A stretch of 64,000 nt of DNA. It comes from a virus. The notes beneath the pieces were generated by a model. The model was given only the letters and a program-made list of their open reading frames with translations, did no database searches and had not been told where the DNA came from. Positions 1-64,000 of this stretch are shown here, piece by piece (the first letter of the stretch is position 1; each line of letters opens with the position of its first letter). The stretch is taken from IMG/VR virus record IMGVR_UViG_3300006046_000002, positions 1-64,000 of that record; one strand, 5' to 3'. The position numbers and the translations under genes were made by a program.

Positions 1-1
1 G

Positions 2-520
2 GAGGAGCGTCAGATCGCATGGGGCACGGGCGTGAACGAACTGCTCGGTCTCTTCGCTCCGGCCAACGCGATCCCCGAGTTCGCGCGCGCCGAGGTGGGC
101 GACACGATCATCGACACGATTCGTCGGATGCGCACGGATCTGCGCAAGAAGAAGGTGCAGCCGAACTTCGTTGGTGTCGACCCGATCGATTGGGAAGAGG
201 TCGAGCTGCAGAAGGGAACGGACATGCACTACCTCTGGGGCCTGATCAGCGACATCCGTGGTCCGCGCATCTGGTCACTGCGAGTGGTCGAGTCCGACGC
301 GATGACGAACCCCGACACGGGCGAGCGTCGTCTGCTGATGGGCGATGGCACGCGCGGCGCAACGATCTACGATCGCAATCAGATCCAGCTGGCGGTTGGC
401 CTGATGGACGATGACTTCGGTCGCAACCTTCGCACGCTTCGGGCGGAAGAGCGTCTGGCCCTCGCGGTCAAGCGCAACTTCGCGTTCGAGTATGCGACGA
501 CGGCCGAGGCGGCATCGTAA
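2..520 (+). CDS. Major capsid protein, HK97 fold, C-terminal part (5' end cut by window start)
   Basis: Frame is open from position 2 with no start codon. Sequence ...IAWGTGVNELLGLF...MHYLWGL...LRAEERLALAVKRNFAFEY resembles C-terminal regions of HK97-type capsid proteins. Head-tail connector genes follow directly. Confidence 0.75.
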   Translation, partial: EERQIAWGTGVNELLGLFAPANAIPEFARAEVGDTIIDTIRRMRTDLRKKKVQPNFVGVDPIDWEEVELQKGTDMHYLWGLISDIRGPRIWSLRVVESDAMTNPDTGERRLLMGDGTRGATIYDRNQIQLAVGLMDDDFGRNLRTLRAEERLALAVKRNFAFEYATTAEAAS

Positions 521-561
521 TCGCGGCTAGAGTTTGAACAGCTCTAGGCTCTACTGGTGTG

Positions 562-590
562 GCTCCCGAGCCAGTCGCGAATTCGGGAGC
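562..590 (+). other. 8-bp stem-loop just downstream of the capsid gene
   Basis: GCTCCCGA (562-569) pairs with TCGGGAGC (583-590), with a 13-nt loop. No T-run follows. Confidence 0.4.
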
Positions 591-633
591 ACCTACTTCA
601 CACATTATCTCCTTTCACTGGAGGACCAGTGAC

Positions 634-942
634 ATGAAGTACCTCGAGGCACTGAAGCAGAACGGGAAGGAGGCGAAGAAGTCGATTCTTCCCGAGGGTG
701 AGAACAAGATGCAGTCCGGCAATCGTCCGGGTCAGCGTGGCAACAATCTCAATCGCAACGATCCGCAGTCGCTCGTGAGTGGGTCGCACCAGAACGAGAA
801 CACGGCGGGCGGAACGTCGAACGAGAAGGGTGCCGTCTCTGCTCTGGCAAAGGAACTCGGCGTCGATCTCGGAAAGGTGAAGGGCACGGGTCCGCGGGGC
901 ACGATCACCGAGCAGGACGTTCGCGACGCGAAGTCCGAGTAA
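634..942 (+). CDS. Head-module protein with C-terminal E3-binding (PSBD)-like motif
   Basis: ATG 634 is preceded by GGAGGA (620-625). C-terminus reads LAKELGVDLGKVKGTGPRGTITEQDVRDA, matching the peripheral-subunit-binding-domain signature. Its position right after the capsid gene suggests a decoration or accessory head protein. Confidence 0.55.
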   Translation: MKYLEALKQNGKEAKKSILPEGENKMQSGNRPGQRGNNLNRNDPQSLVSGSHQNENTAGGTSNEKGAVSALAKELGVDLGKVKGTGPRGTITEQDVRDAKSE

Positions 943-970
943 CTTCACCGAATGCTAAGAGGATCGGCGT

Positions 971-1636
971 ATGATTGTGACGTTGGACGAACTCAAAGCC
1001 GTGCTGGGCATTCCGCTGACAGATGTCTCCCAAGATCCCTATCTCACGAGACTCATCTTGGCGAAGACCGCATGGATCGAAGGCTACACGCAACGGCGCT
1101 TTGATACGCCGATCCCGCATTCGCAGATTGCACAAGGCACGGGCGAGGACGCGATCTATCTAGAGTGGCATGTGGACGACGTCGTTTATGATCCGCCACT
1201 CAGTCCGTTGCCTGGCACATCAGTCGTTGTCTCGCGTCGGCCGATGCTCGAGCGCTTCCGTCCGTGGGAAGTGCTGACGGAAGGAGAAGATTGGGAACGC
1301 ATCGGCGATGTCATCTACTTCCTGCGCTGGTGGGGAATCTGGCCGAGCGAGGATGAAATCAAGGTCGATTATCTCGGCGGCTATGGCCTTGCGCCAGAAG
1401 ACATTCGCGATGCGTTGCTTGAACTCGCGTCGAATCAGTATGTCACCGATTCTACGGTCGCATCGAACGCATCGTCTGGTACCTCGGGCATCACGAGCGA
1501 AAAGATCGGCGACTTCAGTTACTCTGTCGGCACCAGCACCACAGTCTCGAGCAGCTCAACGATTGCTGGAGCTGATGGCAGTGCGCTCGGTTCAACAATG
1601 ATGACCCTTCAGCGGTACAAGCGGAGATTTCAGTAA
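971..1636 (+). CDS. Head-tail connector (gp6-like / QLRG family)
   Basis: N-terminus VTLDELKAVLGIPLTDVSQDPYLTRLILAKTAWIEGYTQRRF matches the gp6-like head-tail connector pattern. AGAGGA lies upstream of the ATG. Longer than typical members, with a Ser/Thr-rich tail. Confidence 0.65.
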   Translation: MIVTLDELKAVLGIPLTDVSQDPYLTRLILAKTAWIEGYTQRRFDTPIPHSQIAQGTGEDAIYLEWHVDDVVYDPPLSPLPGTSVVVSRRPMLERFRPWEVLTEGEDWERIGDVIYFLRWWGIWPSEDEIKVDYLGGYGLAPEDIRDALLELASNQYVTDSTVASNASSGTSGITSEKIGDFSYSVGTSTTVSSSSTIAGADGSALGSTMMTLQRYKRRFQ

Positions 1637-1998
1637 TGCCTCGGCCGACGATCGATCACCTGCTCGATACCACGATTCAGATCTGGCGTCCATCAATCAC
1701 AGATGATTCGGTCGGTATCGAAGAACGCGATTATGCGCCAGTCTTTACGGTCGATGCGGTGTTCAATCGGGCGACACAGCAGGAAGCGAACATCGGTGCC
1801 GGACTTGCGCCCGTCGGTAGTATGCGATGGTATGGCCGACCGGATATCGATGTGCGACCGCGCGATATCTGCGAAATTGTTGACGGACCTGAAGCGGGCA
1901 AGACGTTCGAGATCAACGCACCTCCGGTTCGACCGAAAGGTCATCATACGCAAGTCGATTGCATCGAGTGGAACGGTGTGTTGCCGAGCGTCTCATGA
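1636..1998 (+). CDS. Head-closure / head-tail adaptor protein
   Basis: TAATG overlap with the upstream gene. 120 aa, with an IQIWRP... beta-rich pattern and a position typical of SPP1 gp16 / HK97 gp7-like adaptors. Confidence 0.55.
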   Translation: MPRPTIDHLLDTTIQIWRPSITDDSVGIEERDYAPVFTVDAVFNRATQQEANIGAGLAPVGSMRWYGRPDIDVRPRDICEIVDGPEAGKTFEINAPPVRPKGHHTQVDCIEWNGVLPSVS

Positions 1999-2657
1999 CA
2001 TGGGAAATATTCTACACACCGCACACCGATGATGAAAGCATCGGGATGGCCGGAGCAATTGTCAAAGCGCGCAGCCTGGGACATGATGTCCTGGTCTGTC
2101 TCGTCACCGATAATCTGCCGTCCACTCGCGGACGCAACATGTTCGCTGATCGTGACATCGATCTCGTGCAACAGCGACTGATGGAATGGCATCACGCACT
2201 TGATTTGCTCGATGTGACTGAACGGCAAGTCTGGGGCTTGACTGAACTCGACATGCCGACGCACATTCGTGAGACGCGAGAATCAATTCGTACGCTCATG
2301 CACACGTTGCATCGAACGCATCGCGCAGTGCATCATCACGCGCCATGGGGCATGTGGGATCAGAACGGTGGCGTAGGATGTCTCGCACATGAACTCTGTG
2401 CGAGTGCCGCATTTGAACTATCGTACGAATATCCGGCGCATGTCTCGCTGTATGGAATCTACGAATACTCGAAACCGCCGCTCAAGCGATACGCGCCGAC
2501 GATGCAGTCATTGTCACCGCAACAGCACGAGATCAAGCGAAAGGCACTGAACGCATACTATCCGCAGCCGGGTTCGATCGGGTATGGATACACGAGCGTT
2601 CCCGAGTTGATGGATGCTGCCAAATCAGATCCACGTGAATTCGTGATCGAGCTCTAA
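1995..2657 (+). CDS. PIG-L / LmbE-family deacetylase-like protein
   Basis: ATGA overlap start at 1995. N-terminal FYTPHTDDESIGMAGAI resembles the (A/P)HPDDE..G.GG zinc-deacetylase motif. Confidence 0.6.
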   Translation: MTWEIFYTPHTDDESIGMAGAIVKARSLGHDVLVCLVTDNLPSTRGRNMFADRDIDLVQQRLMEWHHALDLLDVTERQVWGLTELDMPTHIRETRESIRTLMHTLHRTHRAVHHHAPWGMWDQNGGVGCLAHELCASAAFELSYEYPAHVSLYGIYEYSKPPLKRYAPTMQSLSPQQHEIKRKALNAYYPQPGSIGYGYTSVPELMDAAKSDPREFVIEL

Positions 2658-2658
2658 T

Positions 2659-3153
2659 ATGGAACGCATCATCAGTACGCCCGACATCACGATCTATCAG
2701 GGCCTCGCCGCTGAGTGGCCCGGTGATGAACATATCGATCTGGTCTTCACCAATCCGTATGGGTATCTACCGTCGTCGCTCGTCAATCACCCGATGGTCT
2801 TGCATCAGTGGATTCACCGCAAGCGACAATTGGAAGTCTGGGCGGAGAATCTCCTGACACATTGCGTCGGTGTGTGGAATCACGAGCGTGAAGCATTCTG
2901 GTCAGCGCATTATCCACGCCGTACGATTGATATCAGCGAGTTCGTCCCGGAACCTGGCGGATGGTACCCAGAAGATCTGGTGCGACGGTTGCTTCCGCAA
3001 TTCGTCTGTCCTGGACAGACCGTGTGGGATGGATTCATGGGTCGCGGCACTGTGGCAAAAGTATGCAGAGAACTCGGTGTGAAGTATGTCGGTGTTGAAG
3101 AATTGCCCGCGCATGTGGCCTTGGCACGCGATTATCTGGAGATCACGACGTGA
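2659..3153 (+). CDS. Small beta-class N6/N4 methyltransferase-like protein with atypical TNPY motif
   Basis: HIDLVFTNPYGY sits where motif IV (D/S)PPY is expected. A C-terminal VWDGFMGRGTVAKVCRELGVKYVGVEE resembles the AdoMet-binding FxGxG motif I. Order IV then I is as in beta-class enzymes. Only 164 aa. Confidence 0.55.
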   Translation: MERIISTPDITIYQGLAAEWPGDEHIDLVFTNPYGYLPSSLVNHPMVLHQWIHRKRQLEVWAENLLTHCVGVWNHEREAFWSAHYPRRTIDISEFVPEPGGWYPEDLVRRLLPQFVCPGQTVWDGFMGRGTVAKVCRELGVKYVGVEELPAHVALARDYLEITT

Positions 3154-4853
3154 TTGCGCATCTGTGGAATCGCCATGCAGGACGTGAGCTCGATACCATC
3201 GAAGTTGGAGGACGGCTCGCGCCCTATCGGTTGGTCGCGTGCCTGAATGTGTGGAATGATCACGAAGCCCTTCGGCGCAATCTGCCGTCATGGCGTGATG
3301 CCGTCGATCATGTGATTGTCGTTGACGGCAGTTACTCAACGACAAGCGAGCAGTCATTGTCAACCGATGGAACGCGCGAATATCTGCAGTCGCAGTTTTC
3401 ATCGATCGAATTTCTCGACGGTGCGGGATTGACACAGTGCGAAAAACGCACGATGTATCTGCGGCACGGATGTGACGATGACATGTTGTTCGTCATTGAT
3501 GCCGATGAACAGTTGGTCACACCGATCGAGACGCTGCATCGGCTTCCGGTATTCGATATCGGATGGGTACGAATCCAGAGTCCGATCTACACGAAGGAGT
3601 ATGGTCAGCCACGACTGTTCGCATGGCGACCGAATCTCTCGTATCGCGGTCGCCACCACTGGATGTACGAAGAACAGCGATTGTTCTGCACGCATCAGTA
3701 TGGTGGCGTTGGATTTTCGCATCGTCCGGTCGATGTTACACTGGTGAACAATCGCAATACGGGACGATCGATCGAACGACGCAATGTGAAGCGCGTCAAT
3801 ATCGCACAGCAGAATTCGATTGAGTTCTCCCTCGCGGCCATGCCGAGCTCGGTCATGTCCGATCAGGCAACTCAGGCGCGTGAGTGCTTGCATATTTTGA
3901 ACTACGCCTATCGTGATGATGGCCTTGCGCCATCGCGTCTGCACTCAGCGATCAATCGCACAACACCACATTCGTCAACGTTCTTCAAGGTGCGTCCAGG
4001 TCCATTCGGCGTCCCGACACAGTACGATGCCGGAATTGATTTCAAGATTCTCGCGCAAGCAGAACGTGAAGCCGACGTTATTCACATTCACTCTCCTGTC
4101 GCATCGAGTTTTCCGTCACGATACAATGTTCCGATCGTGTACCATCATCACGGCACACGACTGCGGAATAACCCGAAGCAGTGGGCTGACGCAGCAGAAC
4201 GACGAAACGCCTTGGTCATTGTCGCGAATCTCGAGTTGCTGACCTGGATCGATGGCGTGTTCGTACCGAATGCAGTTCCAGTCGCTCGATACCGCGCGTT
4301 GGCGGAGGCACACTGGACGACACTCGAGCATGCGTCGTCGTTCCGCGTGGCACATTCGCCTACGGTTCGCGAAAGAAAAGGAACGAAGGAGTTTCTTGCG
4401 GCGTGTGATCGGCTCCGTCAGCGCGGGTATCCTATCGAGCCAGTCTTGATCGAAGAAGTATCGCATGAACAAGCACTGCGAATCAAGGCGTCATGTCATG
4501 CAGTGTTTGATTCGTTCTGGCTTGGCATTCAGTGTAGTGGAATCGAAGGCGCCGCGATGGGATTGCCCGTTATTGCGGGCGATGAAATTGTCGCGCAGCG
4601 ATATCGCGAACAGTTCAGTGCTGTGCCGTATACGTTCGCTAATTCCGAAGCGGAACTTGAATACACGCTGCATCGTCTGATGGATGATCCACACTTCTAT
4701 CAGGAAGAAGCAGCACGAGTCAGTGACTATGTGACCACGTATCACGATGAGAGCGCCGTCGCGCTCGCGTATCTCGATCATCTCGATCGAGCATTCCAGT
4801 GGCGATCAGTTCGTGTGCGGTCGCCAGTGGCCCGTCCATGTCTCTGCAAATGA
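3150..4853 (+). CDS. Two-domain glycosyltransferase (GT2-like N-terminal, GT1/GT4-like C-terminal)
   Basis: GTGA-overlap GTG start. N-terminal part has VACLNVWND...VIVVDGSY...STDGT...FVIDADEQL (GT-A/GT2 pattern with DxD). C-terminal part has RERKGTKEFL...SGIEGAAMGLPVIAG (GT-B/GT4 pattern). Confidence 0.7.
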   Translation: MIAHLWNRHAGRELDTIEVGGRLAPYRLVACLNVWNDHEALRRNLPSWRDAVDHVIVVDGSYSTTSEQSLSTDGTREYLQSQFSSIEFLDGAGLTQCEKRTMYLRHGCDDDMLFVIDADEQLVTPIETLHRLPVFDIGWVRIQSPIYTKEYGQPRLFAWRPNLSYRGRHHWMYEEQRLFCTHQYGGVGFSHRPVDVTLVNNRNTGRSIERRNVKRVNIAQQNSIEFSLAAMPSSVMSDQATQARECLHILNYAYRDDGLAPSRLHSAINRTTPHSSTFFKVRPGPFGVPTQYDAGIDFKILAQAEREADVIHIHSPVASSFPSRYNVPIVYHHHGTRLRNNPKQWADAAERRNALVIVANLELLTWIDGVFVPNAVPVARYRALAEAHWTTLEHASSFRVAHSPTVRERKGTKEFLAACDRLRQRGYPIEPVLIEEVSHEQALRIKASCHAVFDSFWLGIQCSGIEGAAMGLPVIAGDEIVAQRYREQFSAVPYTFANSEAELEYTLHRLMDDPHFYQEEAARVSDYVTTYHDESAVALAYLDHLDRAFQWRSVRVRSPVARPCLCK

Positions 4854-4861
4854 GGTGACGA

Positions 4862-5047
4862 ATGGAACTCCAGGACATTGTAACTGCTCCGCAAGACCGA
4901 TCGCTGGTCTCGACAACGGTGTGGGCGCTCTTCAATGCGGAGCATGGTCGGTTCAAGGTGAAGGTGTGGATCTTCAACTTTGATGCTGAATCACTTGTCC
5001 GCGCGTGGATCACTGCGAAGTTTGGTCCCGACCCGATGGCCGTGTAA
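4862..5047 (+). CDS. Hypothetical protein (61 aa)
   Basis: GAGGTG lies upstream of the ATG. TAATG coupling to the next gene. No recognisable motif. Confidence 0.4.
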   Translation: MELQDIVTAPQDRSLVSTTVWALFNAEHGRFKVKVWIFNFDAESLVRAWITAKFGPDPMAV

Positions 5048-5601
5048 TGATCAAGTTTCTGACACAGTGGGTCGGACTCGAGACGCTGGCGCAGGAAGAG
5101 TTCGAAGCATTGCGTCGGCCGACTGAGATCGCCATTTCGAAAGCGACGTTGTACTACGAAGGCCGAGTGAAGAAGAAACTCGGTGCGACTCCAGCACGTA
5201 CTGGTCGTATGTATGGCGATCATCAAGCATCAGCGCCAGGCGAGCCACCTGCTCCGTTGTCAAGTGATCTTCGCCGATCGATCACGCATTCACCAGTGAT
5301 CTGGGAAGGAGATGTTGCCAGTGCTGAAGTCGGAACGGATCGACCGTATGGGCGGATTCTTGAATTCGGCGGTGTGACGAGTCATGGCGTTCGCATTCTT
5401 CCGCGTCCATACTTCAGTGCGACATGGCTTGAAGAGGAAGAACGGATTCAACAGATTCTCGACAATGCTGTGCGCAAGTCGCCCGTCATGGGCGATATCG
5501 TGGCTGAAGTAACTGAAGACAGCATCGGTCGAAAGTCTGGACGCGATCGATCAGAAGCTGCACGTCGAGGGTGGGAGACACGGCGCGCAAAGCAATCTTA
5601 A
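5047..5601 (+). CDS. HK97 gp10-family tail-completion protein
   Basis: Start taken at the TAATG overlap. Motifs GEPPAPLSSDLRRSI and YGRILEFGG...RPYF are typical of the HK97 gp10 family. Confidence 0.7.
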   Translation: MIKFLTQWVGLETLAQEEFEALRRPTEIAISKATLYYEGRVKKKLGATPARTGRMYGDHQASAPGEPPAPLSSDLRRSITHSPVIWEGDVASAEVGTDRPYGRILEFGGVTSHGVRILPRPYFSATWLEEEERIQQILDNAVRKSPVMGDIVAEVTEDSIGRKSGRDRSEAARRGWETRRAKQS

Positions 5602-5616
5602 CACCGAGGTGGATAC

Positions 5617-6021
5617 ATGATGTGGGATCACGTGATGGAATCGGTCAAAGCGTTGATCACGGCTGATCCTACGCTGAATGCGATCTTCGGCGACAATTTT
5701 CGGAAGTCCGGTCCGGCAGTCGATTTGGCCGTGCCCATCATTGAGTGGACGTTACTGGCTGACACGGAGACTGAACTCTGGGCGCCGATGCTCATCCAGT
5801 TTGATTGCTGGACGAAAACTGCTGCCGATAGTCGAGTGGCAGAACGGCGACTGCGAAGTCTGTTCATGCGTACCACGAGTATCGTGTTCGATACCTACAC
5901 GATAATCACTGAATACGCAGACGGAGCTGACCTCGCAGTTCCAAACCGATCTGGCTATGTGGGTCGTGGTGTTCGTTTTCGTATGAGTCCGTTGCGTCAG
6001 CAGTATGCACGACCTGTGTAG
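5617..6021 (+). CDS. Tail terminator / tail-completion protein (DUF3168-like)
   Basis: GAGGTGG lies upstream. 134 aa, with size, position before the tube gene and an N-terminal VKALITADPTLNAIFGD pattern like DUF3168 proteins. Confidence 0.5.
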   Translation: MMWDHVMESVKALITADPTLNAIFGDNFRKSGPAVDLAVPIIEWTLLADTETELWAPMLIQFDCWTKTAADSRVAERRLRSLFMRTTSIVFDTYTIITEYADGADLAVPNRSGYVGRGVRFRMSPLRQQYARPV

Positions 6022-6071
6022 TGTTCAAATAGATTCGCGCAAAGTTTATCTTCCACTGAGGAACAGGAGTC

Positions 6072-6755
6072 ATGTCGAATCTCAATCTCAAGGATGTATC
6101 CAGCATTCTCGCCTCCTACGGCCGCGGAGTGGTGTTCTATGCGGACAAGTGGGATCCGACTGCTGGCGCACTGACCATGACGCAACTCGGCGTGACAGAA
6201 GGTGATATCGTCGAGACGCCGAATGCGACGACTGCAGTCATGACCTATCCGGAGTTGACGGGACCAGCGGCGCAGGATGTCGACTATCTCGGTGAGAATC
6301 CGGTCGTCGAGATTCCGTTGTATCTCGCTGATCCGGCACTGCTCGCGGTCGTCTCGCCATCCGGCAGCGCGCACGCGGGTCGGTCACGTCGTGGTCCAGT
6401 CAAGCAGTGGACGCTCGCGATCTTTCCGGAAGCACTGTTCCTGTCGACAGATGTTGACGGTATCGTCACGGATAAGACGGTGGCCTTCGGCGTCGGAGGC
6501 GCGTGGACGTTCAATGGCGCGGCACTCACCGTTGATCAGCAGCGGTATCTGGATGTCTCGTTCTGGCTGTGGCGCTGCGTCTTCAATCGCCCACCGCGTC
6601 GGTTCCGTGGTGGCGCGGGCGAAGAGAAGAAAAACATCGAGACTGTGTCCACGCAGACGATGCATCATCCACAGATGCCGGAAGGCCATCACCTCTTCAC
6701 GACGGGTGATCCATTCGACAGCGGCATCGATCTCAACGGCTTCACGCCGTCCTGA
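6072..6755 (+). CDS. Major tail (tube) protein
   Basis: 227 aa ORF placed between the terminator-like gene and the G/GT chaperone pair. The call is positional only. Confidence 0.55.
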   Translation: MSNLNLKDVSSILASYGRGVVFYADKWDPTAGALTMTQLGVTEGDIVETPNATTAVMTYPELTGPAAQDVDYLGENPVVEIPLYLADPALLAVVSPSGSAHAGRSRRGPVKQWTLAIFPEALFLSTDVDGIVTDKTVAFGVGGAWTFNGAALTVDQQRYLDVSFWLWRCVFNRPPRRFRGGAGEEKKNIETVSTQTMHHPQMPEGHHLFTTGDPFDSGIDLNGFTPS

Positions 6756-6757
6756 TC

Positions 6758-7249
6758 ATGGGACAGTTTCGCTACGTCTCACCTGACGAAGTAGCACAGC
6801 GTCACCGCACCCGGAATGTGGAGACTCTACTTCGTCAGCCGCGTCAGCCAGAACATCGGAACGTTGAACAAGTGTTGTCTCTCGGTGATGTGCGATACGT
6901 GCTGTTTCGTACTCGTACGTATCGCATTCCGCCAGTTCCGTACAAACTCGGCGAGCGTGTGCTTGAGTCGCACGCTCGTCTGGTGCAGTACGGAAGAGAC
7001 GTCGCTACGACGGGCAAGAAAGAACCGACGGATAAGTTCTATCGGCAGTTGACGATTCAAGCGCGACTGCTGTGGTCACACATGCGGCCGACTGGGAAGA
7101 TGAAACGTATGCTCTGGCGTCTTCGACTCATGCGCAATCCGTTCTACGCAGCGTCAGAGAAAGAGATCACGGAGCTCACCAATTTTTTCTTGCTGTGCCG
7201 GATGACGTCAAGCGTCCAACCTATCTTGGGGAAAGTGGAAGCGAACTGA
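6758..7249 (+). CDS. Tail assembly chaperone (G-like, zero-frame product)
   Basis: Lies immediately upstream of the tape measure. Overlapped by a -1 frame ORF (7072-7500), with a slippery T_TTT_TTC 60 nt before its stop. Confidence 0.7.
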   Translation: MGQFRYVSPDEVAQRHRTRNVETLLRQPRQPEHRNVEQVLSLGDVRYVLFRTRTYRIPPVPYKLGERVLESHARLVQYGRDVATTGKKEPTDKFYRQLTIQARLLWSHMRPTGKMKRMLWRLRLMRNPFYAASEKEITELTNFFLLCRMTSSVQPILGKVEAN

Positions 7250-7500
7250 CTGTTCACGATATCGATGATCTCGATGAGCTGATCACGTTCGTAACGTATC
7301 GTCCGGCATGGGTACGACCCGATGGATTTCCGTTGTCGTGGCAGCACTACGTCTACGGAATGCGACACATCGCGCGCGAAAACATACGCCATCAGTTATG
7401 GATGGCACAAGCATTTCGATTGGGACGCCAAGAAAAAGAAAACTGGGAAACGTTCCAGCGTGATACCAATCGTTTGACTGAGGTTCCAACGCATGGCTGA
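6758..7500 (+). CDS. Tail assembly chaperone GT-like fusion made by programmed -1 frameshift at 7183-7189
   Basis: The zero frame reads ...ELTNFF. After a -1 slip the frame continues ...FFLAVPDDVKRP... to the stop at 7498-7500, which overlaps the tape measure start at 7493. Confidence 0.65.
7183..7189 (+). promoter_or_regulatory. -1 ribosomal frameshift slippery heptamer T_TTT_TTC
   Basis: X_XXY_YYZ pattern in the zero frame (AAT TTT TTC). The -1 frame is open from here to 7500. Confidence 0.6.
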
Positions 7501-10237
7501 TAACATCATCCAGCGCATCATCAAGATGGTGCTGGACAAAGAGTCAGCAAAGAAGACGCAGGACGATGCCAATCAAATGGCGTCGAAGATTGATGATACG
7601 TGGAAGTCAGTCGCGCAGAAGATTGGTGGATATCTCGCTGCTGGTTTCTTGATCAGTAAGGTCATCGCCTTTGGGAAAGCCGCTATCGCTGAAGCGACGT
7701 CGTCAGAGAAAGCGTGGAAGCAACTCAAAGGAACGATCGACAATACGGGCGCATCGTACGATGCGATGCAGGATAAGATCGTTGCAGCAGCGAATGCGTT
7801 TCAAGATTCAACGATTCATGATGACGACGCATTCGCTGAGACGATGGGTCGCATGGTAACGTTGACTGGTGATGCTGCCGCATCGCTGAACAACATGGGA
7901 CTTGTCGCCAATGTCGCGGCGCAATTTTTCAATGGAGAATTGGAGCCCGCCGCGAATCTCGTTGCTAAGGCGATGAATGGTAATACGAATGCCCTGAAGA
8001 AGATGGGCATTCAGGCGAAGGATGCGCAGGATGCACTGAACATTCTCGCGCAGCGTTCGATGGGCGCGGCGACGCGCGAAGCGAAGACGTTCGATGGTCA
8101 GATGCATCAGCTGAGCGAAACGTACAAGGACATGCTGAAGGAAGTCGGCAACGCCATCATCATGAACGATGGTGCGACCGATGGTGTCAGTGTCCTTCGC
8201 GCAGCGTTGCAAGCGTTGACGAAGTGGGTCCATGAGAATCGCGATGCGATCTCGCTCTGGGTGACGAAGGGCGTGATGTTCGCGATCGACGCAGCCGATG
8301 TCTTCATTCGTGCGATTGTTGGCATGTCGAATGTCATCGGCGGAGGATTCATGTCGTTCCTCGGCCTGGCGTCAGTTGGATTGGCGAAGCTCGCTCTTGG
8401 ACTGGTCGCGGTACGCAATGGTGTCCACGCCGTACAAGATGTCTTCGGCATGGACAACAAGAAACAGAAAGACGAAACGAAGGCGATCGAAGAACAGGCA
8501 GAAGCATTGGAAGAGTGGGGCAAGCAAGCGCACAACACTGGAGTAGAACGTGTGAAGATCGGCGTCGATGTGCTTGCAACGCCAATGTTTTCGAGCAAGG
8601 ACTTCATGGGCAAGTTGAAGATTCCAGACCTGACGGTCAATCGCCCAATGGTCGGAAAGAATCAGAGTACCGACGCAACGAAAGAAGTCACGAAAGCACT
8701 CGAGGATTTCCAGAAAGAAGCGAAGGCTGCCGCGAATATGCAGAAGGTGCTCGGCGATCAATTCGACGCGACTGGTGCTGAGATTGATCGGACGACGAAA
8801 CTCCTGAATGTGCTCGCGGCCAATGGCCTGACGCCAGCATCTGTTGGCATGGCGGGATTGAGTGAGCACTTGCAGGATCTCGTTAAGAACATGAAGCCAG
8901 TGCACGACGCACTGAAAACATTTCACGAAGAAGAAAAGGTCGCAGAGAATTCGCACAAGATTTTGGGTGATCGATTCGATGCGACGGGCGCAGAAATCGA
9001 TCGCACCACGAAATTGCTGAACGTCCTCGCGGCCAATGGCATTGATCCCACGACCATTGGCCTTGGTGATCTCAGTGGTCGGTTGACACAGCTCGTCACG
9101 AACATCAAGCCAGTGGAAGATGCGACCAAGTCATTGGCGAAGTCGTTGAAATCGAATCTCGCGACAAGCGCGATTGAATCATCAGCAGCAATTCGAGAAT
9201 TGCAGCGGCAGCAGGATGCAACGCTTGAATCGATGAACACATTGATTGCGCAGGGTGTTGATCCGCAGTCTCCGCGCATTCGCGCACTGGTGAAAGAATA
9301 CGATAGTTTGCAGAAACGTATCGGTTCAATCACGGCAGAGACAACGGTCAGTCGCCTCAAGCAACAGCAAGGCGATATTCTCTCGACAATCAAGTCCCTG
9401 CTCGATGAAGGATTGGATCCGACATCACAAGCGATTACGGATCTGACAGAGCGGTACAACAAGCTGACCGATTCGATCTCTGACACCGAGAAGATTCAAG
9501 CAGTTGCTGATGCCTACGCATCGCTTGGTGAAGAGATTCGTATGGCCGCATTCACGGCGGCACTTGAAGGTGCTAACGGCATGGATGCCCTTCAGGCGGA
9601 GCAGCAAGCATTGCTCAAGTCCATTCAAGACCTGATCTCGAAGGGGATCAAGGTGGAAGATAAAGCGTTGCAGGATTTGATTCATCGCTACAAGGAAGTA
9701 TCGAAAGCGATTCAAATGCAGACGGCTGTCATGGAATTGCAGACGGCTGTTGCTGATGTTCTGGCTGAAGCACTCGGCGCCGCATTGCAGGGCGGACTGC
9801 ATGAAGCCGCAGTGGCGAAAGCAAAACAGAATGCGATCGAAGCGGCGGAGATGATCGTTCGTGCTGGCGCATTCGCTCTCATGGGACGATACGACAAAGC
9901 CGGACAAGCCCTCGCATTGGCTGGAGAATTCGCTGCAGTCGCGGCGATGTGGGGAGCATTCGCTGCAGTCACCGGAGGTGGCGGAGGTGGCAGCGACACG
10001 GGAGGTGCAGGAGCAGGAGGTGGTGGATCAAGCTCGAGCATGGGTGATTCACGTGCATCATCGAATGATGCGGCAAATCGCGCGGATCAACCGAAAACAG
10101 AAGTTACTATCAATCTGGTCGGTCCGGGATTCCACGCACTGAATCCGGCTGTGCAAGAAGTTGTGTGGGGCGCGACGCAAGAAGCATCAGAACGATTTGG
10201 TCCGAACACTCGTATTCGCATCAGCTCTCAGCAGTAA
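7493..10237 (+). CDS. Tape measure protein (914 aa)
   Basis: Size and position after the G/GT pair. Alpha-helical Ala/Leu/Lys-rich sequence with hydrophobic central segments, internal 71-aa tandem repeats and a Gly-rich tract near the C-terminus. Confidence 0.85.
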   Translation: MADNIIQRIIKMVLDKESAKKTQDDANQMASKIDDTWKSVAQKIGGYLAAGFLISKVIAFGKAAIAEATSSEKAWKQLKGTIDNTGASYDAMQDKIVAAANAFQDSTIHDDDAFAETMGRMVTLTGDAAASLNNMGLVANVAAQFFNGELEPAANLVAKAMNGNTNALKKMGIQAKDAQDALNILAQRSMGAATREAKTFDGQMHQLSETYKDMLKEVGNAIIMNDGATDGVSVLRAALQALTKWVHENRDAISLWVTKGVMFAIDAADVFIRAIVGMSNVIGGGFMSFLGLASVGLAKLALGLVAVRNGVHAVQDVFGMDNKKQKDETKAIEEQAEALEEWGKQAHNTGVERVKIGVDVLATPMFSSKDFMGKLKIPDLTVNRPMVGKNQSTDATKEVTKALEDFQKEAKAAANMQKVLGDQFDATGAEIDRTTKLLNVLAANGLTPASVGMAGLSEHLQDLVKNMKPVHDALKTFHEEEKVAENSHKILGDRFDATGAEIDRTTKLLNVLAANGIDPTTIGLGDLSGRLTQLVTNIKPVEDATKSLAKSLKSNLATSAIESSAAIRELQRQQDATLESMNTLIAQGVDPQSPRIRALVKEYDSLQKRIGSITAETTVSRLKQQQGDILSTIKSLLDEGLDPTSQAITDLTERYNKLTDSISDTEKIQAVADAYASLGEEIRMAAFTAALEGANGMDALQAEQQALLKSIQDLISKGIKVEDKALQDLIHRYKEVSKAIQMQTAVMELQTAVADVLAEALGAALQGGLHEAAVAKAKQNAIEAAEMIVRAGAFALMGRYDKAGQALALAGEFAAVAAMWGAFAAVTGGGGGGSDTGGAGAGGGGSSSSMGDSRASSNDAANRADQPKTEVTINLVGPGFHALNPAVQEVVWGATQEASERFGPNTRIRISSQQ
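8744..9169 (+). repeat. Tandem 213-nt (71-aa) duplication inside the tape measure gene
   Basis: K(V/I)LGD(Q/R)FDATGAEIDRTTKLLNVLAANG... occurs twice, starting at 8744 and 8957. More degenerate ~35-aa repeats follow (LIAQGVDPQSP, LLDEGLDPTSQ, LISKGIKVEDK). Confidence 0.8.
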
Positions 10238-10258
10238 ACTTTCTCTCTGCGGTGAACA

Positions 10259-11272
10259 ATGCCTGGACTGCCACTGCGGCCGATCATCACGTATGGGTCA
10301 CCGACGAAGACCATCGATCTGTCGATGCCTCAGAAGTGGTGGGGATACAAGACACAACTCGTCGGCGGATCACGGAAAAGTTCTGCTGGCATTCCAGAAT
10401 CTTTCACGATTCGCGAAGACAACTTGTCGATGCTCACACTTCGGGTGCATGAGTGTGAGCTCTTGGATGTGCGCGATTGGATTCTCGATTGTTGGCGGAG
10501 GAGCGCGACATTCAAGTTTCAGTACGATGCACTCGATATTGAAACGGTGTTCACCTGCTACTTGGATGCGCCGACATATGACGATGGATGGGATCCGCAG
10601 CGGATGACCAATCCTAACTTCCCGCAGTTCTGGGAAGTCACGGCGACTATTCGTAACACCCTCGCAGAGATTCCGATCTTCGTATCTGTGACTGGCGATT
10701 GTGCATCGACGAGCGTGTCCGAGCAAGCATGGGTGCTCACTGATTTTGCGAACGGCTCAAGCTTGCGTCTGTCGGTTCCGCCGCCGGGCGCAGGATTCGG
10801 ATCTGGCGCGAACTTCGTCAATCTGCCAGATCCGATGACTGATCCGGCAGTACTCTACATTTCGGATCCACCCGAGAATACGTGGGACACACTGATCTTG
10901 ACGGCGGGTTTGCTGATTCCGTTGAATGTCTATCTGGAAACATCAGGCCCGACACCAGATCTTGGATGGGATCGTGCTGGTGGATTTTTCAAGATCAAAC
11001 AGATGCGCGGATCGAGCGTCATCGCAGAAGCAACATCTCCGCAGATGGGATTCGGCTCACTCGTCTCGAGCTATACGTCATTCGACGTATCATCCATCGG
11101 CTCACTGCGCGTTGAGGTTGATGATTTCATTCGCCTCGAGCTCTATGGATATCAGAGTCTCGCACCGGGTCGTACTGACGAAGGGTACCGATGCTTCTAC
11201 TACTATGGCGCAGTCTTCGGTCCGCGATTGAATCCACGTCTGGTCTGTCTGTCTAACGTGGAGGAACAGTAA
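10259..11272 (+). CDS. Tail tip protein (distal-tail-protein candidate by position)
   Basis: First ORF after the tape measure, 337 aa. The call is positional only. Confidence 0.4.
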   Translation: MPGLPLRPIITYGSPTKTIDLSMPQKWWGYKTQLVGGSRKSSAGIPESFTIREDNLSMLTLRVHECELLDVRDWILDCWRRSATFKFQYDALDIETVFTCYLDAPTYDDGWDPQRMTNPNFPQFWEVTATIRNTLAEIPIFVSVTGDCASTSVSEQAWVLTDFANGSSLRLSVPPPGAGFGSGANFVNLPDPMTDPAVLYISDPPENTWDTLILTAGLLIPLNVYLETSGPTPDLGWDRAGGFFKIKQMRGSSVIAEATSPQMGFGSLVSSYTSFDVSSIGSLRVEVDDFIRLELYGYQSLAPGRTDEGYRCFYYYGAVFGPRLNPRLVCLSNVEEQ

Positions 11273-14200
11273 TGCCTAACTATCTGTTCCAGCGTTTGAC
11301 GTTCTTTGCCGATGATGATGTCACACCGCTGTTGGGTGCAGTCGATGTTGATGGAAAAGTCATTGATCCGACGTTTTCAACTGATCCAGAGCACGTTCGT
11401 CCGTATCTCGAGTTTTCAGAAGATACGGGTCAGCAGGATGTTGATTTCCTGCAGGGATCATCGACCATCGGCACGATTTCGCTGACGATTCTCGACAAGC
11501 GTCGGACAGCGAATGATCAAGCGACGGGAATCTTCACGTGGCTTCAGGTCAGTGGTACGACGGGCGACACTGCCGTTCTTCGCCGACGCGCACTGTGGGA
11601 AGGTCTGCTATCTGACGGAATCACATGGGTCGTGTTGATGAATGGTGTGCTGACGCGAGTCGCACTGAATGACGATCTCGTCAGCTATACCATCGGCCTA
11701 CGCGACATGCGCGAGCGTGAACGACGCGTGCGTCTGTTCGTGAAGAACAACAACGCTGTGATCGATGGCAGCGGAAATATCACCATCTCGCGCGGCACCT
11801 GTTTCTTCCCACTCGTTGGCCCGATGGAAGGATGGGGTCGGCCAACAAAGTACGATGCGACACTCGATCGCGTTGTGCAGTATGGTGCTCCACAGCTGGA
11901 ACCGACACACGGTGTCAAAGGCAAATGGATTCAAGATCTCCTCGGCGGATCATACGTCTACTTCGACATCAATGATCCGACGTCAGGTTTCGTGTACGCC
12001 GAGGGGCGTGAAGATCTCTTCGCAAAGTACGGACAGTCGAGCTACGATGGCCAAGGTCAGATTCTGCTCTCGTCAGGAATCTTCGATACGAGCTATCTGA
12101 CCTTCGATAAATACTCGTACAATAACTCGATCGCGCAGTGGAGTCCGAATCCCACGGGTGGACCGTGGTACACGATGAAGATCATGCCCGCGAATACGGG
12201 CATCATTGCGTTTCGGGATAACATCTTCGAGATAGTCGAGGGACAGTCGACGCTGAACTTCAACCTCACAGGGTTGAATCTCTCGATTCCGAAAGGCCAG
12301 CCGTTCAAGTATGTTCGCTCCGCGAAGTTGATTCCATCGCCTGGCGATACATCACCGACGAATGGACAGACGGTGTATGTTCGCTATATCAGCAACATGC
12401 AGCCGGAGAAAGACGTACCGAAATATCTTGAAGAAGAAACCTTCGGTATTTTTCTGAAGAAGATCTACGACGGTGAATTCAGCGATCCAGAAGTTCCGCC
12501 GCGTGTGGCATACGATCTCACGGCGATGAACAAGATGATCGCTGATACACCGCTGATGATCGGCATCGTTGACGAAGTCGTCACCGACATGCGCGGATGG
12601 GTCGAAGAAAATATCTACAAGCCACTCGGCTATGCGCCCGCGCTCTCGCCTGATGGAACGATCACGCCGATCAAATACGCATTACCAGATGAGACTGTTC
12701 CGCTGTTGATGTTGACAGATGCGAACGTTGAGAAGGCCACCTGGGAACATAGCGATGAGAACGTTATCAACAAGGTGACGTTCACCTATCAGCGCGATAT
12801 GGTTCCGGCAGTGCCCAGTCTCAACGCACTCGCTGGTGTCAAGATCAATACGACAGACATCATCATCGAGAACTGGAACATCGCGTCGATTCCGTTGTTC
12901 GATACGAAGTCACTCGACTACAAGCCTGTCACGACACACTCGGTCTTGGTGACTGGGAGTAAGTTCATCCCGCGTCCCAATGTCTCGAGTGAAGTCGGAT
13001 GGCGTCTCGCGATCGCGCGCACTGCCGATGTGATCATGCGATTTGGCAATGGCGCGCAGGTCTGCACCGTGACCGCGATGGGGAGTGATCCCGATGTCGC
13101 CGCCGCGAAGATTGGCGGATGGTCTGTTCTCGGCGTCTCGTGGCTGCCGGATTACAAGACACGGAAACGTGGCATCGCGCGATTGATGCAGATCACGAGC
13201 ATCAAACGCACGACACCGATTTCGTACGAATTCACACTGCTCGATGCAGGTCCGTACGAAGCGGCCAAGACCTGCCCGACGGTCAACAATATTCAGCAGT
13301 ATGCTGATGGCCGTGTGTCAGTTGATGTCACTGGCATTCCCGCTGATACGATCGCTCGTCTCGAGTTTGCGATCAGTGACACCGAGCCTCCGCCAGAGAG
13401 CGGTGCGTGGATGCTGCTGAAGCGAACACAGACGACCGGAACAGTCTACACCACGGCGCAAGCGCCCGGAGTGAAAGTCTGGATTCGGTGGCGCGGTGAA
13501 GCGCAAGGGGCGAGACCATCAGCGTGGTGCGGTGTCCTGAACATCACCATCGCCAATACGGCACAGATGGTGGATGCCCGATTGATCCTCATCGATGGCG
13601 TGCCGCGTGTGAGTTGGGACGCGACCTCATCGACACTTGGCATTCGTGTTCTGTATCAGCGACATCCAGAAGGATCAGCACAGCCGACATCACTCGGTTC
13701 ATCGATCGATGCTGATGTGAACCTGAATGGGAGTGATGGACGCGGCTATATTGATCTGCCGTTCAAGCTCAATCCGTACGAACAGATCACCGTTCAGGTT
13801 GTTGGTTATCCTGGATTCTCTGGCGGTGCGGTGTCCGGAACAGCGGGCATGGCGTCGCAATACATGACCGCGCAATACACTGTCGACATCGGTCCACCGA
13901 CCGTATTGCCGATCGTCTCGTACAGTGGCGGTGGACTCGTCGGTGCAGCGACGCTGACGGTCAACGAGAATCTGTCAACGGACACGATCGGTGTGCAAGT
14001 GAAGGACGATGCAAACACGATTTGGACGTTAGTCACATCGGGCTCGGATGCGACGCCACTACTCGTTGCTCCGGGAACGGTGATTGCATCGACATCGTGG
14101 TGGCATCAGGGTTCAACATTCGAGCAGTTGCTGATGGGACAAGGTCTGACCGCTGGTGTCACGCGCACATTCTATTCGCAAGTGACCGCGACGAAGACTG

Positions 14201-15603
14201 GGCTCAAGTCCGATTGGATTCCATTCTACTGGCAGGGCGCAGAAGCAACGACCGCCGTTGTTAGCGACGATACCGTGGTCATGGATTCTGTCGCTGACGC
14301 AACGGCATCGACTGATTTTCCGAATGCCGTTGGCCTCGCTGATTCAGCGACCACGCAAATCGATCGTGCCACAGCGGATACGATTAAAGTCGAAGTGAAA
14401 GATAGTTCGCTTGGTATTGTCAAGCTGAATGCGACGGGGACACGCAGTGACGGAACATTCCTACGCGGCGATAATACATTCGCTCCACCGACAATCGCTG
14501 GCGGGAGTGGTGTCGGCGCGGTGCTCGCGTACACCGAAGTGACTGGTGTCTCTCCGTCACTTGCGGACGAAGCGTCGGCGACGATCGTGCTCACGATGGC
14601 CAAGACGGTTGCGATTCAGCGCGTCACGACAAGTGCTGCCGCTTCTGTTCGGCTGTATTCAACACTCGCTGCCTTGAGTGCAGATATTGGACGAGGAAAT
14701 GTTGATCCGGCATTTGGTGGTGCCGGAGAATCACTGTTCGATGTGTCGCCTGGCGTGAGCTCGACATCGCTCATTCAAGAACCTCGGCGCAATGTCGTCT
14801 GTAACAACGGTGATAATCCGCGCTCTGGAAAGTTCTACATGCGTGTGACCAACAAAAGCGGCGGAACGGCGACGATCACGACCGTCATTCGGTATCTTCC
14901 GCTCGAAGGTGCTCCGGCAACGATTCCGCCCGATGTGCTCACGGGCATGCTGTGGGAATTCGATGTGCAGTCGTTGACACCAGTGGCCGACGGAACAGAA
15001 ACACTCATCGTGCCGAACTCTGGATTGCTCGGCGGTAACATCGGTAATGGATCGGGCTTTGGATCTGGTCCGAAGTATCGGACGAATCAGATCAACGGTC
15101 GTCCGGCGATCAAGATCACACAGATCGGTGGCAATACGCGAAGCTACGGATTGCCGACGGCTGGCTTTGTCGAGCCGACAGAGTCACACGTGTTCGCGAT
15201 CATGAAGACGATCGGTGGCGGTGCGGCGTGGATGGTGGGACCAGATCGTACATCGTTCCCCAATGCTCCGGGTAACGTGAGTGACTGGCATCAGACGAGT
15301 GTTGAGCGATTGGTCTCAATCAGCAACAATCCGAGCACGGGAGCATTTCTCTATCACTCGCATAGTTCAGTCGCACTGTTCGAAGCGGATGTCGGTCTTA
15401 CGCAGCGATTTATAGATACGACGAATACCGTGTCCGGAACAAGTCAGAGAACACTCCTCGGACATCTCGCTGGCGGATTCCTTGCCAGTGTATTCGAAGG
15501 ACTCCTCGGTCATTGGCGTTTCTATAGTGGTTCACTGACCGATGATGAAGTGCTCGGAATCAAGACCGCGATGAGTGATTACTGGGGAGGCGGATTCCTA
15601 TGA
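11272..15603 (+). CDS. Large tail hub / host-specificity protein (1443 aa) with C-terminal LamG-like domain
   Basis: TAATG coupling. Size and position are those of Tal/J-like proteins. The C-terminal ...LLGHWRFYSGSLTDDEVLGIKTAM resembles the end of concanavalin/LamG jelly-roll domains. Confidence 0.5.
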   Translation: MPNYLFQRLTFFADDDVTPLLGAVDVDGKVIDPTFSTDPEHVRPYLEFSEDTGQQDVDFLQGSSTIGTISLTILDKRRTANDQATGIFTWLQVSGTTGDTAVLRRRALWEGLLSDGITWVVLMNGVLTRVALNDDLVSYTIGLRDMRERERRVRLFVKNNNAVIDGSGNITISRGTCFFPLVGPMEGWGRPTKYDATLDRVVQYGAPQLEPTHGVKGKWIQDLLGGSYVYFDINDPTSGFVYAEGREDLFAKYGQSSYDGQGQILLSSGIFDTSYLTFDKYSYNNSIAQWSPNPTGGPWYTMKIMPANTGIIAFRDNIFEIVEGQSTLNFNLTGLNLSIPKGQPFKYVRSAKLIPSPGDTSPTNGQTVYVRYISNMQPEKDVPKYLEEETFGIFLKKIYDGEFSDPEVPPRVAYDLTAMNKMIADTPLMIGIVDEVVTDMRGWVEENIYKPLGYAPALSPDGTITPIKYALPDETVPLLMLTDANVEKATWEHSDENVINKVTFTYQRDMVPAVPSLNALAGVKINTTDIIIENWNIASIPLFDTKSLDYKPVTTHSVLVTGSKFIPRPNVSSEVGWRLAIARTADVIMRFGNGAQVCTVTAMGSDPDVAAAKIGGWSVLGVSWLPDYKTRKRGIARLMQITSIKRTTPISYEFTLLDAGPYEAAKTCPTVNNIQQYADGRVSVDVTGIPADTIARLEFAISDTEPPPESGAWMLLKRTQTTGTVYTTAQAPGVKVWIRWRGEAQGARPSAWCGVLNITIANTAQMVDARLILIDGVPRVSWDATSSTLGIRVLYQRHPEGSAQPTSLGSSIDADVNLNGSDGRGYIDLPFKLNPYEQITVQVVGYPGFSGGAVSGTAGMASQYMTAQYTVDIGPPTVLPIVSYSGGGLVGAATLTVNENLSTDTIGVQVKDDANTIWTLVTSGSDATPLLVAPGTVIASTSWWHQGSTFEQLLMGQGLTAGVTRTFYSQVTATKTGLKSDWIPFYWQGAEATTAVVSDDTVVMDSVADATASTDFPNAVGLADSATTQIDRATADTIKVEVKDSSLGIVKLNATGTRSDGTFLRGDNTFAPPTIAGGSGVGAVLAYTEVTGVSPSLADEASATIVLTMAKTVAIQRVTTSAAASVRLYSTLAALSADIGRGNVDPAFGGAGESLFDVSPGVSSTSLIQEPRRNVVCNNGDNPRSGKFYMRVTNKSGGTATITTVIRYLPLEGAPATIPPDVLTGMLWEFDVQSLTPVADGTETLIVPNSGLLGGNIGNGSGFGSGPKYRTNQINGRPAIKITQIGGNTRSYGLPTAGFVEPTESHVFAIMKTIGGGAAWMVGPDRTSFPNAPGNVSDWHQTSVERLVSISNNPSTGAFLYHSHSSVALFEADVGLTQRFIDTTNTVSGTSQRTLLGHLAGGFLASVFEGLLGHWRFYSGSLTDDEVLGIKTAMSDYWGGGFL

Positions 15604-17834
15604 CGCGACCGAACGGAGGATGGCAATATCCTCGGGAAGATTATCCAGGCACGGCAGGAAGTATTCCTCCGGGCGGCACGGCCGATCAGGTGCTGGCAAA
15701 GATCGATGGCGCTGATTTCAATACGTATTGGCGAACGATTGTCGGCGGCGGGGGAGGCGGAGGCGAGACGTTCTCATACTGGGATCCTGATAAACCGCCG
15801 ATCATTCCGAACGCGGCAGATGATGAAGCGGAAGGACTTGCGGGCGCGACTCCTCCGGGATGGACAGCATTCAATCTCGCAGCGAGTTCAACGTTTCTGT
15901 ACGATGGCAAAGGTCGCATCGATCTCTTTGTGCCTGGCGGATCAGGTGATGTTCTGCGATTCTTCTACAAAGGTGGAATCACAGGATCGTACACCGCGAC
16001 TGTGAAGATGGCCTCGCTGATGGCCGGTGCGTTCAACTCCACTGGCCTCTGCATACGCGATCCATCGAGTGGGAAGATGCTGTCACTCGGCCTGCAACAC
16101 CGCGGCGGCTCCGTCGTGTGGATCTTCACGTGGTGGAATAGCAGTACGTCATGGGCGGGAGAAACGCTTGGTCCTGCCGTGGACATGAATGACGACATGT
16201 ACTTTCAGTTGTCATGGGATGGCACGACAGTCACGGCACGTTATGCGCGAAATGGAACTGACTTTCAAGTCTGGACGACGAGTACATGGTTCACAGGCGG
16301 AACGCCAACGCAAGTTGGTCTTCAGGCGAATTCACAGTCTGGCGGTAATGCTCACGGCTACTTCTATTTCTTCCGTCTGAAAGCAGCAACGACGGATCAG
16401 ATCGGCGGTATGCGTCTTGTCGGTGGAACGAGTACGGGATCGTTGGCTGTGTACGATGAAGGTGTCTCTGTTGGAACGGGAGTCACGGGACTGAACTTCA
16501 TCGGCGGCGCAGTCGTGGCCGGAGCGCCCGTCTCTGGCGTTATTCCGATCACGATCTCCGGCGGATCAATCGATGTGAAGGACGAAGGGACGACGGTTGC
16601 GACTGGCGTGTCGGCGCTCAATTTCATTGGCGCGAATGTCACAGTCGGTGCTGCGGTCGCTGGCGTTGTTCCGATCACAGTGAGTGGAAGTTCTGGTGGA
16701 GGAGGTGGAGGCGGTGCACTGCCGTCGATTGACCTGATCAACTTCTGGACGTCCAGTGGCGTCAAGGCGACGGCGTCGTCGAGTTATTCGCAGCTTGGTC
16801 CAGAAGGCGCGTGGCTCCCCGGCGAGGGAAACGGCTGGATCACGAACGCGACGTCAACTGGCTGGGTCAAGATCGAATTTCCCAGCGCGGTCACGATGAA
16901 ATCATATGCGATCAATCCGTGGTACGCTGATACGTTTCCGACGCGCTCGCCGAAGACCTGGACGTTAGAAGGGTCGAATGATGATGTGACGTACACCGTG
17001 CTGGACACGCAGACGAACTTCACCGCATGGACGCGATATCAACGCGTGGCGTTCACCACATCGAACACGACGGCGTACAAGTTCTATAAGCTGAACGTCA
17101 CGTTGAACGGTGGCGACAGTTACATGGGCGTCGGTGGTATCTATCTCTATGGCGATCCTGGCGGAACTGGGAGCGCGCTTCCGGCGTGGGTGACGAATCA
17201 TCCGGACAATCCGCCGACGTCCGCGAACGCGATGGATGACGAGTTCACTGGCGCATCGCTCGATTCCAAGTGGACATTGCGCGACCTCAGTACCATCAAT
17301 GCCTCCGTTACGAAGAGTTACAACAACGGGGGCTGGCTATCGTACTCGTGCCCATCGTCTATCCAAACGCGCATCTACGCGCTCACTCAGCCAGCACCAG
17401 CCGGGAACTGGCGCGTGCAGTCGAAGATGGCGTTCGACTCTGCAACGTGGAATTACTTCGGGCTCTATTTGATCGCCCGACGCGGGTCGGTGAGCAAGTC
17501 ATCGATGGCCGGACCGCTGTACCACTCCAGCTATGGCGCAATCACGACCTATGCGACGCGCGTCAATGAGCCGAGCACGCTCGCGATCGATCAGGACCTG
17601 TACGACATCCGCTCTGATACGTTCTATCTGGAGCTGGAGTACGACGGCACGAATTTGACTTGGCGCATCTCGAAGACTGGCATGAAATACACGCGGTTCT
17701 GGGGCGAGGCTGCTACCACGTTTCTCGGCGGAGCGCCAGAGGAGGTTGGCATTAATTTCCATTTCTACGGCGGCTCCAGTGATACGAACCACATTATGAC
17801 GGGTTCGGTGGATTGGTTCCGTCGAGTCGCCTGA
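15600..17834 (+). CDS. Tail fibre / receptor-binding protein with F5/8 type C (discoidin)-like domain
   Basis: ATGA coupling. Internal duplicated GV(T/S)(G/A)LNFIG..V.VGA.V(S/A)GV(I/V)PIT(I/V)SG units. The segment GWVKIEFPSAVTMKSYAINPW...KTWTLEGSNDDVTYTVLD...YKFYKLNV looks like a discoidin/CBM32 domain. Poly-Gly linkers are present. Confidence 0.6.
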   Translation: MTRPNGGWQYPREDYPGTAGSIPPGGTADQVLAKIDGADFNTYWRTIVGGGGGGGETFSYWDPDKPPIIPNAADDEAEGLAGATPPGWTAFNLAASSTFLYDGKGRIDLFVPGGSGDVLRFFYKGGITGSYTATVKMASLMAGAFNSTGLCIRDPSSGKMLSLGLQHRGGSVVWIFTWWNSSTSWAGETLGPAVDMNDDMYFQLSWDGTTVTARYARNGTDFQVWTTSTWFTGGTPTQVGLQANSQSGGNAHGYFYFFRLKAATTDQIGGMRLVGGTSTGSLAVYDEGVSVGTGVTGLNFIGGAVVAGAPVSGVIPITISGGSIDVKDEGTTVATGVSALNFIGANVTVGAAVAGVVPITVSGSSGGGGGGGALPSIDLINFWTSSGVKATASSSYSQLGPEGAWLPGEGNGWITNATSTGWVKIEFPSAVTMKSYAINPWYADTFPTRSPKTWTLEGSNDDVTYTVLDTQTNFTAWTRYQRVAFTTSNTTAYKFYKLNVTLNGGDSYMGVGGIYLYGDPGGTGSALPAWVTNHPDNPPTSANAMDDEFTGASLDSKWTLRDLSTINASVTKSYNNGGWLSYSCPSSIQTRIYALTQPAPAGNWRVQSKMAFDSATWNYFGLYLIARRGSVSKSSMAGPLYHSSYGAITTYATRVNEPSTLAIDQDLYDIRSDTFYLELEYDGTNLTWRISKTGMKYTRFWGEAATTFLGGAPEEVGINFHFYGGSSDTNHIMTGSVDWFRRVA

Positions 17835-17863
17835 TCACTACGTACGATTACTTCGGAGCTCAT

Positions 17864-18436
17864 GTGACCTACTCTCTTGCGATACTCGCAACTATCTGGC
17901 AACAGACGCTCACCATCCCGAAACCATTTTTCACGGATGATCTGACGGGATGGGTCAAACTCGGCACGATGTATCTCGCAGGGCTCGGAGTACTCGGGAC
18001 AGTTATGGTGCGACTCGCGTATAACGCACACACGAAACGATTAGACGATTCGATCAAACAACTCAATGGGCTCGGAGAACGTGTCACCGTTGTCAAGACA
18101 GAGGTCATCGAATGCGGAGCACGCGTCGGTGAGCTCAAGGGGCGAGTGGATCTGATGGATCATAAGTTGACTGCCGTCGATCGAGAAGTCAGTCGCGTCG
18201 GCGCACATGTCGAGAACATCCAGAAGTCAATCGCTGGAATGCAGTCGGAAATCATGAGCGCGATTCAAGCAAGTGGTCGCGCGCAACTCGATCAGCTGCA
18301 TAATGTGCAGATCGAAGTCGCACGACTTGATGAACGCGAACAGATCGGCGAGAAGATCGACAAGTTGGCTGAAGCCATTCTCATGGCCCGAGGCGTTCCG
18401 ACCACATCACCGCAGCAGCCGAGAGAAAAGCGTTAG
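17864..18436 (+). CDS. Membrane protein with long coiled coil (lysis-cassette associated)
   Basis: GTG start chosen because GGAG lies 5 nt upstream. Two hydrophobic segments (LAILATIW, LGTMYLAGLGVLGTVMV) are followed by heptad-like repeats. Start is uncertain: the ORF is open from 17813. Confidence 0.45.
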   Translation: MTYSLAILATIWQQTLTIPKPFFTDDLTGWVKLGTMYLAGLGVLGTVMVRLAYNAHTKRLDDSIKQLNGLGERVTVVKTEVIECGARVGELKGRVDLMDHKLTAVDREVSRVGAHVENIQKSIAGMQSEIMSAIQASGRAQLDQLHNVQIEVARLDEREQIGEKIDKLAEAILMARGVPTTSPQQPREKR

Positions 18437-18466
18437 CGTACGATTACCCTTCACCTGGAGTTGACG

Positions 18467-18757
18467 ATGCGAATTCGTTGGAAGGCGGTAGTCCCACTGC
18501 TCGGTGTCATCGGTTCATGGATGGCAAGTCCTGATGTGTTGGCGCTTGTCGGTGAAAAGGCGTCGCGCTGGATGCTGATCATTTCCAGCTTGATCGCGGT
18601 CATCACGCCAGCGTTGCTGACCAATCGTCCGCGGACGGACACGGTCAAACTTCGCACTGACAAGCGACTCGAGAAAGCAGGACTCGTGCAATCGCCGAAA
18701 GACACGAAGCCGACGGTAGCACATACGCGCAAATTGCCCGATTCGGATCGTCAGTAA
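18467..18757 (+). CDS. Holin-like small membrane protein
   Basis: ATG with GGAG 6 nt upstream. Two hydrophobic helices (VVPLLGVIGSWM, WMLIISSLIAVITPALL) and a charged C-terminal tail. Lies directly upstream of the endolysin. Confidence 0.45.
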   Translation: MRIRWKAVVPLLGVIGSWMASPDVLALVGEKASRWMLIISSLIAVITPALLTNRPRTDTVKLRTDKRLEKAGLVQSPKDTKPTVAHTRKLPDSDRQ

Positions 18758-18768
18758 TTGGTCTTTGG

Positions 18769-18780
18769 CCTACCTTGCCC
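18769..18780 (+). promoter_or_regulatory. CCTACCTTGCCC 12-mer (second copy on the - strand at 53850-53861)
   Basis: Identical 12-mer, in coding orientation, upstream of the endolysin gene and upstream of the 53.8 kb leftward block. It shares CCTACC with the 19-nt motif. Confidence 0.35.
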
Positions 18781-18850
18781 GCCTCGCCGGGTGATAGGGC
18801 TCCAGCGAGGCGTATAAGAGCACGGCGAGCCCTCACAGGACAGGAGACTT

Positions 18851-19411
18851 ATGGCATTACGCCAGTTTGCGCCGCTCAATCCCCGAATACACGAACTTGG
18901 ATGGCTCGTGCCGGGAGAGAACTGCACGGCTCTCGGCTACGCCGTGTGTGAACGTGCGTTGAAAGATGTTGGAATTTTGGAGGTGCCGCTCGGATCCAAT
19001 CGTGGAGAGCGGATCGATCGCTATGCGAAAGCTGCTGGATCACCACTCGCGTCGTGGTGGTGTGCTATCGCGGCAGGTCGCTGGCTGATCGATGTCGGTT
19101 CGCTCGTACCTGATGGCTATGCGGCGACGAATGCGTGGCTGCCATTCATTCGTCGGCGTGATCAGGGAGCGAAGCCTGAGGTGGGAGATGTCGTGATCTA
19201 CGGAACGTACGATAAAGGTCCAGTCGTTTCGTGGGGATACGCACATCACGCAGGAATCATCGTACGCGTCCCCACGAAAGGACAAGATCTGACGTTGACC
19301 ATCGAAGGCAATCGTGCATTCGCTGGATCAACGAATAACGGTGTAGCGGTTGATCTGGGACCGATGCTTCGCACGGATATTCTCGGATACTACTCACCGA
19401 GAGTGGCTTAG
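18851..19411 (+). CDS. Endolysin, CHAP / NlpC-P60-like peptidase
   Basis: GSNRGERIDRY...SWWCAIAAGRW (catalytic Cys context) and GDVVIY...HHAGIIV...IEGN (His context), as in CHAP-type phage amidases/peptidases. Confidence 0.7.
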   Translation: MALRQFAPLNPRIHELGWLVPGENCTALGYAVCERALKDVGILEVPLGSNRGERIDRYAKAAGSPLASWWCAIAAGRWLIDVGSLVPDGYAATNAWLPFIRRRDQGAKPEVGDVVIYGTYDKGPVVSWGYAHHAGIIVRVPTKGQDLTLTIEGNRAFAGSTNNGVAVDLGPMLRTDILGYYSPRVA

Positions 19412-19992
19412 TAATACGCCCAGATCGCAGCAGGAGCGACACGGTCCAGTTCCTTTGACTTCATGAGAGCCGGGAGCCATCGATCACATCGGTGGCTCTT
19501 TTTCTTTTCATGGAGTTTCAGTAACAGATCACGATTATGATGAAACAGATGCTGACCGAGCACGCGCCATGCGGAGAGGCAATGGCCCCACGCATGATGC
19601 GATTGTTTCGGCCAATCCTTCCGGTAACTCATTAACACTTTGCCGAACAACTCACGTGTCTCGAGCTCACCGTGATCGTTCGGCGGAATTAGATAAAAGT
19701 GCGATTGATGCTGACACGCACTTCCGTACTCAAGTGCCCCCAAGAAGCGGAGTGTATCTCCGCGACTGAAACGCTGATGACCAGATCGCCGAATACGGAA
19801 ATCCTCAACAACCAAGTTCGTGTCTCGATTCCTGGGAACAAGCTCGAGGATGTCTCGCGACATCTTGAGATATCCACCATGCGTCGGAACATGGTACGTT
19901 CGCGCCTCCACGCGCACTTCATTTTTCTGGGTGATCTCGAGCGCCGCAAATCCGCACCACGATTCACCCGGATCAAGTCCGATGTAAAGCAT
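19408..19992 (-). CDS. RuvC-like Holliday junction resolvase
   Basis: N-terminal MLYIGLDPGESWCGFA (RuvC-type DPG motif) with a downstream acidic VVEDF. Its stop overlaps the endolysin stop on the opposite strand. Confidence 0.65.
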   Translation of the reverse strand: MLYIGLDPGESWCGFAALEITQKNEVRVEARTYHVPTHGGYLKMSRDILELVPRNRDTNLVVEDFRIRRSGHQRFSRGDTLRFLGALEYGSACQHQSHFYLIPPNDHGELETRELFGKVLMSYRKDWPKQSHHAWGHCLSAWRVLGQHLFHHNRDLLLKLHEKKKSHRCDRWLPALMKSKELDRVAPAAIWAYY

Positions 19993-20021
19993 GTTAATCC
20001 TTGAACAGTATTGACCTGAAC

Positions 20022-20837
20022 CTACTCATAGTCCCTCAGTACTTTCGCACGAGGAAATCGCGGAATGCCATAGCGTGTGAGATTCTGATACTCGACGGTC
20101 AACATCTTGCCGATCAACTTCTCACGATCACGCCACATCTTTCGACGCTGTGCTGTTGTACCCTTTGGCCGTACGCGAAATCGTGATTCATGCCGAGTTT
20201 CGCAAATGAAGATCGGCGTTCCGGCATCTTTTCCTTTCGCTTCGACGATATCAACGATTTCAAACTCTGCATCCTTCAGTGGCTTCCACTTCAATAGATC
20301 CGCTGTGCGTTTGCCTGATGCATAAGCACCGAACGCACTGCGCACCATCACGCCTTCGTATCCCATCGCGAGACAGGACTTGTAAAAATTTTCGATGCCG
20401 TCCATATCGTTGACTTTCTTGGTGAGCAATCGCTTCCATCGTGTCGACCGATAGCGGAGTAAGTGCCGCTGAAAGATCTCACGCAGGATCACGCACCGTC
20501 GCGCATACGGTTCATCTGCGATAACATCGAATGCGTGGAAGCACAGCCGGAAACTATCGGGATGATTCGCGCGCTTCAGCACTGACACGATCTCTTCAAA
20601 GTCTGAGCGACCTTCCGGCATTGAGATCTCGCCGTCGAGCAGATATGGCAATGGCTCCATCTGCAGATGCTTCATGTTCATTCGTGGAAAGACCTTGCCA
20701 TTCCGTGACCAGAACGTCTGGCCATTGGTAACACACCGAACGCCATCGACTTTCGGCTGAACATACGCGGGAAATTTGATCAGTTGTTCATTTCCCTCGA
20801 AGTCCCTGGCTAACATGGGCGACTGAAATTTTTTCAT
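20022..20837 (-). CDS. ATP-dependent DNA ligase
   Basis: Adenylation motif KxDG in YVQPKVDGVRCV. 271 aa, the size of minimal T7-type ligases. Confidence 0.8.
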   Translation of the reverse strand: MKKFQSPMLARDFEGNEQLIKFPAYVQPKVDGVRCVTNGQTFWSRNGKVFPRMNMKHLQMEPLPYLLDGEISMPEGRSDFEEIVSVLKRANHPDSFRLCFHAFDVIADEPYARRCVILREIFQRHLLRYRSTRWKRLLTKKVNDMDGIENFYKSCLAMGYEGVMVRSAFGAYASGKRTADLLKWKPLKDAEFEIVDIVEAKGKDAGTPIFICETRHESRFRVRPKGTTAQRRKMWRDREKLIGKMLTVEYQNLTRYGIPRFPRAKVLRDYE

Positions 20838-21070
20838 CGAGTCCTCTTCCAGACGACGGTGGCCTCGGTACTGAAGTTATCAGCACTGAGTGAAACGTTC
20901 GTGAGATGATCTCTAACATCCGCGTCCTGAAAGATTTCGTCCGGTGGAAGCATTTCAGTCCGTGTTTGCAGCCACATGAGCTGATCATCAAGCTTTCGTG
21001 CCTGACTTCTCAGGTTGCGAAGCATGGCTGCGATATCGCGATTACGATATTGCAAATCGAGACGAGGCAT
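20834..21070 (-). CDS. Hypothetical protein (78 aa)
   Basis: ORF with TAATG/ATGA coupling at both ends. Confidence 0.45.
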   Translation of the reverse strand: MPRLDLQYRNRDIAAMLRNLRSQARKLDDQLMWLQTRTEMLPPDEIFQDADVRDHLTNVSLSADNFSTEATVVWKRTR

Positions 21071-21249
21071 TAGTGGACAAGTTGAATAGTGATTGCGCCG
21101 AGCAAGAACACAGCTATCGCCAGTAATCGCTCGATACGATTATTGACGGACATGATGCAGAAGGTTGCATAGAACATGTAGAAAACCGCTGCGAGCACAA
21201 CGGATCCGACACGCCAGACTTCGAGAGCATCATGAGTCATGTGAGTCAT
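21070..21249 (-). CDS. Small two-helix membrane protein (59 aa, below ORF-track cutoff)
   Basis: Hand translation gives MTHMTHDALEVWRVGSVVLAAVFYMFYATFCIMSVNNRIERLLAIAVFLLGAITIQLVH. ATGA overlap with the polymerase stop and TAATG overlap with the next start. Confidence 0.45.
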   Translation of the reverse strand: MTHMTHDALEVWRVGSVVLAAVFYMFYATFCIMSVNNRIERLLAIAVFLLGAITIQLVH

Positions 21250-23150
21250 GCGACCTTCCTCCGTGGAAGTTCAATCGATTTCTTGTCCGCCCAATTCTTA
21301 TCACTGCCTTTGAGATCAGCAAGAATCGGCACCGTGAAGTTCTTGTGGTCTTCGAGTAACTCGATCACACGACGATCTGTGCGCGGGCTACCCTCCGACT
21401 CATAGATGATATCATCGTGGACCTGCATCAGAATCGCGAGCTCACCTGTTCCACGCTGGAGCTCACGGTACACCATGACCATTCCTTCTTTCGCTTTGTG
21501 CGCGGCACTGCCCTGCACCTTGCTGTTCATGGCCTTGTATGCTTCGTTCTCATCGAGCCACCGATGATAGCCATACGCATCAGTCACATAACCGAGTGAC
21601 TTCGCGATCAGCTCTTCGTCCTTGGTGAACTGCCACATCTTCGCATACGACGCGCGCACGCGATCACGCAATAACTGCGCGAGTGTACGATACGGCGACT
21701 CCGCACGTGATGGCATGTGCCCGAGTTCAATGCATGACTGCCGTGCTTCTTCTGCGCTGATCTTGTCGATCAACTGCTCAGTCACTGCATCTTCGCCGGC
21801 TCCATACAACATCGCGAAGTTCATGGTCTTGCCACGATCACGCTGTTGATCGGTTGGTTTCTGTTTCTTCCGCAAACCGAAGATCAATCGTGCCAGCGCC
21901 GCGTGCGTGTCAAACTTTGGATCGTGCTTGAATCCGTGAATCAGCGTGGGCTCACCGCTGAAGTGCCCGGCATAGCGCATCTCAACCTGCGAGTAATCCG
22001 CTGATCGCAGAACCAATCCCTTTCGTGGAATCACGGCTGCACGAATACCGGAATCGCGAGCGAACTGATGGAACCCTTTCGTGGCCGACATCCGACCCGT
22101 GTCAACATTCTGATTGTAGTGCGAGTGCAGAAATCCGTGCGGGTCCAAGTTCCGCAATAGCGCACGACCTGATGACACCATCTTCGAGTGCTTGCGCCGC
22201 TTCAACAAGAGTGCCGCGAGTGAATGTGGCAATCGAAGCAAGACTCGCTTGTTCAACTTCTCGCCATCGATCTGCTCGAGCTCGAGTTCTTCCCAGAACA
22301 ACTCGCGGATTTGTGGATTCGAATTCCAGTTCAACTCGTACCCTGCCTTACGGTTCATCTTCGTTGTCAACTTCTCCGTGCGCCGCTGCGCTTTCTCGAG
22401 CCAGCCACGGATGAAGTCCTGATCCAGCAGCACACCACGCTCTTCCATATCGCGGAGTGCAATGGTCAGCCATCGCTCAGTCTGATACAATGACATGAGC
22501 GATGGATAGTCAGGGATCTGCGGCCAATGCTGAATCATCGAGATGAACATGTCGTACATACGCAGCGTATACCACGGATCACGCAATCCGTACTTGCCCG
22601 ACAAATGGATCGGCGCCACGAGCCAGTCGGCCATCGCGTTCTTGTGCCGACCGATGCGTTCCCGTATGGCGTCAAGCAGATCAGTCTCTGCTTCAGCCGC
22701 ACGTGGATCGACATAGAACGACGCCAGTGTCTTCAAGTCATGACTGTATGAGAACCACGGATACCGATTGATCGGCACGCCACGATTATCAATCAGTCGG
22801 CTCATGACGAGCGTGTCGTGCACGGGATAGTCGATATGAATACCGAACGTTTCCCGAATGACATGCATGTCGTACTTGGCATTGTGAAAGACCAACTTGC
22901 GTTTCTTCTTGACCTGATCTGCGTACCATCGTGCAGCGCGACCAAGTGCGTCACCGACGAAAAATGCAGCAGTATCGCCAGCAGCAAATCCAAGTCCGCC
23001 GACTCGATCGACCGTCCAATCAAGGCCAGTCGTCTCGGTGTCGGTAGCGAGAATGCCGTGACGAAGTTTGTCGAATACATCTTGAATTCCGTCGAGACCG
23101 CGCACGATGTACTGATACCGAGGTAGCGGTGATGCATAGACGTATTTCAT
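21246..23150 (-). CDS. Family A DNA polymerase with 3'-5' exonuclease domain
   Basis: Exo motifs ATDTETTGLDW and HNAKYDMHVI. Polymerase motif A SADYSQVEMRY, motif B RDRGKTMNFAMLYG, motif C MQVHDDIIYE. Confidence 0.9.
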   Translation of the reverse strand: MKYVYASPLPRYQYIVRGLDGIQDVFDKLRHGILATDTETTGLDWTVDRVGGLGFAAGDTAAFFVGDALGRAARWYADQVKKKRKLVFHNAKYDMHVIRETFGIHIDYPVHDTLVMSRLIDNRGVPINRYPWFSYSHDLKTLASFYVDPRAAEAETDLLDAIRERIGRHKNAMADWLVAPIHLSGKYGLRDPWYTLRMYDMFISMIQHWPQIPDYPSLMSLYQTERWLTIALRDMEERGVLLDQDFIRGWLEKAQRRTEKLTTKMNRKAGYELNWNSNPQIRELFWEELELEQIDGEKLNKRVLLRLPHSLAALLLKRRKHSKMVSSGRALLRNLDPHGFLHSHYNQNVDTGRMSATKGFHQFARDSGIRAAVIPRKGLVLRSADYSQVEMRYAGHFSGEPTLIHGFKHDPKFDTHAALARLIFGLRKKQKPTDQQRDRGKTMNFAMLYGAGEDAVTEQLIDKISAEEARQSCIELGHMPSRAESPYRTLAQLLRDRVRASYAKMWQFTKDEELIAKSLGYVTDAYGYHRWLDENEAYKAMNSKVQGSAAHKAKEGMVMVYRELQRGTGELAILMQVHDDIIYESEGSPRTDRRVIELLEDHKNFTVPILADLKGSDKNWADKKSIELPRRKVA

Positions 23151-25276
23151 GCTGAGTACCGCCGATGATTGCGAACATCCTTGATACCGACGCCCGACCA
23201 GCCACGCACACCTTCACGCTTGCGCGGTCGAATGTCGGTCCGCTCGCTGAGCAATCGGTTGAACGCGGTGTGAGACAACGGATTGCGACCGCGAGTTTCC
23301 TGCCACCAGTCCGCGAATGATTGGTACAACGCTGAACGCGTCGTCCATTCTGCCGGCTCCATACGACACCGTTCCTTGAAGAACTCGCTCAGAACATCGT
23401 ACTCTTCCTTGTAATCACTGATGGCCTTGCGCACTGTGTCCGGCGCCATCAGTCCGTTGCGTCGCCATTCTTCACACCCTTCCAACGCCCAATTCAGAAT
23501 GCCCGGCAATTCCTTGATCAGTTGCTTTCCGAGATTCTTCTTTCGCTTGTGCGCCGGAATGACGACCGTGAATGGAATCATCAAGATGCGCGACCAGAAC
23601 GCTTCGGTCTGTTCACGCACCAGTGGCAAGTGATTGGCCGCGAGCCAGAGCTTGAACTGTGGCCGAAATTCGAACGACGACTCGTACAGATTGCGTGCGG
23701 TGACGGTGTCACCTCCGGTCATCTGCTTCAGCACTGTCCCATCGAATGACCGATCACCGTGTGCTTCGATGGCCGCGACCATACGCGCACCTCGCATTCG
23801 CGCAAGATCATGTCGTGGTCCTTCGTTGCGCGTGCTTTGGAACGTGGAGAAATCAGCTTGCACGGAGTAGTCCGCCATCAATTCGCGCAGTGCTTCCATC
23901 AGGGTTGACTTTCCATTGCGACCTTGCCCGTAACAGAAGAACAAGACATGCTCGCGTGTGTCACCCGTGAGGGTGTACCCGATCGCACGCTTCATGAATC
24001 CAATCAGTGCTTTGTCGCCGGCGAAGATCTCATCCAGAAATCCTTCCCATCGCGGCGCTGTTGCGCCACGCACGAACGTGACTGGTGACAGCTTCGTGAT
24101 GTAATCAGTCTTCTTGTGCTTCAGCAACTTTCCGGTCGACAGATCGATCGTGCCGTTTTGCACATTGAACAACCATGTGTCCCGATCCAACTGATCCTCA
24201 CGAATCGAGATCTCTGGCTCAGTCTTCGCCAGATCCAGTACCGCACGAATACGCTCTGCTCCTTCCGACTTGTACGCATGTTGCTGCACAGCCGCACGCT
24301 TTTCTTCATCGGCTGTTCGTTCAGCTTCAAGATGAATTGATCGGACGGTCTGTTTGGCCAGACGCATTGACTCTCCAGTCCGATCTGGTTCCCATCGTGC
24401 CTCTTGCCAGACGAACCATGGATTCGTGCGCTTTGATAAGACACTGCGCAGTCGCTCATGATGTTGGGTCACGAACCGTCGTGCGTTCCCGAGGTCAGTC
24501 AGATTCTCTTCTTCACCTGCCGGATTTTTCGCGCCAATGCTTTTCGCAATCTTGCGAAGTTGCTCGTCGCTGAGCGGCGGGCGGACGCGCGACGCATTCT
24601 CAATGCGGAGTGCCTCAAGGATTGCTCGAGGTGACGCACCTCGTCTGCGCATCGTTCCAGCAAGGGAGGTAAGAAGTTGATCACGTTCACCTTCATGTAT
24701 GATGTCAGGGAGTGGCGGGGCAATTTTCTTAATGCTCTTCTTTTCCAGAAATCGGAATAGCCGCTTCGGAAACGGAACCATATCAATCTTCTGTTCCCAC
24801 CGATAGGGCTCACCCGTATCGGGGTGAACACTTGGCGGTGCGACGACATAGCCACCGTCACCCAAGATATCGATCGCGACTTTCTTGTCGTTGAATGTGA
24901 AGGGACGGATCATGCGCTTGACTTGTGTTCCATCCCGCATCGGCAGAAAGTACAGATGCAGCCGACCCTCACGACTGATGGCCGACCGTGTGACTAATCC
25001 CTCCCGTGGAAGTTCAAGGCGCTTGAGAAACTTCTCGCCACTCGTTTCTTTCTCGTTCGGTTCATCCAGATCGATCACGATCGGACCGTGTTCACTATCA
25101 CACGCAATACCAACATTGGCATCAGGCCATTCTTTCCACCACGCCTTGATGGTCTTGACATCTGTGGTGGCGCTCCTGAATCCTCCTTTGATTCTCGGTT
25201 CTTTTCCTTTGAGTGGAAAGACCCTCCACCCGTACCGATTGGCATAGCGCAGTGCCGCTTTGAGTAACGGATTCAT
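23147..25276 (-). CDS. Bifunctional prim-pol / D5-P4-type primase-helicase
   Basis: N-terminal YGWRVFPLKGKEPRIKGGFRSATTD...WWKEWPDANVGIA (prim-pol domain). C-terminal Walker A FFCYGQGRNGKSTL, as in P4/D5 SF3 helicases. Confidence 0.85.
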   Translation of the reverse strand: MNPLLKAALRYANRYGWRVFPLKGKEPRIKGGFRSATTDVKTIKAWWKEWPDANVGIACDSEHGPIVIDLDEPNEKETSGEKFLKRLELPREGLVTRSAISREGRLHLYFLPMRDGTQVKRMIRPFTFNDKKVAIDILGDGGYVVAPPSVHPDTGEPYRWEQKIDMVPFPKRLFRFLEKKSIKKIAPPLPDIIHEGERDQLLTSLAGTMRRRGASPRAILEALRIENASRVRPPLSDEQLRKIAKSIGAKNPAGEEENLTDLGNARRFVTQHHERLRSVLSKRTNPWFVWQEARWEPDRTGESMRLAKQTVRSIHLEAERTADEEKRAAVQQHAYKSEGAERIRAVLDLAKTEPEISIREDQLDRDTWLFNVQNGTIDLSTGKLLKHKKTDYITKLSPVTFVRGATAPRWEGFLDEIFAGDKALIGFMKRAIGYTLTGDTREHVLFFCYGQGRNGKSTLMEALRELMADYSVQADFSTFQSTRNEGPRHDLARMRGARMVAAIEAHGDRSFDGTVLKQMTGGDTVTARNLYESSFEFRPQFKLWLAANHLPLVREQTEAFWSRILMIPFTVVIPAHKRKKNLGKQLIKELPGILNWALEGCEEWRRNGLMAPDTVRKAISDYKEEYDVLSEFFKERCRMEPAEWTTRSALYQSFADWWQETRGRNPLSHTAFNRLLSERTDIRPRKREGVRGWSGVGIKDVRNHRRYSA

Positions 25277-25288
25277 GAGGAGAGGGTT

Positions 25289-25321
25289 GTGTGAGCGCGT
25301 CAGTCGCGCACGCGCTCACAC
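25289..25321. other. Perfect 11-bp inverted repeat (GTGTGAGCGCG N11 CGCGCTCACAC)
   Basis: Arms at 25289-25299 and 25311-25321, in the gap between the stop at 25350 and the primase start at 25276. The core GAGCGCG/CGCGCTC and the flanking CATTAG are shared with the hairpin at 38493-38515, but in opposite orientation. Confidence 0.7.
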
Positions 25322-25349
25322 TAATGAAAGAGGAGACTACGAGATGGCG

Positions 25350-26024
25350 CTAGCGACGCTTGCCCTTGCCCTTCTTCTTGGGCTTGGGCTCGTCATCATC
25401 GTCGTCATCATCGTCGTCATCTTCATCATCGTCCTCATCGTCATCGTCATCGTCATCCGAATCATCGTCGTCATCGGAGTCATCATCATCCGAGTCGTCG
25501 TCATCATCGGAATCGTCATCGTCATCCTGATCCTCGTCATCGTCGACATCATCCTCATCATCCTCGATGTCGTCGTCCTCCTCGTCCTTGTCTGCCTTGA
25601 GCGGGAGGTACTGCAGGACCGGATTCTGTGGCTTGCCGTTGTACATCTTCTTGCCGATGACGGCACGAATCTCCTTGTCGTACTTCTTGATCAGCTTGAG
25701 GAGTTCCTGCAGCGTCATGTTCTTGGGCGGCTTCGTGATCCCGATCGCCTTCAGCACCTGAGCGATCTTCCAGCCGACATGCGGCGCGATGTTGTCAAAG
25801 ACGTTGACACCGTTGTGCTCCGTCTTCTTGCCGTTGTGCGCGCCACTCAGCGTCAGGATCAGGTTCAGGATGTTGCCGTTGCGTCCCGGCTTGATGGACG
25901 ACTTCGGGTTGAACTTGAAACGGTACTTCCCACCGGGCGCCGTCTTGAATTTCTTGCTACCCTTCCAGTCGTCCTTGTTCAAGACGATGACGTCGCCCTT
26001 TCCGCCCTTGTTCTTCTTGGCCAT
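25350..26024 (-). CDS. DUF669-like (putative ssDNA-binding) protein with ~67-residue poly-Asp/Glu tract and basic C-terminal tip
   Basis: Start taken at MAKKNKGG with GGAG upstream. The N-terminal ~140 aa resembles DUF669 proteins that accompany AAA_24 ATPases. The C-terminus is DKDEEDDDIEDDEDDVDDDEDQDDDDDSDDDDD...DDDDE followed by PKPKKKGKGKRR. Confidence 0.6.
   Translation of the reverse strand: MAKKNKGGKGDVIVLNKDDWKGSKKFKTAPGGKYRFKFNPKSSIKPGRNGNILNLILTLSGAHNGKKTEHNGVNVFDNIAPHVGWKIAQVLKAIGITKPPKNMTLQELLKLIKKYDKEIRAVIGKKMYNGKPQNPVLQYLPLKADKDEEDDDIEDDEDDVDDDEDQDDDDDSDDDDDSDDDDSDDDDDSDDDDDDDEDDDEDDDDDDDDDDEPKPKKKGKGKRR
25389..25595 (-). repeat. Low-complexity GAY/GAR codon tract encoding poly-Asp/Glu
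   Basis: The + strand shows runs of gtcatc/gtcgtc/atcatc. This creates spurious long ORFs in other frames and on the opposite strand. Confidence 0.85.
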
Positions 26025-26049
26025 TGTAATCGATCTCCGAAGATGAAGA

Positions 26050-26796
26050 CTACTTGGACTTGCGCTTCGTGGACTTCTCACCCGGACCGCTGCGAATCTT
26101 CTCGATCAGATCCGTCAAGACAGTGTAGTTGTCCAGGTCATAGCGGATCTTCCGCTCTTCGGGCGTGAACCACTTGGCCCGAGTCTTTGCATAGAACTCT
26201 CCTGCTTTCTGTTGAAGGTGCAAGTAACGAACACCCTTGTCATTCACACGCAGATAGATGCAGTGATCAAGGAAGTACGGCAGCTGATCGCGCATCTGCC
26301 CGATGAGTGACGGATACATCCACCCTTCATGTTCATTCAGTCGTTCGCCCATGATCAGCACCTTGACCGTGGGAATGGCCTTCATCTTCCGCAGATAGCG
26401 CCGAAGTTTGTTGGCCATGATACCGTACTCGCGCTGCTCAATCTGATCAGGCTCTTCGCGTGTTTCGCTCGCACGCTCAGCCAGCTTGTCCAGAATGATC
26501 GACTGAATATCATCAAAGTGATCGAGCACGACTGAATCAAATTTCTTGGACCAATCCTTTGCACCAGTGCCCGTCATGTTGTCATAGATGGCATCGAGAT
26601 CAGCCATGCTCTTGACGCGCACGCGCTTGACATGTGCCAACTCTGGCGTGTGATCGAGCGACATGGTGCCTTCGTTCGAATCAGCAAACAGTGGCCGTGG
26701 CCCTGTCGCCGCGAGCGAAGTTTTTCCTGCACCCGACATACCGAAGATACCGATCGTCGGATAGAGTCGGCGACCGCCGACGTCAAGCAGTTTCAT
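26050..26796 (-). CDS. AAA_24 / Sak4-like RecA-superfamily ATPase
   Basis: Start at MKLLDVGG with GGAG 6 nt upstream. Walker A IGIFGMSGAGKTSLA. Size and neighbours (DUF669-like, Cas4-like nuclease, SNF2) are typical of this phage recombination/replication module. Confidence 0.7.
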   Translation of the reverse strand: MKLLDVGGRRLYPTIGIFGMSGAGKTSLAATGPRPLFADSNEGTMSLDHTPELAHVKRVRVKSMADLDAIYDNMTGTGAKDWSKKFDSVVLDHFDDIQSIILDKLAERASETREEPDQIEQREYGIMANKLRRYLRKMKAIPTVKVLIMGERLNEHEGWMYPSLIGQMRDQLPYFLDHCIYLRVNDKGVRYLHLQQKAGEFYAKTRAKWFTPEERKIRYDLDNYTVLTDLIEKIRSGPGEKSTKRKSK

Positions 26797-26856
26797 GTCA
26801 GTCTCCAAAGTGAGTTGCGCGTTGAACAGATGCGCGCCCCCTGTCATACTCAGCGA

Positions 26857-27390
26857 CTACTTCCGCTTTGCAGCCTTCTTCGCGACCTTCTTGCCGCCGC
26901 GCTTGGCCGGAGTCTTCTTGGCCGCGCGCTTCGCACCCTTCTTGGCCGCGCCCTTGCGCCCACGCTTCGGCGCATCGTCCTCGTCCTCATCTTCATCCTC
27001 ATCCTCATCGTCGTCCGAATCCTCGTCCTCGTCTTCATCGTCCGAGTCTTCGTCGTCGTCTTCATCCTCGTCTTCGTCTTCGTCTTCGTCGTCCTCGGAG
27101 TCCTCGTCGTCCGAGTCTTCCTCCTCGTCGTCGTCCTCGTCGGAGTCATCCTCGTCCGCGTCCTCCTCCTCTTCCTCATCATCCTCATCCTCGTCCTTGC
27201 CCTTGGCCTTGCTCTTCTTTCCGCCCTTCACATCCGGGACATCGAGCTCGAACTCGAGCGACTCTGGCGCTTTCTTGAACATCCCCTTCGGAACCCAGAC
27301 CTTGATGAGGATGCCATCCTCGGTCCGAATGCCGAACGCGTGAGACTTGGGCGCCGTCTTCTCGAAGTCGAGCGTTTCCTGGATCTTCAT
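26857..27390 (-). CDS. Tripartite protein: 65-aa N-domain, 74-residue poly-Glu/Asp tract, 38-residue histone-H1-like Lys/Ala tail
   Basis: GGAGAAG lies upstream of the ATG. The sequence ...KGGKKSKAKGK + DEDEDDEEEEEDADEDD...EDEDEDD + APKRGRKGAAKKGAKRAAKKTPAKRGGKKVAKKAAKRK was read directly from the translation. Confidence 0.6.
   Translation of the reverse strand: MKIQETLDFEKTAPKSHAFGIRTEDGILIKVWVPKGMFKKAPESLEFELDVPDVKGGKKSKAKGKDEDEDDEEEEEDADEDDSDEDDDEEEDSDDEDSEDDEDEDEDEDEDDDEDSDDEDEDEDSDDDEDEDEDEDEDDAPKRGRKGAAKKGAKRAAKKTPAKRGGKKVAKKAAKRK
26974..27195 (-). repeat. Low-complexity GAR/GAY codon tract encoding poly-Glu/Asp
   Basis: The + strand shows ctcgtc/ttcatc/gtcctc runs. It generates antisense poly-Ser and Leu/Val-rich pseudo-ORFs. 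Confidence 0.85.
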
Positions 27391-27393
27391 GAT

Positions 27394-28395
27394 TTACTTC
27401 TCCGTGGATGGAATGGTGAACTGCTCTGCAATGATTGACTTGAGGTCGTGCTTGTTGCCGCGGTTGAGACACAACTCGTAGAAGTCACAATCGTACCGAC
27501 ACGACTCGCGTCGCGTGGGATAGATCGCGGCATCCAACATGTCACGCACCACGCGCAACGTGTCCCGCTCCCACATGATGAGGTCCTCGGGCGAACGCTC
27601 GATGGACTCACGTGCGAAGAGTGGGGCCTTCACGCGCGGACCCGGCATCTGTCTGCGCAGGACCGTGCGCCATGCAATGAACCGATCGTACCTCCTGTGG
27701 CGAAAAGGTTCCGGGAGAAGCCACGCATCCGTCGTCGATGATTTCCACATCGCCCACAGATACGTTGTGAGCTGAGCATCCAGATCCATCATGTCGAACG
27801 AGATGGCATTCTTCGTTTTGGTTTCGTCCAGTGCCAGCACCTTCTTGTAGATGCGAGGCTCGAACATCTCGTCGATCTTTCCACGGATCAGGATGCTCCG
27901 ATCTTTGACCAGTGGCAGTACGAACGCCCACTCAGGTACAACGTCCTTCTTGCCGATGTTGCGATCGCTGTGCTCATTGCTGTCGTCATCACGAACCCAT
28001 GCGATGTACCCTTGCAACATGGCCGTCGCGAGTTCACGATCTTTCGACGTGACGGGAACTTCAGTGACTTTCTTGAACGCAGCCTTCGCCGCAGTGTCCA
28101 TCGCTTTCGGCGTGCGCTCTCTGCGTTCAAGCTTGTAGAACTCTTCCTTTGTCGCGTGCACCAGAATCCCATTCACACGCGGCATCGACACTTTCTTTGA
28201 GCGGAGTCCCACGCGCTTATCCCAGTTCCACTGCAACCGACATCGCAAGAACTGACTGATCTCCGATGTACTGATGATCAGTGGTGTCTCTGGTGTCGGA
28301 ACGAATGGTTCCTTCATGCGTGGTCCGCCCTGCAATGGCCCAGTCATCTCAGTGCGATGAATCGACCGCTGAAAGAACAGACCTTTCCCTTTCAC
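27394..28395 (-). CDS. PD-(D/E)XK nuclease, Cas4/RecB-like with Fe-S cysteines
   Basis: GTG start proposed (AAGGAGG upstream, GTGA overlap with the SNF2 stop). Motifs GKIDEMF and LALDETKTK. One N-terminal Cys (FLRCRLQW) plus C-terminal CRYDCDFYELC, as in Cas4-type 4Fe-4S nucleases. Confidence 0.7.
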   Translation of the reverse strand: MKGKGLFFQRSIHRTEMTGPLQGGPRMKEPFVPTPETPLIISTSEISQFLRCRLQWNWDKRVGLRSKKVSMPRVNGILVHATKEEFYKLERRERTPKAMDTAAKAAFKKVTEVPVTSKDRELATAMLQGYIAWVRDDDSNEHSDRNIGKKDVVPEWAFVLPLVKDRSILIRGKIDEMFEPRIYKKVLALDETKTKNAISFDMMDLDAQLTTYLWAMWKSSTTDAWLLPEPFRHRRYDRFIAWRTVLRRQMPGPRVKAPLFARESIERSPEDLIMWERDTLRVVRDMLDAAIYPTRRESCRYDCDFYELCLNRGNKHDLKSIIAEQFTIPSTEK

Positions 28396-30035
28396 GCTGC
28401 CTCCTTCCATTCTCGCTTGAGTGCTTTTGCTACGGGGAACACCTTCGCAAAATCCTTGCGCTTGCCAGTGCGTGTCTCGAGCATGTGCTCCTCGTACGAA
28501 TCAGCCACGATGATATGGTAGCTCGTGCACGGTACGAGTTTTCCGGTGCCCTCCTCAGGACGACGCACGCGTCCCTCGGTCTGTTCAATATCGCGATGGT
28601 TCCATGGATGATCAAGGTAGATGATGGTGCCATACTTCCCGAAGTTCAGTGATGTACCACCGACCTTGATCATGATGATCACGGCATCGTACATCCCGCG
28701 CAGAAATTTCTTCTTTACCCGATTGACCTTGCGGCCCATGCCACCGACAACCAGACCGATCTTCAGTTTCTTATGCTCGAGAAACTTCTTCAGGCGCTTG
28801 GCTGTTTCACGCCACATCGTGAAGATTACTGGTGGCCGCCCTTCCAACTCCTTGATCAGTTCGTAGACGATCGGATACTTGACACTACGTTCGCTCGCTC
28901 CAAGTACTTCAGGATCGACGAGGTATTGCCGCATTCGTGTAATGCGCGCCAGCACGGAAGGAATGGCGAGTATCTTCTTCTCACCATGATGCGCCTCCAT
29001 CTCAGCAAAGAATTTCGTACGGAGTTTCTGATACTCCTTCTGTCCCTTCGCGGTGAGATGTGCCGTACACTGGACACGGGTGATGGGCGGAAGATTTGGC
29101 CAGACATCTTTCCACAGACGTCGAATGGTGAACGGCTCGATCTCCCACTTCAGCAACTTCGATCGCTTTGGTGAGCTGAGATCAAGTCCTCCGAACGCAC
29201 CCTCCTCAATGTCGATGTGCATGTTGGCCCATCGCCAGAACGAAGGATAGAGTTCAGGGTACAGAAACTTCAGTGAACTGAACAACTCAGCGACACTGTT
29301 CGCGTACGGATGAGCACCGCACGCTACTCGCCATTCAGCCTTCAGCTTGTGAATCGTCTTCGTGCGCTGCGCATTCCGGTTCTGAATGAACTGGAGTTCA
29401 TCGAGTGCCGCGAGGTCCCACGGTTTCGCGAGCCATCCTTCTCGTGCATGAACCAACGACTCCCAGTGCCCAATGACCCATCCGCGTTTCGTTCCCTTGA
29501 TCTGCGCGATCTGGTTCTTGGTCGTGCCTTCCAGTATCTCGATCGGTAACTTCCGTGTCGACCATCGCTCAATCTCGCCGGCCCACTGCTCCTTCGCCGT
29601 GTTCGGCACGATGATCATGTTGCGCACAGCTTCGAGATACTCAGCCCACCGGATGATGACTGGTGTCTTGCCCACACCAGCTTCCGACGTCAGCATCACG
29701 CCCGGAAGTTTCAGCTCATGGAGAATCGACATGTCTGCCCGCTGATGGCGGAACATGCGCGACGCGAGTGGATCATCCAACTGTTTGAAATCTTCACGTT
29801 GCTTCAGCTTGCGCACATACTCGACGTGTTCTTTCGCACGCTCGAGCACACGTTCAGCTTTCGGCGACATGATCATGCCTTGCTTGTGCGCCAGCTTGAG
29901 GATGGACATCACGCGAGGCGCCCAACCGTAGTCGCGCTTGATCGGAATAACGGCGAACTCTGAGCCAAGAATCTTGGCCATCATCCGCACATCTTCACGT
30001 TCCCACGTGATGCCACCCTCTTGCAGTCGGAGCAT
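28392..30035 (-). CDS. SNF2-family helicase
   Basis: Motif I TSEAGVGKTPV, motif II ALDELQFIQN, and a C-terminal helicase domain with ...LNFGKYGTIIYLDHPWNHRDIEQTEGRVRR. Confidence 0.85.
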   Translation of the reverse strand: MLRLQEGGITWEREDVRMMAKILGSEFAVIPIKRDYGWAPRVMSILKLAHKQGMIMSPKAERVLERAKEHVEYVRKLKQREDFKQLDDPLASRMFRHQRADMSILHELKLPGVMLTSEAGVGKTPVIIRWAEYLEAVRNMIIVPNTAKEQWAGEIERWSTRKLPIEILEGTTKNQIAQIKGTKRGWVIGHWESLVHAREGWLAKPWDLAALDELQFIQNRNAQRTKTIHKLKAEWRVACGAHPYANSVAELFSSLKFLYPELYPSFWRWANMHIDIEEGAFGGLDLSSPKRSKLLKWEIEPFTIRRLWKDVWPNLPPITRVQCTAHLTAKGQKEYQKLRTKFFAEMEAHHGEKKILAIPSVLARITRMRQYLVDPEVLGASERSVKYPIVYELIKELEGRPPVIFTMWRETAKRLKKFLEHKKLKIGLVVGGMGRKVNRVKKKFLRGMYDAVIIMIKVGGTSLNFGKYGTIIYLDHPWNHRDIEQTEGRVRRPEEGTGKLVPCTSYHIIVADSYEEHMLETRTGKRKDFAKVFPVAKALKREWKEAA

Positions 30036-30037
30036 CG

Positions 30038-30241
30038 TTACCTCAGCCGTTCAAGTTTGCGCTTGACGCGCACGAGTGAAATGCGTTTCAGCACATACAC
30101 ACCGACAATGGTATCACCGCTGATGTGATCGATACCATCCTTGTGCAGCGTGAGGTACGGACTTGCCGGAGGGCCACCGATCGACACGATGACTTGCTCG
30201 GGGAATTTATGCTTCACCCGTTTCGGCTTGTCCTTCGGCAT
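30038..30241 (-). CDS. Small protein, paralog of 30241-30534
   Basis: 67 aa. Shares FPEQVIV...VGVYVLKRISLVRVKRK with the neighbour. Confidence 0.5.
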   Translation of the reverse strand: MPKDKPKRVKHKFPEQVIVSIGGPPASPYLTLHKDGIDHISGDTIVGVYVLKRISLVRVKRKLERLR

Positions 30242-30534
30242 CAGCGCACGACCTTCCGCTTGATCTCGACCGTGCTGACCTTGCGAAGTTTGTAGACACC
30301 GACGGCCACACCACTCTTGTAGATCGTCTCGAGTTCCTCACTGTGGCCGAGGAACCACGACTTCCCACCCTCCTTGTCCTTCTCCTTCGTTACCACGAGG
30401 ATATCCGGGAACGAGCCGTCGCCCTTGCGTGCGGCGCGCTTGGCTTCGCGCTCAGCATTCCGCTTCTGCTTCTTGCTCAGCTTCGCGCTCTTGTCCTTCT
30501 TGCCGCTCTTGGCCTTCTTGCTCTTGGTCGCCAT
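30241..30534 (-). CDS. Small Lys-rich protein, paralog of 30038-30241
   Basis: Start at MATKSKKAKSGKK with GAGGAA upstream. C-terminal FPDILVV...VGVYKLRKVSTVEIKRK. Confidence 0.5.
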   Translation of the reverse strand: MATKSKKAKSGKKDKSAKLSKKQKRNAEREAKRAARKGDGSFPDILVVTKEKDKEGGKSWFLGHSEELETIYKSGVAVGVYKLRKVSTVEIKRKVVR

Positions 30535-30545
30535 GATGTTGTTCC

Positions 30546-30743
30546 TCAGGGTGTGAAGATTTCGTGACACCGTTCTGCGATCGCGTGTTCCAGTCGACGA
30601 AGTGCGCGCCGCGCTCGCTGTCTACGCGCATACCGTTTCGGTTGCTTCTTCTTGTTCGTGACCTTGATCGATTGCAATTCACGCATCAGCCCGATCCGAT
30701 AGAGGACCAGCCGACTGAGCTCAGTATCAGGGCACAGTATCAT
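30546..30743 (-). CDS. Hypothetical basic protein (65 aa)
   Basis: ORF with an Arg/Lys-rich centre. Overlaps the upstream gene by 17 nt, so the start is uncertain. Confidence 0.35.
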   Translation of the reverse strand: MILCPDTELSRLVLYRIGLMRELQSIKVTNKKKQPKRYARRQRARRALRRLEHAIAERCHEIFTP

Positions 30744-30948
30744 GAACGATCACGTAGAACATTTCCAAGTCGTACTCCCAGACGAGGACCAAGTCTTTGT
30801 CTCGATTATCGGGGAGCAGCAGACCATCAGCAGCAATGCGGGCCAGATCATCGATCCGCGTGCGAGGCTCTTGCAGACTTTCATCACTCAGGATGAAGGG
30901 AGCATTGGGCATTCGCTTCTTGCTGAACGTACCATAGATATGGAGCAT
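30727..30948 (-). CDS. Hypothetical protein (73 aa)
   Basis: The ATG lies 10 nt downstream of promoter-like motif copy 1. Confidence 0.5.
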   Translation of the reverse strand: MLHIYGTFSKKRMPNAPFILSDESLQEPRTRIDDLARIAADGLLLPDNRDKDLVLVWEYDLEMFYVIVHDTVP

Positions 30949-30958
30949 GCCATCTGGT

Positions 30959-30975
30959 CTCCTGTAGTAGGGTAG
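30959..30975 (-). promoter_or_regulatory. Promoter-like motif copy 1
   Basis: The - strand reads CTACCCTACTACAGGAG. It abuts the stop of 30976-31113 and lies 10 nt before ATG 30948. Confidence 0.55.
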
Positions 30976-31113
30976 TCACTTCTTTTTCCGTGGCTTGCGT
31001 TTCTTGTACGATGCAACGCGCTTCTTCACGATCTCTTCCGCGCGTTCGCCTCGCCAGAACGGAGCGTCCTTGTTGAACAACCCATTCTGGCGAAGCGGAT
31101 GCACGCGCTTCAT
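30976..31113 (-). CDS. Small basic protein (45 aa, below ORF-track cutoff)
   Basis: Hand translation gives MKRVHPLRQNGLFNKDAPFWRGERAEEIVKKRVASYKKRKPRKKK. ATGA overlap with the upstream stop. Confidence 0.4.
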   Translation of the reverse strand: MKRVHPLRQNGLFNKDAPFWRGERAEEIVKKRVASYKKRKPRKKK

Positions 31114-31460
31114 GCGGTCCTCGTCCGCTTCCGTCGGGCGTCCTTCCACATCTGCGTCGCCTTCCGGTACTCCGCTTGCAGAAGTTCCAAGGAGTAGTTG
31201 GCCGAGACTTCCTCGATCGACATCGGTCGTGCATCTGGTCCCTTGATCCGGTAGAACGTGCGCTTCCGTGTCAGCACCAGATCTTCAGCAATCTTGAACC
31301 CACGGAGTGGACGCGCACGATCAGACTGCGTGATGTGCGGAAACGCTGTCTCAATGTTGCGCACTCCGTTGTAGTTGATCTGGCTCAGCCACCGCGCCAA
31401 CGCGACGCGCGGTGGCGTTGGCAGTGGCCGTCCCGGTGGCCGTGCTTTGCTGGCAGTCAT
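31110..31460 (-). CDS. Hypothetical protein (116 aa)
   Basis: ORF taken from MTASKARPPGR. No obvious SD, so the start is uncertain. Confidence 0.5.
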   Translation of the reverse strand: MTASKARPPGRPLPTPPRVALARWLSQINYNGVRNIETAFPHITQSDRARPLRGFKIAEDLVLTRKRTFYRIKGPDARPMSIEEVSANYSLELLQAEYRKATQMWKDARRKRTRTA

Positions 31461-31598
31461 ATATAAGGTAGTGAGTGGTGGCGGGGCGGGTTTGGCGGGT
31501 ACCCTAGCCCCAAAAACCGTCCTCCAGTGCCTCCAGGATGGCTCGTGGAGCACCAAAAGGCACCTAGGGCGGCAAGTACCCGCCCAAAGGCCCGTTTT

Positions 31599-31632
31599 GG
31601 CTCCTACGGGCCTTTTAGGAGCCCTTTTTGTG
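31599..31632 (+). terminator. Rho-independent-terminator-like hairpin oriented for + strand transcripts
   Basis: GGCTCCTA (31599-31606) pairs with TAGGAGCC (31616-31623), with a 9-nt loop, followed by CTTTTTG. On the - strand the hairpin is followed by AAAAC, so the T-run is + specific even though all neighbouring genes are on the - strand. Confidence 0.45.
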
Positions 31633-31699
31633 CTACCCTACCCGCTACCCTGCCTAGGCGCTGTTTGGGGCACTGGCGGGCACCTAGGGACAGGGCGCA

Positions 31700-31716
31700 C
31701 CTACCCGTAGGGTAGG
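31700..31716. other. Palindrome CCTACCC GTA GGGTAGG built from the promoter-motif 5' half
   Basis: Perfect 7+3+7 inverted repeat. The - strand reads CCCTACCCTACGGGTAGG, so the first 10 nt match the promoter-like consensus CCTACCCTAC. Confidence 0.7.
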
Positions 31717-31733
31717 GCGGGCTCCGGCGTGCC

Positions 31734-32783
31734 CTACTCGGCGCCGCCGGACTTGGGCCTGAGCAGCTTGACCCACTCGTTCTGCACGTACAGACGGACG
31801 GCACCCCGCGATCCGCCTTTCGCGATGAACTCGTCGACCGTCATGCCTTTCTTCAGCTTGTCCCAGACCTTGGCCTTGGCCGATCCGGCACGACGCGGGT
31901 TCTCCTGGATCAGGCGCTTGATGATGTAGTCGTTGTGTTCCTTGGTGATCCGGTCCGTGTTCGCGCTGGACTTCTTCTGCTTCTTGCTGGACTTCTCCTG
32001 CTTCTTCTGCTTCTGCTGCTTCTTGTTCTTCTTGGTCGGCTTCTCGTCCTGCTCTGCCTTCTGCTGCTTGTTCTTCTTGCCAGACTTCTTGGTCTTGGTA
32101 GCCACATCAGCCTCCGTGAGTTCAACCTTCAGGATGAGTGAGAACAACCGAGCGACCCGTTCCTCGAACGGTTCGTCCTTGATCGGCTTCCCGCCGAAGT
32201 ACCGTGTCACCTCCCTGAGTAGTTTCGGATCCTTGCGTCCGTGCTGCACAAGCCATGGAGCAATCCAGTTGTGGACATCATCAGGATGTGCCTTGCGTGC
32301 CCGAGCGATCTTCAGTCGAATGCGTTCCCAACCGATCAGGCCGTCCTCAGCGCGTGATGTCACCAAGAACGTTGGACCTTTGGATGGCTTCAGCTTGTCG
32401 GGCTCACGCTGCGACATCCATCCCATCTTCAACTTCTCTGGCTTGCCATACTGCACCAGTAGCTCATCAGCACGATGCGTGATCGGACTGACCCAGTCCC
32501 GATAGATCGTTGCCTGATTGAGTAGCCGCACAATGCTGCCAGCATCAGCGATCACCGGCTTCTCATCCGCCTTGTCCGGCACGATGACCATCGGTTGCAT
32601 GAGCGCTGTGTACGGATTCTTCGGCGGCTCAGGCATCCTCATTGCTTTCCGAATGTGCTTGTCCAACATCTTCGGGTTGCCGATTCTCAGCTTCGGCGTA
32701 GCTTTCCCTTTACGGTGCGCAGACTTGTCAGCCTTCCGTGCACTCTTGTCACGCTTGGCAGTAGTGCTTTCACGTTTACCCAT
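31734..32783 (-). CDS. Hypothetical protein with internal Lys/Gln-rich tract
   Basis: Start at MGKRESTT with GGAG 6 nt upstream. Contains KTKKSGKKNKQQKAEQDEKPTKKNKKQQKQKKQEKSSKKQKK. Overlaps the upstream gene by 97 nt. Confidence 0.55.
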   Translation of the reverse strand: MGKRESTTAKRDKSARKADKSAHRKGKATPKLRIGNPKMLDKHIRKAMRMPEPPKNPYTALMQPMVIVPDKADEKPVIADAGSIVRLLNQATIYRDWVSPITHRADELLVQYGKPEKLKMGWMSQREPDKLKPSKGPTFLVTSRAEDGLIGWERIRLKIARARKAHPDDVHNWIAPWLVQHGRKDPKLLREVTRYFGGKPIKDEPFEERVARLFSLILKVELTEADVATKTKKSGKKNKQQKAEQDEKPTKKNKKQQKQKKQEKSSKKQKKSSANTDRITKEHNDYIIKRLIQENPRRAGSAKAKVWDKLKKGMTVDEFIAKGGSRGAVRLYVQNEWVKLLRPKSGGAE

Positions 32784-33691
32784 TGTCCGCTCCATTGGTT
32801 GATCTGCTGTTGGAACCACTTGAGTGTGAGCCACGGACTGCCTTGCTCCTGCCACATCGTGCGGAGTTCATCCCGCGTGTCCAGCATGCCTGGATCATCG
32901 ACTGGGATAGCGCCATGGAATTCATCACGTACCAGACGCTTCGCAAACTTGTCCCACATCTTGTCGAACGATGGTGGCACTTCAGGCCACAGAATCCGTG
33001 TGGCTCCGGCACGCACACGCCGATTGCGCACCAGTGCTGCGCGCAACGACTTGGACAACTCGGGCGTACCGATAATCAGCAGATCGCTCCATGCGCCACG
33101 GAACAGACGCTTGGCTTCAAACTGCGCTTGCCGTTTCTTGTCGCTCTGCAGCGGACCGAGATAGAGATATCCCGGCTTCCGCTTATCCAGAATGTTCCGT
33201 CCCAGAGCGATGTACTTCGTGGTCTTCGGGTTGAACACGAACGCCTTCTGTCGGGCCTTGGTCTTCCGCTTTTTGCGATCGATCACTGGTGTGTACCGCT
33301 TGAGCTCAGCCTTGAAGCTGGACTTCCGATGCTGAAACTGTGGCGCGTGAAATCGCCACGCCTGATCAGCACTCTTCGTGCGCTTCAGTGCTTCGCCTAG
33401 ATCGACCACCATGACCTGAGCCTTCTTGTCGATCCCGAGCTTGCGTCGGATCTTGGCAAAGAACCGACCCATCGTTTGCACGCGCCGCAAATTTCGCCGA
33501 CGCCGGAATCCTCCCAGCTTCCACTCGCCGACTGACGGATCATCCTTCCGGTGGACCCAAACGTACGCGACCCAGACCCTCTCGAGATCAACGTCGCGGT
33601 CGGAGTCGGCGAACTTTCGCCTCTCCTGTTCAAGTTTCTGCGCCTCGAGCCTCCGATAGTATTCGGACTCGAGTTCTTCTGCGCTCAGCAT
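32687..33691 (-). CDS. Hypothetical protein (334 aa)
   Basis: The ATG lies 7 nt downstream of promoter-like motif copy 2. Basic, with no recognised motif. Confidence 0.55.
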   Translation of the reverse strand: MLSAEELESEYYRRLEAQKLEQERRKFADSDRDVDLERVWVAYVWVHRKDDPSVGEWKLGGFRRRRNLRRVQTMGRFFAKIRRKLGIDKKAQVMVVDLGEALKRTKSADQAWRFHAPQFQHRKSSFKAELKRYTPVIDRKKRKTKARQKAFVFNPKTTKYIALGRNILDKRKPGYLYLGPLQSDKKRQAQFEAKRLFRGAWSDLLIIGTPELSKSLRAALVRNRRVRAGATRILWPEVPPSFDKMWDKFAKRLVRDEFHGAIPVDDPGMLDTRDELRTMWQEQGSPWLTLKWFQQQINQWSGQWVNVKALLPSVTRVHGRLTSLRTVKGKLRRS

Positions 33692-33698
33692 TGAGCGA

Positions 33699-33717
33699 CT
33701 CCTATAATAGGGTAGGT
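33699..33717 (-). promoter_or_regulatory. Promoter-like motif copy 2
   Basis: The - strand reads ACCTACCCTATTATAGGAG, 7 nt before ATG 33691. Confidence 0.55.
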
Positions 33718-33721
33718 CGTG

Positions 33722-34342
33722 CTACTTCCGTTTCTTTGCTCGGTGTGCCTTCTTGCTCTTCTTGCGCTTGACTTGCGTGGCGTCAGCTTTCTTCTGTCGC
33801 TTCAGCCATGTGGCATGTGCTGATGATTCATACTTCTCAAGCCGCACCTCTGGTGTCGTCCGACGAACGCGCTTCTTCGCCGGAACAATACGGAGATCGC
33901 ACTTGCGGTCGCGCTCAGCCAGAACGTACCGATGTTTCGGGCTGACGAACACGACGACCATCCCCGTGCGGCCGGGCTCGAGCTCCGTGGTCCACCCTTT
34001 CTTCCCTGATGGCACATGCTTGCGCTCGAGATGCTGCTTCGTGACCCTGATCTCACTGCGCAACGTGTTCCGATCCCGCGGAGTCTTGGCCTTGTCGAAC
34101 AGTTTGCGCAACTCGACCAACTTCGCTTCGTGCATCCGCAGCGACACGGCGCTCGGTATCCAGTGGATCTGCTTGCCCTGAATGAGCGGCACCTTTGCAT
34201 CACGCTGTGCCCACTCTTTTGCTTTCTGCTCCTTCGTCGGTTTGGTCACAACGATGGACTCTGCACGTTTGCCGCACCGAGGACACGCAGTCAGGTGTGG
34301 CGCAACGTAGCATCGACACTTCTTGCATCGGCGTGGGAACAT
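33722..34342 (-). CDS. Zinc-ribbon protein with basic C-terminal tail
   Basis: N-terminal CKKCRCYVAPHLTACPRCG. C-terminal KRQKKADATQVKRKKSKKAHRAKKRK. Confidence 0.55.
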   Translation of the reverse strand: MFPRRCKKCRCYVAPHLTACPRCGKRAESIVVTKPTKEQKAKEWAQRDAKVPLIQGKQIHWIPSAVSLRMHEAKLVELRKLFDKAKTPRDRNTLRSEIRVTKQHLERKHVPSGKKGWTTELEPGRTGMVVVFVSPKHRYVLAERDRKCDLRIVPAKKRVRRTTPEVRLEKYESSAHATWLKRQKKADATQVKRKKSKKAHRAKKRK

Positions 34343-34527
34343 TAGAGAGCTGACTCAGTGCGCCGATCCCGATTCTGCCACGGATCCTGCTTGATCAAAC
34401 TCCGTGGCTTCAGCTCCTCACGATGCTTGAGCACAGCGCACGCATCGGTATGGATGTGCCGCCGCTTGCAGTCTGGGCACGCACCATCAGTGCCACGCTC
34501 TGCCGGAAGAATGCGCTTGTCTCTCAT
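34342..34527 (-). CDS. Small Cys/His-containing protein (61 aa)
   Basis: Start at MRDKR via ATGA overlap with the 34524-34670 stop. Contains CPDCKRRHIHTDAC. Confidence 0.4.
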   Translation of the reverse strand: MRDKRILPAERGTDGACPDCKRRHIHTDACAVLKHREELKPRSLIKQDPWQNRDRRTESAL

Positions 34528-34670
34528 GGCTTCTTCTCCTTCTTGCCGTGACAGCCACACCCGATCTCCGTGCACGGCCCTGACTTCGCGACATGGAGAT
34601 GCTTGCACTTGCCGGACGGACACGGACGGGTCTGTCCCTTGAGCCACTTCACCGGAGTGATGGTCTTCAT
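34524..34670 (-). CDS. Small Cys-rich protein (48 aa, below ORF-track cutoff)
   Basis: Hand translation gives MKTITPVKWLKGQTRPCPSGKCKHLHVAKSGPCTEIGCGCHGKKEKKP. Confidence 0.4.
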   Translation of the reverse strand: MKTITPVKWLKGQTRPCPSGKCKHLHVAKSGPCTEIGCGCHGKKEKKP

Positions 34671-34673
34671 GGC

Positions 34674-34946
34674 TCAGGCCTCCTGCTGATCAGGCGTCCA
34701 GTGGAACTGCGGCACCTGATCGTACTGAAACTGCCGCTGAATGCGACCGAGCGTGCGGCGCTCACGGCGCGTCACGCCGAGCTGAGCGAGAATCTTGTTG
34801 GCGCGCTTGGCGGCATTGTGTGCCTTGACGTTCTTGATGCGACGGACGATTGCGATGTCAGGCCACGACTCTGCCGCAATTTCACGTGACAGCTTGACAT
34901 CTTCCAGCTTGACGACATCGGAGGGAGTGATCGTCTGCTTTTCCAT
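34674..34946 (-). CDS. Hypothetical protein (90 aa)
   Basis: The ATG lies 8 nt downstream of promoter-like motif copy 3. Confidence 0.5.
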   Translation of the reverse strand: MEKQTITPSDVVKLEDVKLSREIAAESWPDIAIVRRIKNVKAHNAAKRANKILAQLGVTRRERRTLGRIQRQFQYDQVPQFHWTPDQQEA

Positions 34947-34954
34947 GAGAGGAT

Positions 34955-34973
34955 CTCCTGTAGTAGGGTAGGT
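34955..34973 (-). promoter_or_regulatory. Promoter-like motif copy 3
   Basis: The - strand reads ACCTACCCTACTACAGGAG. It overlaps the TAA stop of the upstream gene and lies 8 nt before ATG 34946. Confidence 0.55.
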
Positions 34974-35230
34974 TAGTCGTTCAGGAATCGCTTGATCTTC
35001 TTGTGCTTCTTGGCTTTCTTGGTCTGCACCTTCACCTTCTCACGCCGAAGTCTGCTGTGCTTCTCTTCAATCAGGTAGGCCAGTGCCTCACCGATCGCGT
35101 CCAACTTATCCGCCATGATCCGGAGTCCGAGATTGTTGATGTCGTTGTCCATGTGGATGACGGACCGCGACGGATCGATCGGCATCCGCAACCGATTGAC
35201 CAACGTCTCCTGCCGATTGACTTGATCCAT
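34973..35230 (-). CDS. Hypothetical protein with Lys-rich tail (85 aa)
   Basis: ORF ending ...KVKVQTKKAKKHKKIKRFLND. Confidence 0.5.
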   Translation of the reverse strand: MDQVNRQETLVNRLRMPIDPSRSVIHMDNDINNLGLRIMADKLDAIGEALAYLIEEKHSRLRREKVKVQTKKAKKHKKIKRFLND

Positions 35231-35233
35231 TGC

Positions 35234-35542
35234 TCAGCCCTCCGACGGCAGACCGTAGGCGTGCTTGCTACCAACCTTGCGAACGATCACGATCCGGTGC
35301 TGACGGAGCAACAGATCCATAACAGCCTTGATGTCCTGAGGAATCCGGCCGAACAGCGCATCCAGCTGGAAGTCGGTGACCAGCTCACCCTTCCGGTAGG
35401 CGCGCTCCATCATCATGAGCACTTCATTGTAGATCAGGGTGCGACTGACGCAGCCGCGTCCGTGGCAGAAGTTGCACTCCACATTGTCCTGAGGACCTGA
35501 TCCGGTACCACGGCACCACGGGCACTCGATGCGTGCGTTCAT
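35234..35542 (-). CDS. DnaJ-type zinc-finger protein (CxxCxGxG x2) with C-terminal winged-helix-like part
   Basis: Start at MNARIECPWCRGTGSG...CNFCHGRGCV, 10 nt downstream of motif copy 4. Confidence 0.55.
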   Translation of the reverse strand: MNARIECPWCRGTGSGPQDNVECNFCHGRGCVSRTLIYNEVLMMMERAYRKGELVTDFQLDALFGRIPQDIKAVMDLLLRQHRIVIVRKVGSKHAYGLPSEG

Positions 35543-35552
35543 TGTTCTCTCT

Positions 35553-35570
35553 CTCCTGTAGTAGGGTAGG
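35553..35570 (-). promoter_or_regulatory. Promoter-like motif copy 4
   Basis: The - strand reads CCTACCCTACTACAGGAG. It abuts the TAG stop at 35571 and lies 10 nt before ATG 35542. Confidence 0.55.
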
Positions 35571-35786
35571 CTAGGCGCGCTGACCGAGCAGCGCACGCTG
35601 ATACTTGCGCAATGCGATGACACTCTTGGCGATGACGCGCGTCGAAATGCCGAGCGTTTCCGACAACGTGATGACCGATATGCTTTCGGAAATCGTCTTC
35701 AGCGTCATGACTTCTGGGTCATCGTTGAACGCGATGAACTGGATGCCCCGATTCAGCGCTTGCTCAACCGTCTTGACCTTGTCCAT
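35571..35786 (-). CDS. Small helix-turn-helix protein (71 aa), sigma-region-4-like
   Basis: Start at MDKVKTVEQ, 8 nt after motif copy 5. The segment TLSETLGISTRVIAKSVIALRKYQ looks like an HTH. Confidence 0.5.
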   Translation of the reverse strand: MDKVKTVEQALNRGIQFIAFNDDPEVMTLKTISESISVITLSETLGISTRVIAKSVIALRKYQRALLGQRA

Positions 35787-35794
35787 GGTTCTGT

Positions 35795-35813
35795 CTCCTG
35801 TAGTAGGGTAGGT
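35795..35813 (-). promoter_or_regulatory. Promoter-like motif copy 5
   Basis: The - strand reads ACCTACCCTACTACAGGAG. It overlaps the upstream TAA stop and lies 8 nt before ATG 35786. Confidence 0.55.
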
Positions 35814-36031
35814 TAGGAAAAACGGAGATTCACGTACGGAGCCATGCCTTCCTTGTACCACTCCGGGAACTGAACCGCGTACACCCCGAAGCCGCGAACA
35901 TCGCGCCACCCGATTACGTAGAAGTATCCGAGTTTGGCGAGACGCTGAGCAGTTTTGTCCATCTGGTTGTACGTGTCCAACATGAACTCACGACGGCGCG
36001 GTGCGGCCGTATGGATTCGGCAAGCGGACAT
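35813..36031 (-). CDS. Hypothetical protein (72 aa)
   Basis: The ATG lies 8 nt downstream of motif copy 6. Confidence 0.5.
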   Translation of the reverse strand: MSACRIHTAAPRRREFMLDTYNQMDKTAQRLAKLGYFYVIGWRDVRGFGVYAVQFPEWYKEGMAPYVNLRFS

Positions 36032-36039
36032 TGTGGTGC

Positions 36040-36058
36040 CTCCTATAGTAGGGTAAGG
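36040..36058 (-). promoter_or_regulatory. Promoter-like motif copy 6
   Basis: The - strand reads CCTTACCCTACTATAGGAG(G), 8 nt before ATG 36031. Confidence 0.55.
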
Positions 36059-36067
36059 TGGAACGGC

Positions 36068-36169
36068 TTAGATCAGGTGGGACAGCACGAAGGTCAACGC
36101 GCCCAACGCCATGCCGACGATGACGGCAACACTGGCGGGCCGCTGCTGACCGAGCGGATCCTTGTACAC
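36068..36169 (-). CDS. Possible 33-aa single-pass membrane peptide
   Basis: GTG with GGAG 7 nt upstream. Translation is (M)YKDPLGQQRPASVAVIVGMALGALTFVLSHLI. Very tentative. Confidence 0.25.
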   Translation of the reverse strand: MYKDPLGQQRPASVAVIVGMALGALTFVLSHLI

Positions 36170-36230
36170 GAGACGTCTCCAGAAAGAGTGGTGCGGGGCC
36201 GACCGAAGTGCCGACCCCGCGCTCCGTTGC

Positions 36231-37796
36231 TTAGGACTTCTTGTTGGTCCAGCTGAAGTCGATGTCGAGGTCCTCGTCGCCCACGACCTTCGGCTCCTCC
36301 GGCATCCGGATCGTGTTGATCGGCTGCTCCCGCTTGCGCAGCTCCTCGATCCGCTTGCGCTCGGCCTCGAGCCGCACCTTCTCCTCCGCCTCGCGCCGCT
36401 CTGCCTCGATCTTCCGGAGCCGATCGGCGATGACCTTGACGTCCGTGAGCGGCACCCACGGCGCGTGAATGCGGATCGTGCTGGCGCGGCTCGGCGACAG
36501 ATACAACATGTCGCCCCGACCGAGCAGTCCCTCAGCACCCTTCATGTGGAGGATGACACGCGAGTCCTGCATCGACGTCACCTTGAACGCCATGCGTGCC
36601 GGGAAGTTCACCTTGATCCGGCCTGACAGGACGTCGACCGACGGACGCTGAGTTGCCGCCACCATGTGGATGCCAGTGGCGCGGGCGATCTGGCTGATTT
36701 CCGCGATGAGCCGAGTGAACTCCTTGCGGTCCTGCATCATCAGGTCACCCAACTCGTCGATCACGCAGACAATGCGCGGAAGCTTGGCCTCTGACTTCGA
36801 GCCCTCGACCACTCCGTTGTACTCCTTGATATCCCGGACTCCCTTGTACGACAGGAGGTTCAGGCGGCGCCGCATTTCACGCACCAGCTTTTCCAACATC
36901 TCCTTGGCGCGGTGCGGCGACGTGACCATCGCTTCCTTCATGTGCGGGATGCCGTTGTAGTGCATCAGCTCCACACCCTTCGGGTCAATCATGTAGAACT
37001 CCAACTCCTCCGGCGTGCACACCGTCAGCAGCGAGCTGATGATGCAGTTCAGGCTGACCGACTTGCCCGCGCCAGTGCTGCCAGCGATCAGCAGATGCGG
37101 CATCGTTGCGAGGTCGTCGATGATCGGCTCACCGAACGGATCCGTGCCCAGATTCAGCGGGAGCTCCATACCTTTGGCCTTGGCCGACCGCACCGACTGA
37201 AGCGACGCACGGAACCCAACGTTCTGGCGCTCGCTGCTTTCGTTGGAGATCTCGATACCCATGACGTCCTTGCCAGCGATGCGCCGCACCATCACGGCAT
37301 CAGCGCTGAGCGCCAGTGCCAAGTCCTCCTGCAGATTGATGAGCCGCCGGATGCGCGTGCTCTTGGCGGGCTGAAACTCGTACAACGTGATGACGGGTCC
37401 CTTGCGCACGGCCATCACCTTTCCGGGGCACCCGAAGAACGAGGCGCGCTCCTCGATGGTCTCCTTGGCCTCGCGCTGATCGGGCGTCATTTTCGTCGTG
37501 ACATCCTCTCCGGTCTCGAGATCGCGGGACACGACCGTCAGGCCTTTCGGCGCCACGAACTTCGGCATGCGCTCGGCCTTGCTCGACTTCTTGAGCTGAC
37601 CCTTGACCTTGACCTTGCTCGCCTTGCGGACTTCTGCCTTTGTCTTTTTCACTGGCTTCTTCTCCGTGGACTTGGTGGACTTCGCCTTCCCCGAACCGCC
37701 ACACTTCAGGCACTTCTTCATCGACACGCGGCCAGCCTTCTTGATGAGCGTGACGCCCATGCCAGCGCAGAACGTGCAATCGGTGGTCTTCTTCAT
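36231..37796 (-). CDS. Soluble FtsK/SpoIIIE-family ATPase with N-terminal zinc finger and Lys-rich linker
   Basis: Walker A LLIAGSTGAGKSVSLN, Walker B VCVIDELGDLMM, then ATQRPSVDVL. No N-terminal membrane helices. The N-terminus is CTFCAGMG...CLKCGGSG followed by KAKSTKSTEKKPVKKTK. Confidence 0.85.
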   Translation of the reverse strand: MKKTTDCTFCAGMGVTLIKKAGRVSMKKCLKCGGSGKAKSTKSTEKKPVKKTKAEVRKASKVKVKGQLKKSSKAERMPKFVAPKGLTVVSRDLETGEDVTTKMTPDQREAKETIEERASFFGCPGKVMAVRKGPVITLYEFQPAKSTRIRRLINLQEDLALALSADAVMVRRIAGKDVMGIEISNESSERQNVGFRASLQSVRSAKAKGMELPLNLGTDPFGEPIIDDLATMPHLLIAGSTGAGKSVSLNCIISSLLTVCTPEELEFYMIDPKGVELMHYNGIPHMKEAMVTSPHRAKEMLEKLVREMRRRLNLLSYKGVRDIKEYNGVVEGSKSEAKLPRIVCVIDELGDLMMQDRKEFTRLIAEISQIARATGIHMVAATQRPSVDVLSGRIKVNFPARMAFKVTSMQDSRVILHMKGAEGLLGRGDMLYLSPSRASTIRIHAPWVPLTDVKVIADRLRKIEAERREAEEKVRLEAERKRIEELRKREQPINTIRMPEEPKVVGDEDLDIDFSWTNKKS

Positions 37797-37806
37797 TGTT
37801 GTCGAG

Positions 37807-37825
37807 CTCCTATAGTAGGGTAGGT
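37807..37825 (-). promoter_or_regulatory. Promoter-like motif copy 7
   Basis: The - strand reads ACCTACCCTACTATAGGAG, 10 nt before the FtsK-like ATG 37796 and 1 nt after the upstream stop. Confidence 0.55.
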
Positions 37826-37826
37826 G

Positions 37827-38231
37827 TTACTTGACGTTGGGGAACAGCGAGAACATATCGACTGCCTTGATCGTCTTGCACTTGACCAGATGACCGAACG
37901 CTTTGTTCTGGACCACATCGAGCGAGTCCACGTAGAACTCGCGGCCCGTCGGAGAATTCAGCCTGAACAACCTGACGCCCATCTTGTATGACCTGAACGC
38001 ATGCTTGGCTCTGCGCTGCTGATCCGTCGGGTGATCGTAGTACGGTTTCAGCGACGTGAGCGCCACCAGCCGCATGCCATCGTCGTCCAACTTGTCCGGA
38101 TCATCAACCCAAACGATCACGCGGGTCCGGCTCTGCATTGCCTGGAACACCGCGACCAACCACTTCTCTTTCCGACCCTTGCGCACCTTGAGCAGCACGC
38201 GGTCGCCTGATTTGAAGAGTTGCCGTGTCAT
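37827..38231 (-). CDS. Hypothetical protein (134 aa)
   Basis: Start at MTRQLFKSGDRV via ATGA overlap with the upstream stop. Confidence 0.5.
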   Translation of the reverse strand: MTRQLFKSGDRVLLKVRKGRKEKWLVAVFQAMQSRTRVIVWVDDPDKLDDDGMRLVALTSLKPYYDHPTDQQRRAKHAFRSYKMGVRLFRLNSPTGREFYVDSLDVVQNKAFGHLVKCKTIKAVDMFSLFPNVK

Positions 38232-38437
38232 GACCACACCACAACCTTGCCCTGACCAACGACGTTGCGCACGATGCGGAACGCCTTGACTACTCCGTCC
38301 CACGCGCCGAGCCACACAAGGTTCTCGGCGTGCGCTGCATCCTGCGACGAGCGGATCGTACCAAAGTCGACCCAGGAACCGTCCGGACGCTGCGACTGCA
38401 GAATGTCGTACGCTTGGAACTCATACGTTGCGGCCAT
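38228..38437 (-). CDS. Hypothetical protein (69 aa)
   Basis: The ATG lies 6 nt downstream of motif copy 8. Confidence 0.5.
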   Translation of the reverse strand: MAATYEFQAYDILQSQRPDGSWVDFGTIRSSQDAAHAENLVWLGAWDGVVKAFRIVRNVVGQGKVVVWS

Positions 38438-38443
38438 TGTTGC

Positions 38444-38462
38444 CTCCTATAGTAGGGTAGGT
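38444..38462 (-). promoter_or_regulatory. Promoter-like motif copy 8
   Basis: The - strand reads ACCTACCCTACTATAGGAG(G), 6 nt before ATG 38437. Confidence 0.55.
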
Positions 38463-38523
38463 GCCGGGACTTGGGACCCGGCGTGTGCATTAGAGCGCGG
38501 TGCCGTCACGCGCTCCCCTCTGC
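38463..38523. repeat. Double-hairpin element, copy A
   Basis: Hairpin 1: GCCGGG (38463-38468), loop ACTTGGGA, CCCGGC (38477-38482). Spacer GTGTGCATTA. Hairpin 2: GAGCGCG (38493-38499), N9, CGCGCTC (38509-38515). Then CCCCTCTGC. The element fills the whole gap between the stop at 38525 and motif copy 8. Confidence 0.7.
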
Positions 38524-38524
38524 A

Positions 38525-38869
38525 TCAGCGCTTGCGGGATTTCGGTGGCAGGACCTGACCGCACTCAGCACAGTGCGGCTTCTTGGCCTCATGATCCTGC
38601 TCCATTCGCTGGATCACCTTGGAGCCCTCGATCTCGAGACGCGCCAACGTGTCTTCCATATCCTGCTCCAGCTTGCGGCGCTGAGCCGAGAGCGCCGCGA
38701 GTTGCTTGCGTAGCGCCGCCGGAATGGCGACGGGCAGGTCCTCGTACCGGAAGTTGTCCTCGACGCTGAAGTCCTGAATGTCCATCAGGGTCTGCTCTGC
38801 TTCGTCATAACCTTGCCGTCCGAGGTTCTCAGTGAAGGTGAGCAGAAACTGCGCGGTGATTTTCGACAT
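38525..38869 (-). CDS. Hypothetical coiled-coil protein with C-terminal CxxC (114 aa)
   Basis: Start taken at MSKITAQF, 7 nt after motif copy 9. The upstream in-frame extension crosses the repeat element and is rejected as coding. Confidence 0.5.
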   Translation of the reverse strand: MSKITAQFLLTFTENLGRQGYDEAEQTLMDIQDFSVEDNFRYEDLPVAIPAALRKQLAALSAQRRKLEQDMEDTLARLEIEGSKVIQRMEQDHEAKKPHCAECGQVLPPKSRKR

Positions 38870-38876
38870 GTTGCTT

Positions 38877-38894
38877 CTCCTGTAATAGGGTATG
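38877..38894 (-). promoter_or_regulatory. Promoter-like motif copy 9 (most divergent)
   Basis: The - strand reads CATACCCTATTACAGGAG, 7 nt before ATG 38869. Confidence 0.45.
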
Positions 38895-38963
38895 CGTTCG
38901 GACTTGGGACCGAACGTGTGCATTAGCGGCGCGCCACAATGGTTCAGCGCGTCGCCCCTCTGC
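38895..38963. repeat. Double-hairpin element, copy B
   Basis: Hairpin 1: CGTTCGG (38895-38901), identical loop ACTTGGGA, CCGAACG (38910-38916). Same spacer GTGTGCATTA. Hairpin 2: GCGGCGCGC (38926-38934) pairs with GCGCGTCGC (38947-38955) with one G-T pair. Then CCCCTCTGC. Confidence 0.7.
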
Positions 38964-39382
38964 TTTGCCAATTTCAATTGGTCTTGCCAACGTTTGCATT
39001 CCCGTTTCATGTTCACCAGCATCGGGCTCTCCGACTCTCTGGCCTTTTCCGGCAGCGCCACTCGCCATGCACTCTTGCCGCGCTTCGAGGTTCAGCGGCT
39101 TGTGCAACCTTGCTTGCACCTTTGCCAGTGTCCGCCTGTCACGCGGTCTTGGGTCTCGGTGTGGCACATGCATCCGTTGGTATCAGCGGTTTCAGGTTTC
39201 CGCCGTGAGAGATTTCTGTGGTAGCTTTGCGTTGGCGCTCACCGGATCCGCGCAAGCGGGACGGTTCAGCGCCGAAGGCCAATCTCTATTTGTCAAGTAG
39301 CGTTGGGCACTTCCGCCATTTTCCGCCCAACCCTTGCGGCCGCAGGGCTTCAGCCCAGCCGTCCAAGCCGCTATGTCCCGAG

Positions 39383-39412
39383 CAACCAACCAACCAAACC
39401 AACCATCCAACC
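39383..39412. repeat. CCAAC-type short direct repeats (- strand GGTTGG runs)
   Basis: The + strand reads caaccaaccaaccaaaccaaccatccaacc. The - strand reads GGTTGGATGGTTGGTTTGGTTGGTTGGTTG. Confidence 0.75.
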
Positions 39413-39445
39413 TGCCTACAATATGGTATAGGTGACAACCCCCTA

Positions 39446-39484
39446 GCAAGGGGGGCTAAGTTGTTCAATTTGAAGCACTTACGG
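39446..39484. repeat. Conserved ~40-nt element, copy X (partner at 53811-53850)
   Basis: The - strand reads CCGTAAGTGC N9 AACAACTTAGCC N4 TTGC. It lies at the upstream end of the long leader preceding the 30-39 kb gene block. Confidence 0.65.
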
Positions 39485-39560
39485 CCCCTAGCTAGGGCAA
39501 AATGGGGCTTTCGGACCGTTTCGGAGATCAACAGCACATTTGTGTGGTGAGGGGCGCACG

Positions 39561-39779
39561 CTAGATAGCACGTCTGCGCGATTTTCTGCCGCGCTTTGAT
39601 CGTGCTGTGCGGACACGTTCAGCTGACACAGTCAGTCGACGCTTCTCCGCATCATAGTGCGATTCGCCGTAGTCTCCGGCAAGCATGTTATTCCGCGCGA
39701 CCTGATACGAGAGCTTCAGGTATGACGCGACTTGCACTGGAGTCCAGCGCTCTTCGGTGGGAGGCGTTTCATCCGCCAT
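39561..39779 (-). CDS. Small HTH DNA-binding protein (excisionase/MerR-like fold)
   Basis: Start at MADETPPTEERWTPVQVASYLKLSYQVARNNML. Basic tail RSKRGRKSRRRAI. Last gene of the 39.5-53.8 kb leftward block. Confidence 0.45.
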   Translation of the reverse strand: MADETPPTEERWTPVQVASYLKLSYQVARNNMLAGDYGESHYDAEKRRLTVSAERVRTARSKRGRKSRRRAI

Positions 39780-41034
39780 GTTTTTGCTCCATCTTTTCGA
39801 TGTAGCGATCGCGCGCATCTCGGATCTCACGGGTGAGACGTCCAGTCGCCCGATCGTTGTAGATTCCGCATGGTCTATCCTCCATCAAATCAATGAACCA
39901 TTGACAGACACGGTCTGCATCGTGGTACTTCTCGAGCATCTCCCGACCATTCATGTTGATCCGTCGTGCTTTCTTCGCGGGAAGATTGATCGCGTGATTG
40001 ATCAGTCTGGCCAACTCCTTTGGCGAGACATCAACCGGGAACTCGAGATGGGTCTCTCCGGCTTCGAACATCGTAAGATCATTCTGCTCGGCCATACTTT
40101 CAGCAACCGCGAGCGGAATGCATCCGTTGTTGATGGCCTCCAGGATCGAGTAGTTGAAATGATTGCCGAGTGCCGCGTGCACTTTCGACCACGAGGTGTC
40201 CACCATGACCCGACTGGATTGGTACAATCCGCGCAATAATCGTGGTGAAACGAACCCACGATAGTCCATGCCACTCTTCTCAGCACGACGCCAGATACCC
40301 TGATAGCGTGGCTTGCACTTATCGATGCTCCGCATGTATCGACCTTCAATGCCATCGCCAGCGATTACGTTGCGAACACCATAGGGAAGATTCGGAATAG
40401 CCCGCACGACAAGATCCATGCGCTTCCATGCTTTCCACACATGTGCGCTCACGAATCGTCGTTGACGATCAGCCCACTGCGGTTGACGACGGCGATTCAG
40501 GGGCACGATCGGGCATCCCATGAACGCAATGCGCGATGGGAACATCTTGAGCGCGTTGTATCCTGCTTCCTGCGCGGCCGTGATGCCGACAATCTTATCA
40601 GCCACGGTGACCATATACGGATAGAGATCACGGAAGTGCGCGTCGTGCGTCGCGATGATTTGCGGCGGATCAATGTCGTAGAGCTTCTTCCAGTTTCCAT
40701 CCGCATCCCACTTCGGATTGGGGATCTGGTGAATGACGAGATCAAATTGCCGGGCGTAGCGACGCCACTTCTTCCGCTGCGCGTGATCGCCGTAGCTGAA
40801 GACCTGAACGCCGTACCATCCTTGTGTGACGTGAGCCTTCGCACCGATCGTGCTGTCGTACGCTCCCTGGACCGGAGTCTCTGACTTGATGAAGTACGGA
40901 TCACGCGTCGTATTGCGTAGCACGACGAACTCACATTCATGCCCGAGTCGCCTGAAGGCGCGATGCATGATCTCAACATAGTTGACGATGCCACCATAGT
41001 CCATCAAGTCAAACACCGTCTGCAGAATTCTCAT
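39769..41034 (-). CDS. GT4-family (GT-B) glycosyltransferase
   Basis: ATGA overlap start at MRILQTVFDL. The C-terminal domain has ...GNHFNYSILEAINNGCIPLAV, resembling the E..G..P motif of glycos_transf_1 enzymes. Confidence 0.7.
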   Translation of the reverse strand: MRILQTVFDLMDYGGIVNYVEIMHRAFRRLGHECEFVVLRNTTRDPYFIKSETPVQGAYDSTIGAKAHVTQGWYGVQVFSYGDHAQRKKWRRYARQFDLVIHQIPNPKWDADGNWKKLYDIDPPQIIATHDAHFRDLYPYMVTVADKIVGITAAQEAGYNALKMFPSRIAFMGCPIVPLNRRRQPQWADRQRRFVSAHVWKAWKRMDLVVRAIPNLPYGVRNVIAGDGIEGRYMRSIDKCKPRYQGIWRRAEKSGMDYRGFVSPRLLRGLYQSSRVMVDTSWSKVHAALGNHFNYSILEAINNGCIPLAVAESMAEQNDLTMFEAGETHLEFPVDVSPKELARLINHAINLPAKKARRINMNGREMLEKYHDADRVCQWFIDLMEDRPCGIYNDRATGRLTREIRDARDRYIEKMEQKHGG

Positions 41035-42188
41035 GACTTGACCCATTTCGATGTGCAACGAATCTTGTCGTGGTTGACACGGTGCTCATTCGTTCTGACC
41101 GTTCTGAGAATCTCGTGAATCAATCCGGACTCAAGCGTGATCGGCTTGAGACCGAGTGACAGGAACTGCTTGTTCTCCACGATCAGTTCATTCTCTCCTG
41201 CCTCGTTTCGTGGATTCTCGTACGCCGTGATCTGTGCTCCCGTCAGTGCAGCGACCATCACGGCGAGATCAAGCACACGATGTGTCTCGGTCATCTGATT
41301 GAAGATCTTCACTCGCTCACCGCGCTTCGGAGGATTCTCAATCGCGAGCCGGATGCATTCGACAGAATTCTGGATATGAATGAACGCGCGTGTCTGTCCT
41401 CCGGTGCCGTGCACTGTCAGCGGATGACCAATCGCCCCCTCAACGAGGAATCGATTGAGGACCGTGCCATAGTCGCCATCGTAATCGAACCGATTTACGA
41501 GTGCCGGATGCAGATTCGTCTCCGTCGTGTTCGTTCCCCAGATGATGCCCTGGTGCAGATCAGTGATGCGAAGTCGATCGTTCTTCGCATAGTACGCGAA
41601 CATCTCTGCATCGAGCACCTTCGTCATGTGATACACACTGCCCGGATTCGGCGGATACCTGAATGTCATCGGTGTATCATCGTGCAATCCGCGCATCGTC
41701 GTGTATCCTTCCGGCAATGCTTCACCCGCTGTTCCGTATCCATACACGCCCATCGTCCCTAGATGGACGAGATGAATATCGAGACCCGACTCGACGATGA
41801 CCGCGAGCAGATTATGCGTGGCATTGACATTGTTGCTCACGGTCTGCATCTTGTGCATCCATGACTTCATTGAGTATGGAGCCGCACGAATCTCAGCAAA
41901 ATGAATAATGACGTCAGGTCGCATGTACTTGATCAACGCGAGCAACTCCATCGCCTGACACGCAACATCGAGCTGATAGAAGTACATGAACTTCTTCGTC
42001 AGCGCTTGCCATGTCGCGATGCGTTCTTTGAGAGGCGAAATTGGCGTGAGCGACTGAATGTCGAGTCGTTCATCAATCCGGCGGCGCTCGAAGTTATCGA
42101 CAATCGTGACGTCATGTCCGTGTGCGGAGAGATGCAGTGCCGTTGGCCATCCGCAGAATCCGTCGCCACCGAGAATGAGAATCTTCAT
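41031..42188 (-). CDS. SQD1/Agl3-family SDR, UDP-sulfoquinovose synthase-like
   Basis: From memory of plant SQD1, colinear similarity along the whole length: ILGGDGFCGWPTALHLS, RRRIDERLDIQSLTPISPLKERIATWQ, HFAEIRAAPYSM, LGTMGVYGY (catalytic Thr context), SVYHMTK (Tyr-His...Lys), DYDGDYGTVLNRFLVEGAIGHPLTVHGTGGQTRAFIHI. Confidence 0.8.
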   Translation of the reverse strand: MKILILGGDGFCGWPTALHLSAHGHDVTIVDNFERRRIDERLDIQSLTPISPLKERIATWQALTKKFMYFYQLDVACQAMELLALIKYMRPDVIIHFAEIRAAPYSMKSWMHKMQTVSNNVNATHNLLAVIVESGLDIHLVHLGTMGVYGYGTAGEALPEGYTTMRGLHDDTPMTFRYPPNPGSVYHMTKVLDAEMFAYYAKNDRLRITDLHQGIIWGTNTTETNLHPALVNRFDYDGDYGTVLNRFLVEGAIGHPLTVHGTGGQTRAFIHIQNSVECIRLAIENPPKRGERVKIFNQMTETHRVLDLAVMVAALTGAQITAYENPRNEAGENELIVENKQFLSLGLKPITLESGLIHEILRTVRTNEHRVNHDKIRCTSKWVKS

Positions 42189-42195
42189 TGAGTGA

Positions 42196-42990
42196 TCAAG
42201 TAGATGGGTGAGACTGATACCCGTCATGGCGGCGATGACGGAAGCGGGGAATCCCTTTCTCATTCGCTTCTCCGTGAAATGTTCCGTATCCCGGAAACTC
42301 AGCGAGGAGTTGCTGCATTCCTAATTTCCATCGTTTCTTCCCCTCACGATTGACGGTATTCTTCATCCCGTCGATCTTGTTCATGCCGATGGCATTGACT
42401 CGACCAACTGCACCATCCAATCGCCGATGCGCGCATGACCGATAGATGTCTTCATAGCAGACGATCTGCTTCGGCAACACGAGACCAGATTTGAGGGTAC
42501 GAAACATCTGCGCCGCGCCATGAATCAATCCGTATGATCGACTGTATCCGCCGCCGCGCAACCAATCGAGACGCGAGGTGTTCGAAAATCCAACGAGCGA
42601 AACTTTCTGTTGATGCATGCATGCACGCGCCATCTCCATGACTTTCTCGAGCGATGGCTTTCCGGCGCGTGAGACGAAAAAGTCCGGCCGACAATCATCG
42701 TCAAGGCGGAAGGCATACTTGAATCCTTGCTTTCGCGCATAGTCATAGCAGAACCGGACCTGATGCACGAGACCAGACTTTCCCTTGACGATGTGAATCG
42801 CCGTGTCGCCGAACCGATGGACATTCTTCTTCAGCCATCGCTTGTGCTCGAGATACAGACTGGGATCAGCGATGACGAACACCGGAACTGCGAGGGGGAA
42901 TTGCTTTCGGAACGACATCAGCGTATCGAGCGGTGGAGAACGCTTCGTTGGAATGACGATGCACACATTGTGCAGAGACATGCGCATCAT
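42196..42990 (-). CDS. Putative GT-A-fold glycosyltransferase-like protein
   Basis: N-terminal VCIVIPTKR...VFVIAD and FRLDDDCRP (DxD-like) suggest a nucleotide-diphospho-sugar transferase fold. Weak call. Confidence 0.4.
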   Translation of the reverse strand: MMRMSLHNVCIVIPTKRSPPLDTLMSFRKQFPLAVPVFVIADPSLYLEHKRWLKKNVHRFGDTAIHIVKGKSGLVHQVRFCYDYARKQGFKYAFRLDDDCRPDFFVSRAGKPSLEKVMEMARACMHQQKVSLVGFSNTSRLDWLRGGGYSRSYGLIHGAAQMFRTLKSGLVLPKQIVCYEDIYRSCAHRRLDGAVGRVNAIGMNKIDGMKNTVNREGKKRWKLGMQQLLAEFPGYGTFHGEANEKGIPRFRHRRHDGYQSHPST

Positions 42991-43577
42991 GATTCTTTCT
43001 CAGGCATGCGTCCAGCCTTGATCTCCTCGATCAATTTCTGGAGAAAGTGCTGTGCCTTCTCGAGATCTTGCAGTCCGTTCTTCTTCAAGTAGCGCATCAC
43101 GTATTTTGTGATTTGATACTGTGCCCAATTCCACTTGAACATAACCGCGAGATCCCAATGCTGAATTGCTCCGCCACCATAGTGATCGCCACCGACCTGA
43201 CGCGAGTTGGCTCGTTCTTCGGCTGTCGGTAAATCATTGACAGATCGCAGTGCTCTCTCGACGATGTTCTGACTCGTGATCTCACCATCAGCAAGTTCCT
43301 GCTCGAGCTGACCGACAGTCTGATCGCGATGAACCGCGTTGATGACTTGTGGATCATCGAGCGGATCGCCATCGATCGGATCATCACTACCGATGTGACG
43401 CATGAAATGAAACGTCGCTTCTGGATTTGTCGGATCCATTGGCGTACGATCACGTCGCAGTACGATTCCACCACCAGCGGTGTCGATCGTGTTATCACTC
43501 ATGAAGGGATACTGCTGACGCTTGAGCAATGCTCTGATCTCATTGAATGCGCGCTCAGAAATAGTCAGTTCGGACAT
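42987..43577 (-). CDS. DUF3310-like protein
   Basis: TAATG overlap start at MSELTISE. The C-terminal QVGGDHYGGGAIQHWDLAVMFKWNWAQYQITKYVMRYLKKNGLQDLEKAQHFLQKL matches the DUF3310 pattern. Confidence 0.55.
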   Translation of the reverse strand: MSELTISERAFNEIRALLKRQQYPFMSDNTIDTAGGGIVLRRDRTPMDPTNPEATFHFMRHIGSDDPIDGDPLDDPQVINAVHRDQTVGQLEQELADGEITSQNIVERALRSVNDLPTAEERANSRQVGGDHYGGGAIQHWDLAVMFKWNWAQYQITKYVMRYLKKNGLQDLEKAQHFLQKLIEEIKAGRMPEKES

Positions 43578-44464
43578 TACCGATTCTCCATTTCGTACGG
43601 GGTAAATTTCTGTTTCGGTCGACCCGTGCCGAGCATCGTGCGTCGATACTTGCTGAATTCGCAGAGACAGTTCTGCAGATCCTGATTGTGAATACGTGGA
43701 AGATTCGCTTCTTCGAAGATCGGACACGTGACGATCGAGAGTTCCGTGAGTGCGTCTTTCCACTCGTGTTCTCTCCATGGTGTTCGCGGGTCAAGACCGA
43801 GCAGATACGACATACCACGCCGACTGCCCGGACCTGATGCAGCGAATGTCCACCAATCAGGTGCGCTGTTCATCAATGGCGGAACGTACTTCACATCAGC
43901 AACGACCTGCGCGGCAATGAATGATCCCATGCCCTGATAGAACATCAGCCGATTGAAGAAGTTCTTGAGTCGTTCACCTTCTTTCGGTCGAATCGTGTCT
44001 CGATTATCCCAGAGCGGCTGAATCACCATATCGGCGAGATACTCGGCCTTCTCTTGTGCGATTCCGTTTGTCGAGACGATGTATGCCGCGCCGTATATTT
44101 TCTCGCCGAATGTCTTCAGCTTCTCGATGGTCGAGAGGAACTTTTCGCGATCCCAGACATGCGGTGTCTTGAATTTCTCGAGCGTCGGCGGATGATTGAT
44201 GAGGCGTGCGATTACCATCGCGAACCAGACATTCTTCTCTCTCACTAACGGACCACGCCAGCGTCGAGCAATCCACTGCGTCGTTCGATCAAGTTCACGA
44301 TATACATTGCAGAACCGATAGGTCGCCAGAATTTCATCCGTCGTCCACGGAGCTGATTGGCCCTTACTCCGTCGTTCCCAGATGCGATGGCGTTCGATCA
44401 CGAAGTGCGTGAACAGATCCAACTTCCGGAACGGATACGATTTGATATCCGACATGATTCTCAC
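43577..44464 (-). CDS. Possible alpha-glutamyl/putrescinyl-thymine pyrophosphorylase-like (aGPT-Pplase) protein
   Basis: The N-terminal ERHRIWERRSKGQSAPWTTDEILATYRFCNVYRELDRTTQW resembles, from memory only, the conserved N-terminal block of aGPT-Pplase families. Needs an HMM check. Confidence 0.4.
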   Translation of the reverse strand: MRIMSDIKSYPFRKLDLFTHFVIERHRIWERRSKGQSAPWTTDEILATYRFCNVYRELDRTTQWIARRWRGPLVREKNVWFAMVIARLINHPPTLEKFKTPHVWDREKFLSTIEKLKTFGEKIYGAAYIVSTNGIAQEKAEYLADMVIQPLWDNRDTIRPKEGERLKNFFNRLMFYQGMGSFIAAQVVADVKYVPPLMNSAPDWWTFAASGPGSRRGMSYLLGLDPRTPWREHEWKDALTELSIVTCPIFEEANLPRIHNQDLQNCLCEFSKYRRTMLGTGRPKQKFTPYEMENR

Positions 44465-44994
44465 TTGAGGGTGTACGACACGCGAATCAGTTCACCATCT
44501 TCATGCAACGTCAACTTCATCGAGTTCGGCCAGATGATCAGGATCGGCGTAAATCGCTTGATCGATTCGCGGATCGTTTGCCATGTGCCTGATCGCAGTT
44601 CTTCAATTTCCTTGTGCGGCGTGGCGAGCATGAACCCCGATACTTCGATGATCTGGATGTTCCGCATCAACGGAGGCAGTACATCAGCTACCGTCGTGCG
44701 TGGTTCGGCGCGGAAAAATTCTGCGCGCTTGTGATCACACGGCCACACTTGCGCTTTGGACTTGACGTTCTTGCAGGTCCATGACCAGATGCGATGCGCC
44801 TGAGTATCCGCTCCCCATGCGCCACCGTGTCGAAAGATTGACGGCTTGCCGCGTGCGAGAATCCGCTGGATCATCTGACTTTGAAACTCTGTCATCCCAG
44901 CTCGGGTTCCTGTGAATCCCCACTCACCGAAATCGTGCTCATCGATCAGTGCGGCCAGTGGAATCGGAGCGGATTTCACCGCGGCATGTTTCAT
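44461..44994 (-). CDS. SLOG/DUF2493-like protein
   Basis: Start at MKHAAVK via ATGA overlap. FRHGGAWGADTQAH resembles the GGAxGxD motif of SLOG-superfamily nucleotide-binding proteins. Weak call. Confidence 0.35.
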   Translation of the reverse strand: MKHAAVKSAPIPLAALIDEHDFGEWGFTGTRAGMTEFQSQMIQRILARGKPSIFRHGGAWGADTQAHRIWSWTCKNVKSKAQVWPCDHKRAEFFRAEPRTTVADVLPPLMRNIQIIEVSGFMLATPHKEIEELRSGTWQTIRESIKRFTPILIIWPNSMKLTLHEDGELIRVSYTLK

Positions 44995-45131
44995 CGCTCG
45001 ATCTTCTTCATTTCGCCCTGCAGACACTGTCGACACATCGCGTCCTTTTCGATCTTCGCGAGCATCACGTGTCCAGCTTCGTACGTACGAGTCTGTCCGC
45101 AATGTGTGCAGAAATATTGCGTGATCTCCAT
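44991..45131 (-). CDS. Zinc-ribbon mini-protein (46 aa, below ORF-track cutoff)
   Basis: Hand translation gives MEITQYFCTHCGQTRTYEAGHVMLAKIEKDAMCRQCLQGEMKKIER (CxxC...CxxC). ATGA coupling to the next gene. Confidence 0.4.
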   Translation of the reverse strand: MEITQYFCTHCGQTRTYEAGHVMLAKIEKDAMCRQCLQGEMKKIER

Positions 45132-45138
45132 GATCGAC

Positions 45139-45732
45139 CTACAGAAAAAGGTTGTCCTGCTCAGGAAAGAGTTCTTGGAACCGGATACCGAACATGGTCT
45201 TGCTCGCGTTCGGAGTCATCGCGCCAAACAGTGCACGCGGAATGCGATTCTTCTGATGCGGCAACAATGATTGAATCTGTACTTCATCCTTTCCTCGTCC
45301 GGCGAAAATTCCGCTGTGCTGTCGCATGACCGTTTCCGCTTCGAACCGAATCGCCTGATCATCATACTCGCACAGTTGTGGCGGCTCAGGCCATGCGAGC
45401 TGATACTTGTTCGCGATCACACGCATGATTCGTGCTTCGATCGGTCGCACTTCAGGAATGAGATTCTTCAGCGGACGCGTGATATCACCGATGTACGCTT
45501 CCGCTGCATCGTGCATCAGCGCCCATTGCTGCAGATATTCCGGAACGATGAACGAGACGAACACGGAATGTTGTGCGACCGAGTAGAACTGATTCGTTGC
45601 GCCCGCCCATCGGCAGACTTGCGACAGATGATGTGCGATGTCAACGATATTGATAGCGTCCTCTTGAGGATTCATCAGATCGATCACACGACCCGTAAAT
45701 GTCGTGATGTTCGCGCGAGTGATCGTATTCAT
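45139..45732 (-). CDS. HD-domain phosphohydrolase (YfbR-like 5'-deoxynucleotidase type)
   Basis: IAHHLSQVCRW...AQHSVFV...LMHDAAEAYIGD gives the H...HD...D metal-binding pattern. Confidence 0.7.
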   Translation of the reverse strand: MNTITRANITTFTGRVIDLMNPQEDAINIVDIAHHLSQVCRWAGATNQFYSVAQHSVFVSFIVPEYLQQWALMHDAAEAYIGDITRPLKNLIPEVRPIEARIMRVIANKYQLAWPEPPQLCEYDDQAIRFEAETVMRQHSGIFAGRGKDEVQIQSLLPHQKNRIPRALFGAMTPNASKTMFGIRFQELFPEQDNLFL

Positions 45733-45956
45733 TGGCCCTCGATCTTGCCGTCGGCATAGATGGTGACGGAGTTCATCTGATGATCTCGGTGTGTTCGATT
45801 ATGATGATCCATGAACAGTGTCAGTGTGACTGCTGCATCGGTAAATTCTTTTCCACTGGGACCGCGTAAGTGCAAACGGCATTCGCGGAACAAGAGACGA
45901 ATCACTGTGAACCCTGCGTAGATGGCGGCGATCGTCAGCCACTCCCAGATCGTCAT
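45729..45956 (-). CDS. Small membrane protein (75 aa)
   Basis: N-terminal hydrophobic helix WEWLTIAAIYAGFTVIRLLF. ATGA coupling at both ends. Confidence 0.4.
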   Translation of the reverse strand: MTIWEWLTIAAIYAGFTVIRLLFRECRLHLRGPSGKEFTDAAVTLTLFMDHHNRTHRDHQMNSVTIYADGKIEGQ

Positions 45957-47035
45957 ACGGCGAACGCAATCGGCTTTCTCTGCCGACGCTTCTCTCGTTC
46001 ATCGATCCAGTCCAGTCCTGCCTGACGCCACTCGTTGAGACAATTCGTCACGGTGTTGCACTCGTGCAGGATAGCGGCTGCTTCAGCGTGTTCCTTCTGT
46101 CGAATACGATCCCACGCAAACCACATCGGGAAGACGACATTCCGAATGAAGTCATTGTGATACCATTTCGGATCGAGATGCCAGATGTGTCCGACATTCT
46201 TCAGGCCATCGGTGATAGACCGAAGTTCTGCATCGAACGTTGCCGGATTCGTGATCAGCGGTTCGCTGACGATCAGGCCACTGTCATAGGGATTGTCTGC
46301 GTCATCAACGAACCAGAGATCTGGCGGAACGAATGTGTTTACATCGTACGGTTTTTCGAGATACGCGTGAAAGTCGCACGACACTTGCGTGAGTTTTCCT
46401 TGCCGACAATTGCCGATCATCGTGCAGATGTACTCATGCAAGATTGACATCTGTACGGCGTTCGCCCCATAGCATCCCCAGACGACATCGTTCGATCGGT
46501 TGAAGACGATCATCTCCAGTCGTCCGTCGACGATGGCCAACTTGATGAGATCGTTGCAGGGAATGTCCTTGCTGTCCACTGCAAGATCACGTGCCGGATC
46601 CCACATCGCGATCACGACGCGCCGACTCGTCGGATCTTTCTTCAGTATGTCAATCGCTCGGGCGATCTGGTCGATCTCCCTGATGTACGTCGGTGTGTAG
46701 GTCGGCCAGTGTCGCCACCGATGACCATACGCCCCGTGGAATGTGACTCCGTCATCACTGAAATCACGGAAGCGCTGAATGAACAAATCCAACGTCGCGA
46801 GATCATTGCCACCGTTCAACATCCAGAGCGCTTCGAAGAGATGGAAGAATGGATTGGCGAACCGCGTGCGATCATACAGCACACGTTGCCACGGCAGACT
46901 GTAGACAGTCGTGACTGGCTCCGGAACACGGAGCACGGGACCATTGCGTGATTCTGTCCGACGTCCTTCGGTCAGAACGAGTCGCATCCCTGCGCGAAAT
47001 GCATCGTTCACGTTTGTTGCGCGGATAACGTGCAT
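45953..47035 (-). CDS. Thymidylate-synthase-family (ThyA-like) pyrimidine C5 transferase, 360 aa
   Basis: Colinear ThyA motifs: EALWMLNGGND, YGHRWRHW, DQIARAIDILKKDPTSRRVVIAMWDP, IPCND (catalytic Cys context), FNRSNDVVWGCYGANAV (Asn retained, implying a dUMP-type substrate), CDFHAYL. Longer than canonical ThyA. Confidence 0.75.
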   Translation of the reverse strand: MHVIRATNVNDAFRAGMRLVLTEGRRTESRNGPVLRVPEPVTTVYSLPWQRVLYDRTRFANPFFHLFEALWMLNGGNDLATLDLFIQRFRDFSDDGVTFHGAYGHRWRHWPTYTPTYIREIDQIARAIDILKKDPTSRRVVIAMWDPARDLAVDSKDIPCNDLIKLAIVDGRLEMIVFNRSNDVVWGCYGANAVQMSILHEYICTMIGNCRQGKLTQVSCDFHAYLEKPYDVNTFVPPDLWFVDDADNPYDSGLIVSEPLITNPATFDAELRSITDGLKNVGHIWHLDPKWYHNDFIRNVVFPMWFAWDRIRQKEHAEAAAILHECNTVTNCLNEWRQAGLDWIDEREKRRQRKPIAFAV

Positions 47036-47041
47036 GAGTCC

Positions 47042-47245
47042 TCAGATCTTGTAAGCGATTGCGAAATCGAACGCGGCCATCGCGACCACGATGATGAGTG
47101 CTTCCACGACGAACACGATGATGGCGACTACGATCAGCTGAATGACGCGCTTGAATTTTCCAACGTAGATGTTCCACAGGTGATTCGCTTCCCATGTTTC
47201 ACGAACCCACTGATCTTCGTCGTCTGGATCCCAGTCGCCAAACAT
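47042..47245 (-). CDS. Small membrane protein (67 aa)
   Basis: Acidic N-terminus followed by VIQLIVVAIIVFVVEALIIVVAMAAF. Confidence 0.4.
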   Translation of the reverse strand: MFGDWDPDDEDQWVRETWEANHLWNIYVGKFKRVIQLIVVAIIVFVVEALIIVVAMAAFDFAIAYKI

Positions 47246-47276
47246 CGTGTCGTCAGGTGAAGGTGAACCTACGTGA

Positions 47277-47666
47277 TCAAACGACCGGACCCGAATCCGG
47301 CGGAGTCACCAGCGAATCGGCGATCGCCTGAAGCTCGTCGATCTGCGGCTGGAAATCGATGTCCGGATGGGCGTCCTTGTACGACTGGAGCTCGGTGATC
47401 TGCGCAGTGAGTCGATCGGCGAGTGCCTGATCCGCCGTCTCATCCGCCTGAACCCGCTCCTTGAGATCCGCGATCCTGTCCTGCAGTTCCTTGAAATCTG
47501 CCATGATCGTCTCCGCGAAGAAAGTGATGGTGCGATCCAACCCGTCCGCTCGACGGATGAGTCGTGCGAACGCCTTGCTGACTGCTCGTTCAGTATCACC
47601 TTTCATGTCATCCACCGCGATAAAGTGAAGGAAGAATTTCCGAATCCTGCCGAGCAGCCGATTCAT
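47277..47666 (-). CDS. Coiled-coil protein (129 aa)
   Basis: Start at MNRLLGRIRK, just after the upstream stop. Heptad-like ...FKELQDRIADLKERVQADE...ITELQSYKD. Confidence 0.45.
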   Translation of the reverse strand: MNRLLGRIRKFFLHFIAVDDMKGDTERAVSKAFARLIRRADGLDRTITFFAETIMADFKELQDRIADLKERVQADETADQALADRLTAQITELQSYKDAHPDIDFQPQIDELQAIADSLVTPPDSGPVV

Positions 47667-47667
47667 C

Positions 47668-49797
47668 TTAGTGCACCGACGGACCTGAGCCTCTCGTATT
47701 CTTCTGTCGATCTTCTGGCGATGTCGGCCGATAGCCAGTCTGTGCAGCCGTTGGCGGACGACGGAGTTGCGGACGCGTGTCAGTGACCACGACATTCGCT
47801 GTCATCGAATAGATCTTCGCGGCATCAGCACCGAGGGGCTTGCCATCCGCGCACTTCATCGCTCCGGTGTAGAATCCGCGTGCATCGAATCCAGCGGCGA
47901 CATATCCCCCGGCAGGATACGCGAGATTGTCGGTCCATGTCGATGTGTTCGCGTCAACCCAGAGTCTCCAATCCGATCCACCACTGCCGCCATGAATTCC
48001 ATACTGTCCATTGTCGTACGCATTGCAGACGAAATTCATCGACGTGACCATCGGTGGCTGTCCATCAAACGAGATCGCAGTTGCGACGCCAGCTGCATTC
48101 ACGGTCGTGTTGTGCACGACTGAGATCTTCGAAAGTCCGCCGAGGAATTGCCATTCACGTGCTTCGCCAGTAAACTGACCGACATTGAGACCCGTCACGA
48201 TGTTGTCATGTGCCGATGCACGGGCCATCGGAATGATGACACCCTGACATGATGCGCAGAGATTGATTCCAGCGCCCGTGTTCCGCGCGAGATTATACCG
48301 GAAGACGATGTCCTGACTCGTACTCCATGGTGCGGTCCCATCCTGATTCACGCTCTTGCAGAGAAAGAAGTACCCGACTTGTCCGTCGCCCCAATTGTTC
48401 TCGAAGACATTACCTTCTGCCGCGAGTCGCTTGACATTCTTGCACTCGAGCAGATTCTTCACCGTCCAGACGCCCTTCCAATTCGCGGGGCGTGTGATAT
48501 GATTCCCGATGATCCACACATCGGACGGCGTGAGATTCGGAATCGTTGGATCGCCACCGCCGAACATGATGACTTCATGCGATGCTTCCATATAGTTGTT
48601 CTTGATCAGATACGGACCGGGTCCGTTGAGACCGAGGAAGCATTGTGAATCACTGTTGTTATCGTGCCCCTCGAGACATGATCCGTCAACGATCGCGGTG
48701 TTCGATGAGTTGATGTAGTAGTTTCGCCTGAGTCGCAACGTCGGTGTGCCCGAGTTGAGCACGTGAGAAAAGACGAAGTCGCCAGGTACTTCGGCGAGTG
48801 TCGTCTGATTGATGCCGAGTTTCACCACCGCGTTGAGATCGGATGTTCCCGCACCGAGAATCGCGATGTCTTCGAAATAGTACCCGTGCACATTGCGATC
48901 AGCACTGACGGCGGGTGAATTCGCAGCATCACGACTCACGATCTTCGCACACTGTCGTTGCGCACATGATGTCACCGTCTGTCGCACACCGCGAGCGAGT
49001 AGCGGTAACCCATTTCCGGTACGAATGATCGTGTGATACTTTTCGTTGCATGGCTTCTGCGGCAGAACGACGATTCCGTATTCGAAATTTGGCGCTCCAC
49101 GTAATTCCGTTCGACATCCTGCCGCATTGATCGCGTCTTGCATCGCGGTCTTCACGGCACCGACATTCACGACGTTGTATCCGATCGGCATCGTCACATC
49201 GACCGTCGCACGCGGCAATTCTGCTGGACCATCGAATCCTCCCGCGACTGGCGGAGTCGTCGTATCGACCGGAGGCTTGGTCGTCGTATCCGGTGGTGTC
49301 GTTCCGATCACGGCGAACGATCGAATGCCTTGCGCTGATCCAGACTTCGCCGTGACGGCCGTTGTTCCGGCGCTCTTTCCGGTGAGCATGCCCGTGCCAC
49401 TGATGTCAGCGACCGCGAGTGGTCCCGCGCTCCACGTGACGACTGCACCCTGCATGATCGTTCCGGTCGAATCCTTCACATCAGCATAGAGCTGCATCGT
49501 CTTGCCGACATCGACTGATCCACCATTGCCGTGAATCTCGATCGTCTTCGCGACTGGTGTCGGTGGACTCGGTGGTGTGACTGCCTTGTTCGCGTGCGTT
49601 GAATCGCGAACCCAGATGCGACGCTGTGCATCCTTCGAATACTTCGGTGCGGTCTTGTCGCGCTGCTGAATGACGAGATCTGCACTGTCCGCTTTCCACA
49701 GGGCAGAATCTTCTTGTGCCGTGCTCTGCGCGGAGAGCAGCGGAGGTCCGATCAGCGAAATGACCAGAATGGTGTTGAGCCAGCGATGAACGTTCAT
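47668..49797 (-). CDS. Secreted Big_2 + right-handed beta-helix protein (polysaccharide lyase/depolymerase-like)
   Basis: Start at MNVHRWLNTILVISLIGPPLLSAQS (signal-peptide-like) with GAGG upstream. Ig-like segment VGKTMQLYADVKD...GMLTGKSAGTTAVTAKS. Multiple PbH1-like turns (GNHITR, EGNVFENNWGDG, RYNLARNTGAGINL, HDNIVTG, VVHNTTV). Confidence 0.65.
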   Translation of the reverse strand: MNVHRWLNTILVISLIGPPLLSAQSTAQEDSALWKADSADLVIQQRDKTAPKYSKDAQRRIWVRDSTHANKAVTPPSPPTPVAKTIEIHGNGGSVDVGKTMQLYADVKDSTGTIMQGAVVTWSAGPLAVADISGTGMLTGKSAGTTAVTAKSGSAQGIRSFAVIGTTPPDTTTKPPVDTTTPPVAGGFDGPAELPRATVDVTMPIGYNVVNVGAVKTAMQDAINAAGCRTELRGAPNFEYGIVVLPQKPCNEKYHTIIRTGNGLPLLARGVRQTVTSCAQRQCAKIVSRDAANSPAVSADRNVHGYYFEDIAILGAGTSDLNAVVKLGINQTTLAEVPGDFVFSHVLNSGTPTLRLRRNYYINSSNTAIVDGSCLEGHDNNSDSQCFLGLNGPGPYLIKNNYMEASHEVIMFGGGDPTIPNLTPSDVWIIGNHITRPANWKGVWTVKNLLECKNVKRLAAEGNVFENNWGDGQVGYFFLCKSVNQDGTAPWSTSQDIVFRYNLARNTGAGINLCASCQGVIIPMARASAHDNIVTGLNVGQFTGEAREWQFLGGLSKISVVHNTTVNAAGVATAISFDGQPPMVTSMNFVCNAYDNGQYGIHGGSGGSDWRLWVDANTSTWTDNLAYPAGGYVAAGFDARGFYTGAMKCADGKPLGADAAKIYSMTANVVVTDTRPQLRRPPTAAQTGYRPTSPEDRQKNTRGSGPSVH

Positions 49798-49842
49798 GTA
49801 TCCCTCGATGTGCATGGCGATGAGTCGTCATCAAGCATTTCT

Positions 49843-50295
49843 TCAGTCAGCTGAAGTATGCTCTGTGAATGAAGGTGGAACGCGCGACCCGAGTCCTCGC
49901 CAATCACGAGAGATTGCTCGCTGCAGTGATCGGACATTGACACCGGACGTACAGGCTTGTCGCTTAGCCCACGCCTCCACGCGGTCCTTTTGACGCGCGG
50001 AAGCAGAATCCTGTGGGAAGAGATTCGTGATCCGATTCGATCCGCCCAACTCCAGAGGAATGAGATGATCGATGACATATGCCTTCCGCGATTCGCGTGG
50101 AATATGATATCGTACGAACACTGAATCTTTCCGCTTGCCACTGACTGACCGAACACGCGCGGCGTAGCCTGATGCGCAGAAAATTGCACGACGCGATGTC
50201 AGGATCGTCCCGGGTGTCAGCTTGTGAATGGGCAGACCGGAATCGGTCCGCGTGTCTTGGAGCGTGAGCATGAACAGCAAGATCGCGATCTGCAT
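49843..50295 (-). CDS. Secreted HNH-motif nuclease-like protein
   Basis: N-terminal MQIAILLFMLTLQ looks like a signal peptide. The HNH-like core is YVIDHLIPLELGGSNRITNLFPQ. Confidence 0.55.
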   Translation of the reverse strand: MQIAILLFMLTLQDTRTDSGLPIHKLTPGTILTSRRAIFCASGYAARVRSVSGKRKDSVFVRYHIPRESRKAYVIDHLIPLELGGSNRITNLFPQDSASARQKDRVEAWAKRQACTSGVNVRSLQRAISRDWRGLGSRVPPSFTEHTSAD

Positions 50296-50296
50296 C

Positions 50297-51142
50297 TTAC
50301 GCCTCCGTCTCGGTGATGACCCAGAAGTCGTCCGCGTTAGTGAGATTGCACGACCATGACATCTTCATGTACACGAATCCGTTGTCGCCGAACGTCGGAT
50401 CCCACCAGTTGGCCATGATCCCATAGTCGGAGTAGAACGATTCCCACGGCGCACGCATCCGCTTGTATCCGACGAAATCCATGCAATGTCCACCCTCGAC
50501 GCGTTCCTTCTTCGGATCCGGTGTCCGCATGAATCCGTTCGACCCGATATCGAAGAACGAGGTGTAGACGGTGAATCCCATGATGACGAAATGATCAGCC
50601 GCAACAGCGAGCTTCACATCGGGCGATGAGACTGGAACGGACTCATACCCGATGGCCTGATGTTTCAGTCCGTCGTTGTACGCCTCTTGCGGTGGCTTGT
50701 CGGTGAAATTGCCGATGGTGTACGGCCAGAGATTCTCGTGTGGTGCACCGAGCTGATTGACCGTCTTCAGTCCATCACGAATGAACAGACCCGAGTCGTA
50801 TCCGATCGATCCTTCCATCTTGCGCCCTTCATAGTAGATGAAGAGACGTGAGGGATCCATGTCAGGACGACCGAGCATCCGTTGCTGCCACTTGAATCCG
50901 AAACCGACGCCATGCGGAACACACGATCCAAGATTGCCTTGTTCCGGGAGTGGGGGAAACAACGCATTCTCGCGATGATCGATATGCGACGGAATGTTGC
51001 GACGGACTTTCCGCAGTGCGCGCTTCGTGTTGAACGGCCGATCGCGCATGTCAGGGAGCTCAGGTTTCCACCCGAGTCGTTGCCGCAATAATGCATTGAC
51101 CTCGCTGTCGTGCATCTGTCCGAGCATTTCAGTGGTCGTCAT
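50297..51142 (-). CDS. Papain-like cysteine peptidase (C1 family)
   Basis: Catalytic contexts QGNLGSCVPHG (Cys), GGHCMDFVGY (His) and NWWDPTFGDNGF (Asn-Trp). No obvious signal peptide. Confidence 0.75.
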   Translation of the reverse strand: MTTTEMLGQMHDSEVNALLRQRLGWKPELPDMRDRPFNTKRALRKVRRNIPSHIDHRENALFPPLPEQGNLGSCVPHGVGFGFKWQQRMLGRPDMDPSRLFIYYEGRKMEGSIGYDSGLFIRDGLKTVNQLGAPHENLWPYTIGNFTDKPPQEAYNDGLKHQAIGYESVPVSSPDVKLAVAADHFVIMGFTVYTSFFDIGSNGFMRTPDPKKERVEGGHCMDFVGYKRMRAPWESFYSDYGIMANWWDPTFGDNGFVYMKMSWSCNLTNADDFWVITETEA

Positions 51143-51375
51143 GGACCTTTCGATTGAGGTGGAATGAATCCGGGCGGCGGTTGAATGATGGTCGACTTCG
51201 GTTTGTTGAAGGCTTCGCGTACGGCGATCTTCGTCAGCTCGAGCAATCCGAAGATGAAGACCTGATCAGACACGGTGCCTTCAACACTGACGTTGCCATC
51301 GGTGTCGAGTGTGATCAAGAGTTGTGCTCTGATCGCCTTCGGTGCAGACGGCGGAACTCCGGGATGCGTACTCAC
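51139..51375 (-). CDS. Hypothetical protein (78 aa)
   Basis: ORF with ATGA coupling to the peptidase gene. Confidence 0.4.
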   Translation of the reverse strand: MSTHPGVPPSAPKAIRAQLLITLDTDGNVSVEGTVSDQVFIFGLLELTKIAVREAFNKPKSTIIQPPPGFIPPQSKGP

Positions 51376-51393
51376 AGATAGCGGAGTGAAATG

Positions 51394-51609
51394 TTAGACG
51401 CCGTCAGGGATCGGTCGCGGCGTGACATAGGGCAGGATGCGACTGATGCGATCTTCCAACTCTTTCGCTTCTTCGATATTCGGTGCGATGCCCTGCTGAA
51501 AGAGCCGCAAGACTCCGGCGACTGAGATCAACGTCTGTGAAACGAATGCCTGATCAACAGGTGGATCGTCGAGTGGTGCTTCCATGAATTCCTCCGTGGT
51601 GAGTGTCAA
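51394..51609 (-). CDS. Hypothetical acidic protein (71 aa)
   Basis: ORF only. Confidence 0.4.
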   Translation of the reverse strand: MTLTTEEFMEAPLDDPPVDQAFVSQTLISVAGVLRLFQQGIAPNIEEAKELEDRISRILPYVTPRPIPDGV

Positions 51610-51737
51610 TCATCGTTGTGTCCGGGCTCCGGTCCTTTGATGTAGTCAAGTGCGCACGACTTGTGAACCCATCGCACTTCACCCTCGTGCAGCAATCGAT
51701 GGCTCGCGCCTTCTTCTCCGCAAAGGAAACAGATCAT
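51606..51737 (-). CDS. Small Cys/His protein (43 aa)
   Basis: Internal start MICFLCGEEGASHRLLHEGEVRWVHKSCALDY, overlapping the upstream stop by 1 nt (TGATG). Confidence 0.35.
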   Translation of the reverse strand: MICFLCGEEGASHRLLHEGEVRWVHKSCALDYIKGPEPGHNDD

Positions 51738-51937
51738 CAGTCGTAGTTGTGATGCGGTGATGGCTGAAACTGCGTGCGGGAGAGTGGCGCATACCGCATG
51801 AAATACTCGCGCAGATTCGCTTGCTCGGCATCCGTGAGTTGACGCGAGTAGAACAAGACCTGCACGGTTTGATTCTCTGATGTGACGACCGTGACCCATG
51901 TTCCTTCGCCGAGGAGACGATCGAGTGCATCATACAT
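51737..51937 (-). CDS. Hypothetical protein (66 aa)
   Basis: ORF only, tightly coupled at both ends. Confidence 0.4.
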   Translation of the reverse strand: MYDALDRLLGEGTWVTVVTSENQTVQVLFYSRQLTDAEQANLREYFMRYAPLSRTQFQPSPHHNYD

Positions 51938-52485
51938 CAGGCGACCTCGCTCAGTAATTCTTTCGATGCGCGTGCCAACTTTCGTGGGAGCAACTCTCGC
52001 GGATGCAGCGGCAATGGTTTCGGAATCCGCAATGACGGATCAACGGCGTCGATGTACGCGAGCATCCACTTCCGATGAATCGCGCGGATCGACGAAATGA
52101 TCTGTGTCCGTTCTTTCAATCCCTTGACGCGCTTCTTGCCGATCGCGCCATGGGTTCGTTGCCGATTCAGGTAGTATGCGCCTTCCAACGTTTTCAGCAC
52201 GGAGAAATCCGCCCCTTCCTTCTTCGACATCCAGATCTCCGGATGATGCGTGTATTTCGCAGCCCATCGAATCAGCGTCCGCTCAATCTCGAGAATGCGT
52301 GCGACACACTGCCACTTCTCACGCCGTCGCTTCTTCTCGATGATGGTCGCTCGCTCATTCTTCCAGTTCACGCGTCGCGTGCAGACATGATAGCGCGCGT
52401 GCGCATGAACCCACGCCGTGATGAGACGCTTGACTGCACGATCGTCGATCAGTTCGTCCGGAATCTCAATCGGTTTGGTTTTCAT
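51937..52485 (-). CDS. Hypothetical basic protein (182 aa)
   Basis: ORF only. Confidence 0.45.
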   Translation of the reverse strand: MKTKPIEIPDELIDDRAVKRLITAWVHAHARYHVCTRRVNWKNERATIIEKKRRREKWQCVARILEIERTLIRWAAKYTHHPEIWMSKKEGADFSVLKTLEGAYYLNRQRTHGAIGKKRVKGLKERTQIISSIRAIHRKWMLAYIDAVDPSLRIPKPLPLHPRELLPRKLARASKELLSEVA

Positions 52486-52778
52486 ATCATGTAGTCCGGC
52501 GGAGGCTTGTCGTGAGATGTGTCGTCATGTACGGGCCATGGGACATCGACGCTGATCCAGTGCGGTTGGAGTCGTTGGAGTCCCGGCGTGCCGAAGATGA
52601 GATCGGCGCCCTCGGCGATTTTCTTGCGCTCTGCATCGTTCAGGCGATACCGGATGATCCGCGTGATGTTGCCTTGCAGATCTTCCACGAGACACGCGCG
52701 GACCGAGACGAAATCGAGTTGATCTTCCGCGATGTCGAATTCATCTGCGCCTGGGATGTTCGGTGAGACTGATCTCAT
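52482..52778 (-). CDS. Hypothetical protein (98 aa)
   Basis: Start at MRSVSPNIPG via ATGA overlap with the upstream stop. Confidence 0.4.
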   Translation of the reverse strand: MRSVSPNIPGADEFDIAEDQLDFVSVRACLVEDLQGNITRIIRYRLNDAERKKIAEGADLIFGTPGLQRLQPHWISVDVPWPVHDDTSHDKPPPDYMI

Positions 52779-53035
52779 GGATGCCGCTCCTTCCAGATCT
52801 TCATGATCACATCGCCGTGACACTTCCGCGGTTTGCAATGACAGCCGAGGATATCGTCTTTCTTCAGCTGATCAATCGCGTGGAGCATGCCCTCGTTTGA
52901 CCGGGCGAATTTCTCGAATTTCTTGATGACCTGAATCCGTGTACCATCTTCGCCGATGATGAACGGATTGCCGTAGATGGTGGGACGGCCGATGTAGACC
53001 GTATGAATGCGATGCTTGACATGCGTCACCTTCAT
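52775..53035 (-). CDS. DUF4326-like protein
   Basis: VYIGRPTIYGNPF...ILGCHCKPRKCHGDVI matches the DUF4326 pattern. Confidence 0.6.
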   Translation of the reverse strand: MKVTHVKHRIHTVYIGRPTIYGNPFIIGEDGTRIQVIKKFEKFARSNEGMLHAIDQLKKDDILGCHCKPRKCHGDVIMKIWKERHP

Positions 53036-53038
53036 GAC

Positions 53039-53194
53039 TCACCATCCTCGCACGAAATTCAGGTGATAGTAGAACAGTTCCATCAATCGGGCATCGTGCT
53101 CCGGTGTGGCCGTATGGGTGAAGATCGTGCAAATCGCCCCGAAGATGACATCGTTCACCAGGAGCAGGGCGGTGAGATGCGTCTTGCTCGTCAT
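53039..53194 (-). CDS. Small membrane protein (51 aa)
   Basis: Start at MTSKTHLTALLLVNDVIFGAICTIF via ATGA overlap. Confidence 0.35.
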   Translation of the reverse strand: MTSKTHLTALLLVNDVIFGAICTIFTHTATPEHDARLMELFYYHLNFVRGW

Positions 53195-53790
53195 ACGAGT
53201 TCGCGTCGCGTGTTCTTTATCTCCATTCCACACTTCTCCCACCAATTCTCAACGGAACGATGCAGCGCGCATGGTCCGTCTGGTCCACATCCGCACTCGG
53301 CGGTCTTGATGAACTGACGTTCGGTCGGTGGCGGAGAGGAGACGAAGATCGGCTCGTAGAGACAGAGCATCTGCCCCGTGGCGCGGACATGGACGGACAG
53401 CGCGTAGATCTTGTTGAGTGACAGACCATCGCGGGTGAACGTGAATTGCCCGAGATCAGTGGCGACGACGACGAGTCGTGTGCTGCAATCCCGATGATTA
53501 TCATCGCCCATGATTGCGACGACTTTTCCTGGCATGAAATGCTGATCGCGTGGATACATCGTCTTGAAATCGGGCTGAATGGTGACCCAGACCGTGTCGC
53601 TGATCTGAATCGCGTTGAACTCGCCGTGCAGGATTTTCGTGCGAAACGATCGTGGATTATCAGTGGCGCCGACCATATCGTGTACTCTCCTTCGTGTGTC
53701 TTCAGGTGATGTGTCGCGGAGATCGACGATCACATGGATTCCTCCGATTGATGATTTGAGGGGGGGGCAATCTGGCGCGTGACACAACAT
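53191..53790 (-). CDS. Hypothetical protein, first gene of the 39.5-53.8 kb leftward block
   Basis: Coordinates use the first ATG (MLCHAPDCPP). The ORF is open to a TTG at 53814, so the start is uncertain. Confidence 0.45.
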   Translation of the reverse strand: MLCHAPDCPPLKSSIGGIHVIVDLRDTSPEDTRRRVHDMVGATDNPRSFRTKILHGEFNAIQISDTVWVTIQPDFKTMYPRDQHFMPGKVVAIMGDDNHRDCSTRLVVVATDLGQFTFTRDGLSLNKIYALSVHVRATGQMLCLYEPIFVSSPPPTERQFIKTAECGCGPDGPCALHRSVENWWEKCGMEIKNTRRELV

Positions 53791-53810
53791 ACACTGACCC
53801 GTCCGCGTTG

Positions 53811-53850
53811 GCAACAGAGGCTAAGTTGTTGGTATTGCATGCACTTACGG
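53811..53850. repeat. Conserved ~40-nt element, copy Y (partner at 39446-39484)
   Basis: The - strand reads CCGTAAGTGC N10 AACAACTTAGCC N3 TTGC, directly upstream of the first leftward gene. Confidence 0.65.
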
Positions 53851-53870
53851 GGCAAGGTAGGGGCACGACC

Positions 53871-53908
53871 GTAGCAGACAGCCGGAAATGTCACCGTTTG
53901 TCTGCTAC
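53871..53908. other. Perfect 10-bp inverted repeat GTAGCAGACA N18 TGTCTGCTAC
   Basis: Arms at 53871-53880 and 53899-53908, inside the divergent control region. Confidence 0.7.
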
Positions 53909-54112
53909 CGGATTGCTGATGAATCGCTGAATCATGTGCGATCGTCTCATGTACGATGTAGCAGAAAGATCATGCGTTCTAAATGAAGGTGTGCGTTGAG
54001 CGGAAATCACTGATCTGGATTGAGAGGAGTGGAAAATCGGCCCCGTGATCACGTGATTCCCCATATGGGAGATGGAGGACGGGGCGTGAAGTTGAGGGTG
54101 TGCGAAAGATGT

Positions 54113-54124
54113 CCCTATAGGGGG
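54113..54124 (+). promoter_or_regulatory. CCCTATAGGGGG, a shortened + oriented relative of the promoter-like motif
   Basis: Contains the palindrome CCCTATAGGG. Lies exactly 100 nt upstream of the second copy at 54213. Confidence 0.3.
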
Positions 54125-54212
54125 AATTTGTGCTACCTGAAGTGGAGTTATATGCGTGAAAAGGCCCGGTATTACTATATATTATCTTTGATCTATATCA
54201 CTCAAAAATACG

Positions 54213-54225
54213 CCCTATAGGAGAA
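54213..54225 (+). promoter_or_regulatory. CCCTATAGGAGAA, a shortened + oriented relative of the promoter-like motif
   Basis: Matches the consensus CCCTA(CTA)TAGGAG minus 3 nt. Preceded by an AT-rich stretch and located 228 nt upstream of the small terminase start. Confidence 0.3.
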
Positions 54226-54452
54226 ACTTTACGGCGGGGCCAAATACCGGGGTATTCGTGCGTTTTTTGTATGATTCGGATCCGAAATCTCGATAACGGG
54301 TCCCTTGCGGAGGTCATTATATTACATCAGTCTGCAGAATGCCGTCCGCGGGAGGAGAGTGGGAGGGACACACCACTCCGAGTCTGCGTTGACGGGGCCG
54401 ATTTACGGGGCAGGTTTCGGGCGATAACATGCTACATTGAAGAGGATGTATA

Positions 54453-55136
54453 ATGCCGAGCGACGAGACAATTGAAGCACCGATGGATGAGAAGTCTGCG
54501 TCGGGTCTCGCTCGCTCGATCTACGCTGACTTCAGCATCTGGCGAAAGAAGAAGTCTGCACCGAAGTGGCATCCCGTGAAGAAGATGCGATATGTCTTCT
54601 TCCGCATGATTGATGGTTGCACCATTCAGGATGCGATCAAGGAGATTCAGTGGAGTGCGAGTGAGTTCTGGCATCTGCTCGATCTCAAGCGGAATGCACC
54701 ATTCGAGATGGAATACAAGCGTGCGAAGAAACTCCATGCGCGCGCGGTAGCAGATACGGTGCAAGCGATTGCTGAAGGACGAGACAAGACGACGAAACGT
54801 CAACTCATCAAGCAGCAGAAGTTGATCAAGAAAGCACTGCGTCGGGCGAGCAAGCAGAAAACGAGCCTCGGCGCGAAGGCGATCATCGAAGATCTCATGA
54901 ATCGCCTGAATGAGAATGACACGAAGATCATCGCGCGAAACAAACTGCAGATCGATGCGGCGAAGTGGATTGCCAAGGCATCGAATCCTGCAGAGTTCGG
55001 CGAGAAACAGAGCGTCTTGCTCGGCGGTGCCGATCCTACCCTTGACGGGGCCGTTCGTCCAATCACGATTCAGTTCGTTGCACCCGATGGTTCAGTCGTT
55101 CATCCAATCGACGCAATCAAGGAGACGAATCCATGA
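54453..55136 (+). CDS. Terminase small subunit
   Basis: Lies just upstream of the large terminase. The segment ARNKLQIDAAKWIAKASNPAEFGEK resembles conserved small-terminase cores. AGAGGA lies upstream of the ATG. Confidence 0.6.
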   Translation: MPSDETIEAPMDEKSASGLARSIYADFSIWRKKKSAPKWHPVKKMRYVFFRMIDGCTIQDAIKEIQWSASEFWHLLDLKRNAPFEMEYKRAKKLHARAVADTVQAIAEGRDKTTKRQLIKQQKLIKKALRRASKQKTSLGAKAIIEDLMNRLNENDTKIIARNKLQIDAAKWIAKASNPAEFGEKQSVLLGGADPTLDGAVRPITIQFVAPDGSVVHPIDAIKETNP

Positions 55137-55393
55137 AGATCGGCGAAAAGCTGCTCGGCATTCGTCTGTACTTGATGCGAGACGATTGGTCCGATCTCGA
55201 GGAGGGATGCTACTGTCAATTGCCGAATGGCGACTGGGCGATTCATCCGCCCGGCAGTCCGTACGGCACACTCTCGAAAGATGTGCATCGCATCGAAGAA
55301 CACGAGGATGGCGCGATCACGGTGTCGCCCTCGATTCTCAGTCATGGATGGCATGGCTATCTCACACATGGAGTCTGGGAGCGAGTCCAGTGA
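55133..55393 (+). CDS. Hypothetical protein (86 aa)
   Basis: ATGA coupling with GGAG upstream. Confidence 0.45.
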   Translation: MKIGEKLLGIRLYLMRDDWSDLEEGCYCQLPNGDWAIHPPGSPYGTLSKDVHRIEEHEDGAITVSPSILSHGWHGYLTHGVWERVQ

Positions 55394-55572
55394 AACCCGT
55401 GAAATCACTTGAGCAGCGTCGCGTTGAATTGATCGAGATGCTCGGCGAAGCGACGGTCATCCAGATGGAGAAAGAATTCGACGAGTACATGATCTATGGG
55501 ACGCGACGATCACAAGAGAATCCGGCACCGCTCACGGGAATCTTTGATTCACCGAAGGAATCCAAGACATGA
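55390..55572 (+). CDS. Hypothetical protein (60 aa, GTG start)
   Basis: GTGA overlap with the upstream stop and ATGA overlap with the terminase start. Confidence 0.35.
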   Translation: MKPVKSLEQRRVELIEMLGEATVIQMEKEFDEYMIYGTRRSQENPAPLTGIFDSPKESKT

Positions 55573-57155
55573 CAGTCTCGCAGCGAAAGAAGCGGAAACG
55601 CACTGATCTGCGCATCGCTGCGAAAGTGATGCCGACTGAAGGAGCAACATTGCTCCCGATGTACGGCGCGAATCTGTGGATTCCGCATCGGTACAAGATC
55701 ATTTACGGTGGACGAGGCGGCGCTCGGTCATGGACCGTTGCTCGTGCACTTCTGTTGATGGCAGCACAGAGTAAGATTCGTGTACTGTGTACGCGCGAGA
55801 TGCAGTCGTCCATCAAGGACTCAGTCCATCAGTTGCTGACTGATCAGATTGAGTTGATGCATCTTGATGGATTCACGGTGACTGATCGTGAGATTCGACA
55901 CACGAACGGATCACTGTTCATCTTCAAGGGACTGCGTCACAACACGACGGCGATCAAGTCACTTGAAGCAGTCGACATCTGTTGGGTCGAAGAAGCGGAA
56001 CGCATCACGAAAGAATCGTGGTCCATTCTCATTCCAACGATTCGAAAGAAAGGCTCCGAGATCTGGGTCACGTTCAACCCTGATCAGGAGACTGATGCCA
56101 CATACACGCGATTCATTCTCAATTCGCCGAAGGATACGTGGAAGTACAAAGCCGGATGGCAAGAGAATCCGTGGTTGAGTGAAGAGCTGCGCAATGAGAA
56201 GGACTACATGTATTCGACCGACCCAGAAGGAGCAGAATGGGTCTGGGGCGGAAACATCCGTCGTATCTCAGCCGCGCAGATTCTGAAGAACAAGTGGGTG
56301 ATCGAAGAGTTCAAGGTGCCGCACATCATGGACGCGACAGGACAGCGCGTTCCGTTGTGGGACGGTCCGTATCAGGGACAAGATTTCGGTTTCGGGACTG
56401 ATCCAGCAGCCGGAGTCCGCCTGTGGATTCACAATCGCACCCTCTATGTGGAGTACGAAGCATGGAAGCTGCAACTCGAGATCGACGAAACCGCACGATT
56501 CTTCAACGAACAGATTCCGGGATTCAGCAAGTACACGACACGAGCGGACTCCTCTCGGCCCGACAGTATCTCGTTCTTGCGACGACATGGCGTCCCGAAC
56601 ATTCGTCCCGCGAAGAAACACGCTGGCTCGGTTGCGGATGGTATTGCGCACCTTCGGTCGTATGAGAAGATCGTCATCCATCCGCGATGCATTCACACCG
56701 CGACTGAAGCGAAACTCTACTCGTACAAAGTTGATCCGCGCTCAGGTGATGTGCTCCCGATCATTGTCGACAAGCACAATCACTTGATTGACTCGATGCG
56801 CTATGCACTCGATCCGTTGATCAAGCCACGACGCGGCATGTCGTTCGACTTTCTGGACGACACCGACACACAACTCGTCTGTCCAGAATGCGAGTCGCTC
56901 TTACCCGATGATGGTGAGTGTCCGCACTGCGGATGGATGCGTGATCTCAGTGAGGACCCGCCGATCGAGACTGATCTGGTGCCCGTGACGGGTGAGCGTG
57001 ACGAGGTGATTGAGGAGATCATCGAAGATCTGCCGATGATTGACACGCGACCGACGAAACAGAACGGGAATGGGAACGGGAATGGCCATCATCATGGGAA
57101 CGGGAACGGCGATCGCTTCGCTCGGTTGAGAGGACTCAACGATGCCGACGTTTGA
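55569..57155 (+). CDS. Terminase large subunit (PBSX/Terminase_3-like) with C-terminal zinc-ribbon and Asn-Gly/His tail
   Basis: Walker A-like [10 protein letters not shown]. Nuclease-domain pattern [15 protein letters not shown]-terminal extension [19 protein letters not shown] ... [16 protein letters not shown]. Confidence 0.85.
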
Positions 57156-59766
57156 TTATGCGAACAAGTACATCAAGCGATGTAATGTCTGGCAGGGAGA
57201 AGAACAGCACTGGCGCGACACGAATCCGGTGCTCGACCCGATGGACGTCGCAATCTGTTCGGACACACACGATGTGAAAGTCGGCAACGGTCTCGATCCA
57301 TGGACGGCGCTTCCGTATCTCAATATCACAGAAGGCGAGAACATCTTTGAAGGATCGACATGGCGCACTGCGAATGGTGTCCCATCGAATGGCATTGGTC
57401 AGGATGGTGACTTCTATCTCGACGCGACGAACGGCGATGTTTATCACCGAGTGAACGGAAGCTATGTCATCGAAGCGAACATCCGCGGAGCGAAAGGTAA
57501 TCGCGGAGATCAAGGCGACGTTGGACCACGAGGACCCGAAGGACCGCTCGGATCAGAAGGTCCGCGCGGTGCAGTTGGACCAAGTGGCCCGCAAGGACCA
57601 CAAGGTATTCAGGGTCCATCACTCGCCGGACCGAAAGGTGACAAGGGCGATCGCGGACCGACGGGCGTGCAAGGATACACCGGACCACAAGGACCTCGCG
57701 GACTCGTCGGCGCAGACGGACCTCCCGGTTCGCCGGGCATTCAAGGAGTGCAAGGCAATGTCGGTGCTCCAGGACCTCAAGGCAATCCGGGACCGCAGGG
57801 ACCGAAGGGCGATCCGGGTGATCAGGGAACGCCCGGCACGCCCGGCGGACCAGAAGGACCGACCGGACCGCAAGGGCCTCAGGGTCCTCAAGGACTCATC
57901 GGGCTCACCGGACCGAGAGGACTCCAAGGTCCGCAGGGTGATCCGGGAGTTGATGGCAGTGATGGAGCGCAAGGTCCGCAAGGGATTCCGGGTGCTCAGG
58001 GACCGATTGGTCTCACTGGCGCGAAAGGTGATCAAGGCGATCAAGGACTTCAGGGCCCGAAAGGCAATACTGGAAACACCGGATTGCAAGGCATTCAGGG
58101 CGATCCAGGACCTCGCGGATTTCAGGGAATCACGGGCGATGCAGGACCTCTCGGTCCCCAAGGTCCGCAAGGTCCGAAAGGTGATCAGGGTGCGTCGGGA
58201 TCGCAGGGACTGACTGGTGCTCAGGGATTGCAGGGCAACGTCGGTCCTCAGGGGCCGAAAGGAGATCAAGGTGATCCGGGTCTCGACGGAACTGACGGAG
58301 CTGATGGTGCACCGGGCGCTCAGGGAATCCAGGGAATTCCTGGAACAGCGGGAGCCACAGGACCGCAAGGCATTCAAGGTCCGCAAGGAATCAAAGGCGA
58401 TACCGGAGACGTTGGGCCTCAAGGACTTCAGGGACCGAAAGGTGATACCGGATTGCAAGGAGTCCAAGGTGTCAAAGGCGACACTGGCGATATCGGCCCG
58501 CAGGGACCGCAAGGTGTGCAAGGCAATCCCGGAACGACCTCATGGACCGGAATCACTGACAAGCCCGCGACATTCGCGCCATCAGCACACACGCATGCCC
58601 CGACCGACATCACGGGCACCGCAGTCGTGGATGCTGATGCTCGACTCACCAACGCACGAGCTCCGACTGCTCACACACATGCTCCATCCGAGATCACTGG
58701 CACAGCGGTCATCACATCTGACGCTCGGCTGAGCGATGCTCGTACCCCTCTCGCGCATACCCATCCCGCTTCACAAATATCCGATGCGTCAGCCGTGGGC
58801 AAGACTCTGCTCATCGCTGCCGATCTTGCGGCCCAGAAGACTGCTCTGGCGTACACGAAATCAGATGTGGGACTCGCGAATGTTGACAATACATCGGATG
58901 CGAACAAACCAATATCGTCCGCGACACAGACCGCGCTGAATGGAAAGGCCGCATCATCGCACACGCATGCTCCGGCGGATGTCATCGGAACAGCCGTCAT
59001 CACGAGCGATGCACGACTCAGTGATGCGAGAGCGCCGACGGCGCACACGCACGCACCGAGTGAGATCACCGGAACGGCCGTCATTACATCGGATGCGAGA
59101 CTCTCGGATGCCCGAACTCCCACTGCCCATACTCATCCAGCATCGCAGATCTCTGATGCAACGACAGTCGGCAAGACTCTTCTTACTGCGGCAGATCTTG
59201 CAGCACAGAAAACAGCACTCGCCTATGTCAAAGGTGATGTTGGTCTCGGCAACGTTGACAACACGAGTGACGCGAATAAACCCGTCAGCACCGCGCAACA
59301 GACTGCTCTCAATCTGAAAGCGGATGCGACATCTGTTCCGAAGCATGTCACGAAACAATCGACGGCAGTCGCACTCGCGGCGAGTACGACGATCAATCTG
59401 CCGTTGCTGGATATCACGGTCCTCGCAGGTGAAGTGTGGACGTTGGACTACATGATTCCGTTCACTGTCAGTGGTGGCACGGTCGGATTGAAGCCGATCT
59501 TCACGCTGCCATCCGGTGCGACGGGACAGAAGCAAGTGTCCGGCACAGTCGCCTCAGTGACCGCGTACTCGTTCGCGTATGACGCGACTCCGGGCACCGC
59601 ATCAGCACTCGCTCTCGGCACAGCGTCATTCACCGGATATATCTACGTTCGTGCAACAATCACCATTGGAGCAACACCAGGAACCATTCGGATCGGTGTC
59701 ACGACTGGTGCATCCGCTGCAGGAAATCTCCTTCTTGGTGCCAGTGTCCTCGCCACGAAACAATAG
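57142..59766 (+). CDS. Collagen-like fibre protein with Mtd_N-like N-terminus and HTH(A/P) fibre repeats
   Basis: The N-terminal [23 protein letters not shown]...[16 protein letters not shown] resembles the Mtd_N / tail-fibre N-domain. About 349 aa of Gly-X-Y follow, then two ~124-aa repeats and a C-terminal beta-rich domain. Confidence 0.8.
57487..58533 (+). repeat. Gly-X-Y collagen-like triplet repeat region (~349 codons)
   Basis: [22 protein letters not shown] ... [10 protein letters not shown], with one visible interruption (GPSLAGPKG). Confidence 0.9.
58589..59330 (+). repeat. Tandem 372-nt (124-aa) duplication in the fibre gene
   Basis: Unit starts are at 58589 and 58961 (HTHAP(T/A)D(I/V)(T/I)GTAV...). 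Each unit holds three HTH(A/P) motifs and ...GL(A/G)[11 protein letters not shown](I/V)S...TALN. Confidence 0.85.
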
Positions 59767-59789
59767 CTCCCACAATCGCCGAGACTCGC

Positions 59790-62015
59790 ATGGCCTCACT
59801 TATTGACCGACTGTTTGGTCGGACAGACGAGCAGCAACTTCCGGCAGTCGTCGAGCCGAAGCGATTGCTTCCGGTTGAAGAAGTCAAGACGCTGAATAGC
59901 ACGGAAGTGAAATCGTCACTGGGTCTACTTCCGCAGGGTGTGTACGGACCGAACTATCAGTTCTTCAGTCCTGATGGCGGACGCACGATGATCGACTTCG
60001 ACACACCGACCGCGATGGCGTTCATCGCGTATTGGTATGTCGCCTCACGCTGGCGTGCGCAGAAGATTGCCGAAGCACCGCTCATGGTGATTGCCGAAGA
60101 CCAAGAGACGGGGAATGACGACTGGATTCCGGATCATGAGCTCGTGCCGATTCTCGATACACCCTCGCCTGACTATGACATGGGCGAGTTGCTCGAATGT
60201 ACGAGCTACTATCTCGACAATACGGGCGGATGTCTCTGGGTCAAGGACTACGACAACGTCGGTCGTGTCGCGCGACTCACGCCGTACAGTCGGTTGCAAT
60301 TCGAACCGAAGCGATCCGATGTCCGCTTGTATGAATCGTTCGAGATTCAAACGAAGGACGGACCGGACACGATTCTTGCTGAGGATGCAGTCTTCTTCCG
60401 CGATGCGCACAGCGGTGGAACATGGGGACGGGGACGCTCTCGTCTCGATGTCGCCATGTCATGGCTGAAGCTCGGCGCGAAAGCACAGCAAACGATCTAC
60501 GATCTGCTGACGAATTCCATCTGGCCATCAGGCGTCGTCACGACGCATCCTGATTGGGACCCAAACCCGGATACGTACAAGGCCTTTCGTCAGGATGTTG
60601 AGAAGTATGCGAAAAGCGGAAACAAGGGACGTCCGTTCATCGCGCTTGGTGGTGGAGGATTCGAAGTATTGCAAGCATCGATCAAGGATCTCGTGCCGGA
60701 TGAAGTCCTCGGTCGGGTTGAGTCAGTCGTCGCCGCGGTGTCAGGTGTTCCGGCGATCGTGTTGCAATTCCAGATCGGCATGGAAAATTCGCCGTGGTCG
60801 CAGATGGGACAGGCCCGCGACATGGCGTACGACGATACGATTCAGCCCGCATGGAGCAAGATCGAACGGATCACGACACGACAGTTGCTGCGTCAGGTTG
60901 ATGATGATCCGACGCACTTCATGCGATTCGATCGGTCGAAGATCATCGCGTTGCAAGCGAATCAGGCCGAGCAGGTCGCCATCGCGGTGCAGATGGGACG
61001 CGCCGCATCAGTCAACGAACGTCGCGCGATCATGGGACTCGAGCCCGCGACACCGGAACAAGATCCGAACAAGAAAGCGGACGACATCCCAGAGTTGGCA
61101 CAGCCGTCCATGGCCGAACTCCTCGCGGGCGCGACACTCAAGCCCGGAACGGATAACACTGGTCAGGCGGGAGCGGATCCGAATGCTGACCCGAACGCTG
61201 ATCCTTCGAAAAATTCAACTGATAGCACGAAGAAAGTTGATCCGCGTCGTCTGCAGCGCAAGATTGCTATCGCCGGACTGCAAGATCAGTTTCGTCAGGA
61301 CGCGATTCCAGCCTACACCGTTGCCTCACAACATCAACTGAAGGTCGATGCGAATCGAATCACTGAGATTGTGATGCATTCGCTGCTTGATCCGGCTGAA
61401 GCGAAGAGTCTCGCAACGAAATCGCGCGGCAAGGATCAGGCGATGAAAGCAGTCAATCGCTATCTGGCTGATGATAGTCGCAAAGCATGGACGCGCATCA
61501 TGGAACCGCTGAACAAACAGTCTGCATTGCGGAGTGGTGCGGTTACGGCCGCCGATATGAATCTCAATTTCGGTCTGTTGCATGGTAATCTGTTGACGTA
61601 CGCGAAGAAGCAGACGGCAACGATGGTCACGGGAGTCAACAAGACCACCGCCTCATTGGTCTCCGACATTATTCAAGGAGGAATCGACGCCAACGCGAGT
61701 ACGCGAGAGATCGGACGGCTCATCTCCGAAGCAACCGGATTTGCGCGCAGTCGCGCAGATCTGATCGCCCGGACCGAAACGACGAAGGCATTCAATGGCG
61801 CACCGACGGAAGCACTGTCTGTCGTCGCGCAGTCGAGTGACCGAACCTTCACGAAGGAATGGTCGACGGTCGGCGATGATCGAGTGCGCGATGAGCATGT
61901 CGAGATGGAAGGCGAGATCGTTGGCATTGATGATGAATTCTCCAACGGTCTGCAATATCCATCGGAACCGAATTGTCGGTGTTCCCTGCTGTATGAAGAA
62001 ACCACGGAGGACTAA
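59790..62015 (+). CDS. Portal protein fused to a MuF / SPP1 gp7-like minor head domain
   Basis: The N-terminal ~450 aa is portal-like by size and position. The C-terminal RTETTKAFNGA...GDDRVRDEHVEMEGEIV...PSEPNCRCSLLY carries the Phage_Mu_F signature. Confidence 0.75.
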   Translation: MASLIDRLFGRTDEQQLPAVVEPKRLLPVEEVKTLNSTEVKSSLGLLPQGVYGPNYQFFSPDGGRTMIDFDTPTAMAFIAYWYVASRWRAQKIAEAPLMVIAEDQETGNDDWIPDHELVPILDTPSPDYDMGELLECTSYYLDNTGGCLWVKDYDNVGRVARLTPYSRLQFEPKRSDVRLYESFEIQTKDGPDTILAEDAVFFRDAHSGGTWGRGRSRLDVAMSWLKLGAKAQQTIYDLLTNSIWPSGVVTTHPDWDPNPDTYKAFRQDVEKYAKSGNKGRPFIALGGGGFEVLQASIKDLVPDEVLGRVESVVAAVSGVPAIVLQFQIGMENSPWSQMGQARDMAYDDTIQPAWSKIERITTRQLLRQVDDDPTHFMRFDRSKIIALQANQAEQVAIAVQMGRAASVNERRAIMGLEPATPEQDPNKKADDIPELAQPSMAELLAGATLKPGTDNTGQAGADPNADPNADPSKNSTDSTKKVDPRRLQRKIAIAGLQDQFRQDAIPAYTVASQHQLKVDANRITEIVMHSLLDPAEAKSLATKSRGKDQAMKAVNRYLADDSRKAWTRIMEPLNKQSALRSGAVTAADMNLNFGLLHGNLLTYAKKQTATMVTGVNKTTASLVSDIIQGGIDANASTREIGRLISEATGFARSRADLIARTETTKAFNGAPTEALSVVAQSSDRTFTKEWSTVGDDRVRDEHVEMEGEIVGIDDEFSNGLQYPSEPNCRCSLLYEETTED

Positions 62016-62020
62016 TTCAC

Positions 62021-63091
62021 ATGAAGAAGACACAACGCAATCGCACTCAGCCGGCGATCCGTGCGAAGTTTGACCGTCGCAGCGGAATCGTACGCCTGAA
62101 CGTTCCGTTGTCAGTCAAGGCTGATTCAATCAGCAAGGACGCACGGACATTCACTGGTCTCGCGGCGACATGGCAGGAAGATCTCGGACAGGACGTCATC
62201 CAGAAGGGCGCGTTCAAGCAGTCGATCAAAGATTGGAAGGCATCGTCGGAAGCATTGCCGTTGCTCAACTCACACGATCACTTCGACATTTTCTCGGCGC
62301 TTGGTCAGGCATTGTCCATGAAGGAGACGGATCAAGGCCTCGAGATCGATTGGGAAGTGATCAAGGGCGATGATGGTGATCGCGTGCTCGAGCGTCTGCG
62401 GCCGAGTGATCGCACGGGCCGTGCACTCATTGGCAAGATGTCGATCGGGTTCATTCCGACGAAGTTCAGCTATGAACAGCCAGCCGGAACGGAATCGTTC
62501 TTCGATCGCATTCGTCACATCACGGAAGCAGAGCTCAAGGAAGTTTCGCTCGTGTTGTTCCCGATGAATCCGGGTGCGTCAATCGACGCGACCTCGGTGA
62601 AGTCGTTCATGCAGTTGGCCCGCGATACCGATCCAACGAAGTTGGACAGTATCACGCGCATGGAATTGCGTCGCCTCAACACACGCATCGGTCTCCTGTT
62701 GAAGAAGCAGAAGCCGGAAGATGAGGCAGAACACGAGGAGTCGGAAGACACGCAGGAACAGCCGTCGACTCAGCCGCCGTCCACGCCGAAAGCGCGCACT
62801 GGCACTGCTGACTCAGACGACACGACTGATGACACCGATGAACTCGATGCGTTGGCCGAGGATCTCGTCGATGACGATGATCTGGGTGTTGACGGTGATG
62901 AGGGCGACGACGCTGACGACTCCGAGGATACGGAGCAGTCGGACGAGAAGTCCACGAGCACCGACACGACGAAGGAAAAGAAAGACGAACCGCAGCAGTA
63001 TCTCTACACAGAAGCGCTGAAGCAGCGACTGGCGAAGGTCACGTTGCAACGCAAAGTCGGCGAAGCGTTCGCTGTTCGAGATGATGACTGA
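62021..63091 (+). CDS. Prohead protease (HK97 / S78 family) with long acidic C-terminal extension
   Basis: GGAGGA lies upstream. LNSHDH (His) and GKMSIGF (Ser) contexts. The C-terminal ~130 aa is rich in D/E/T (DSDDTTDDTDELDALAEDLVDDDDLGVDGDEGDDADDSED). Confidence 0.8.
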   Translation: MKKTQRNRTQPAIRAKFDRRSGIVRLNVPLSVKADSISKDARTFTGLAATWQEDLGQDVIQKGAFKQSIKDWKASSEALPLLNSHDHFDIFSALGQALSMKETDQGLEIDWEVIKGDDGDRVLERLRPSDRTGRALIGKMSIGFIPTKFSYEQPAGTESFFDRIRHITEAELKEVSLVLFPMNPGASIDATSVKSFMQLARDTDPTKLDSITRMELRRLNTRIGLLLKKQKPEDEAEHEESEDTQEQPSTQPPSTPKARTGTADSDDTTDDTDELDALAEDLVDDDDLGVDGDEGDDADDSEDTEQSDEKSTSTDTTKEKKDEPQQYLYTEALKQRLAKVTLQRKVGEAFAVRDDD

Positions 63092-63124
63092 TCCCATCAA
63101 CACATTTCACTTGAGGACGTTCAC

Positions 63125-64000
63125 ATGCATTTCAAGACCTCCGGCAGCATCGTGCTGCGGAAGTGGCACGGGCGCCTGGAAGCGTTCATTCACAATTCGT
63201 CGGTTCCGGTGCTCGGTCCGTCGAGTGTGACATCGCTCGACGTTGCTGGTGCAGGATTCATGGCGCTGATGCCCGTCGTACTCATGGCCCTCGCGATCAT
63301 CATGATCGTGATGTTCCTGGCCGTGAGCGGGAATCATCACGCGTTCGGCTCGTTGTCGCTGCTCGGCTTCGCGGGTCCGGTCGCCAACAAGAGCGGTACC
63401 GAGGAGAAGAAGCCCGCCAACGTTCGGGTGATGGAGCAGGACCTGAAGAAACTCGCCCGTGAGCTGGAGCTGGCACAGGACGAGCTGGCTGAAGGTCCCG
63501 TCTCGCAGGAGCGCGGCGAAGAGATCGAAGAGAAGGCGCAGGAGATGGAGAAGCTTCAGGCACATCTCGATCGGTACAACAAGATCGCTGGTGTGAACAA
63601 GAGCGCGCGTCAGGTTGGAAAGGTTCGCCTTCCGGGTGAGGACGAGGATGGTCTGGATCGCAAGACGATCTACACCACGCCGGGTCATCTCTTCGTGATG
63701 TCGCGTGAGCTGAAGCACTATCAGGAGACGGGCAAGCAGGGTTGGTCCGGGAAGCTGGACATCGGTCGGCGCTTCGGGAAGAAGATCGCGCTGCACGGTG
63801 AAGCGGCGCGTGAATTCGAGAAGAAGGCATACGATCCGGCCACGCTGCCCGTGCTCGGAACGGATGCGGTGATTCCGATCGATCGCGATCCCGAGCTCGT
63901 TCGATATCAGGAGCCGGAGATCCTGACGATTCGCGATATGCTGAACAACACGCCGACGCAGTCCGACACGATCAAGTACGTGAAGCACATCGCGACGACG
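63125..64000 (+). CDS. Major capsid protein, N-terminal part (3' end cut by window end)
   Basis: Not in the ORF track because there is no stop before 64000. Hand translation from ATG 63125 (GAGGA 7 nt upstream) gives 292 codons: a hydrophobic stretch FMALMPVVLMALAIIMIVMFLAV, then a coiled coil MEQDLKKLARELELAQDELAEG..., then ...ILTIRDMLNNTPTQSDTIKYVKH, typical of HK97-family capsids. An alternative start is ATG 63431. Confidence 0.7.
   Translation, partial: MHFKTSGSIVLRKWHGRLEAFIHNSSVPVLGPSSVTSLDVAGAGFMALMPVVLMALAIIMIVMFLAVSGNHHAFGSLSLLGFAGPVANKSGTEEKKPANVRVMEQDLKKLARELELAQDELAEGPVSQERGEEIEEKAQEMEKLQAHLDRYNKIAGVNKSARQVGKVRLPGEDEDGLDRKTIYTTPGHLFVMSRELKHYQETGKQGWSGKLDIGRRFGKKIALHGEAAREFEKKAYDPATLPVLGTDAVIPIDRDPELVRYQEPEILTIRDMLNNTPTQSDTIKYVKHIATT

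What the first reader, a model, noticed from the sequence alone, without database searches (positions are those of the whole stretch)
1995..4853. Glycosylation-type cassette wedged between head-completion and tail-completion genes
Three translationally coupled genes interrupt the otherwise canonical connector to gp10-like to terminator to tube order. They encode a PIG-L/LmbE-like deacetylase, a small methyltransferase-like protein, and a 567-aa GT2+GT4 fusion. The placement and late-operon co-expression suggest that virion proteins are the substrates. Capsid and tail glycosylation has been reported for some actinobacteriophages. A deacetylase plus dual transferase would allow a multi-step glycan, such as a GlcNAc-derived one.
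Basis: partly seen in the sequence, partly recalled or inferred. Interest (0 to 1): 0.65.

Follow-up and report, generated by a model that had tools for sequence, protein, structure and literature searches.

The report
Capsid-linked phage glycosylation gene cassette
An uncultured tailed phage carries, inside its head-and-tail assembly operon, a sugar-attaching enzyme with two catalytic domains plus a deacetylase and a tiny methyltransferase. Related genes sit next to the capsid gene in dozens of other uncultured phages, so the particle itself is probably sugar-coated, as so far shown only for some mycobacterial phages.

Summary
Three tightly packed genes (1995-2657, 2659-3153, 3150-4853) lie between the head-completion and tail-completion genes. 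They encode a PIG-L/LmbE deacetylase with its metal and base residues intact, a 164-aa beta-class N6/N4 methyltransferase core with variant catalytic motif TNPYG, and a 567-aa GT-A + GT-B fusion. The fusion's Pfam hits fall below threshold, but a pLDDT 92 model and Foldseek confirm both folds.

The glycosyltransferase is not an insertion: it occupies this slot in every relative found. The deacetylase and methyltransferase are an accessory pair, always present or absent together and fused into one protein in one lineage. In 57 of 63 informative loci, glycosyltransferase homologues lie just downstream of the major capsid gene. 34 of 38 distinct capsid tails there end in Ser. The GT-A domain's closest solved relative is GmaR, the flagellin O-GlcNAc transferase.

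Best explanation: late glycosylation of virion proteins, confidence 0.55. DNA glycosylation fits better a separate cluster at 39.7-47 kb (5-hmdU kinase, ThyA-like, SQD1-like, GT4). No homologue exists in 50,697 sequenced phages. The host is unknown. I rate it a new variant of a known kind.

The parts
32..520 (+). C-terminal 162 aa of the major capsid protein. The gene starts upstream of the window. It ends ...FEYATTAEAAS and is a candidate glycan acceptor.
   Evidence: PF05065 46.7 bits and phrog_10. The terminal Ser is kept in all window-type relatives and in 34 of 38 distinct capsid tails that lie next to a glycosyltransferase homologue.
971..1636 (+). Head-tail connector (gp6-like) with a Ser/Thr-rich C-terminal segment.
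   Evidence: PF05135 29.8 bits; phrog_442 E=3e-16. Sequence.
1636..1998 (+). Head-completion (head closure) protein. This is the upstream border of the slot.
   Evidence: PF05521 23.1 bits (below the 25 threshold) and phrog_501 E=1.3e-3. Conserved at 51-75% identity in relatives.
1995..2657 (+). orfA: a PIG-L/LmbE-family metal-dependent de-N-acetylase, 220 aa.
   Evidence: PF02585 37.5 bits against 28.2. The PDB alignment to diacetylchitobiose deacetylases covers the PHxDD motif. H10, D12, D13 and H132 are invariant in 25 homologues. ATGA overlap with the upstream gene.
2659..3153 (+). orfB: a 164-aa minimal beta-class N6/N4 amino-methyltransferase core. Motif IV variant T31-N-P-Y-G35; motif I D124-G-F-M-G-R-G-T131.
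   Evidence: PF01555 41 bits, C-terminal part of the profile only. Model pLDDT 97. Foldseek best matches are M1.HpyAVI, CcrM, M.BceJIV and M.PvuII. Motifs are conserved in 34 homologues. The family is distinct from ordinary DNA methyltransferases. It is fused to PIG-L in L103.
3150..4853 (+). orfC: a 567-aa bifunctional glycosyltransferase.
   Evidence: More than 275 full-length homologues. Model pLDDT 92, pTM 0.92. No match in 50,697 phage records.
3228..3764 (+). GT-A (GT2-like) domain of orfC, residues about 27-205. It carries the DxD motif D117-A-D119.
   Evidence: The family profile matches the GmaR glycosyltransferase domain at E=9.4e-5, including DADE. Foldseek matches SunS and ThuS. 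D59, D117, D119, H169 and H170 are invariant.
3882..4799 (+). GT-B (GT4-like) domain of orfC, residues about 245-550.
   Evidence: Foldseek matches PimA, BshA, MshA, PglA and TreT at E about 1e-9, probability 1.0. H332-H334, G335, R339, K410 and E466 are invariant. This is the part shared with the glycosyltransferases that lie next to capsid genes in other phages.
4862..5047 (+). Orphan 61-aa ORF. Its stop overlaps the likely start of the tail-completion gene.
   Evidence: Sequence. No PHROG match. No homologue in 106 loci.
5047..5601 (+). Tail-completion protein (HK97 gp10-like). This is the downstream border of the slot.
   Evidence: PF04883 22.2 bits against 21.4; phrog_26 and phrog_5. Homologue alignments begin at residue 14-15 of the longer ORF.
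6072..6755 (+). Putative major tail (tube) protein, assigned by position. It ends ...DLNGFTPS and is a second candidate acceptor.
   Evidence: It precedes the two overlapping chaperone ORFs and the 914-aa tape measure. It is 70-91% conserved. All five distinct relatives end in Ser while the preceding residues vary.

Best explanation
The cassette is a late-expressed, phage-encoded protein glycosylation system that decorates the virion. The most likely targets are the major capsid protein and possibly the tail tube protein.

**Proposed steps (all inferred).**
1. orfC is the core enzyme. Its GT-A domain (DxD motif, GmaR-like, an inverting GT2 type) attaches a first sugar, plausibly GlcNAc, to a Ser/Thr hydroxyl. 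A candidate site is the conserved C-terminal Ser.
2. Its GT-B domain (a retaining GT4 type) adds a second sugar.
3. Where present, the PIG-L enzyme (orfA) removes the N-acetyl group from a hexosamine in the glycan.
4. The mini-methyltransferase (orfB) then modifies the product. The most economical guess is methylation of the freed amine, because (D/N/S)PP(Y/F)-type enzymes methylate amino groups.
5. Relatives extend the same island with further GT2 enzymes and class-I methyltransferases, so the glycan differs between phages.

**Shown.**
- The folds and the conserved catalytic residues.
- Gene order with overlapping or abutting stop and start codons.
- Conserved linkage of the glycosyltransferase family to capsid genes.
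- Co-occurrence of PIG-L with the methyltransferase, and their fusion in one lineage.

**Inferred.** The acceptor, the sugars, the order of steps and the methylation target.
For: 1. **Position.** The three genes are packed stop-to-start in the late operon between head completion and tail completion.
2. **The glycosyltransferase is a fixed resident of this slot.** It is there in all relatives that share this structural module, down to 51% identity (L001, L018, L019, L021/L046, L022, L024, L026).
3. **Capsid linkage.**
   - Of 63 loci with a homologue and enough upstream DNA, 57 have an HK97-type capsid gene upstream on the same strand.
   - The versions with only the GT-B domain start 250-800 nt after the capsid stop codon.
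   - This holds in at least two capsid lineages that do not match each other by BLAST.
4. **C-terminal Ser.**
   - 34 of 38 distinct capsid tails end in Ser, and 37 of 38 have Ser in the last two residues, while the preceding residues vary.
   - Two relatives without a glycosyltransferase end ...GPVAA and ...TAVGA.
   - The tube protein also keeps a terminal Ser.
   - Mycobacteriophage glycans sit on the C-termini of capsid and tube subunits (PMC12619734, citing Freeman 2023).
5. **GT-A relatives modify proteins.**
   - The closest solved relative by profile is the GmaR domain that puts GlcNAc on flagellin (PMC9638930).
   - The best GT-A fold matches are the peptide glycosyltransferases SunS and ThuS.
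6. **PIG-L looks active.** Its metal ligands and catalytic base are invariant.
7. **PIG-L and the mini-methyltransferase are linked.**
   - They occur together in 7 distinct arrangements (the window, L001, L019, L020, L021/L046, L022, L025).
   - Both are absent in L018, L023 and L024, and neither is ever found alone.
   - They are one 416-aa protein in L103.
8. **Independent lineage.** A 38%-identical mini-methyltransferase lies in a separate glycosylation island (TPR protein, GT2, FkbM-type and class-I methyltransferases). That island sits between the capsid and adaptor genes of an SU10-like podophage whose capsid also ends ...RTS.
9. **DNA modification is covered elsewhere.** The phage has a separate, typical DNA-hypermodification cluster next to its replication genes. 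That is where DNA glycosyltransferases are normally found (bioRxiv 10.1101/2023.12.21.572611).
Against: - There is no biochemical or mass-spectrometric evidence, and no cultured relative.
- Linkage to the capsid gene is partly inherited synteny, so the 57 loci are not independent.
- The terminal-Ser pattern was noticed post hoc, with only two controls.
- The slot can hold unrelated cargo. L024 has a holin-like gene there, so position alone is weak evidence.
- GT-B fold matches include the DNA alpha-glucosyltransferase of T4 at rank 30.
- All of orfB's structural relatives are DNA methyltransferases.
- PIG-L enzymes characterised so far act on small or lipid-linked GlcNAc conjugates, not glycoproteins (my own knowledge).
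- The Pfam glycosyltransferase hits are below threshold.
Confidence: 0.55

Rival explanations
1. The cassette completes a DNA hypermodification. orfC glycosylates 5-hydroxymethyl-deoxyuridine (or a derivative) in phage DNA shortly before packaging. orfA trims an N-acetyl sugar, and orfB, a DNA-methyltransferase fold, acts on DNA or on the DNA-bound sugar.
For: - The phage makes hypermodified thymidine. It has a 5-hmdU DNA kinase (152 bits), a ThyA-like 360-aa protein, a dNMP phosphatase and a nucleotide kinase.
- All of orfB's fold relatives are DNA N6/N4 methyltransferases.
- T4 alpha-glucosyltransferase is among the GT-B fold matches.
- Phage glycosyltransferases are known to build complex glycans on DNA (bioRxiv 10.1101/2023.12.21.572611).
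Against: - Known DNA glycosyltransferases cluster with ThyS, 5mYOX or C5-methyltransferase genes. Here that cluster is at 39.7-47 kb on the other strand and has its own glycosyltransferase and sugar-nucleotide enzyme.
- The cassette lies more than 34 kb away, in the structural operon.
- The glycosyltransferase family tracks the capsid gene across lineages.
- The best sequence relative of the GT-A domain is a protein O-GlcNAc transferase.
- orfB lacks a target-recognition domain and the canonical DPPY motif.
Confidence: 0.12
2. The enzymes act on the host envelope or its precursors (lipopolysaccharide, teichoic acid, exopolysaccharide or peptidoglycan intermediates) late in infection. One purpose could be to stop progeny from adsorbing to debris.
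For: - GT4 and GT2 enzymes and PIG-L-family deacetylases usually work on lipid-linked or small-molecule acceptors.
  - The top fold matches are PimA, BshA, MshA and PglA.
  - The weak sequence match of the GT-B domain is PglA.
- JGI names some homologues 'glycosyltransferase involved in cell wall biosynthesis'.
- The slot also accepts a holin-like gene, which is an envelope function.
Against: - Serotype-converting glycosyltransferases are normally expressed from prophage morons near the attachment site, not from the middle of the late operon (my own knowledge).
- Receptor masking does not explain the near-universal position directly after the capsid gene, or the conserved capsid C-terminal Ser.
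- I did not run a membrane-segment prediction. The orfC model is compact and globular.
Confidence: 0.15
3. This is a rival for one gene only. orfB is an ordinary small DNA adenine or cytosine methyltransferase that protects phage DNA from restriction. Its place beside the sugar genes is incidental.
For: - The Pfam, NCBIfam and PDB matches are all to DNA methyltransferases.
- Motif I is intact.
- The closest fold, M1.HpyAVI, is a small DNA methyltransferase (232 aa).
- The most distant family member (P0194, 32% identity) lies outside any sugar context.
Against: - It always co-occurs with PIG-L, and the two are fused in L103.
- It recurs in a second, unrelated capsid-side sugar island.
- The family is a sharply separated group of about 30 clusters at E<=1e-30 among 1.84 billion representatives. 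Ordinary methyltransferases match only the motif I region.
- The catalytic tetrapeptide is TNPY(G), not (D/S)PP(Y/F).
- It is about 70 residues shorter than its closest solved fold match, M1.HpyAVI (232 aa).
Confidence: 0.25
4. The cassette makes a soluble glycoside, such as a GlcN-X compound analogous to the mycothiol or bacillithiol precursors, rather than a glycoconjugate on a macromolecule.
For: - A GT4 GlcNAc transferase followed by a PIG-L-family deacetylase is the logic of MshA/MshB, BshA/BshB and PIG-A/PIG-L (my own knowledge).
- BshA and MshA are top fold matches.
- BshB1 and BshB2 are the only NCBIfam hits of orfA, far below their cut-offs.
Against: - There is no ligase or other downstream enzyme.
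- The closest relative (L018) has the glycosyltransferase alone.
- Capsid linkage and late-operon placement have no rationale under this reading.
Confidence: 0.05

Closest known systems
Mycobacteriophage virion glycosylation (Che8 gp110, Corndog gp38, Myrna; Freeman et al. 2023, as cited in PMC12363180, PMC11256854 and PMC12619734)
   Same: - Phage-encoded glycosyltransferases are proposed to decorate capsid and tail tube subunits.
- In mycobacteriophages the glycans sit at the subunit C-termini. Here both the capsid and the tube proteins keep a C-terminal Ser.
   Different: - There is no detectable sequence homology. orfC finds nothing in 50,697 phage records.
- Cluster F1 glycosyltransferase genes lie near the 3' end of the genome (PMC11256854), not in the structural operon.
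- This cassette adds a GT-A+GT-B fusion, a PIG-L deacetylase and a mini-methyltransferase.
- The host is probably not an actinobacterium.
GmaR of Listeria monocytogenes (flagellin O-GlcNAc transferase; PMC9638930) and other cytoplasmic glycosyltransferases for flagellins, pilins and peptides (SunS, ThuS)
   Same: - A GT2-type GT-A domain with a DxD motif, acting in the cytoplasm on a protein that assembles into a polymer.
- It is the best profile match in the PDB (E=9.4e-5).
- SunS and ThuS are the best GT-A fold matches.
   Different: - GmaR, SunS and ThuS carry TPR-type substrate-binding domains. orfC instead carries a GT-B domain.
- A TPR protein does appear in the SU10-like island.
- Similarity is limited to about 100 residues.
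Chlorovirus PBCV-1 A064R, a multi-domain enzyme that builds the capsid protein glycan (my own knowledge; PBCV-1 capsid glycosyltransferase mentioned in bioRxiv 10.1101/2023.12.21.572611)
   Same: - A virus-encoded, cytoplasmic, multi-domain enzyme with several transferase activities plus a methyltransferase, dedicated to the major capsid protein.
- Multi-domain giant-virus glycosyltransferases are the top matches in the viral structure library.
   Different: - It comes from a eukaryotic virus and makes N-linked glycans.
- In A064R the methyltransferase is a domain of the same protein and O-methylates rhamnose.
- There is no sequence homology.
GT4 + PIG-L two-step pathways (MshA/MshB, BshA/BshB, PIG-A/PIG-L)
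   Same: - A retaining GT4-fold transferase is paired with a PIG-L-family zinc deacetylase that unmasks the amine of a transferred GlcNAc.
- BshA and MshA are top fold matches.
- The PIG-L catalytic residues are conserved.
   Different: - Those pathways act on inositol, malate or phosphatidylinositol and continue with a ligase or acyltransferase.
- Here the follow-up enzyme is a methyltransferase-fold protein, and the context is virion assembly.
Beta-class N6-adenine / N4-cytosine DNA methyltransferases (M1.HpyAVI, CcrM, M.PvuII)
   Same: - The fold, the beta-class motif order (motif IV before motif I) and the SAM-binding motif FxGxG.
   Different: - It is only 164 aa, with no target-recognition domain.
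- The catalytic motif is TNPYG instead of (D/S)PP(Y/F).
- It is genetically coupled and sometimes fused to a sugar deacetylase.

Membership tests
PIG-L / LmbE de-N-acetylases (PF02585) | Family HMM above the curated threshold | tested here: met
   37.5 bits against 28.2, residues 7-119. Precomputed PF02585 on all 45 homologues.
PIG-L / LmbE de-N-acetylases (PF02585) | Metal-binding His and Asp of the N-terminal (A/P)HxDD motif, a distal His, and the catalytic Asp base | tested here: met
   P9-H10-T-D12-D13 aligns with the HPDD motif of diacetylchitobiose deacetylases 3WL4 and 3WE7. H10, D12, D13 and H132 are invariant in 25 sequences. Assigning H132 as the third ligand is an inference from family knowledge.
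PIG-L / LmbE de-N-acetylases (PF02585) | De-N-acetylation of a GlcNAc-containing substrate | not testable with these tools
   This needs an enzyme assay.
Beta-class N6/N4 DNA methyltransferases (PF01555) | Family HMM above threshold, and the fold | tested here: met
   41 bits against 26.7, but only profile positions 165-219 of 221. Foldseek to M1.HpyAVI E=1e-8, TM 0.62-0.72 normalised to the query.
Beta-class N6/N4 DNA methyltransferases (PF01555) | Canonical catalytic tetrapeptide (D/S)PP(Y/F/W) in motif IV | tested here: not met
   The motif is T-N-P-Y-G, with each position conserved in at least 90% of 34 sequences and Y34 invariant. It is one residue shorter or shifted relative to DPPY/NPPY.
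Beta-class N6/N4 DNA methyltransferases (PF01555) | SAM-binding motif I (FxGxG) C-terminal to motif IV | tested here: met
   D124-G-F-M-G-R-G-T131 is invariant or nearly so.
Beta-class N6/N4 DNA methyltransferases (PF01555) | Target-recognition or DNA-binding region, and DNA methylation activity | tested here: inconclusive
   It is 164 aa against 232 aa for its closest solved fold match, M1.HpyAVI. Only about 65 residues separate the motifs. Activity is not testable here.
GT-A glycosyltransferases (GT2-like) | Family HMM above threshold | tested here: not met
   Glyco_tranf_2_4 scores 17.1 bits against 27.5.
GT-A glycosyltransferases (GT2-like) | GT-A fold with a DxD metal and nucleotide-sugar motif | tested here: met
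   Model pLDDT 92. Fold matches to SunS and ThuS. The profile matches the GmaR glycosyltransferase domain at E=9.4e-5 with DADE aligned. D117 and D119 are invariant in 54 sequences.
GT-B glycosyltransferases (GT4-like) | Family HMM above threshold | tested here: not met
   Glyco_transf_4 scores 21.1 bits against 28.5. One homologue each carries PF13524 or PF13692.
GT-B glycosyltransferases (GT4-like) | Two-Rossmann GT-B fold with conserved nucleotide-binding residues | tested here: met
   PimA, BshA, MshA, TreT and PglA at E 1e-9 to 1e-8, probability 1.0. H332-334, G335, R339, K410 and E466 are invariant. The second Glu of the classical EX7E motif is absent: E466 is followed eight residues later by V474 (sequence).
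Phage virion glycosylation systems (mycobacteriophage type) | Homology to the characterised glycosyltransferases (Che8 gp110, Corndog gp38) | tested here: not met
   tblastn of orfC against 50,697 phage records gave no match at E<=1e-5.
Phage virion glycosylation systems (mycobacteriophage type) | Glycans covalently attached to capsid and/or tube subunits | not testable with these tools
   Only indirect evidence: capsid-gene linkage in 57 of 63 loci and a conserved C-terminal Ser.
Phage DNA-glycosylating transferases | Gene next to ThyS-like, 5mYOX or C5-methyltransferase genes (bioRxiv 10.1101/2023.12.21.572611) | tested here: not met
   The cassette is more than 34 kb from the ThyA-like and HMUDK cluster and on the other strand. 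That cluster has its own glycosyltransferase at 39769-41058. orfC and that enzyme are not paralogues.

The most novel reading that the evidence does not exclude
**Claim 1.** A widespread and so far unrecognised system in uncultured tailed phages, probably of non-actinobacterial hosts, O-glycosylates the conserved C-terminal serine of the major capsid protein, and in this lineage also of the tail tube protein. It uses a glycosyltransferase family that travels with the capsid gene.

**Claim 2.** Within this system, a DNA-methyltransferase fold has been stripped of its DNA-recognition parts and repurposed. It is genetically coupled to a PIG-L deacetylase and sometimes fused to it. Its new role would be to N-methylate the amine exposed on a de-N-acetylated sugar, giving an N-methyl-hexosamine on the virion surface.
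Probability: 0.22. Interest if true: 0.82.

Novelty: new variant of a known kind. Interest (0 to 1): 0.66.

Why it matters
- **Reach of virion glycosylation.** It has been shown only for some mycobacteriophages, where it shields particles from antibodies. It was thought rare elsewhere. This family of more than 275 metagenomic proteins sits in head-assembly operons of several phage lineages. If they glycosylate capsids, sugar coats on phage particles are much more common, and environmental rather than only host-immune in purpose. Possible roles include stability, adhesion, and evasion of defences or grazers.
- **A testable acceptor.** The conserved C-terminal Ser is a concrete site. Co-expressing two or three genes in E. 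coli and measuring intact mass would settle it.
- **A possible change of substrate class.** The PIG-L and mini-methyltransferase pair, fused in one lineage, may show a DNA-methyltransferase fold moved to a non-DNA substrate. That would caution against automatic 'DNA methylase' annotation.
- **Use in engineering.** Modular islands of glycosyltransferases and methyltransferases next to capsid genes could be used to glyco-engineer phage particles.

Tried and rejected
**Searches that found nothing useful**
- A nucleotide search of window 1-8000 against sequenced phages found only a 34-base match to Gordonia phage GMA6.
- tblastn against 50,697 phage records found nothing for orfC or orfA. For orfB it found only about 30% identity to ordinary DNA methyltransferases.
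- IMG/VR gave only five partial, distant loci.
- The genome-collection scan gave nine hits in metagenome bins of mixed taxonomy: four Gemmatimonadaceae/Gemmatimonadetes bins, plus Bacteroidales, Burkholderiales, Actinomycetales and a Methanobacteriota bin. No host can be assigned from this.
- The large terminase is 42-48% identical to Nitratiruptor, Bdellovibrio, Pseudomonas and other phages. I therefore rejected the implicit actinobacteriophage setting.
- No tRNA genes. No excess of promoter-like or terminator-like sites. No compositional break. I rejected 'recent insertion with its own promoter'.
- The viral structure library returned only generic multi-domain glycosyltransferases of giant viruses and uncharacterised phage proteins.
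- The Freeman 2023 paper is not held, so I cite it through papers that cite it.
- Literature searches for PIG-L/LmbE with phage glycosyltransferases in structural modules found nothing relevant.

**Ideas considered and dropped**
- The Ser/Thr-rich segment of the connector as acceptor. It is kept in L018 but is much weaker in L001 and L019, so I did not pursue it.
- The terminal Ser of the head-completion and tail-completion proteins. It is not conserved in relatives.
- orfC and the second glycosyltransferase at 39769-41058 as paralogues. They show no similarity.
- The 61-aa ORF as a conserved cassette member. It has no homologue.

Full report
**1. What is in the sequence**

The window is most of a phage-like contig of about 65.3 kb; the cluster of its PIG-L protein lists a longest contig of 65,293 nt. 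The late operon runs on the + strand from before position 1 to about 19.4 kb.

Gene order:
- 32-520: major capsid protein C-terminus (PF05065).
- 559-942: small protein with an E3_binding domain.
- 971-1636: gp6-like connector.
- 1636-1998: head-completion protein (weak: 23.1 bits against 25; phrog_501).
- 1995-2657: orfA.
- 2659-3153: orfB.
- 3150-4853: orfC.
- 4862-5047: orphan 61-aa ORF.
- About 5047-5601: HK97 gp10-like tail-completion protein.
- 5617-6021: 134-aa protein.
- 6072-6755: putative tube protein.
- Then two overlapping chaperone ORFs and a 914-aa tape measure.

The junctions are ATGA (1995-1998), TAA-n-ATG (2655-2661) and GTGA (3150-3153). There is no compositional break and no excess of promoter-like or terminator-like sites.

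**2. The three proteins**

*orfA* passes the Pfam PIG-L threshold (37.5 against 28.2 bits). Its P-H10-T-D12-D13 segment aligns with the HPDD motif of archaeal diacetylchitobiose deacetylases. H10, D12, D13 and H132 are invariant in 25 homologues. This is the pattern expected for an active zinc-dependent de-N-acetylase.

*orfB* matches only the C-terminal SAM-binding part of PF01555.
- A model built from 34 homologues (pLDDT 97) superposes on beta-class DNA amino-methyltransferases: M1.HpyAVI, CcrM, M.BceJIV and M.PvuII.
- The family keeps motif I (DGFMGRGT). Its motif IV reads T-N-P-Y-G instead of (D/S)PP(Y/F).
- The protein is only 164 aa, so it has the catalytic core without a recognisable target-recognition region.
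- A profile search of 1.84 billion representative proteins shows a small, sharply bounded family: 30 clusters at E<=1e-30. Beyond it, ordinary methyltransferases match only the motif I region.

*orfC* gives only sub-threshold Pfam hits, but it has more than 275 full-length homologues.
- The model is confident (pLDDT 92, pTM 0.92).
- Residues about 27-205 form a GT-A domain with an invariant D117-A-D119. Residues about 245-550 form a GT-B domain with invariant His, Arg, Lys and Glu residues.
- Foldseek puts the GT-B half with retaining GT4 enzymes (PimA, BshA, MshA, PglA, TreT; E about 1e-9). It puts the GT-A half with the peptide glycosyltransferases SunS and ThuS.
- With the family profile, the best solved relative by sequence is the N-terminal domain of GmaR (E=9.4e-5, DADE aligned). 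That domain transfers GlcNAc to Listeria flagellin (PMC9638930).

**3. Synteny: is it an insertion?**

No, not for orfC. Every relative that shares this structural module has the glycosyltransferase between head completion and tail completion.

| Locus | orfC identity | Genes in the slot |
|---|---|---|
| L018 | 70% | glycosyltransferase only |
| L019 | 55% | the same three genes as the window |
| L001 | 54% | PIG-L, GT2, Methyltransf_23, mini-methyltransferase, the fusion, and a two-domain GT2/GT7C protein |
| L021/L046 | 54% | PIG-L, a weak Methyltransf_24-like gene (below threshold), mini-methyltransferase, the fusion, and a 534-aa two-domain GT2/GT7C protein |
| L022 | 54% | PIG-L, mini-methyltransferase, the fusion, and a 531-aa ORF after it (not scanned) |
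| L026 | 51% | the fusion (5' end cut by the contig) and a 512-aa ORF after it (not scanned) |
| L024 | 51% | a holin-like gene, the fusion, and a 512-aa ORF after it (not scanned) |

The island is therefore modular, as in other glycan-diversifying loci, and the fusion is its constant core.

PIG-L and the mini-methyltransferase are present together in seven distinct arrangements. Both are absent in L018, L023 and L024, and neither occurs alone. In L103 they are one 416-aa protein, with PIG-L at residues 1-233 and the methyltransferase at 243-401 (49% identical to orfB). It lies next to the glycosyltransferase, directly after the capsid gene.

A 38%-identical mini-methyltransferase also sits in an unrelated SU10-like podophage. 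There it lies between the capsid and adaptor genes, flanked by a TPR protein, a GT2, an FkbM-type methyltransferase and a class-I methyltransferase. This argues that orfB belongs to the sugar pathway rather than to DNA methylation, but it does not prove it.

**4. Linkage to the capsid**

I collected 99 loci with homologues of orfC or of its GT-B half (plus look-ups).
- Of the 63 with enough upstream sequence, 57 have an HK97-type capsid gene upstream on the same strand. The GT-B-only versions start 250-800 nt after its stop codon.
- Two or more capsid lineages are involved that do not match each other by BLAST.
- Among 38 distinct capsid C-termini, 34 end in Ser and 37 have Ser in the last two positions. 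The preceding residues vary: AEAAS, EAPNS, VPASS, DDATS, DAVAS, GSINS.
- The two cultured distant relatives of these capsids that I inspected, neither with an annotated glycosyltransferase downstream, end ...GPVAA (Caulobacter phage Kronos) and ...TAVGA (Streptomyces phage Dagobah).
- In the window's own lineage the tube protein also keeps a terminal Ser: FTPS, GMS, GLS, GAS. The terminal Ser of the head-completion and tail-completion proteins is not conserved.
- Within the window, 4 of the 7 head-to-tube structural proteins end in Ser against 2 of the 68 other ORFs (Fisher p=4e-4). This is a post hoc test.
- Glycans of mycobacteriophages are attached at the C-termini of capsid and tube subunits (PMC12619734, citing Freeman et al. 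2023).

I treat the terminal Ser as a lead, not a result. The loci are phylogenetically related and there are only two controls.

**5. The DNA-modification alternative**

The minus-strand early region carries a complete thymidine-hypermodification set:
- 45953-47035: ThyA-like 360-aa protein.
- 45139-45732: dNMP phosphatase.
- 43577-44464: 5-hmdU DNA kinase (152 bits).
- 42987-43778: nucleotide kinase.
- 42196-42990: protein with a weak hit to a glucosyl-HMC glucosyltransferase.
- 41031-42263: clear SQD1 / UDP-sulfoquinovose synthase homologue (E=3.6e-92 to 1I24).
- 39769-41058: GT4-type glycosyltransferase.

Known DNA glycosyltransferases sit exactly in such neighbourhoods (bioRxiv 10.1101/2023.12.21.572611). 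DNA glycosylation, if it occurs, is therefore already provided for. The late cassette is more than 34 kb away on the other strand, and orfC is not a paralogue of that glycosyltransferase. I keep DNA modification as a rival at 0.12.

**6. Mechanism proposed**

Late in infection, orfC glycosylates newly made virion subunits in the cytoplasm.
- The GmaR-like GT-A domain most likely primes a Ser/Thr, possibly the C-terminal Ser, with a hexosamine.
- The GT4-like domain adds a second sugar. The order could be reversed, because GT4 followed by PIG-L is the logic of MshA/MshB, BshA/BshB and PIG-A/PIG-L.
- orfA then removes an N-acetyl group.
- orfB, whose fold family methylates amino groups, most economically methylates the exposed amine.

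Only the folds, the conserved residues and the genetic linkages are shown. The acceptor, the sugars and the order of steps are inferred. Overall confidence in virion protein glycosylation is 0.55. Confidence in the amine-methylation step is considerably lower.

**7. Comparison with what is known, and novelty**

Functionally the closest system is mycobacteriophage virion glycosylation. The differences are:
- The enzymes are not homologous.
- The genes there lie near the genome end (PMC11256854).
- No deacetylase or mini-methyltransferase is mentioned in the papers I could read that cite that work; the primary paper was not held.

Cytoplasmic flagellin glycosylation (GmaR) and the chlorovirus A064R capsid-glycan enzyme are the best mechanistic analogues. 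None of the three cassette proteins has a family-level relative in 50,697 sequenced phages.

I rate it a new variant of a known kind, with interest 0.66. The finding holds up. It generalises to a sizeable metagenomic family tied to capsid genes. It gives a directly testable acceptor hypothesis and a possible case of a DNA-methyltransferase fold moved to a new substrate. It remains purely computational.

Noticed in passing
window 39769-47035, minus strand: A thymidine-hypermodification cluster. It holds a ThyA-like 360-aa protein (45953-47035), a dNMP phosphatase (45139-45732), a P-loop protein (44461-45102), a 5-hmdU DNA kinase (43577-44464, PF18723 152 bits), a nucleotide kinase with DUF3310 (42987-43778) and a protein with a weak hit to glucosyl-HMC glucosyltransferase (42196-42990). 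The virion DNA probably carries a modified thymidine.
   Followed up: partly
window 41031-42263 and 39769-41058, minus strand: A clear homologue of plant SQD1 / UDP-sulfoquinovose synthase. It matches PDB 1I24 at E=3.6e-92 over its full length; NCBIfam NF041015 scores 320 bits, below the 575 cut-off. It lies next to a GT4-type glycosyltransferase and beside the DNA-modification genes. Whether a sulfo-sugar goes onto DNA, the virion or a lipid is unexplained. A distant orfC homologue (L003) sits next to a sulfotransferase, a DegT aminotransferase and a GFO/IDH/MocA oxidoreductase.
   Followed up: partly
window 57142-59766, plus strand: An 874-aa collagen-repeat protein (PF01391, 180 bits). It has about 330 residues of G-X-Y repeats followed by repeated HTHAPxxITGTAVxxSDARLxDAR units. 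It lies between the large terminase (55569-57155) and the portal (59790-62015), an unusual place for a fibre-like protein.
   Followed up: no
window 559-942, plus strand: A small low-complexity protein directly after the capsid gene. It ends in a peripheral-subunit-binding (E3_binding) domain (45 bits). The same domain is present in the equivalent gene of L001 and L019 but missing in L018. Its function is unknown; it may be a decoration or scaffold-like protein.
   Followed up: no
window 4862-5047, plus strand: An orphan 61-aa ORF between orfC and the tail-completion gene. Its TAA overlaps the ATG at 5047. It has no PHROG match and no homologue in any of the 106 loci fetched. It is absent from L018 and L019, where the tail-completion gene overlaps the glycosyltransferase stop codon.
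   Followed up: yes
window 1480-1600, plus strand (C-terminal part of the connector): A Ser/Thr-rich stretch (SNASSGTSGITSEK...GTSTTVSSSSTIAG) in the gp6-like connector. It is also present in L018 (a run of nine Ser) but much weaker in L001 and L019.
   Followed up: partly
L100 1-14525 (JGI 3300068063, 41 kb contig): An SU10-like podophage with its own sugar island between the capsid and adaptor genes. The island holds a TPR protein, a GT2, a distant mini-methyltransferase homologue, an FkbM-type methyltransferase and a Methyltransf_23 + CTP-dependent riboflavin-kinase-like protein. Its capsid ends ...DLRTS.
   Followed up: partly
L103 1-12080 (Logan SRR21686408, 48 kb contig): The terminase carries an intein. 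The 1682-aa portal/MuF fusion carries a Zeta_toxin domain and a weak intein hit. The glycosyltransferase follows the capsid gene directly and is followed by the PIG-L-methyltransferase fusion.
   Followed up: partly
L024 6546-6989; L001 4242-5612: The same slot in L024 holds a 147-aa GTA_holin_3TM protein (65 bits) upstream of the glycosyltransferase. In L001 the head-completion protein is fused to an extra domain of about 340 aa with no family match.
   Followed up: no
window 36231-37796 and 50297-51142, minus strand: An FtsK/SpoIIIE-family ATPase (176 bits) and a papain-family (Peptidase_C1) protein (35 bits) among the early genes. Other replication genes found are DNA polymerase A, a primase-polymerase/D5 helicase, an SNF2 helicase, a PD-(D/E)XK nuclease and an ATP-dependent ligase.
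   Followed up: no

What the first reader, a model, noticed from the sequence alone, without database searches (positions are those of the whole stretch)
25350..27390. Two proteins with giant poly-Asp/Glu tracts and basic tips flank the AAA_24 ATPase
On either side of the Sak4-like ATPase sit two unusual proteins. One is a DUF669-like protein carrying ~67 consecutive acidic residues (mostly Asp) followed by PKPKKKGKGKRR. The other is a 177-aa protein made of a 65-aa N-domain, 74 acidic residues and a 38-aa histone-H1-like AKKAAKK tail. SSB-type proteins carry short acidic tails, but tracts of this length are closer to DNA mimics or histone-chaperone-like proteins. The acidic-then-basic arrangement could self-associate or phase separate. 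Possible roles are anti-restriction DNA mimicry, sequestration of host nucleoid proteins, or regulation of the recombination module.
Basis: partly seen in the sequence, partly recalled or inferred. Interest (0 to 1): 0.7.

Follow-up and report, generated by a model that had tools for sequence, protein, structure and literature searches.

The report
Phage SSB with giant acidic tail
In an uncultured phage, the protein that coats single-stranded DNA and a small neighbouring protein both carry very long acidic tails ending in a basic tip; this is an exaggerated form of the acidic tail usual in such proteins, and it probably helps recruit the recombination and replication partners.

Summary
Protein A (25350-26024, minus strand, 224 aa) has a 66-residue tract with 59 Asp/Glu, followed by PKPKKKGKGKRR. 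Protein B (26857-27390, 177 aa) has a 74-residue tract with 68 Asp/Glu, followed by a 38-residue Lys/Ala-rich tail. They flank a Sak4/AAA_24 gene inside a tight replication-recombination operon. Contigs from two other datasets match the window exactly across the parts of the tracts they cover, so this is not an assembly artefact.

[quoted passage not shown] Its homologs pass the Pfam threshold, its model has an OB fold closest to PrgE, and it sits directly downstream of sak4. Its acidic tail is expanded and ends in a K/R tip instead of the usual hydrophobic "PF" tip. This design holds in 21 of 22 relatives and also occurs in cultured Microbacterium phage Pikmin gp32.

B belongs to a tiny clade-specific family: a roughly 50-aa four-stranded beta domain plus a K-rich linker. 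Its acidic tail varies from 7 to about 90 residues, and its basic tip is optional.

The likely mechanism, which is inferred, is an electrostatic autoinhibitory and partner-recruiting tail. Nothing here supports DNA mimicry or anti-restriction, and nothing excludes it. I rate it a new variant of a known kind, of moderate interest.

The parts
25350..26024 (-). Protein A gene (224 aa plus stop): predicted DUF669-type OB-fold SSB with an extended tail
   Evidence: ORF. The 224-aa start is also called by an independent gene caller, with a GGAGA ribosome-binding site upstream. Fourteen homologs were found. Four of them pass the PF05037 gathering score.
25587..26024 (-). A residues 1-146: K-rich N-terminal arm plus OB-fold core, net charge +22
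   Evidence: AlphaFold2 model with pLDDT 75 and pTM 0.73. The best Foldseek match in PDB is PrgE 8S4T (E 1.2e-4, TM 0.51/0.55), followed by RPA, Cdc13, PriB and SSB OB folds. Charge.
25389..25586 (-). A acidic tract: 66 residues, 59 D/E, starting with the conserved motif KDEEDDDIEDD
   Evidence: The motif KDE[ED]DDD[ILV][ED]D is shared by close homologs.
25353..25388 (-). A basic tip PKPKKKGKGKRR (8 K/R of 12)
   Evidence: A Pro hinge followed by a K/R tail of 11-48 residues is present in 21 of 22 family members.
26050..26847 (-). Sak4-like AAA_24 ATPase. The longest ORF is given; the gene caller starts at 26796 (248 aa). It ends in the basic tail GPGEKSTKRKSK.
   Evidence: Pfam AAA_24 5.4e-17 and phrog_124 2.3e-29. 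Start. The C-terminal K/R tail is specific to this clade.
26857..27390 (-). Protein B gene (177 aa plus stop): clade-specific small protein
   Evidence: ORF. The exact protein is found on 7 contigs.
27196..27390 (-). B residues 1-65: four-stranded beta domain of about 50 aa plus the K-rich linker GGKKSKAKGK
   Evidence: AlphaFold2 pLDDT above 90 for residues 1-50, with strands at 2-12, 16-22, 28-34 and 44-50. T23, G26, W32 and P34 are invariant. No significant match to Pfam, PHROG, NCBIfam, PDB or BFVD.
26974..27195 (-). B acidic tract: 74 residues, 68 D/E
26860..26973 (-). B basic tail APKRGRKGAAKKGAKRAAKKTPAKRGGKKVAKKAAKRK (19 K/R of 38)
27394..28410 (-). PD-(D/E)XK exonuclease, directly upstream of B with a 3-nt gap
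   Evidence: Pfam PDDEXK_1 1.4e-14 and phrog_1218 4e-26.
28392..30035 (-). SNF2-family helicase, first gene of the conserved block
   Evidence: Pfam SNF2-rel_dom 3.3e-27 and Helicase_C 6.7e-11.
23147..25276 (-). PrimPol / D5_N / DUF5906 primase-helicase, downstream of A
   Evidence: Pfam Prim-Pol 2.5e-36 and D5_N 9.4e-26.
21246..23150 (-). 634-aa ORF read as a family A (Pol I-like) DNA polymerase from its motifs only; last gene of the block
   Evidence: ORF and translation. It was not scanned against Pfam, so the label is my reading of the sequence.

Best explanation
[quoted passage not shown] It is the DUF669/N4-SSB-type OB-fold partner that normally sits next to a Sak4 annealase.

Its C-terminus is a hyper-extended version of the family's acidic tail, with a net charge of about -59 over 66 residues. 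The usual hydrophobic 'PF' docking tip is replaced by a Pro hinge and a K/R-rich tip.

Inferred mechanism:
- Off DNA, the acidic tract folds back on the very basic OB core (+22) and on its own tip. This autoinhibits binding and blocks non-specific dsDNA binding.
- On ssDNA, the tract is released and serves as a multivalent, fuzzy electrostatic platform. Candidate partners are proteins with basic tails: the clade's Sak4, which ends in GP plus a K/R tail; neighbouring SSB tips, which would give cooperativity; and protein B.

Protein B is a clade-specific accessory protein. It has a small beta domain with conserved aromatic and basic residues plus a K-rich linker, so it probably binds nucleic acid. 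It carries the same kind of acidic (and sometimes basic) tail, and so plugs into or competes within the same network.

Shown: the sequence anatomy, family and fold assignment of A, synteny, and conservation patterns. Inferred: every binding event.
For: Identity of A:
- Fourteen homologs were found. The N-domains of four, at 53-58% identity to A, pass the PF05037 gathering score with 26.9-34.8 bits against 21, covering nearly the whole profile.
- The model has an OB fold closest to DNA-bound PrgE (E 1.2e-4), followed by a run of SSB/RPA/PriB folds.
- The gene lies immediately downstream of sak4, as published for DUF669 SSBs. About 80% of sak4 genes are next to an ssb, and HK620 SSB stimulates Sak4 through its C-terminal tip (PMC5928155). 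DUF669 is linked to N4 SSB and has acidic tails (PMC4889955).

The tail is selected, not accidental:
- 21 of 22 A-family members, down to 42% N-domain identity, keep a 47-104-residue D/E tract plus an 11-48-residue K/R tail behind a Pro hinge.
- The number of acidic residues scales with the K/R count of the tail (A: rho 0.69, p 0.003; B: rho 0.86, p 7e-7). This is not corrected for phylogeny.
- Mixed codons indicate an old tract rather than a fresh slippage product.

Precedent:
- Microbacterium phage Pikmin gp32 is DUF669 (29.6 bits) plus a D/E tract of about 80 residues plus a PAKK-type tail, downstream of an AAA ATPase.
- Other DUF669 proteins have acidic linkers followed by SAP/HeH DNA-binding motifs.

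Partners:
- Sak4 proteins of this clade end in GP plus a K/R-rich tail. HK620, Pikmin and bajarodcaudo Sak4 do not.

Operon:
- The order SNF2, PDDEXK, B, Sak4, A, PrimPol is conserved with gaps of a few nucleotides.

General principle:
- D/E repeats autoinhibit DNA-binding domains electrostatically (PMC10250230).
- SSB tails drive partner binding and condensation (PMC7584906).
Against: - The window's own protein A does not reach any Pfam hit.
- hhalign of the A profile against HK620 SSB finds nothing, and HK620 SSB itself does not hit PF05037 in this Pfam copy. The link to an experimentally proven SSB is therefore indirect.
- No binding was or could be tested.
- The canonical hydrophobic tip that mediates Sak4 recruitment in HK620 is absent, so the recruitment mode would have to differ.
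- B's N-domain has no significant structural or sequence relative.
- B is missing from the more distant genomes that still keep A's long tail, so B is dispensable for whatever A's tail does.
- B's tract length is poorly conserved, from 7 to about 90 residues.
- The charge correlation is not phylogenetically independent.
Confidence: 0.5

Rival explanations
1. The tracts are largely neutral low-complexity expansions. They would arise by slippage or unequal recombination of GAY/GAR codon repeats grafted on an ordinary short acidic SSB-type tail. They would act at most as an entropic spacer, and their length and the basic tip would have no specific function.
For: - B-family tails range from 7 to about 90 acidic residues among close relatives, and 12 of 23 members have no basic tip.
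- One A homolog (P0010) has only 7 acidic residues.
- Tandem Repeats Finder detects 18-45-nt periodicities at 70-80% identity, consistent with past tandem duplications.
- D/E-repeat DNA is known to be unstable in other systems (PMC9672403).
Against: - A's tract stays long in 21 of 22 members across 42-78% N-domain identity.
- The Pro hinge plus K/R tail is retained throughout the A family.
- Acidic and basic counts co-scale.
- Codon usage is mixed, and three datasets give 100% identical tracts where their contigs overlap the window. This argues against rapid ongoing length change.
Confidence: 0.2
2. One or both proteins, especially B, are disordered DNA mimics or decoys. They would sequester host DNA-binding proteins such as type I restriction enzymes, nucleoid proteins like HU or H-NS, or DNA-sensing defence systems.
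For: - The extreme negative charge density is comparable to that of known acidic decoys.
- D/E-rich regions can mimic DNA (PMC6294567, PMC10987829).
- B has no recognisable enzymatic or known domain, and its family is tiny and clade-restricted (8 hits at E <= 0.001, 6 of them convincing, among 1.84 billion representatives). That pattern is typical of accessory or counter-defence genes.
Against: - No similarity to Ocr, ArdA or any anti-defence family.
- Known phage DNA mimics are folded proteins with patterned carboxylates (PMC2806950), not low-complexity tracts.
- Both genes are embedded in the replication-recombination operon rather than in an early or anti-defence region.
- A has an OB-fold SSB core.
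- A conserved K/R tip would partly neutralise a decoy.
Confidence: 0.12
3. The acidic-block plus basic-block tails make A and B self-coacervating scaffolds. Together with K/R-tipped Sak4 and DNA, they would build a phase-separated replication-recombination compartment.
For: - Charges are fully segregated into blocks: A is +22, -59, +8 and B is +4, -68, +19.
- Three adjacent gene products carry K/R tips.
- Acidic and basic lengths co-scale.
- E. coli SSB condenses through its tail (PMC7584906, PMC12143593).
Against: - Net charge is strongly negative (about -29 for A and -45 for B), which disfavours simple self-coacervation without polycations or basic partners.
- Half of the B homologs have the blocks in the other order or lack the tip.
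- There is no experimental handle here.
Confidence: 0.15
4. The tracts are assembly or frame artefacts, and the poly-Ser ORFs on the opposite strand are the real genes.
For: Low-complexity DNA does break assemblies. Logan contig L006 ends exactly at the edge of A's tract, and L007 ends at B's stop. Long ORFs also exist on the plus strand.
Against: - The sequence is identical in contigs from two other datasets where they overlap the window.
- The N-domains in the minus-strand frame are conserved in dozens of homologs that carry the same tail architecture.
- The minus-strand frame fits the operon.
Confidence: 0.01

Closest known systems
DUF669 (PF05037) phage SSBs: HK620 SSB (HkaK), N4 SSB and phi105 ORF10
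   Same: Predicted OB-fold core. Gene directly next to sak4/AAA_24. Acidic C-terminal tail. In HK620 the tail tip is needed for Sak4 loading and annealing (PMC5928155, PMC4889955). Homologs of A pass the PF05037 threshold.
   Different: The window protein itself is below Pfam detection. Its tail is about 5-10 times longer (66 residues, 59 acidic). It ends in a K/R tip instead of the hydrophobic NDYPPF or DEDVPF tip.
Microbacterium phage Pikmin gp32 (annotated as hypothetical protein)
   Same: Same three-part layout: a DUF669 domain (29.6 bits), a D/E-rich tract of about 80 residues, and the Pro/Ala/Lys tail PEPAPKRRAPAKKAPAKAAPKKAPAKRTVRRR. It lies downstream of an AAA ATPase and an exonuclease.
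   Different: No detectable direct sequence similarity to A by tblastn. Its tract contains many Tyr, Leu and Phe residues. No B-like gene lies between the exonuclease and the ATPase. Its Sak4-like ATPase lacks the K/R tail. As far as I could find, it is functionally unstudied.
Acidic tails of E. coli SSB, T7 gp2.5 and T4 gp32 (from established knowledge)
   Same: A disordered acidic C-terminus that competes with ssDNA for the OB surface and recruits replication and recombination partners. gp32 additionally combines a basic arm with an acidic domain.
   Different: Those tails have about 10-50 residues of moderate charge and, in E. coli SSB and T7 gp2.5, an aromatic or hydrophobic terminal residue. 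Here the tract is nearly pure poly-D/E and the terminus is basic.
D/E-repeat autoinhibition in eukaryotic DNA-binding proteins (HMGB1-type; PMC10250230)
   Same: A basic DNA-binding module tethered to a long run of D/E that folds back electrostatically and tunes DNA binding.
   Different: Eukaryotic nuclear proteins with an unrelated fold. This is an analogy of mechanism only.
PrgE of plasmid pCF10 (PDB 8S4T; PMC11137577)
   Same: Best structural match to A's N-domain. It is an atypical OB-fold SSB with extra helices and an N-terminal arm used for filament-like binding.
   Different: Only 14-16% identity and TM about 0.5. PrgE has no long acidic tail.
Phage DNA-mimic anti-restriction proteins (T7 Ocr, ArdA)
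   Same: Very high density of carboxylates.
   Different: Those are folded, shape-specific mimics encoded among early genes. A and B have low-complexity tracts, an OB or beta domain, basic tips, and a position inside the replication operon.

Membership tests
DUF669 / N4-type phage SSB (PF05037) | Direct match of the protein to the PF05037 profile at or above the gathering score (21 bits) | tested here: not met
   No PF05037 hit for full-length A or for its N-domain, even at E <= 10.
DUF669 / N4-type phage SSB (PF05037) | Homology to proteins that do match PF05037 (transitive membership) | tested here: met
   P0009, P0010, P0011 and P0012 are homologous to A at E 7e-27 to 5e-34, with 53-58% identity over more than 90% of A's N-domain. 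They score 26.9-34.8 bits on PF05037, covering profile positions 7-134 of 138.
DUF669 / N4-type phage SSB (PF05037) | OB-fold core | tested here: met
   The AlphaFold2 model (pLDDT 75) best matches the OB-fold SSB-like protein PrgE (E 1.2e-4), then RPA, Cdc13, PriB and SSB. TM is only about 0.5.
DUF669 / N4-type phage SSB (PF05037) | Gene adjacent to a sak4 / AAA_24 gene | tested here: met
   A starts 25 nt after the Sak4 stop. The same order is seen in L001, L005, L008 and L010.
DUF669 / N4-type phage SSB (PF05037) | Acidic C-terminal tail ending in a hydrophobic SSB-type tip (such as NDYPPF or DEDVPF) that recruits Sak4 | tested here: not met
   The tail is acidic but ends in PKPKKKGKGKRR. 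There is no aromatic or PF tip. The nearest thing to a tip-like motif is the internal DDDIED at the start of the tract.
DUF669 / N4-type phage SSB (PF05037) | Preferential ssDNA binding and stimulation of Sak4 annealing | not testable with these tools
   This needs purified proteins. The assays are described in PMC5928155.
Canonical bacterial SSB (PF00436) | Match to the SSB profile | tested here: not met
   No hit in Pfam or NCBIfam.
Sak4 / AAA_24 annealase (the flanked gene) | Match to AAA_24 and to the Sak4 PHROG | tested here: met
   PF13479 at 62.7 bits against a cut-off of 27. phrog_124 at 2.3e-29.
DNA-mimic anti-restriction proteins (Ocr, ArdA) | Sequence or fold membership in a known mimic family | tested here: not met
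   No Pfam or PHROG match to such families. The folded parts are an OB fold (A) and a small beta domain with no relatives (B). The PADLOC library was not scanned.
DNA-mimic anti-restriction proteins (Ocr, ArdA) | Inhibition of restriction or other DNA-binding host enzymes | not testable with these tools
   This needs in vivo restriction assays or pull-downs.
Linker histone H1 / bacterial H1-like proteins | Winged-helix globular domain (Linker_histone) | tested here: not met
   No Pfam hit in B.
Linker histone H1 / bacterial H1-like proteins | Lys/Ala/Pro-rich low-complexity tail | tested here: met
   B's tail has 19 K/R in 38 residues, with AKK, AAKK and PAK units. This is a resemblance of composition only.

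The most novel reading that the evidence does not exclude
In this phage clade the usual 'hydrophobic tip into pocket' recruitment by SSB has been replaced by a purely electrostatic, multivalent code. The SSB (A), a small accessory protein (B) and Sak4 all end in K/R tips. A and B also carry giant poly-D/E blocks that bind those tips in trans. Together this would build a condensate-like recombination-replication hub, or B would act as an SSB-tail decoy that times Sak4 loading. A possible parallel is HK620, where the orphan HkaM upstream of sak4 ends in ...SELPF, resembling the SSB tip NDYPPF.
Probability: 0.15. Interest if true: 0.7.

Novelty: new variant of a known kind. Interest (0 to 1): 0.4.

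Why it matters
SSB tails are the organising hubs of bacterial and phage genome maintenance. The accepted rule is a short acidic linker ending in a hydrophobic tip that docks into partner pockets.

This clade, together with a cultured Microbacterium phage, keeps the SSB core but swaps the tip for a K/R block behind a 50-100-residue poly-D/E tract. It also puts the same tail on a second small protein and gives the partner Sak4 a basic tail. If the electrostatic reading is correct, this is a natural experiment in an alternative way of recruiting partners to SSB-coated DNA. It would also be a compact system for studying block-polyampholyte disordered regions in bacteria.

If the tracts turn out to be neutral expansions, the finding mainly shows how far low-complexity tails can drift in phage SSBs. 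Either way, the practical result is an annotation: A should be called an SSB, and the DNA-mimic label should not be applied without data.

Tried and rejected
- Direct Pfam, PHROG and NCBIfam scans of both N-domains gave nothing significant. Hits such as Nop14, BUD22 and phrog_10064 come from the acidic tract alone.
- megablast of the 9-kb module and tblastn of A's N-domain against GenBank phages gave no match.
- hhalign of the A profile against HK620 SSB was negative. HK620 SSB itself does not hit PF05037 in this Pfam copy.
- I tested whether B is a fragment or duplicate of A. hhalign of the B profile against the A profile was negative.
- I tested whether B's beta domain corresponds to the small C-terminal beta domain of Serbin, Almagne and STP12 DUF669 proteins. 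hhalign was negative.
- Foldseek of B's N-domain found nothing at E <= 0.001.
  - PDB: the best hits were small barrels of the Mop, TOBE and OB type at E >= 0.05 and TM about 0.45.
  - BFVD: the best hits were the uncharacterised 60-aa proteins PhiJL001 gp43 and phiAsp2 Pas48 at E about 0.03 and TM 0.6-0.69. PhiJL001 gp43 sits among small unknown genes, which is uninformative.
- The exhaustive profile search for B gave only 8 hits. Two of them (a Calx-beta-like repeat protein and a low-complexity protein) are spurious.
- Host inference failed. There are no tRNAs and no relatives in 185,579 GTDB genomes. The terminase and primase have mosaic best hits in phages of unrelated hosts.
- The exact-sequence cluster look-up found neither protein in that collection, so tract-length variation among near-identical strains could not be assessed.
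- I looked for a tail-sharing small protein in the phi105 module and found none.
- There is no within-genome similarity of A and B basic tails that would indicate ongoing gene conversion (compare).


Full report
**What is there**

The region lies in a minus-strand operon of a tailed phage. The window also encodes a large terminase, a portal and tail proteins. The gene order is:
- SNF2 helicase, 28392-30035
- PD-(D/E)XK exonuclease, 27394-28410
- protein B, 26857-27390
- Sak4-like AAA_24 ATPase, 26050-26847 (an independent gene caller starts it at 26796)
- protein A, 25350-26024
- PrimPol/D5_N primase-helicase, 23147-25276
- a 634-aa ORF at 21246-23150 that I read as a Pol I-type DNA polymerase from its motifs alone; it was not scanned

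Intergenic gaps are a few nucleotides.

Protein A (224 aa) has three parts:
- a basic N-terminal part of 146 residues, net charge +22
- a 66-residue tract with 51 Asp, 8 Glu, 4 Ser and one each of Ile, Val and Gln; the longest pure D/E run is 23
- the tip PKPKKKGKGKRR

Protein B (177 aa) also has three parts:
- a 65-residue N-terminal part
- a 74-residue tract with 40 Asp, 28 Glu, 5 Ser and 1 Ala
- a 38-residue tail with 19 K/R

'Consecutive' is a slight overstatement. No other ORF in any frame of the 64 kb has such a tract.

**Is it real?**

- The tract DNA uses mixed synonymous codons and is only 65-80% regular as a tandem repeat.
- Contigs from two other datasets are 100% identical to the window where they overlap. 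The Logan assembly of SRR5436190 covers all of B and nearly all of A's tract. The ENA ERZ27285692 contig covers B. A third contig, from ERZ27315194, is probably the window's own source.
- The N-domains read in this frame are conserved in dozens of metagenomic homologs with the same tail layout.

An assembly or frame artefact is excluded for practical purposes.

**What is protein A?**

The window's protein does not hit any Pfam, PHROG or NCBIfam model with its N-domain, so 'DUF669-like' could not be confirmed directly. It is supported indirectly in four ways.
- Four homologs with 53-58% identity over more than 90% of the domain pass the PF05037 gathering score, at 26.9-34.8 bits against 21, covering nearly the whole profile.
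- An AlphaFold2 model (pLDDT 75, pTM 0.73) is an OB-type barrel with extra helices. Its best PDB match is DNA-bound PrgE of pCF10 (E 1.2e-4, TM 0.51/0.55), an atypical SSB. It is followed by RPA, Cdc13, PriB and bacterial SSBs (PMC11137577).
- The gene sits directly after sak4. This is the published hallmark of DUF669 SSBs. Kazlauskas et al. linked DUF669 to N4 SSB and noted acidic tails (PMC4889955). Hutinet et al. showed that HK620 SSB is a genuine SSB whose last six residues, NDYPPF, are needed for Sak4 loading on SSB-coated ssDNA and for stimulating annealing (PMC5928155).
- No other SSB candidate was seen in the module.

I put the probability that A is the phage SSB at about 0.85. There are caveats. 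hhalign of the A profile against HK620 SSB is negative. HK620 SSB itself misses PF05037 in this Pfam copy. The chain to an experimentally tested protein is therefore indirect.

**Is the tail of A a conserved feature?**

Yes. I found 22 distinct family members, from protein searches and from IMG/VR loci, spanning 42-78% N-domain identity. Of these, 21 have a D/E tract of 47-104 residues, then a Pro-containing hinge, then a K/R-rich tail of 11-48 residues. Only P0010 has a short tail.

Close homologs also share a short motif at the start of the tract, KDE[ED]DDD[ILV][ED]D. This may be the remnant of an SSB-type tip, which is inference.

The design is not unique to this uncultured clade. Microbacterium phage Pikmin gp32, annotated as hypothetical, has a DUF669 domain (29.6 bits), a D/E-rich tract of about 80 residues, and the tail PEPAPKRRAPAKKAPAKAAPKKAPAKRTVRRR. 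It sits downstream of an AAA ATPase.

Other DUF669 proteins of cultured phages show a spectrum of C-terminal ends:
- phi105 has a short tail ending DEDVPF.
- Gordonia phage Azira ends ...DDDSLDLDDL.
- Clostridium phage CPAS-15 has acidic linkers plus SAP/HeH motifs (SAP at 25.3 bits).
- Serbin, Almagne and STP12 have acidic linkers, two HeH-like repeats and a small beta domain.
- Bajarodcaudo virus 5 has a tail of about 70 residues with an internal K-run and DDDLPF.

The general theme is an OB core, then a long acidic linker, then a second basic or DNA-binding element. A is the most charge-extreme, tip-swapped form of that theme.

**What is protein B?**

Its N-terminal 50 residues are predicted with pLDDT above 90 as four beta strands. 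T23, G26, W32 and P34 are invariant, and E10, K11, P14, K15, G20 and K30 are nearly invariant. A K-rich linker follows.

B has no relative in Pfam, PHROG or NCBIfam. Foldseek found nothing at E <= 0.001 in PDB or BFVD. The weak hits are small Mop/TOBE/OB-like barrels and two uncharacterised 60-aa phage proteins.

An exhaustive profile search of 1.84 billion representatives found only 8 hits, 6 of them convincing. The family is therefore tiny.

Of 23 members:
- 12 end in a short acidic tail of 7-23 residues, preceded by a longer K-rich linker
- 10 have an acidic tract of 14 to about 90 residues plus a Pro hinge and a K/R tip
- 1 has no tail

B occurs only in genomes whose A is at least about 70% identical to the window's. 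More distant genomes keep A's long tail but have another ORF, or none, in B's slot.

So B's giant tract is a lineage-specific expansion of a short acidic tail, and B is not required for A's tail to exist. B is unrelated to A and to the C-terminal beta domain of Serbin-type proteins.

**Further patterns**

- In both families the number of acidic residues in the tract correlates with the number of K/R in the tail (A: rho 0.69, p 0.003, n 16; B: rho 0.86, p 7e-7, n 21). This is not corrected for phylogeny.
- The Sak4 proteins of this clade all end in a short 'GP' plus K/R-rich tail, for example GPGEKSTKRKSK, GPTSRKSK and GPEGLRKLKTK. The Sak4 proteins of HK620, Pikmin and bajarodcaudo virus 5 do not.
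- Three adjacent gene products therefore carry basic tips, and two of them carry giant acidic blocks.

**Most likely mechanism (inferred)**

A binds ssDNA through its very basic OB core and N-terminal arm. Off DNA, the poly-D/E tract occupies that surface and its own tip. This matches what is known for the acidic tails of E. coli SSB, T7 gp2.5 and T4 gp32 (established knowledge) and for D/E repeats in eukaryotic DNA-binding proteins (PMC10250230).

On ssDNA, the tract is displaced and becomes a multivalent electrostatic platform. Candidate binders are Sak4's basic tail, neighbouring SSB tips (giving cooperativity) and B. This would replace the hydrophobic tip-in-pocket contact used by HK620 SSB.

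B is probably a small nucleic-acid-binding accessory factor of the exonuclease-Sak4-SSB unit. It would join or compete in the same network.

I put about 0.5 on this overall picture. The identity of A is much more certain than the role of the tails or of B.

**Rivals**

- Neutral low-complexity expansion (0.2). B's variability supports it. A's constancy, the conserved hinge and tip, and the charge co-scaling argue against it.
- Disordered DNA mimic or decoy against host defence or nucleoid proteins (0.12). No evidence found here supports it. The operon position and OB core argue against it. It is not excluded, especially for B.
- Block-polyampholyte condensate scaffold (0.15). This is compatible with the data and with SSB condensation (PMC7584906), but the strongly negative net charge is a problem.
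- Artefact (0.01).

**Verdict**

A is a new, extreme, tip-swapped variant of a known kind, the Sak4-cognate DUF669 SSB with an acidic tail, and it has an unstudied precedent in a cultured phage. B is a new small family of unknown function that shares the tail module. Interest is moderate at 0.4. The finding is not categorically new, but it offers a clean natural system for asking how SSB tails recruit partners when the canonical tip is replaced by charge blocks.

Noticed in passing
window 25289-25321 (minus strand): A perfect 12-bp inverted repeat, GTGTGAGCGCGT-(9 nt)-ACGCGCTCACAC, lies in the 73-nt gap between the stop of protein A and the ATG of the PrimPol gene. There is no T-run, so it is not a classical intrinsic terminator. 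It could be an RNA stability or processing element or a protein-binding site.
   Followed up: partly
L011 (phage HK620, AF335538) 5754-5942, minus strand: The orphan 62-aa protein HkaM, directly upstream of sak4, ends in ...VPSELPF. This resembles the functional tip NDYPPF of the HK620 SSB encoded downstream of sak4. It parallels the window, where the small protein upstream of sak4 shares its C-terminal module with the SSB. It is a single case. The phi105 module shows no such protein.
   Followed up: partly
L015 (Serratia phage Serbin), L021 (Pseudomonas phage Almagne), L014 (STP12), L016 (Clostridium phage CPAS-15), L020 (Brevundimonas phage Polewnik): DUF669-like proteins next to AAA_24 genes in cultured phages are 280-340 aa long. 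They carry acidic linkers alternating with SAP/Rho_N-like helix-extension-helix motifs. In Serbin, Almagne and STP12 they also carry a conserved small C-terminal beta domain (...VDGEEWEVELADL). All are annotated as hypothetical proteins. The DUF669 label is by Pfam only for CPAS-15; Serbin did not hit PF05037.
   Followed up: partly
L019 (Microbacterium phage Pikmin, MG944218) 659-1432: gp32 has a DUF669 domain, a D/E-rich tract of about 80 residues and a PAKK-type basic tail. It is a culturable model for the architecture of window protein A.
   Followed up: partly
window 26050-26085 and the Sak4 ends in L001-L004, L008 and L010: Sak4 proteins of this clade end in a 'GP' hinge plus a short K/R-rich tail. 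This is absent from the Sak4-like ATPases of HK620, Pikmin and bajarodcaudo virus 5.
   Followed up: partly
L008 3924-4253 (JGI 3300034420): In a distant relative, B's slot between the exonuclease and Sak4 is occupied by an unrelated 109-aa ORF with a LAGLIDADG-like motif (GFLEGEGCF). A thymidylate synthase gene is inserted between the SSB and the PrimPol gene.
   Followed up: no
L006 and L007 (window 25392 and 26858): Short-read contigs from other datasets break exactly at the edges of the low-complexity DNA: at the 3' edge of A's acidic tract and at B's stop. Such genes will often be truncated in metagenome assemblies.
   Followed up: no
window 36231-37796 (minus strand) and 57142-59766 (plus strand): The phage encodes an FtsK/SpoIIIE-like ATPase (phrog_1358, 2e-89). 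It also encodes an 874-aa tail-fibre protein whose matches include a collagen-like minor tail family. Several large ORFs (7493-10237, 11272-15603, 47668-49815) have no PHROG match.
   Followed up: no
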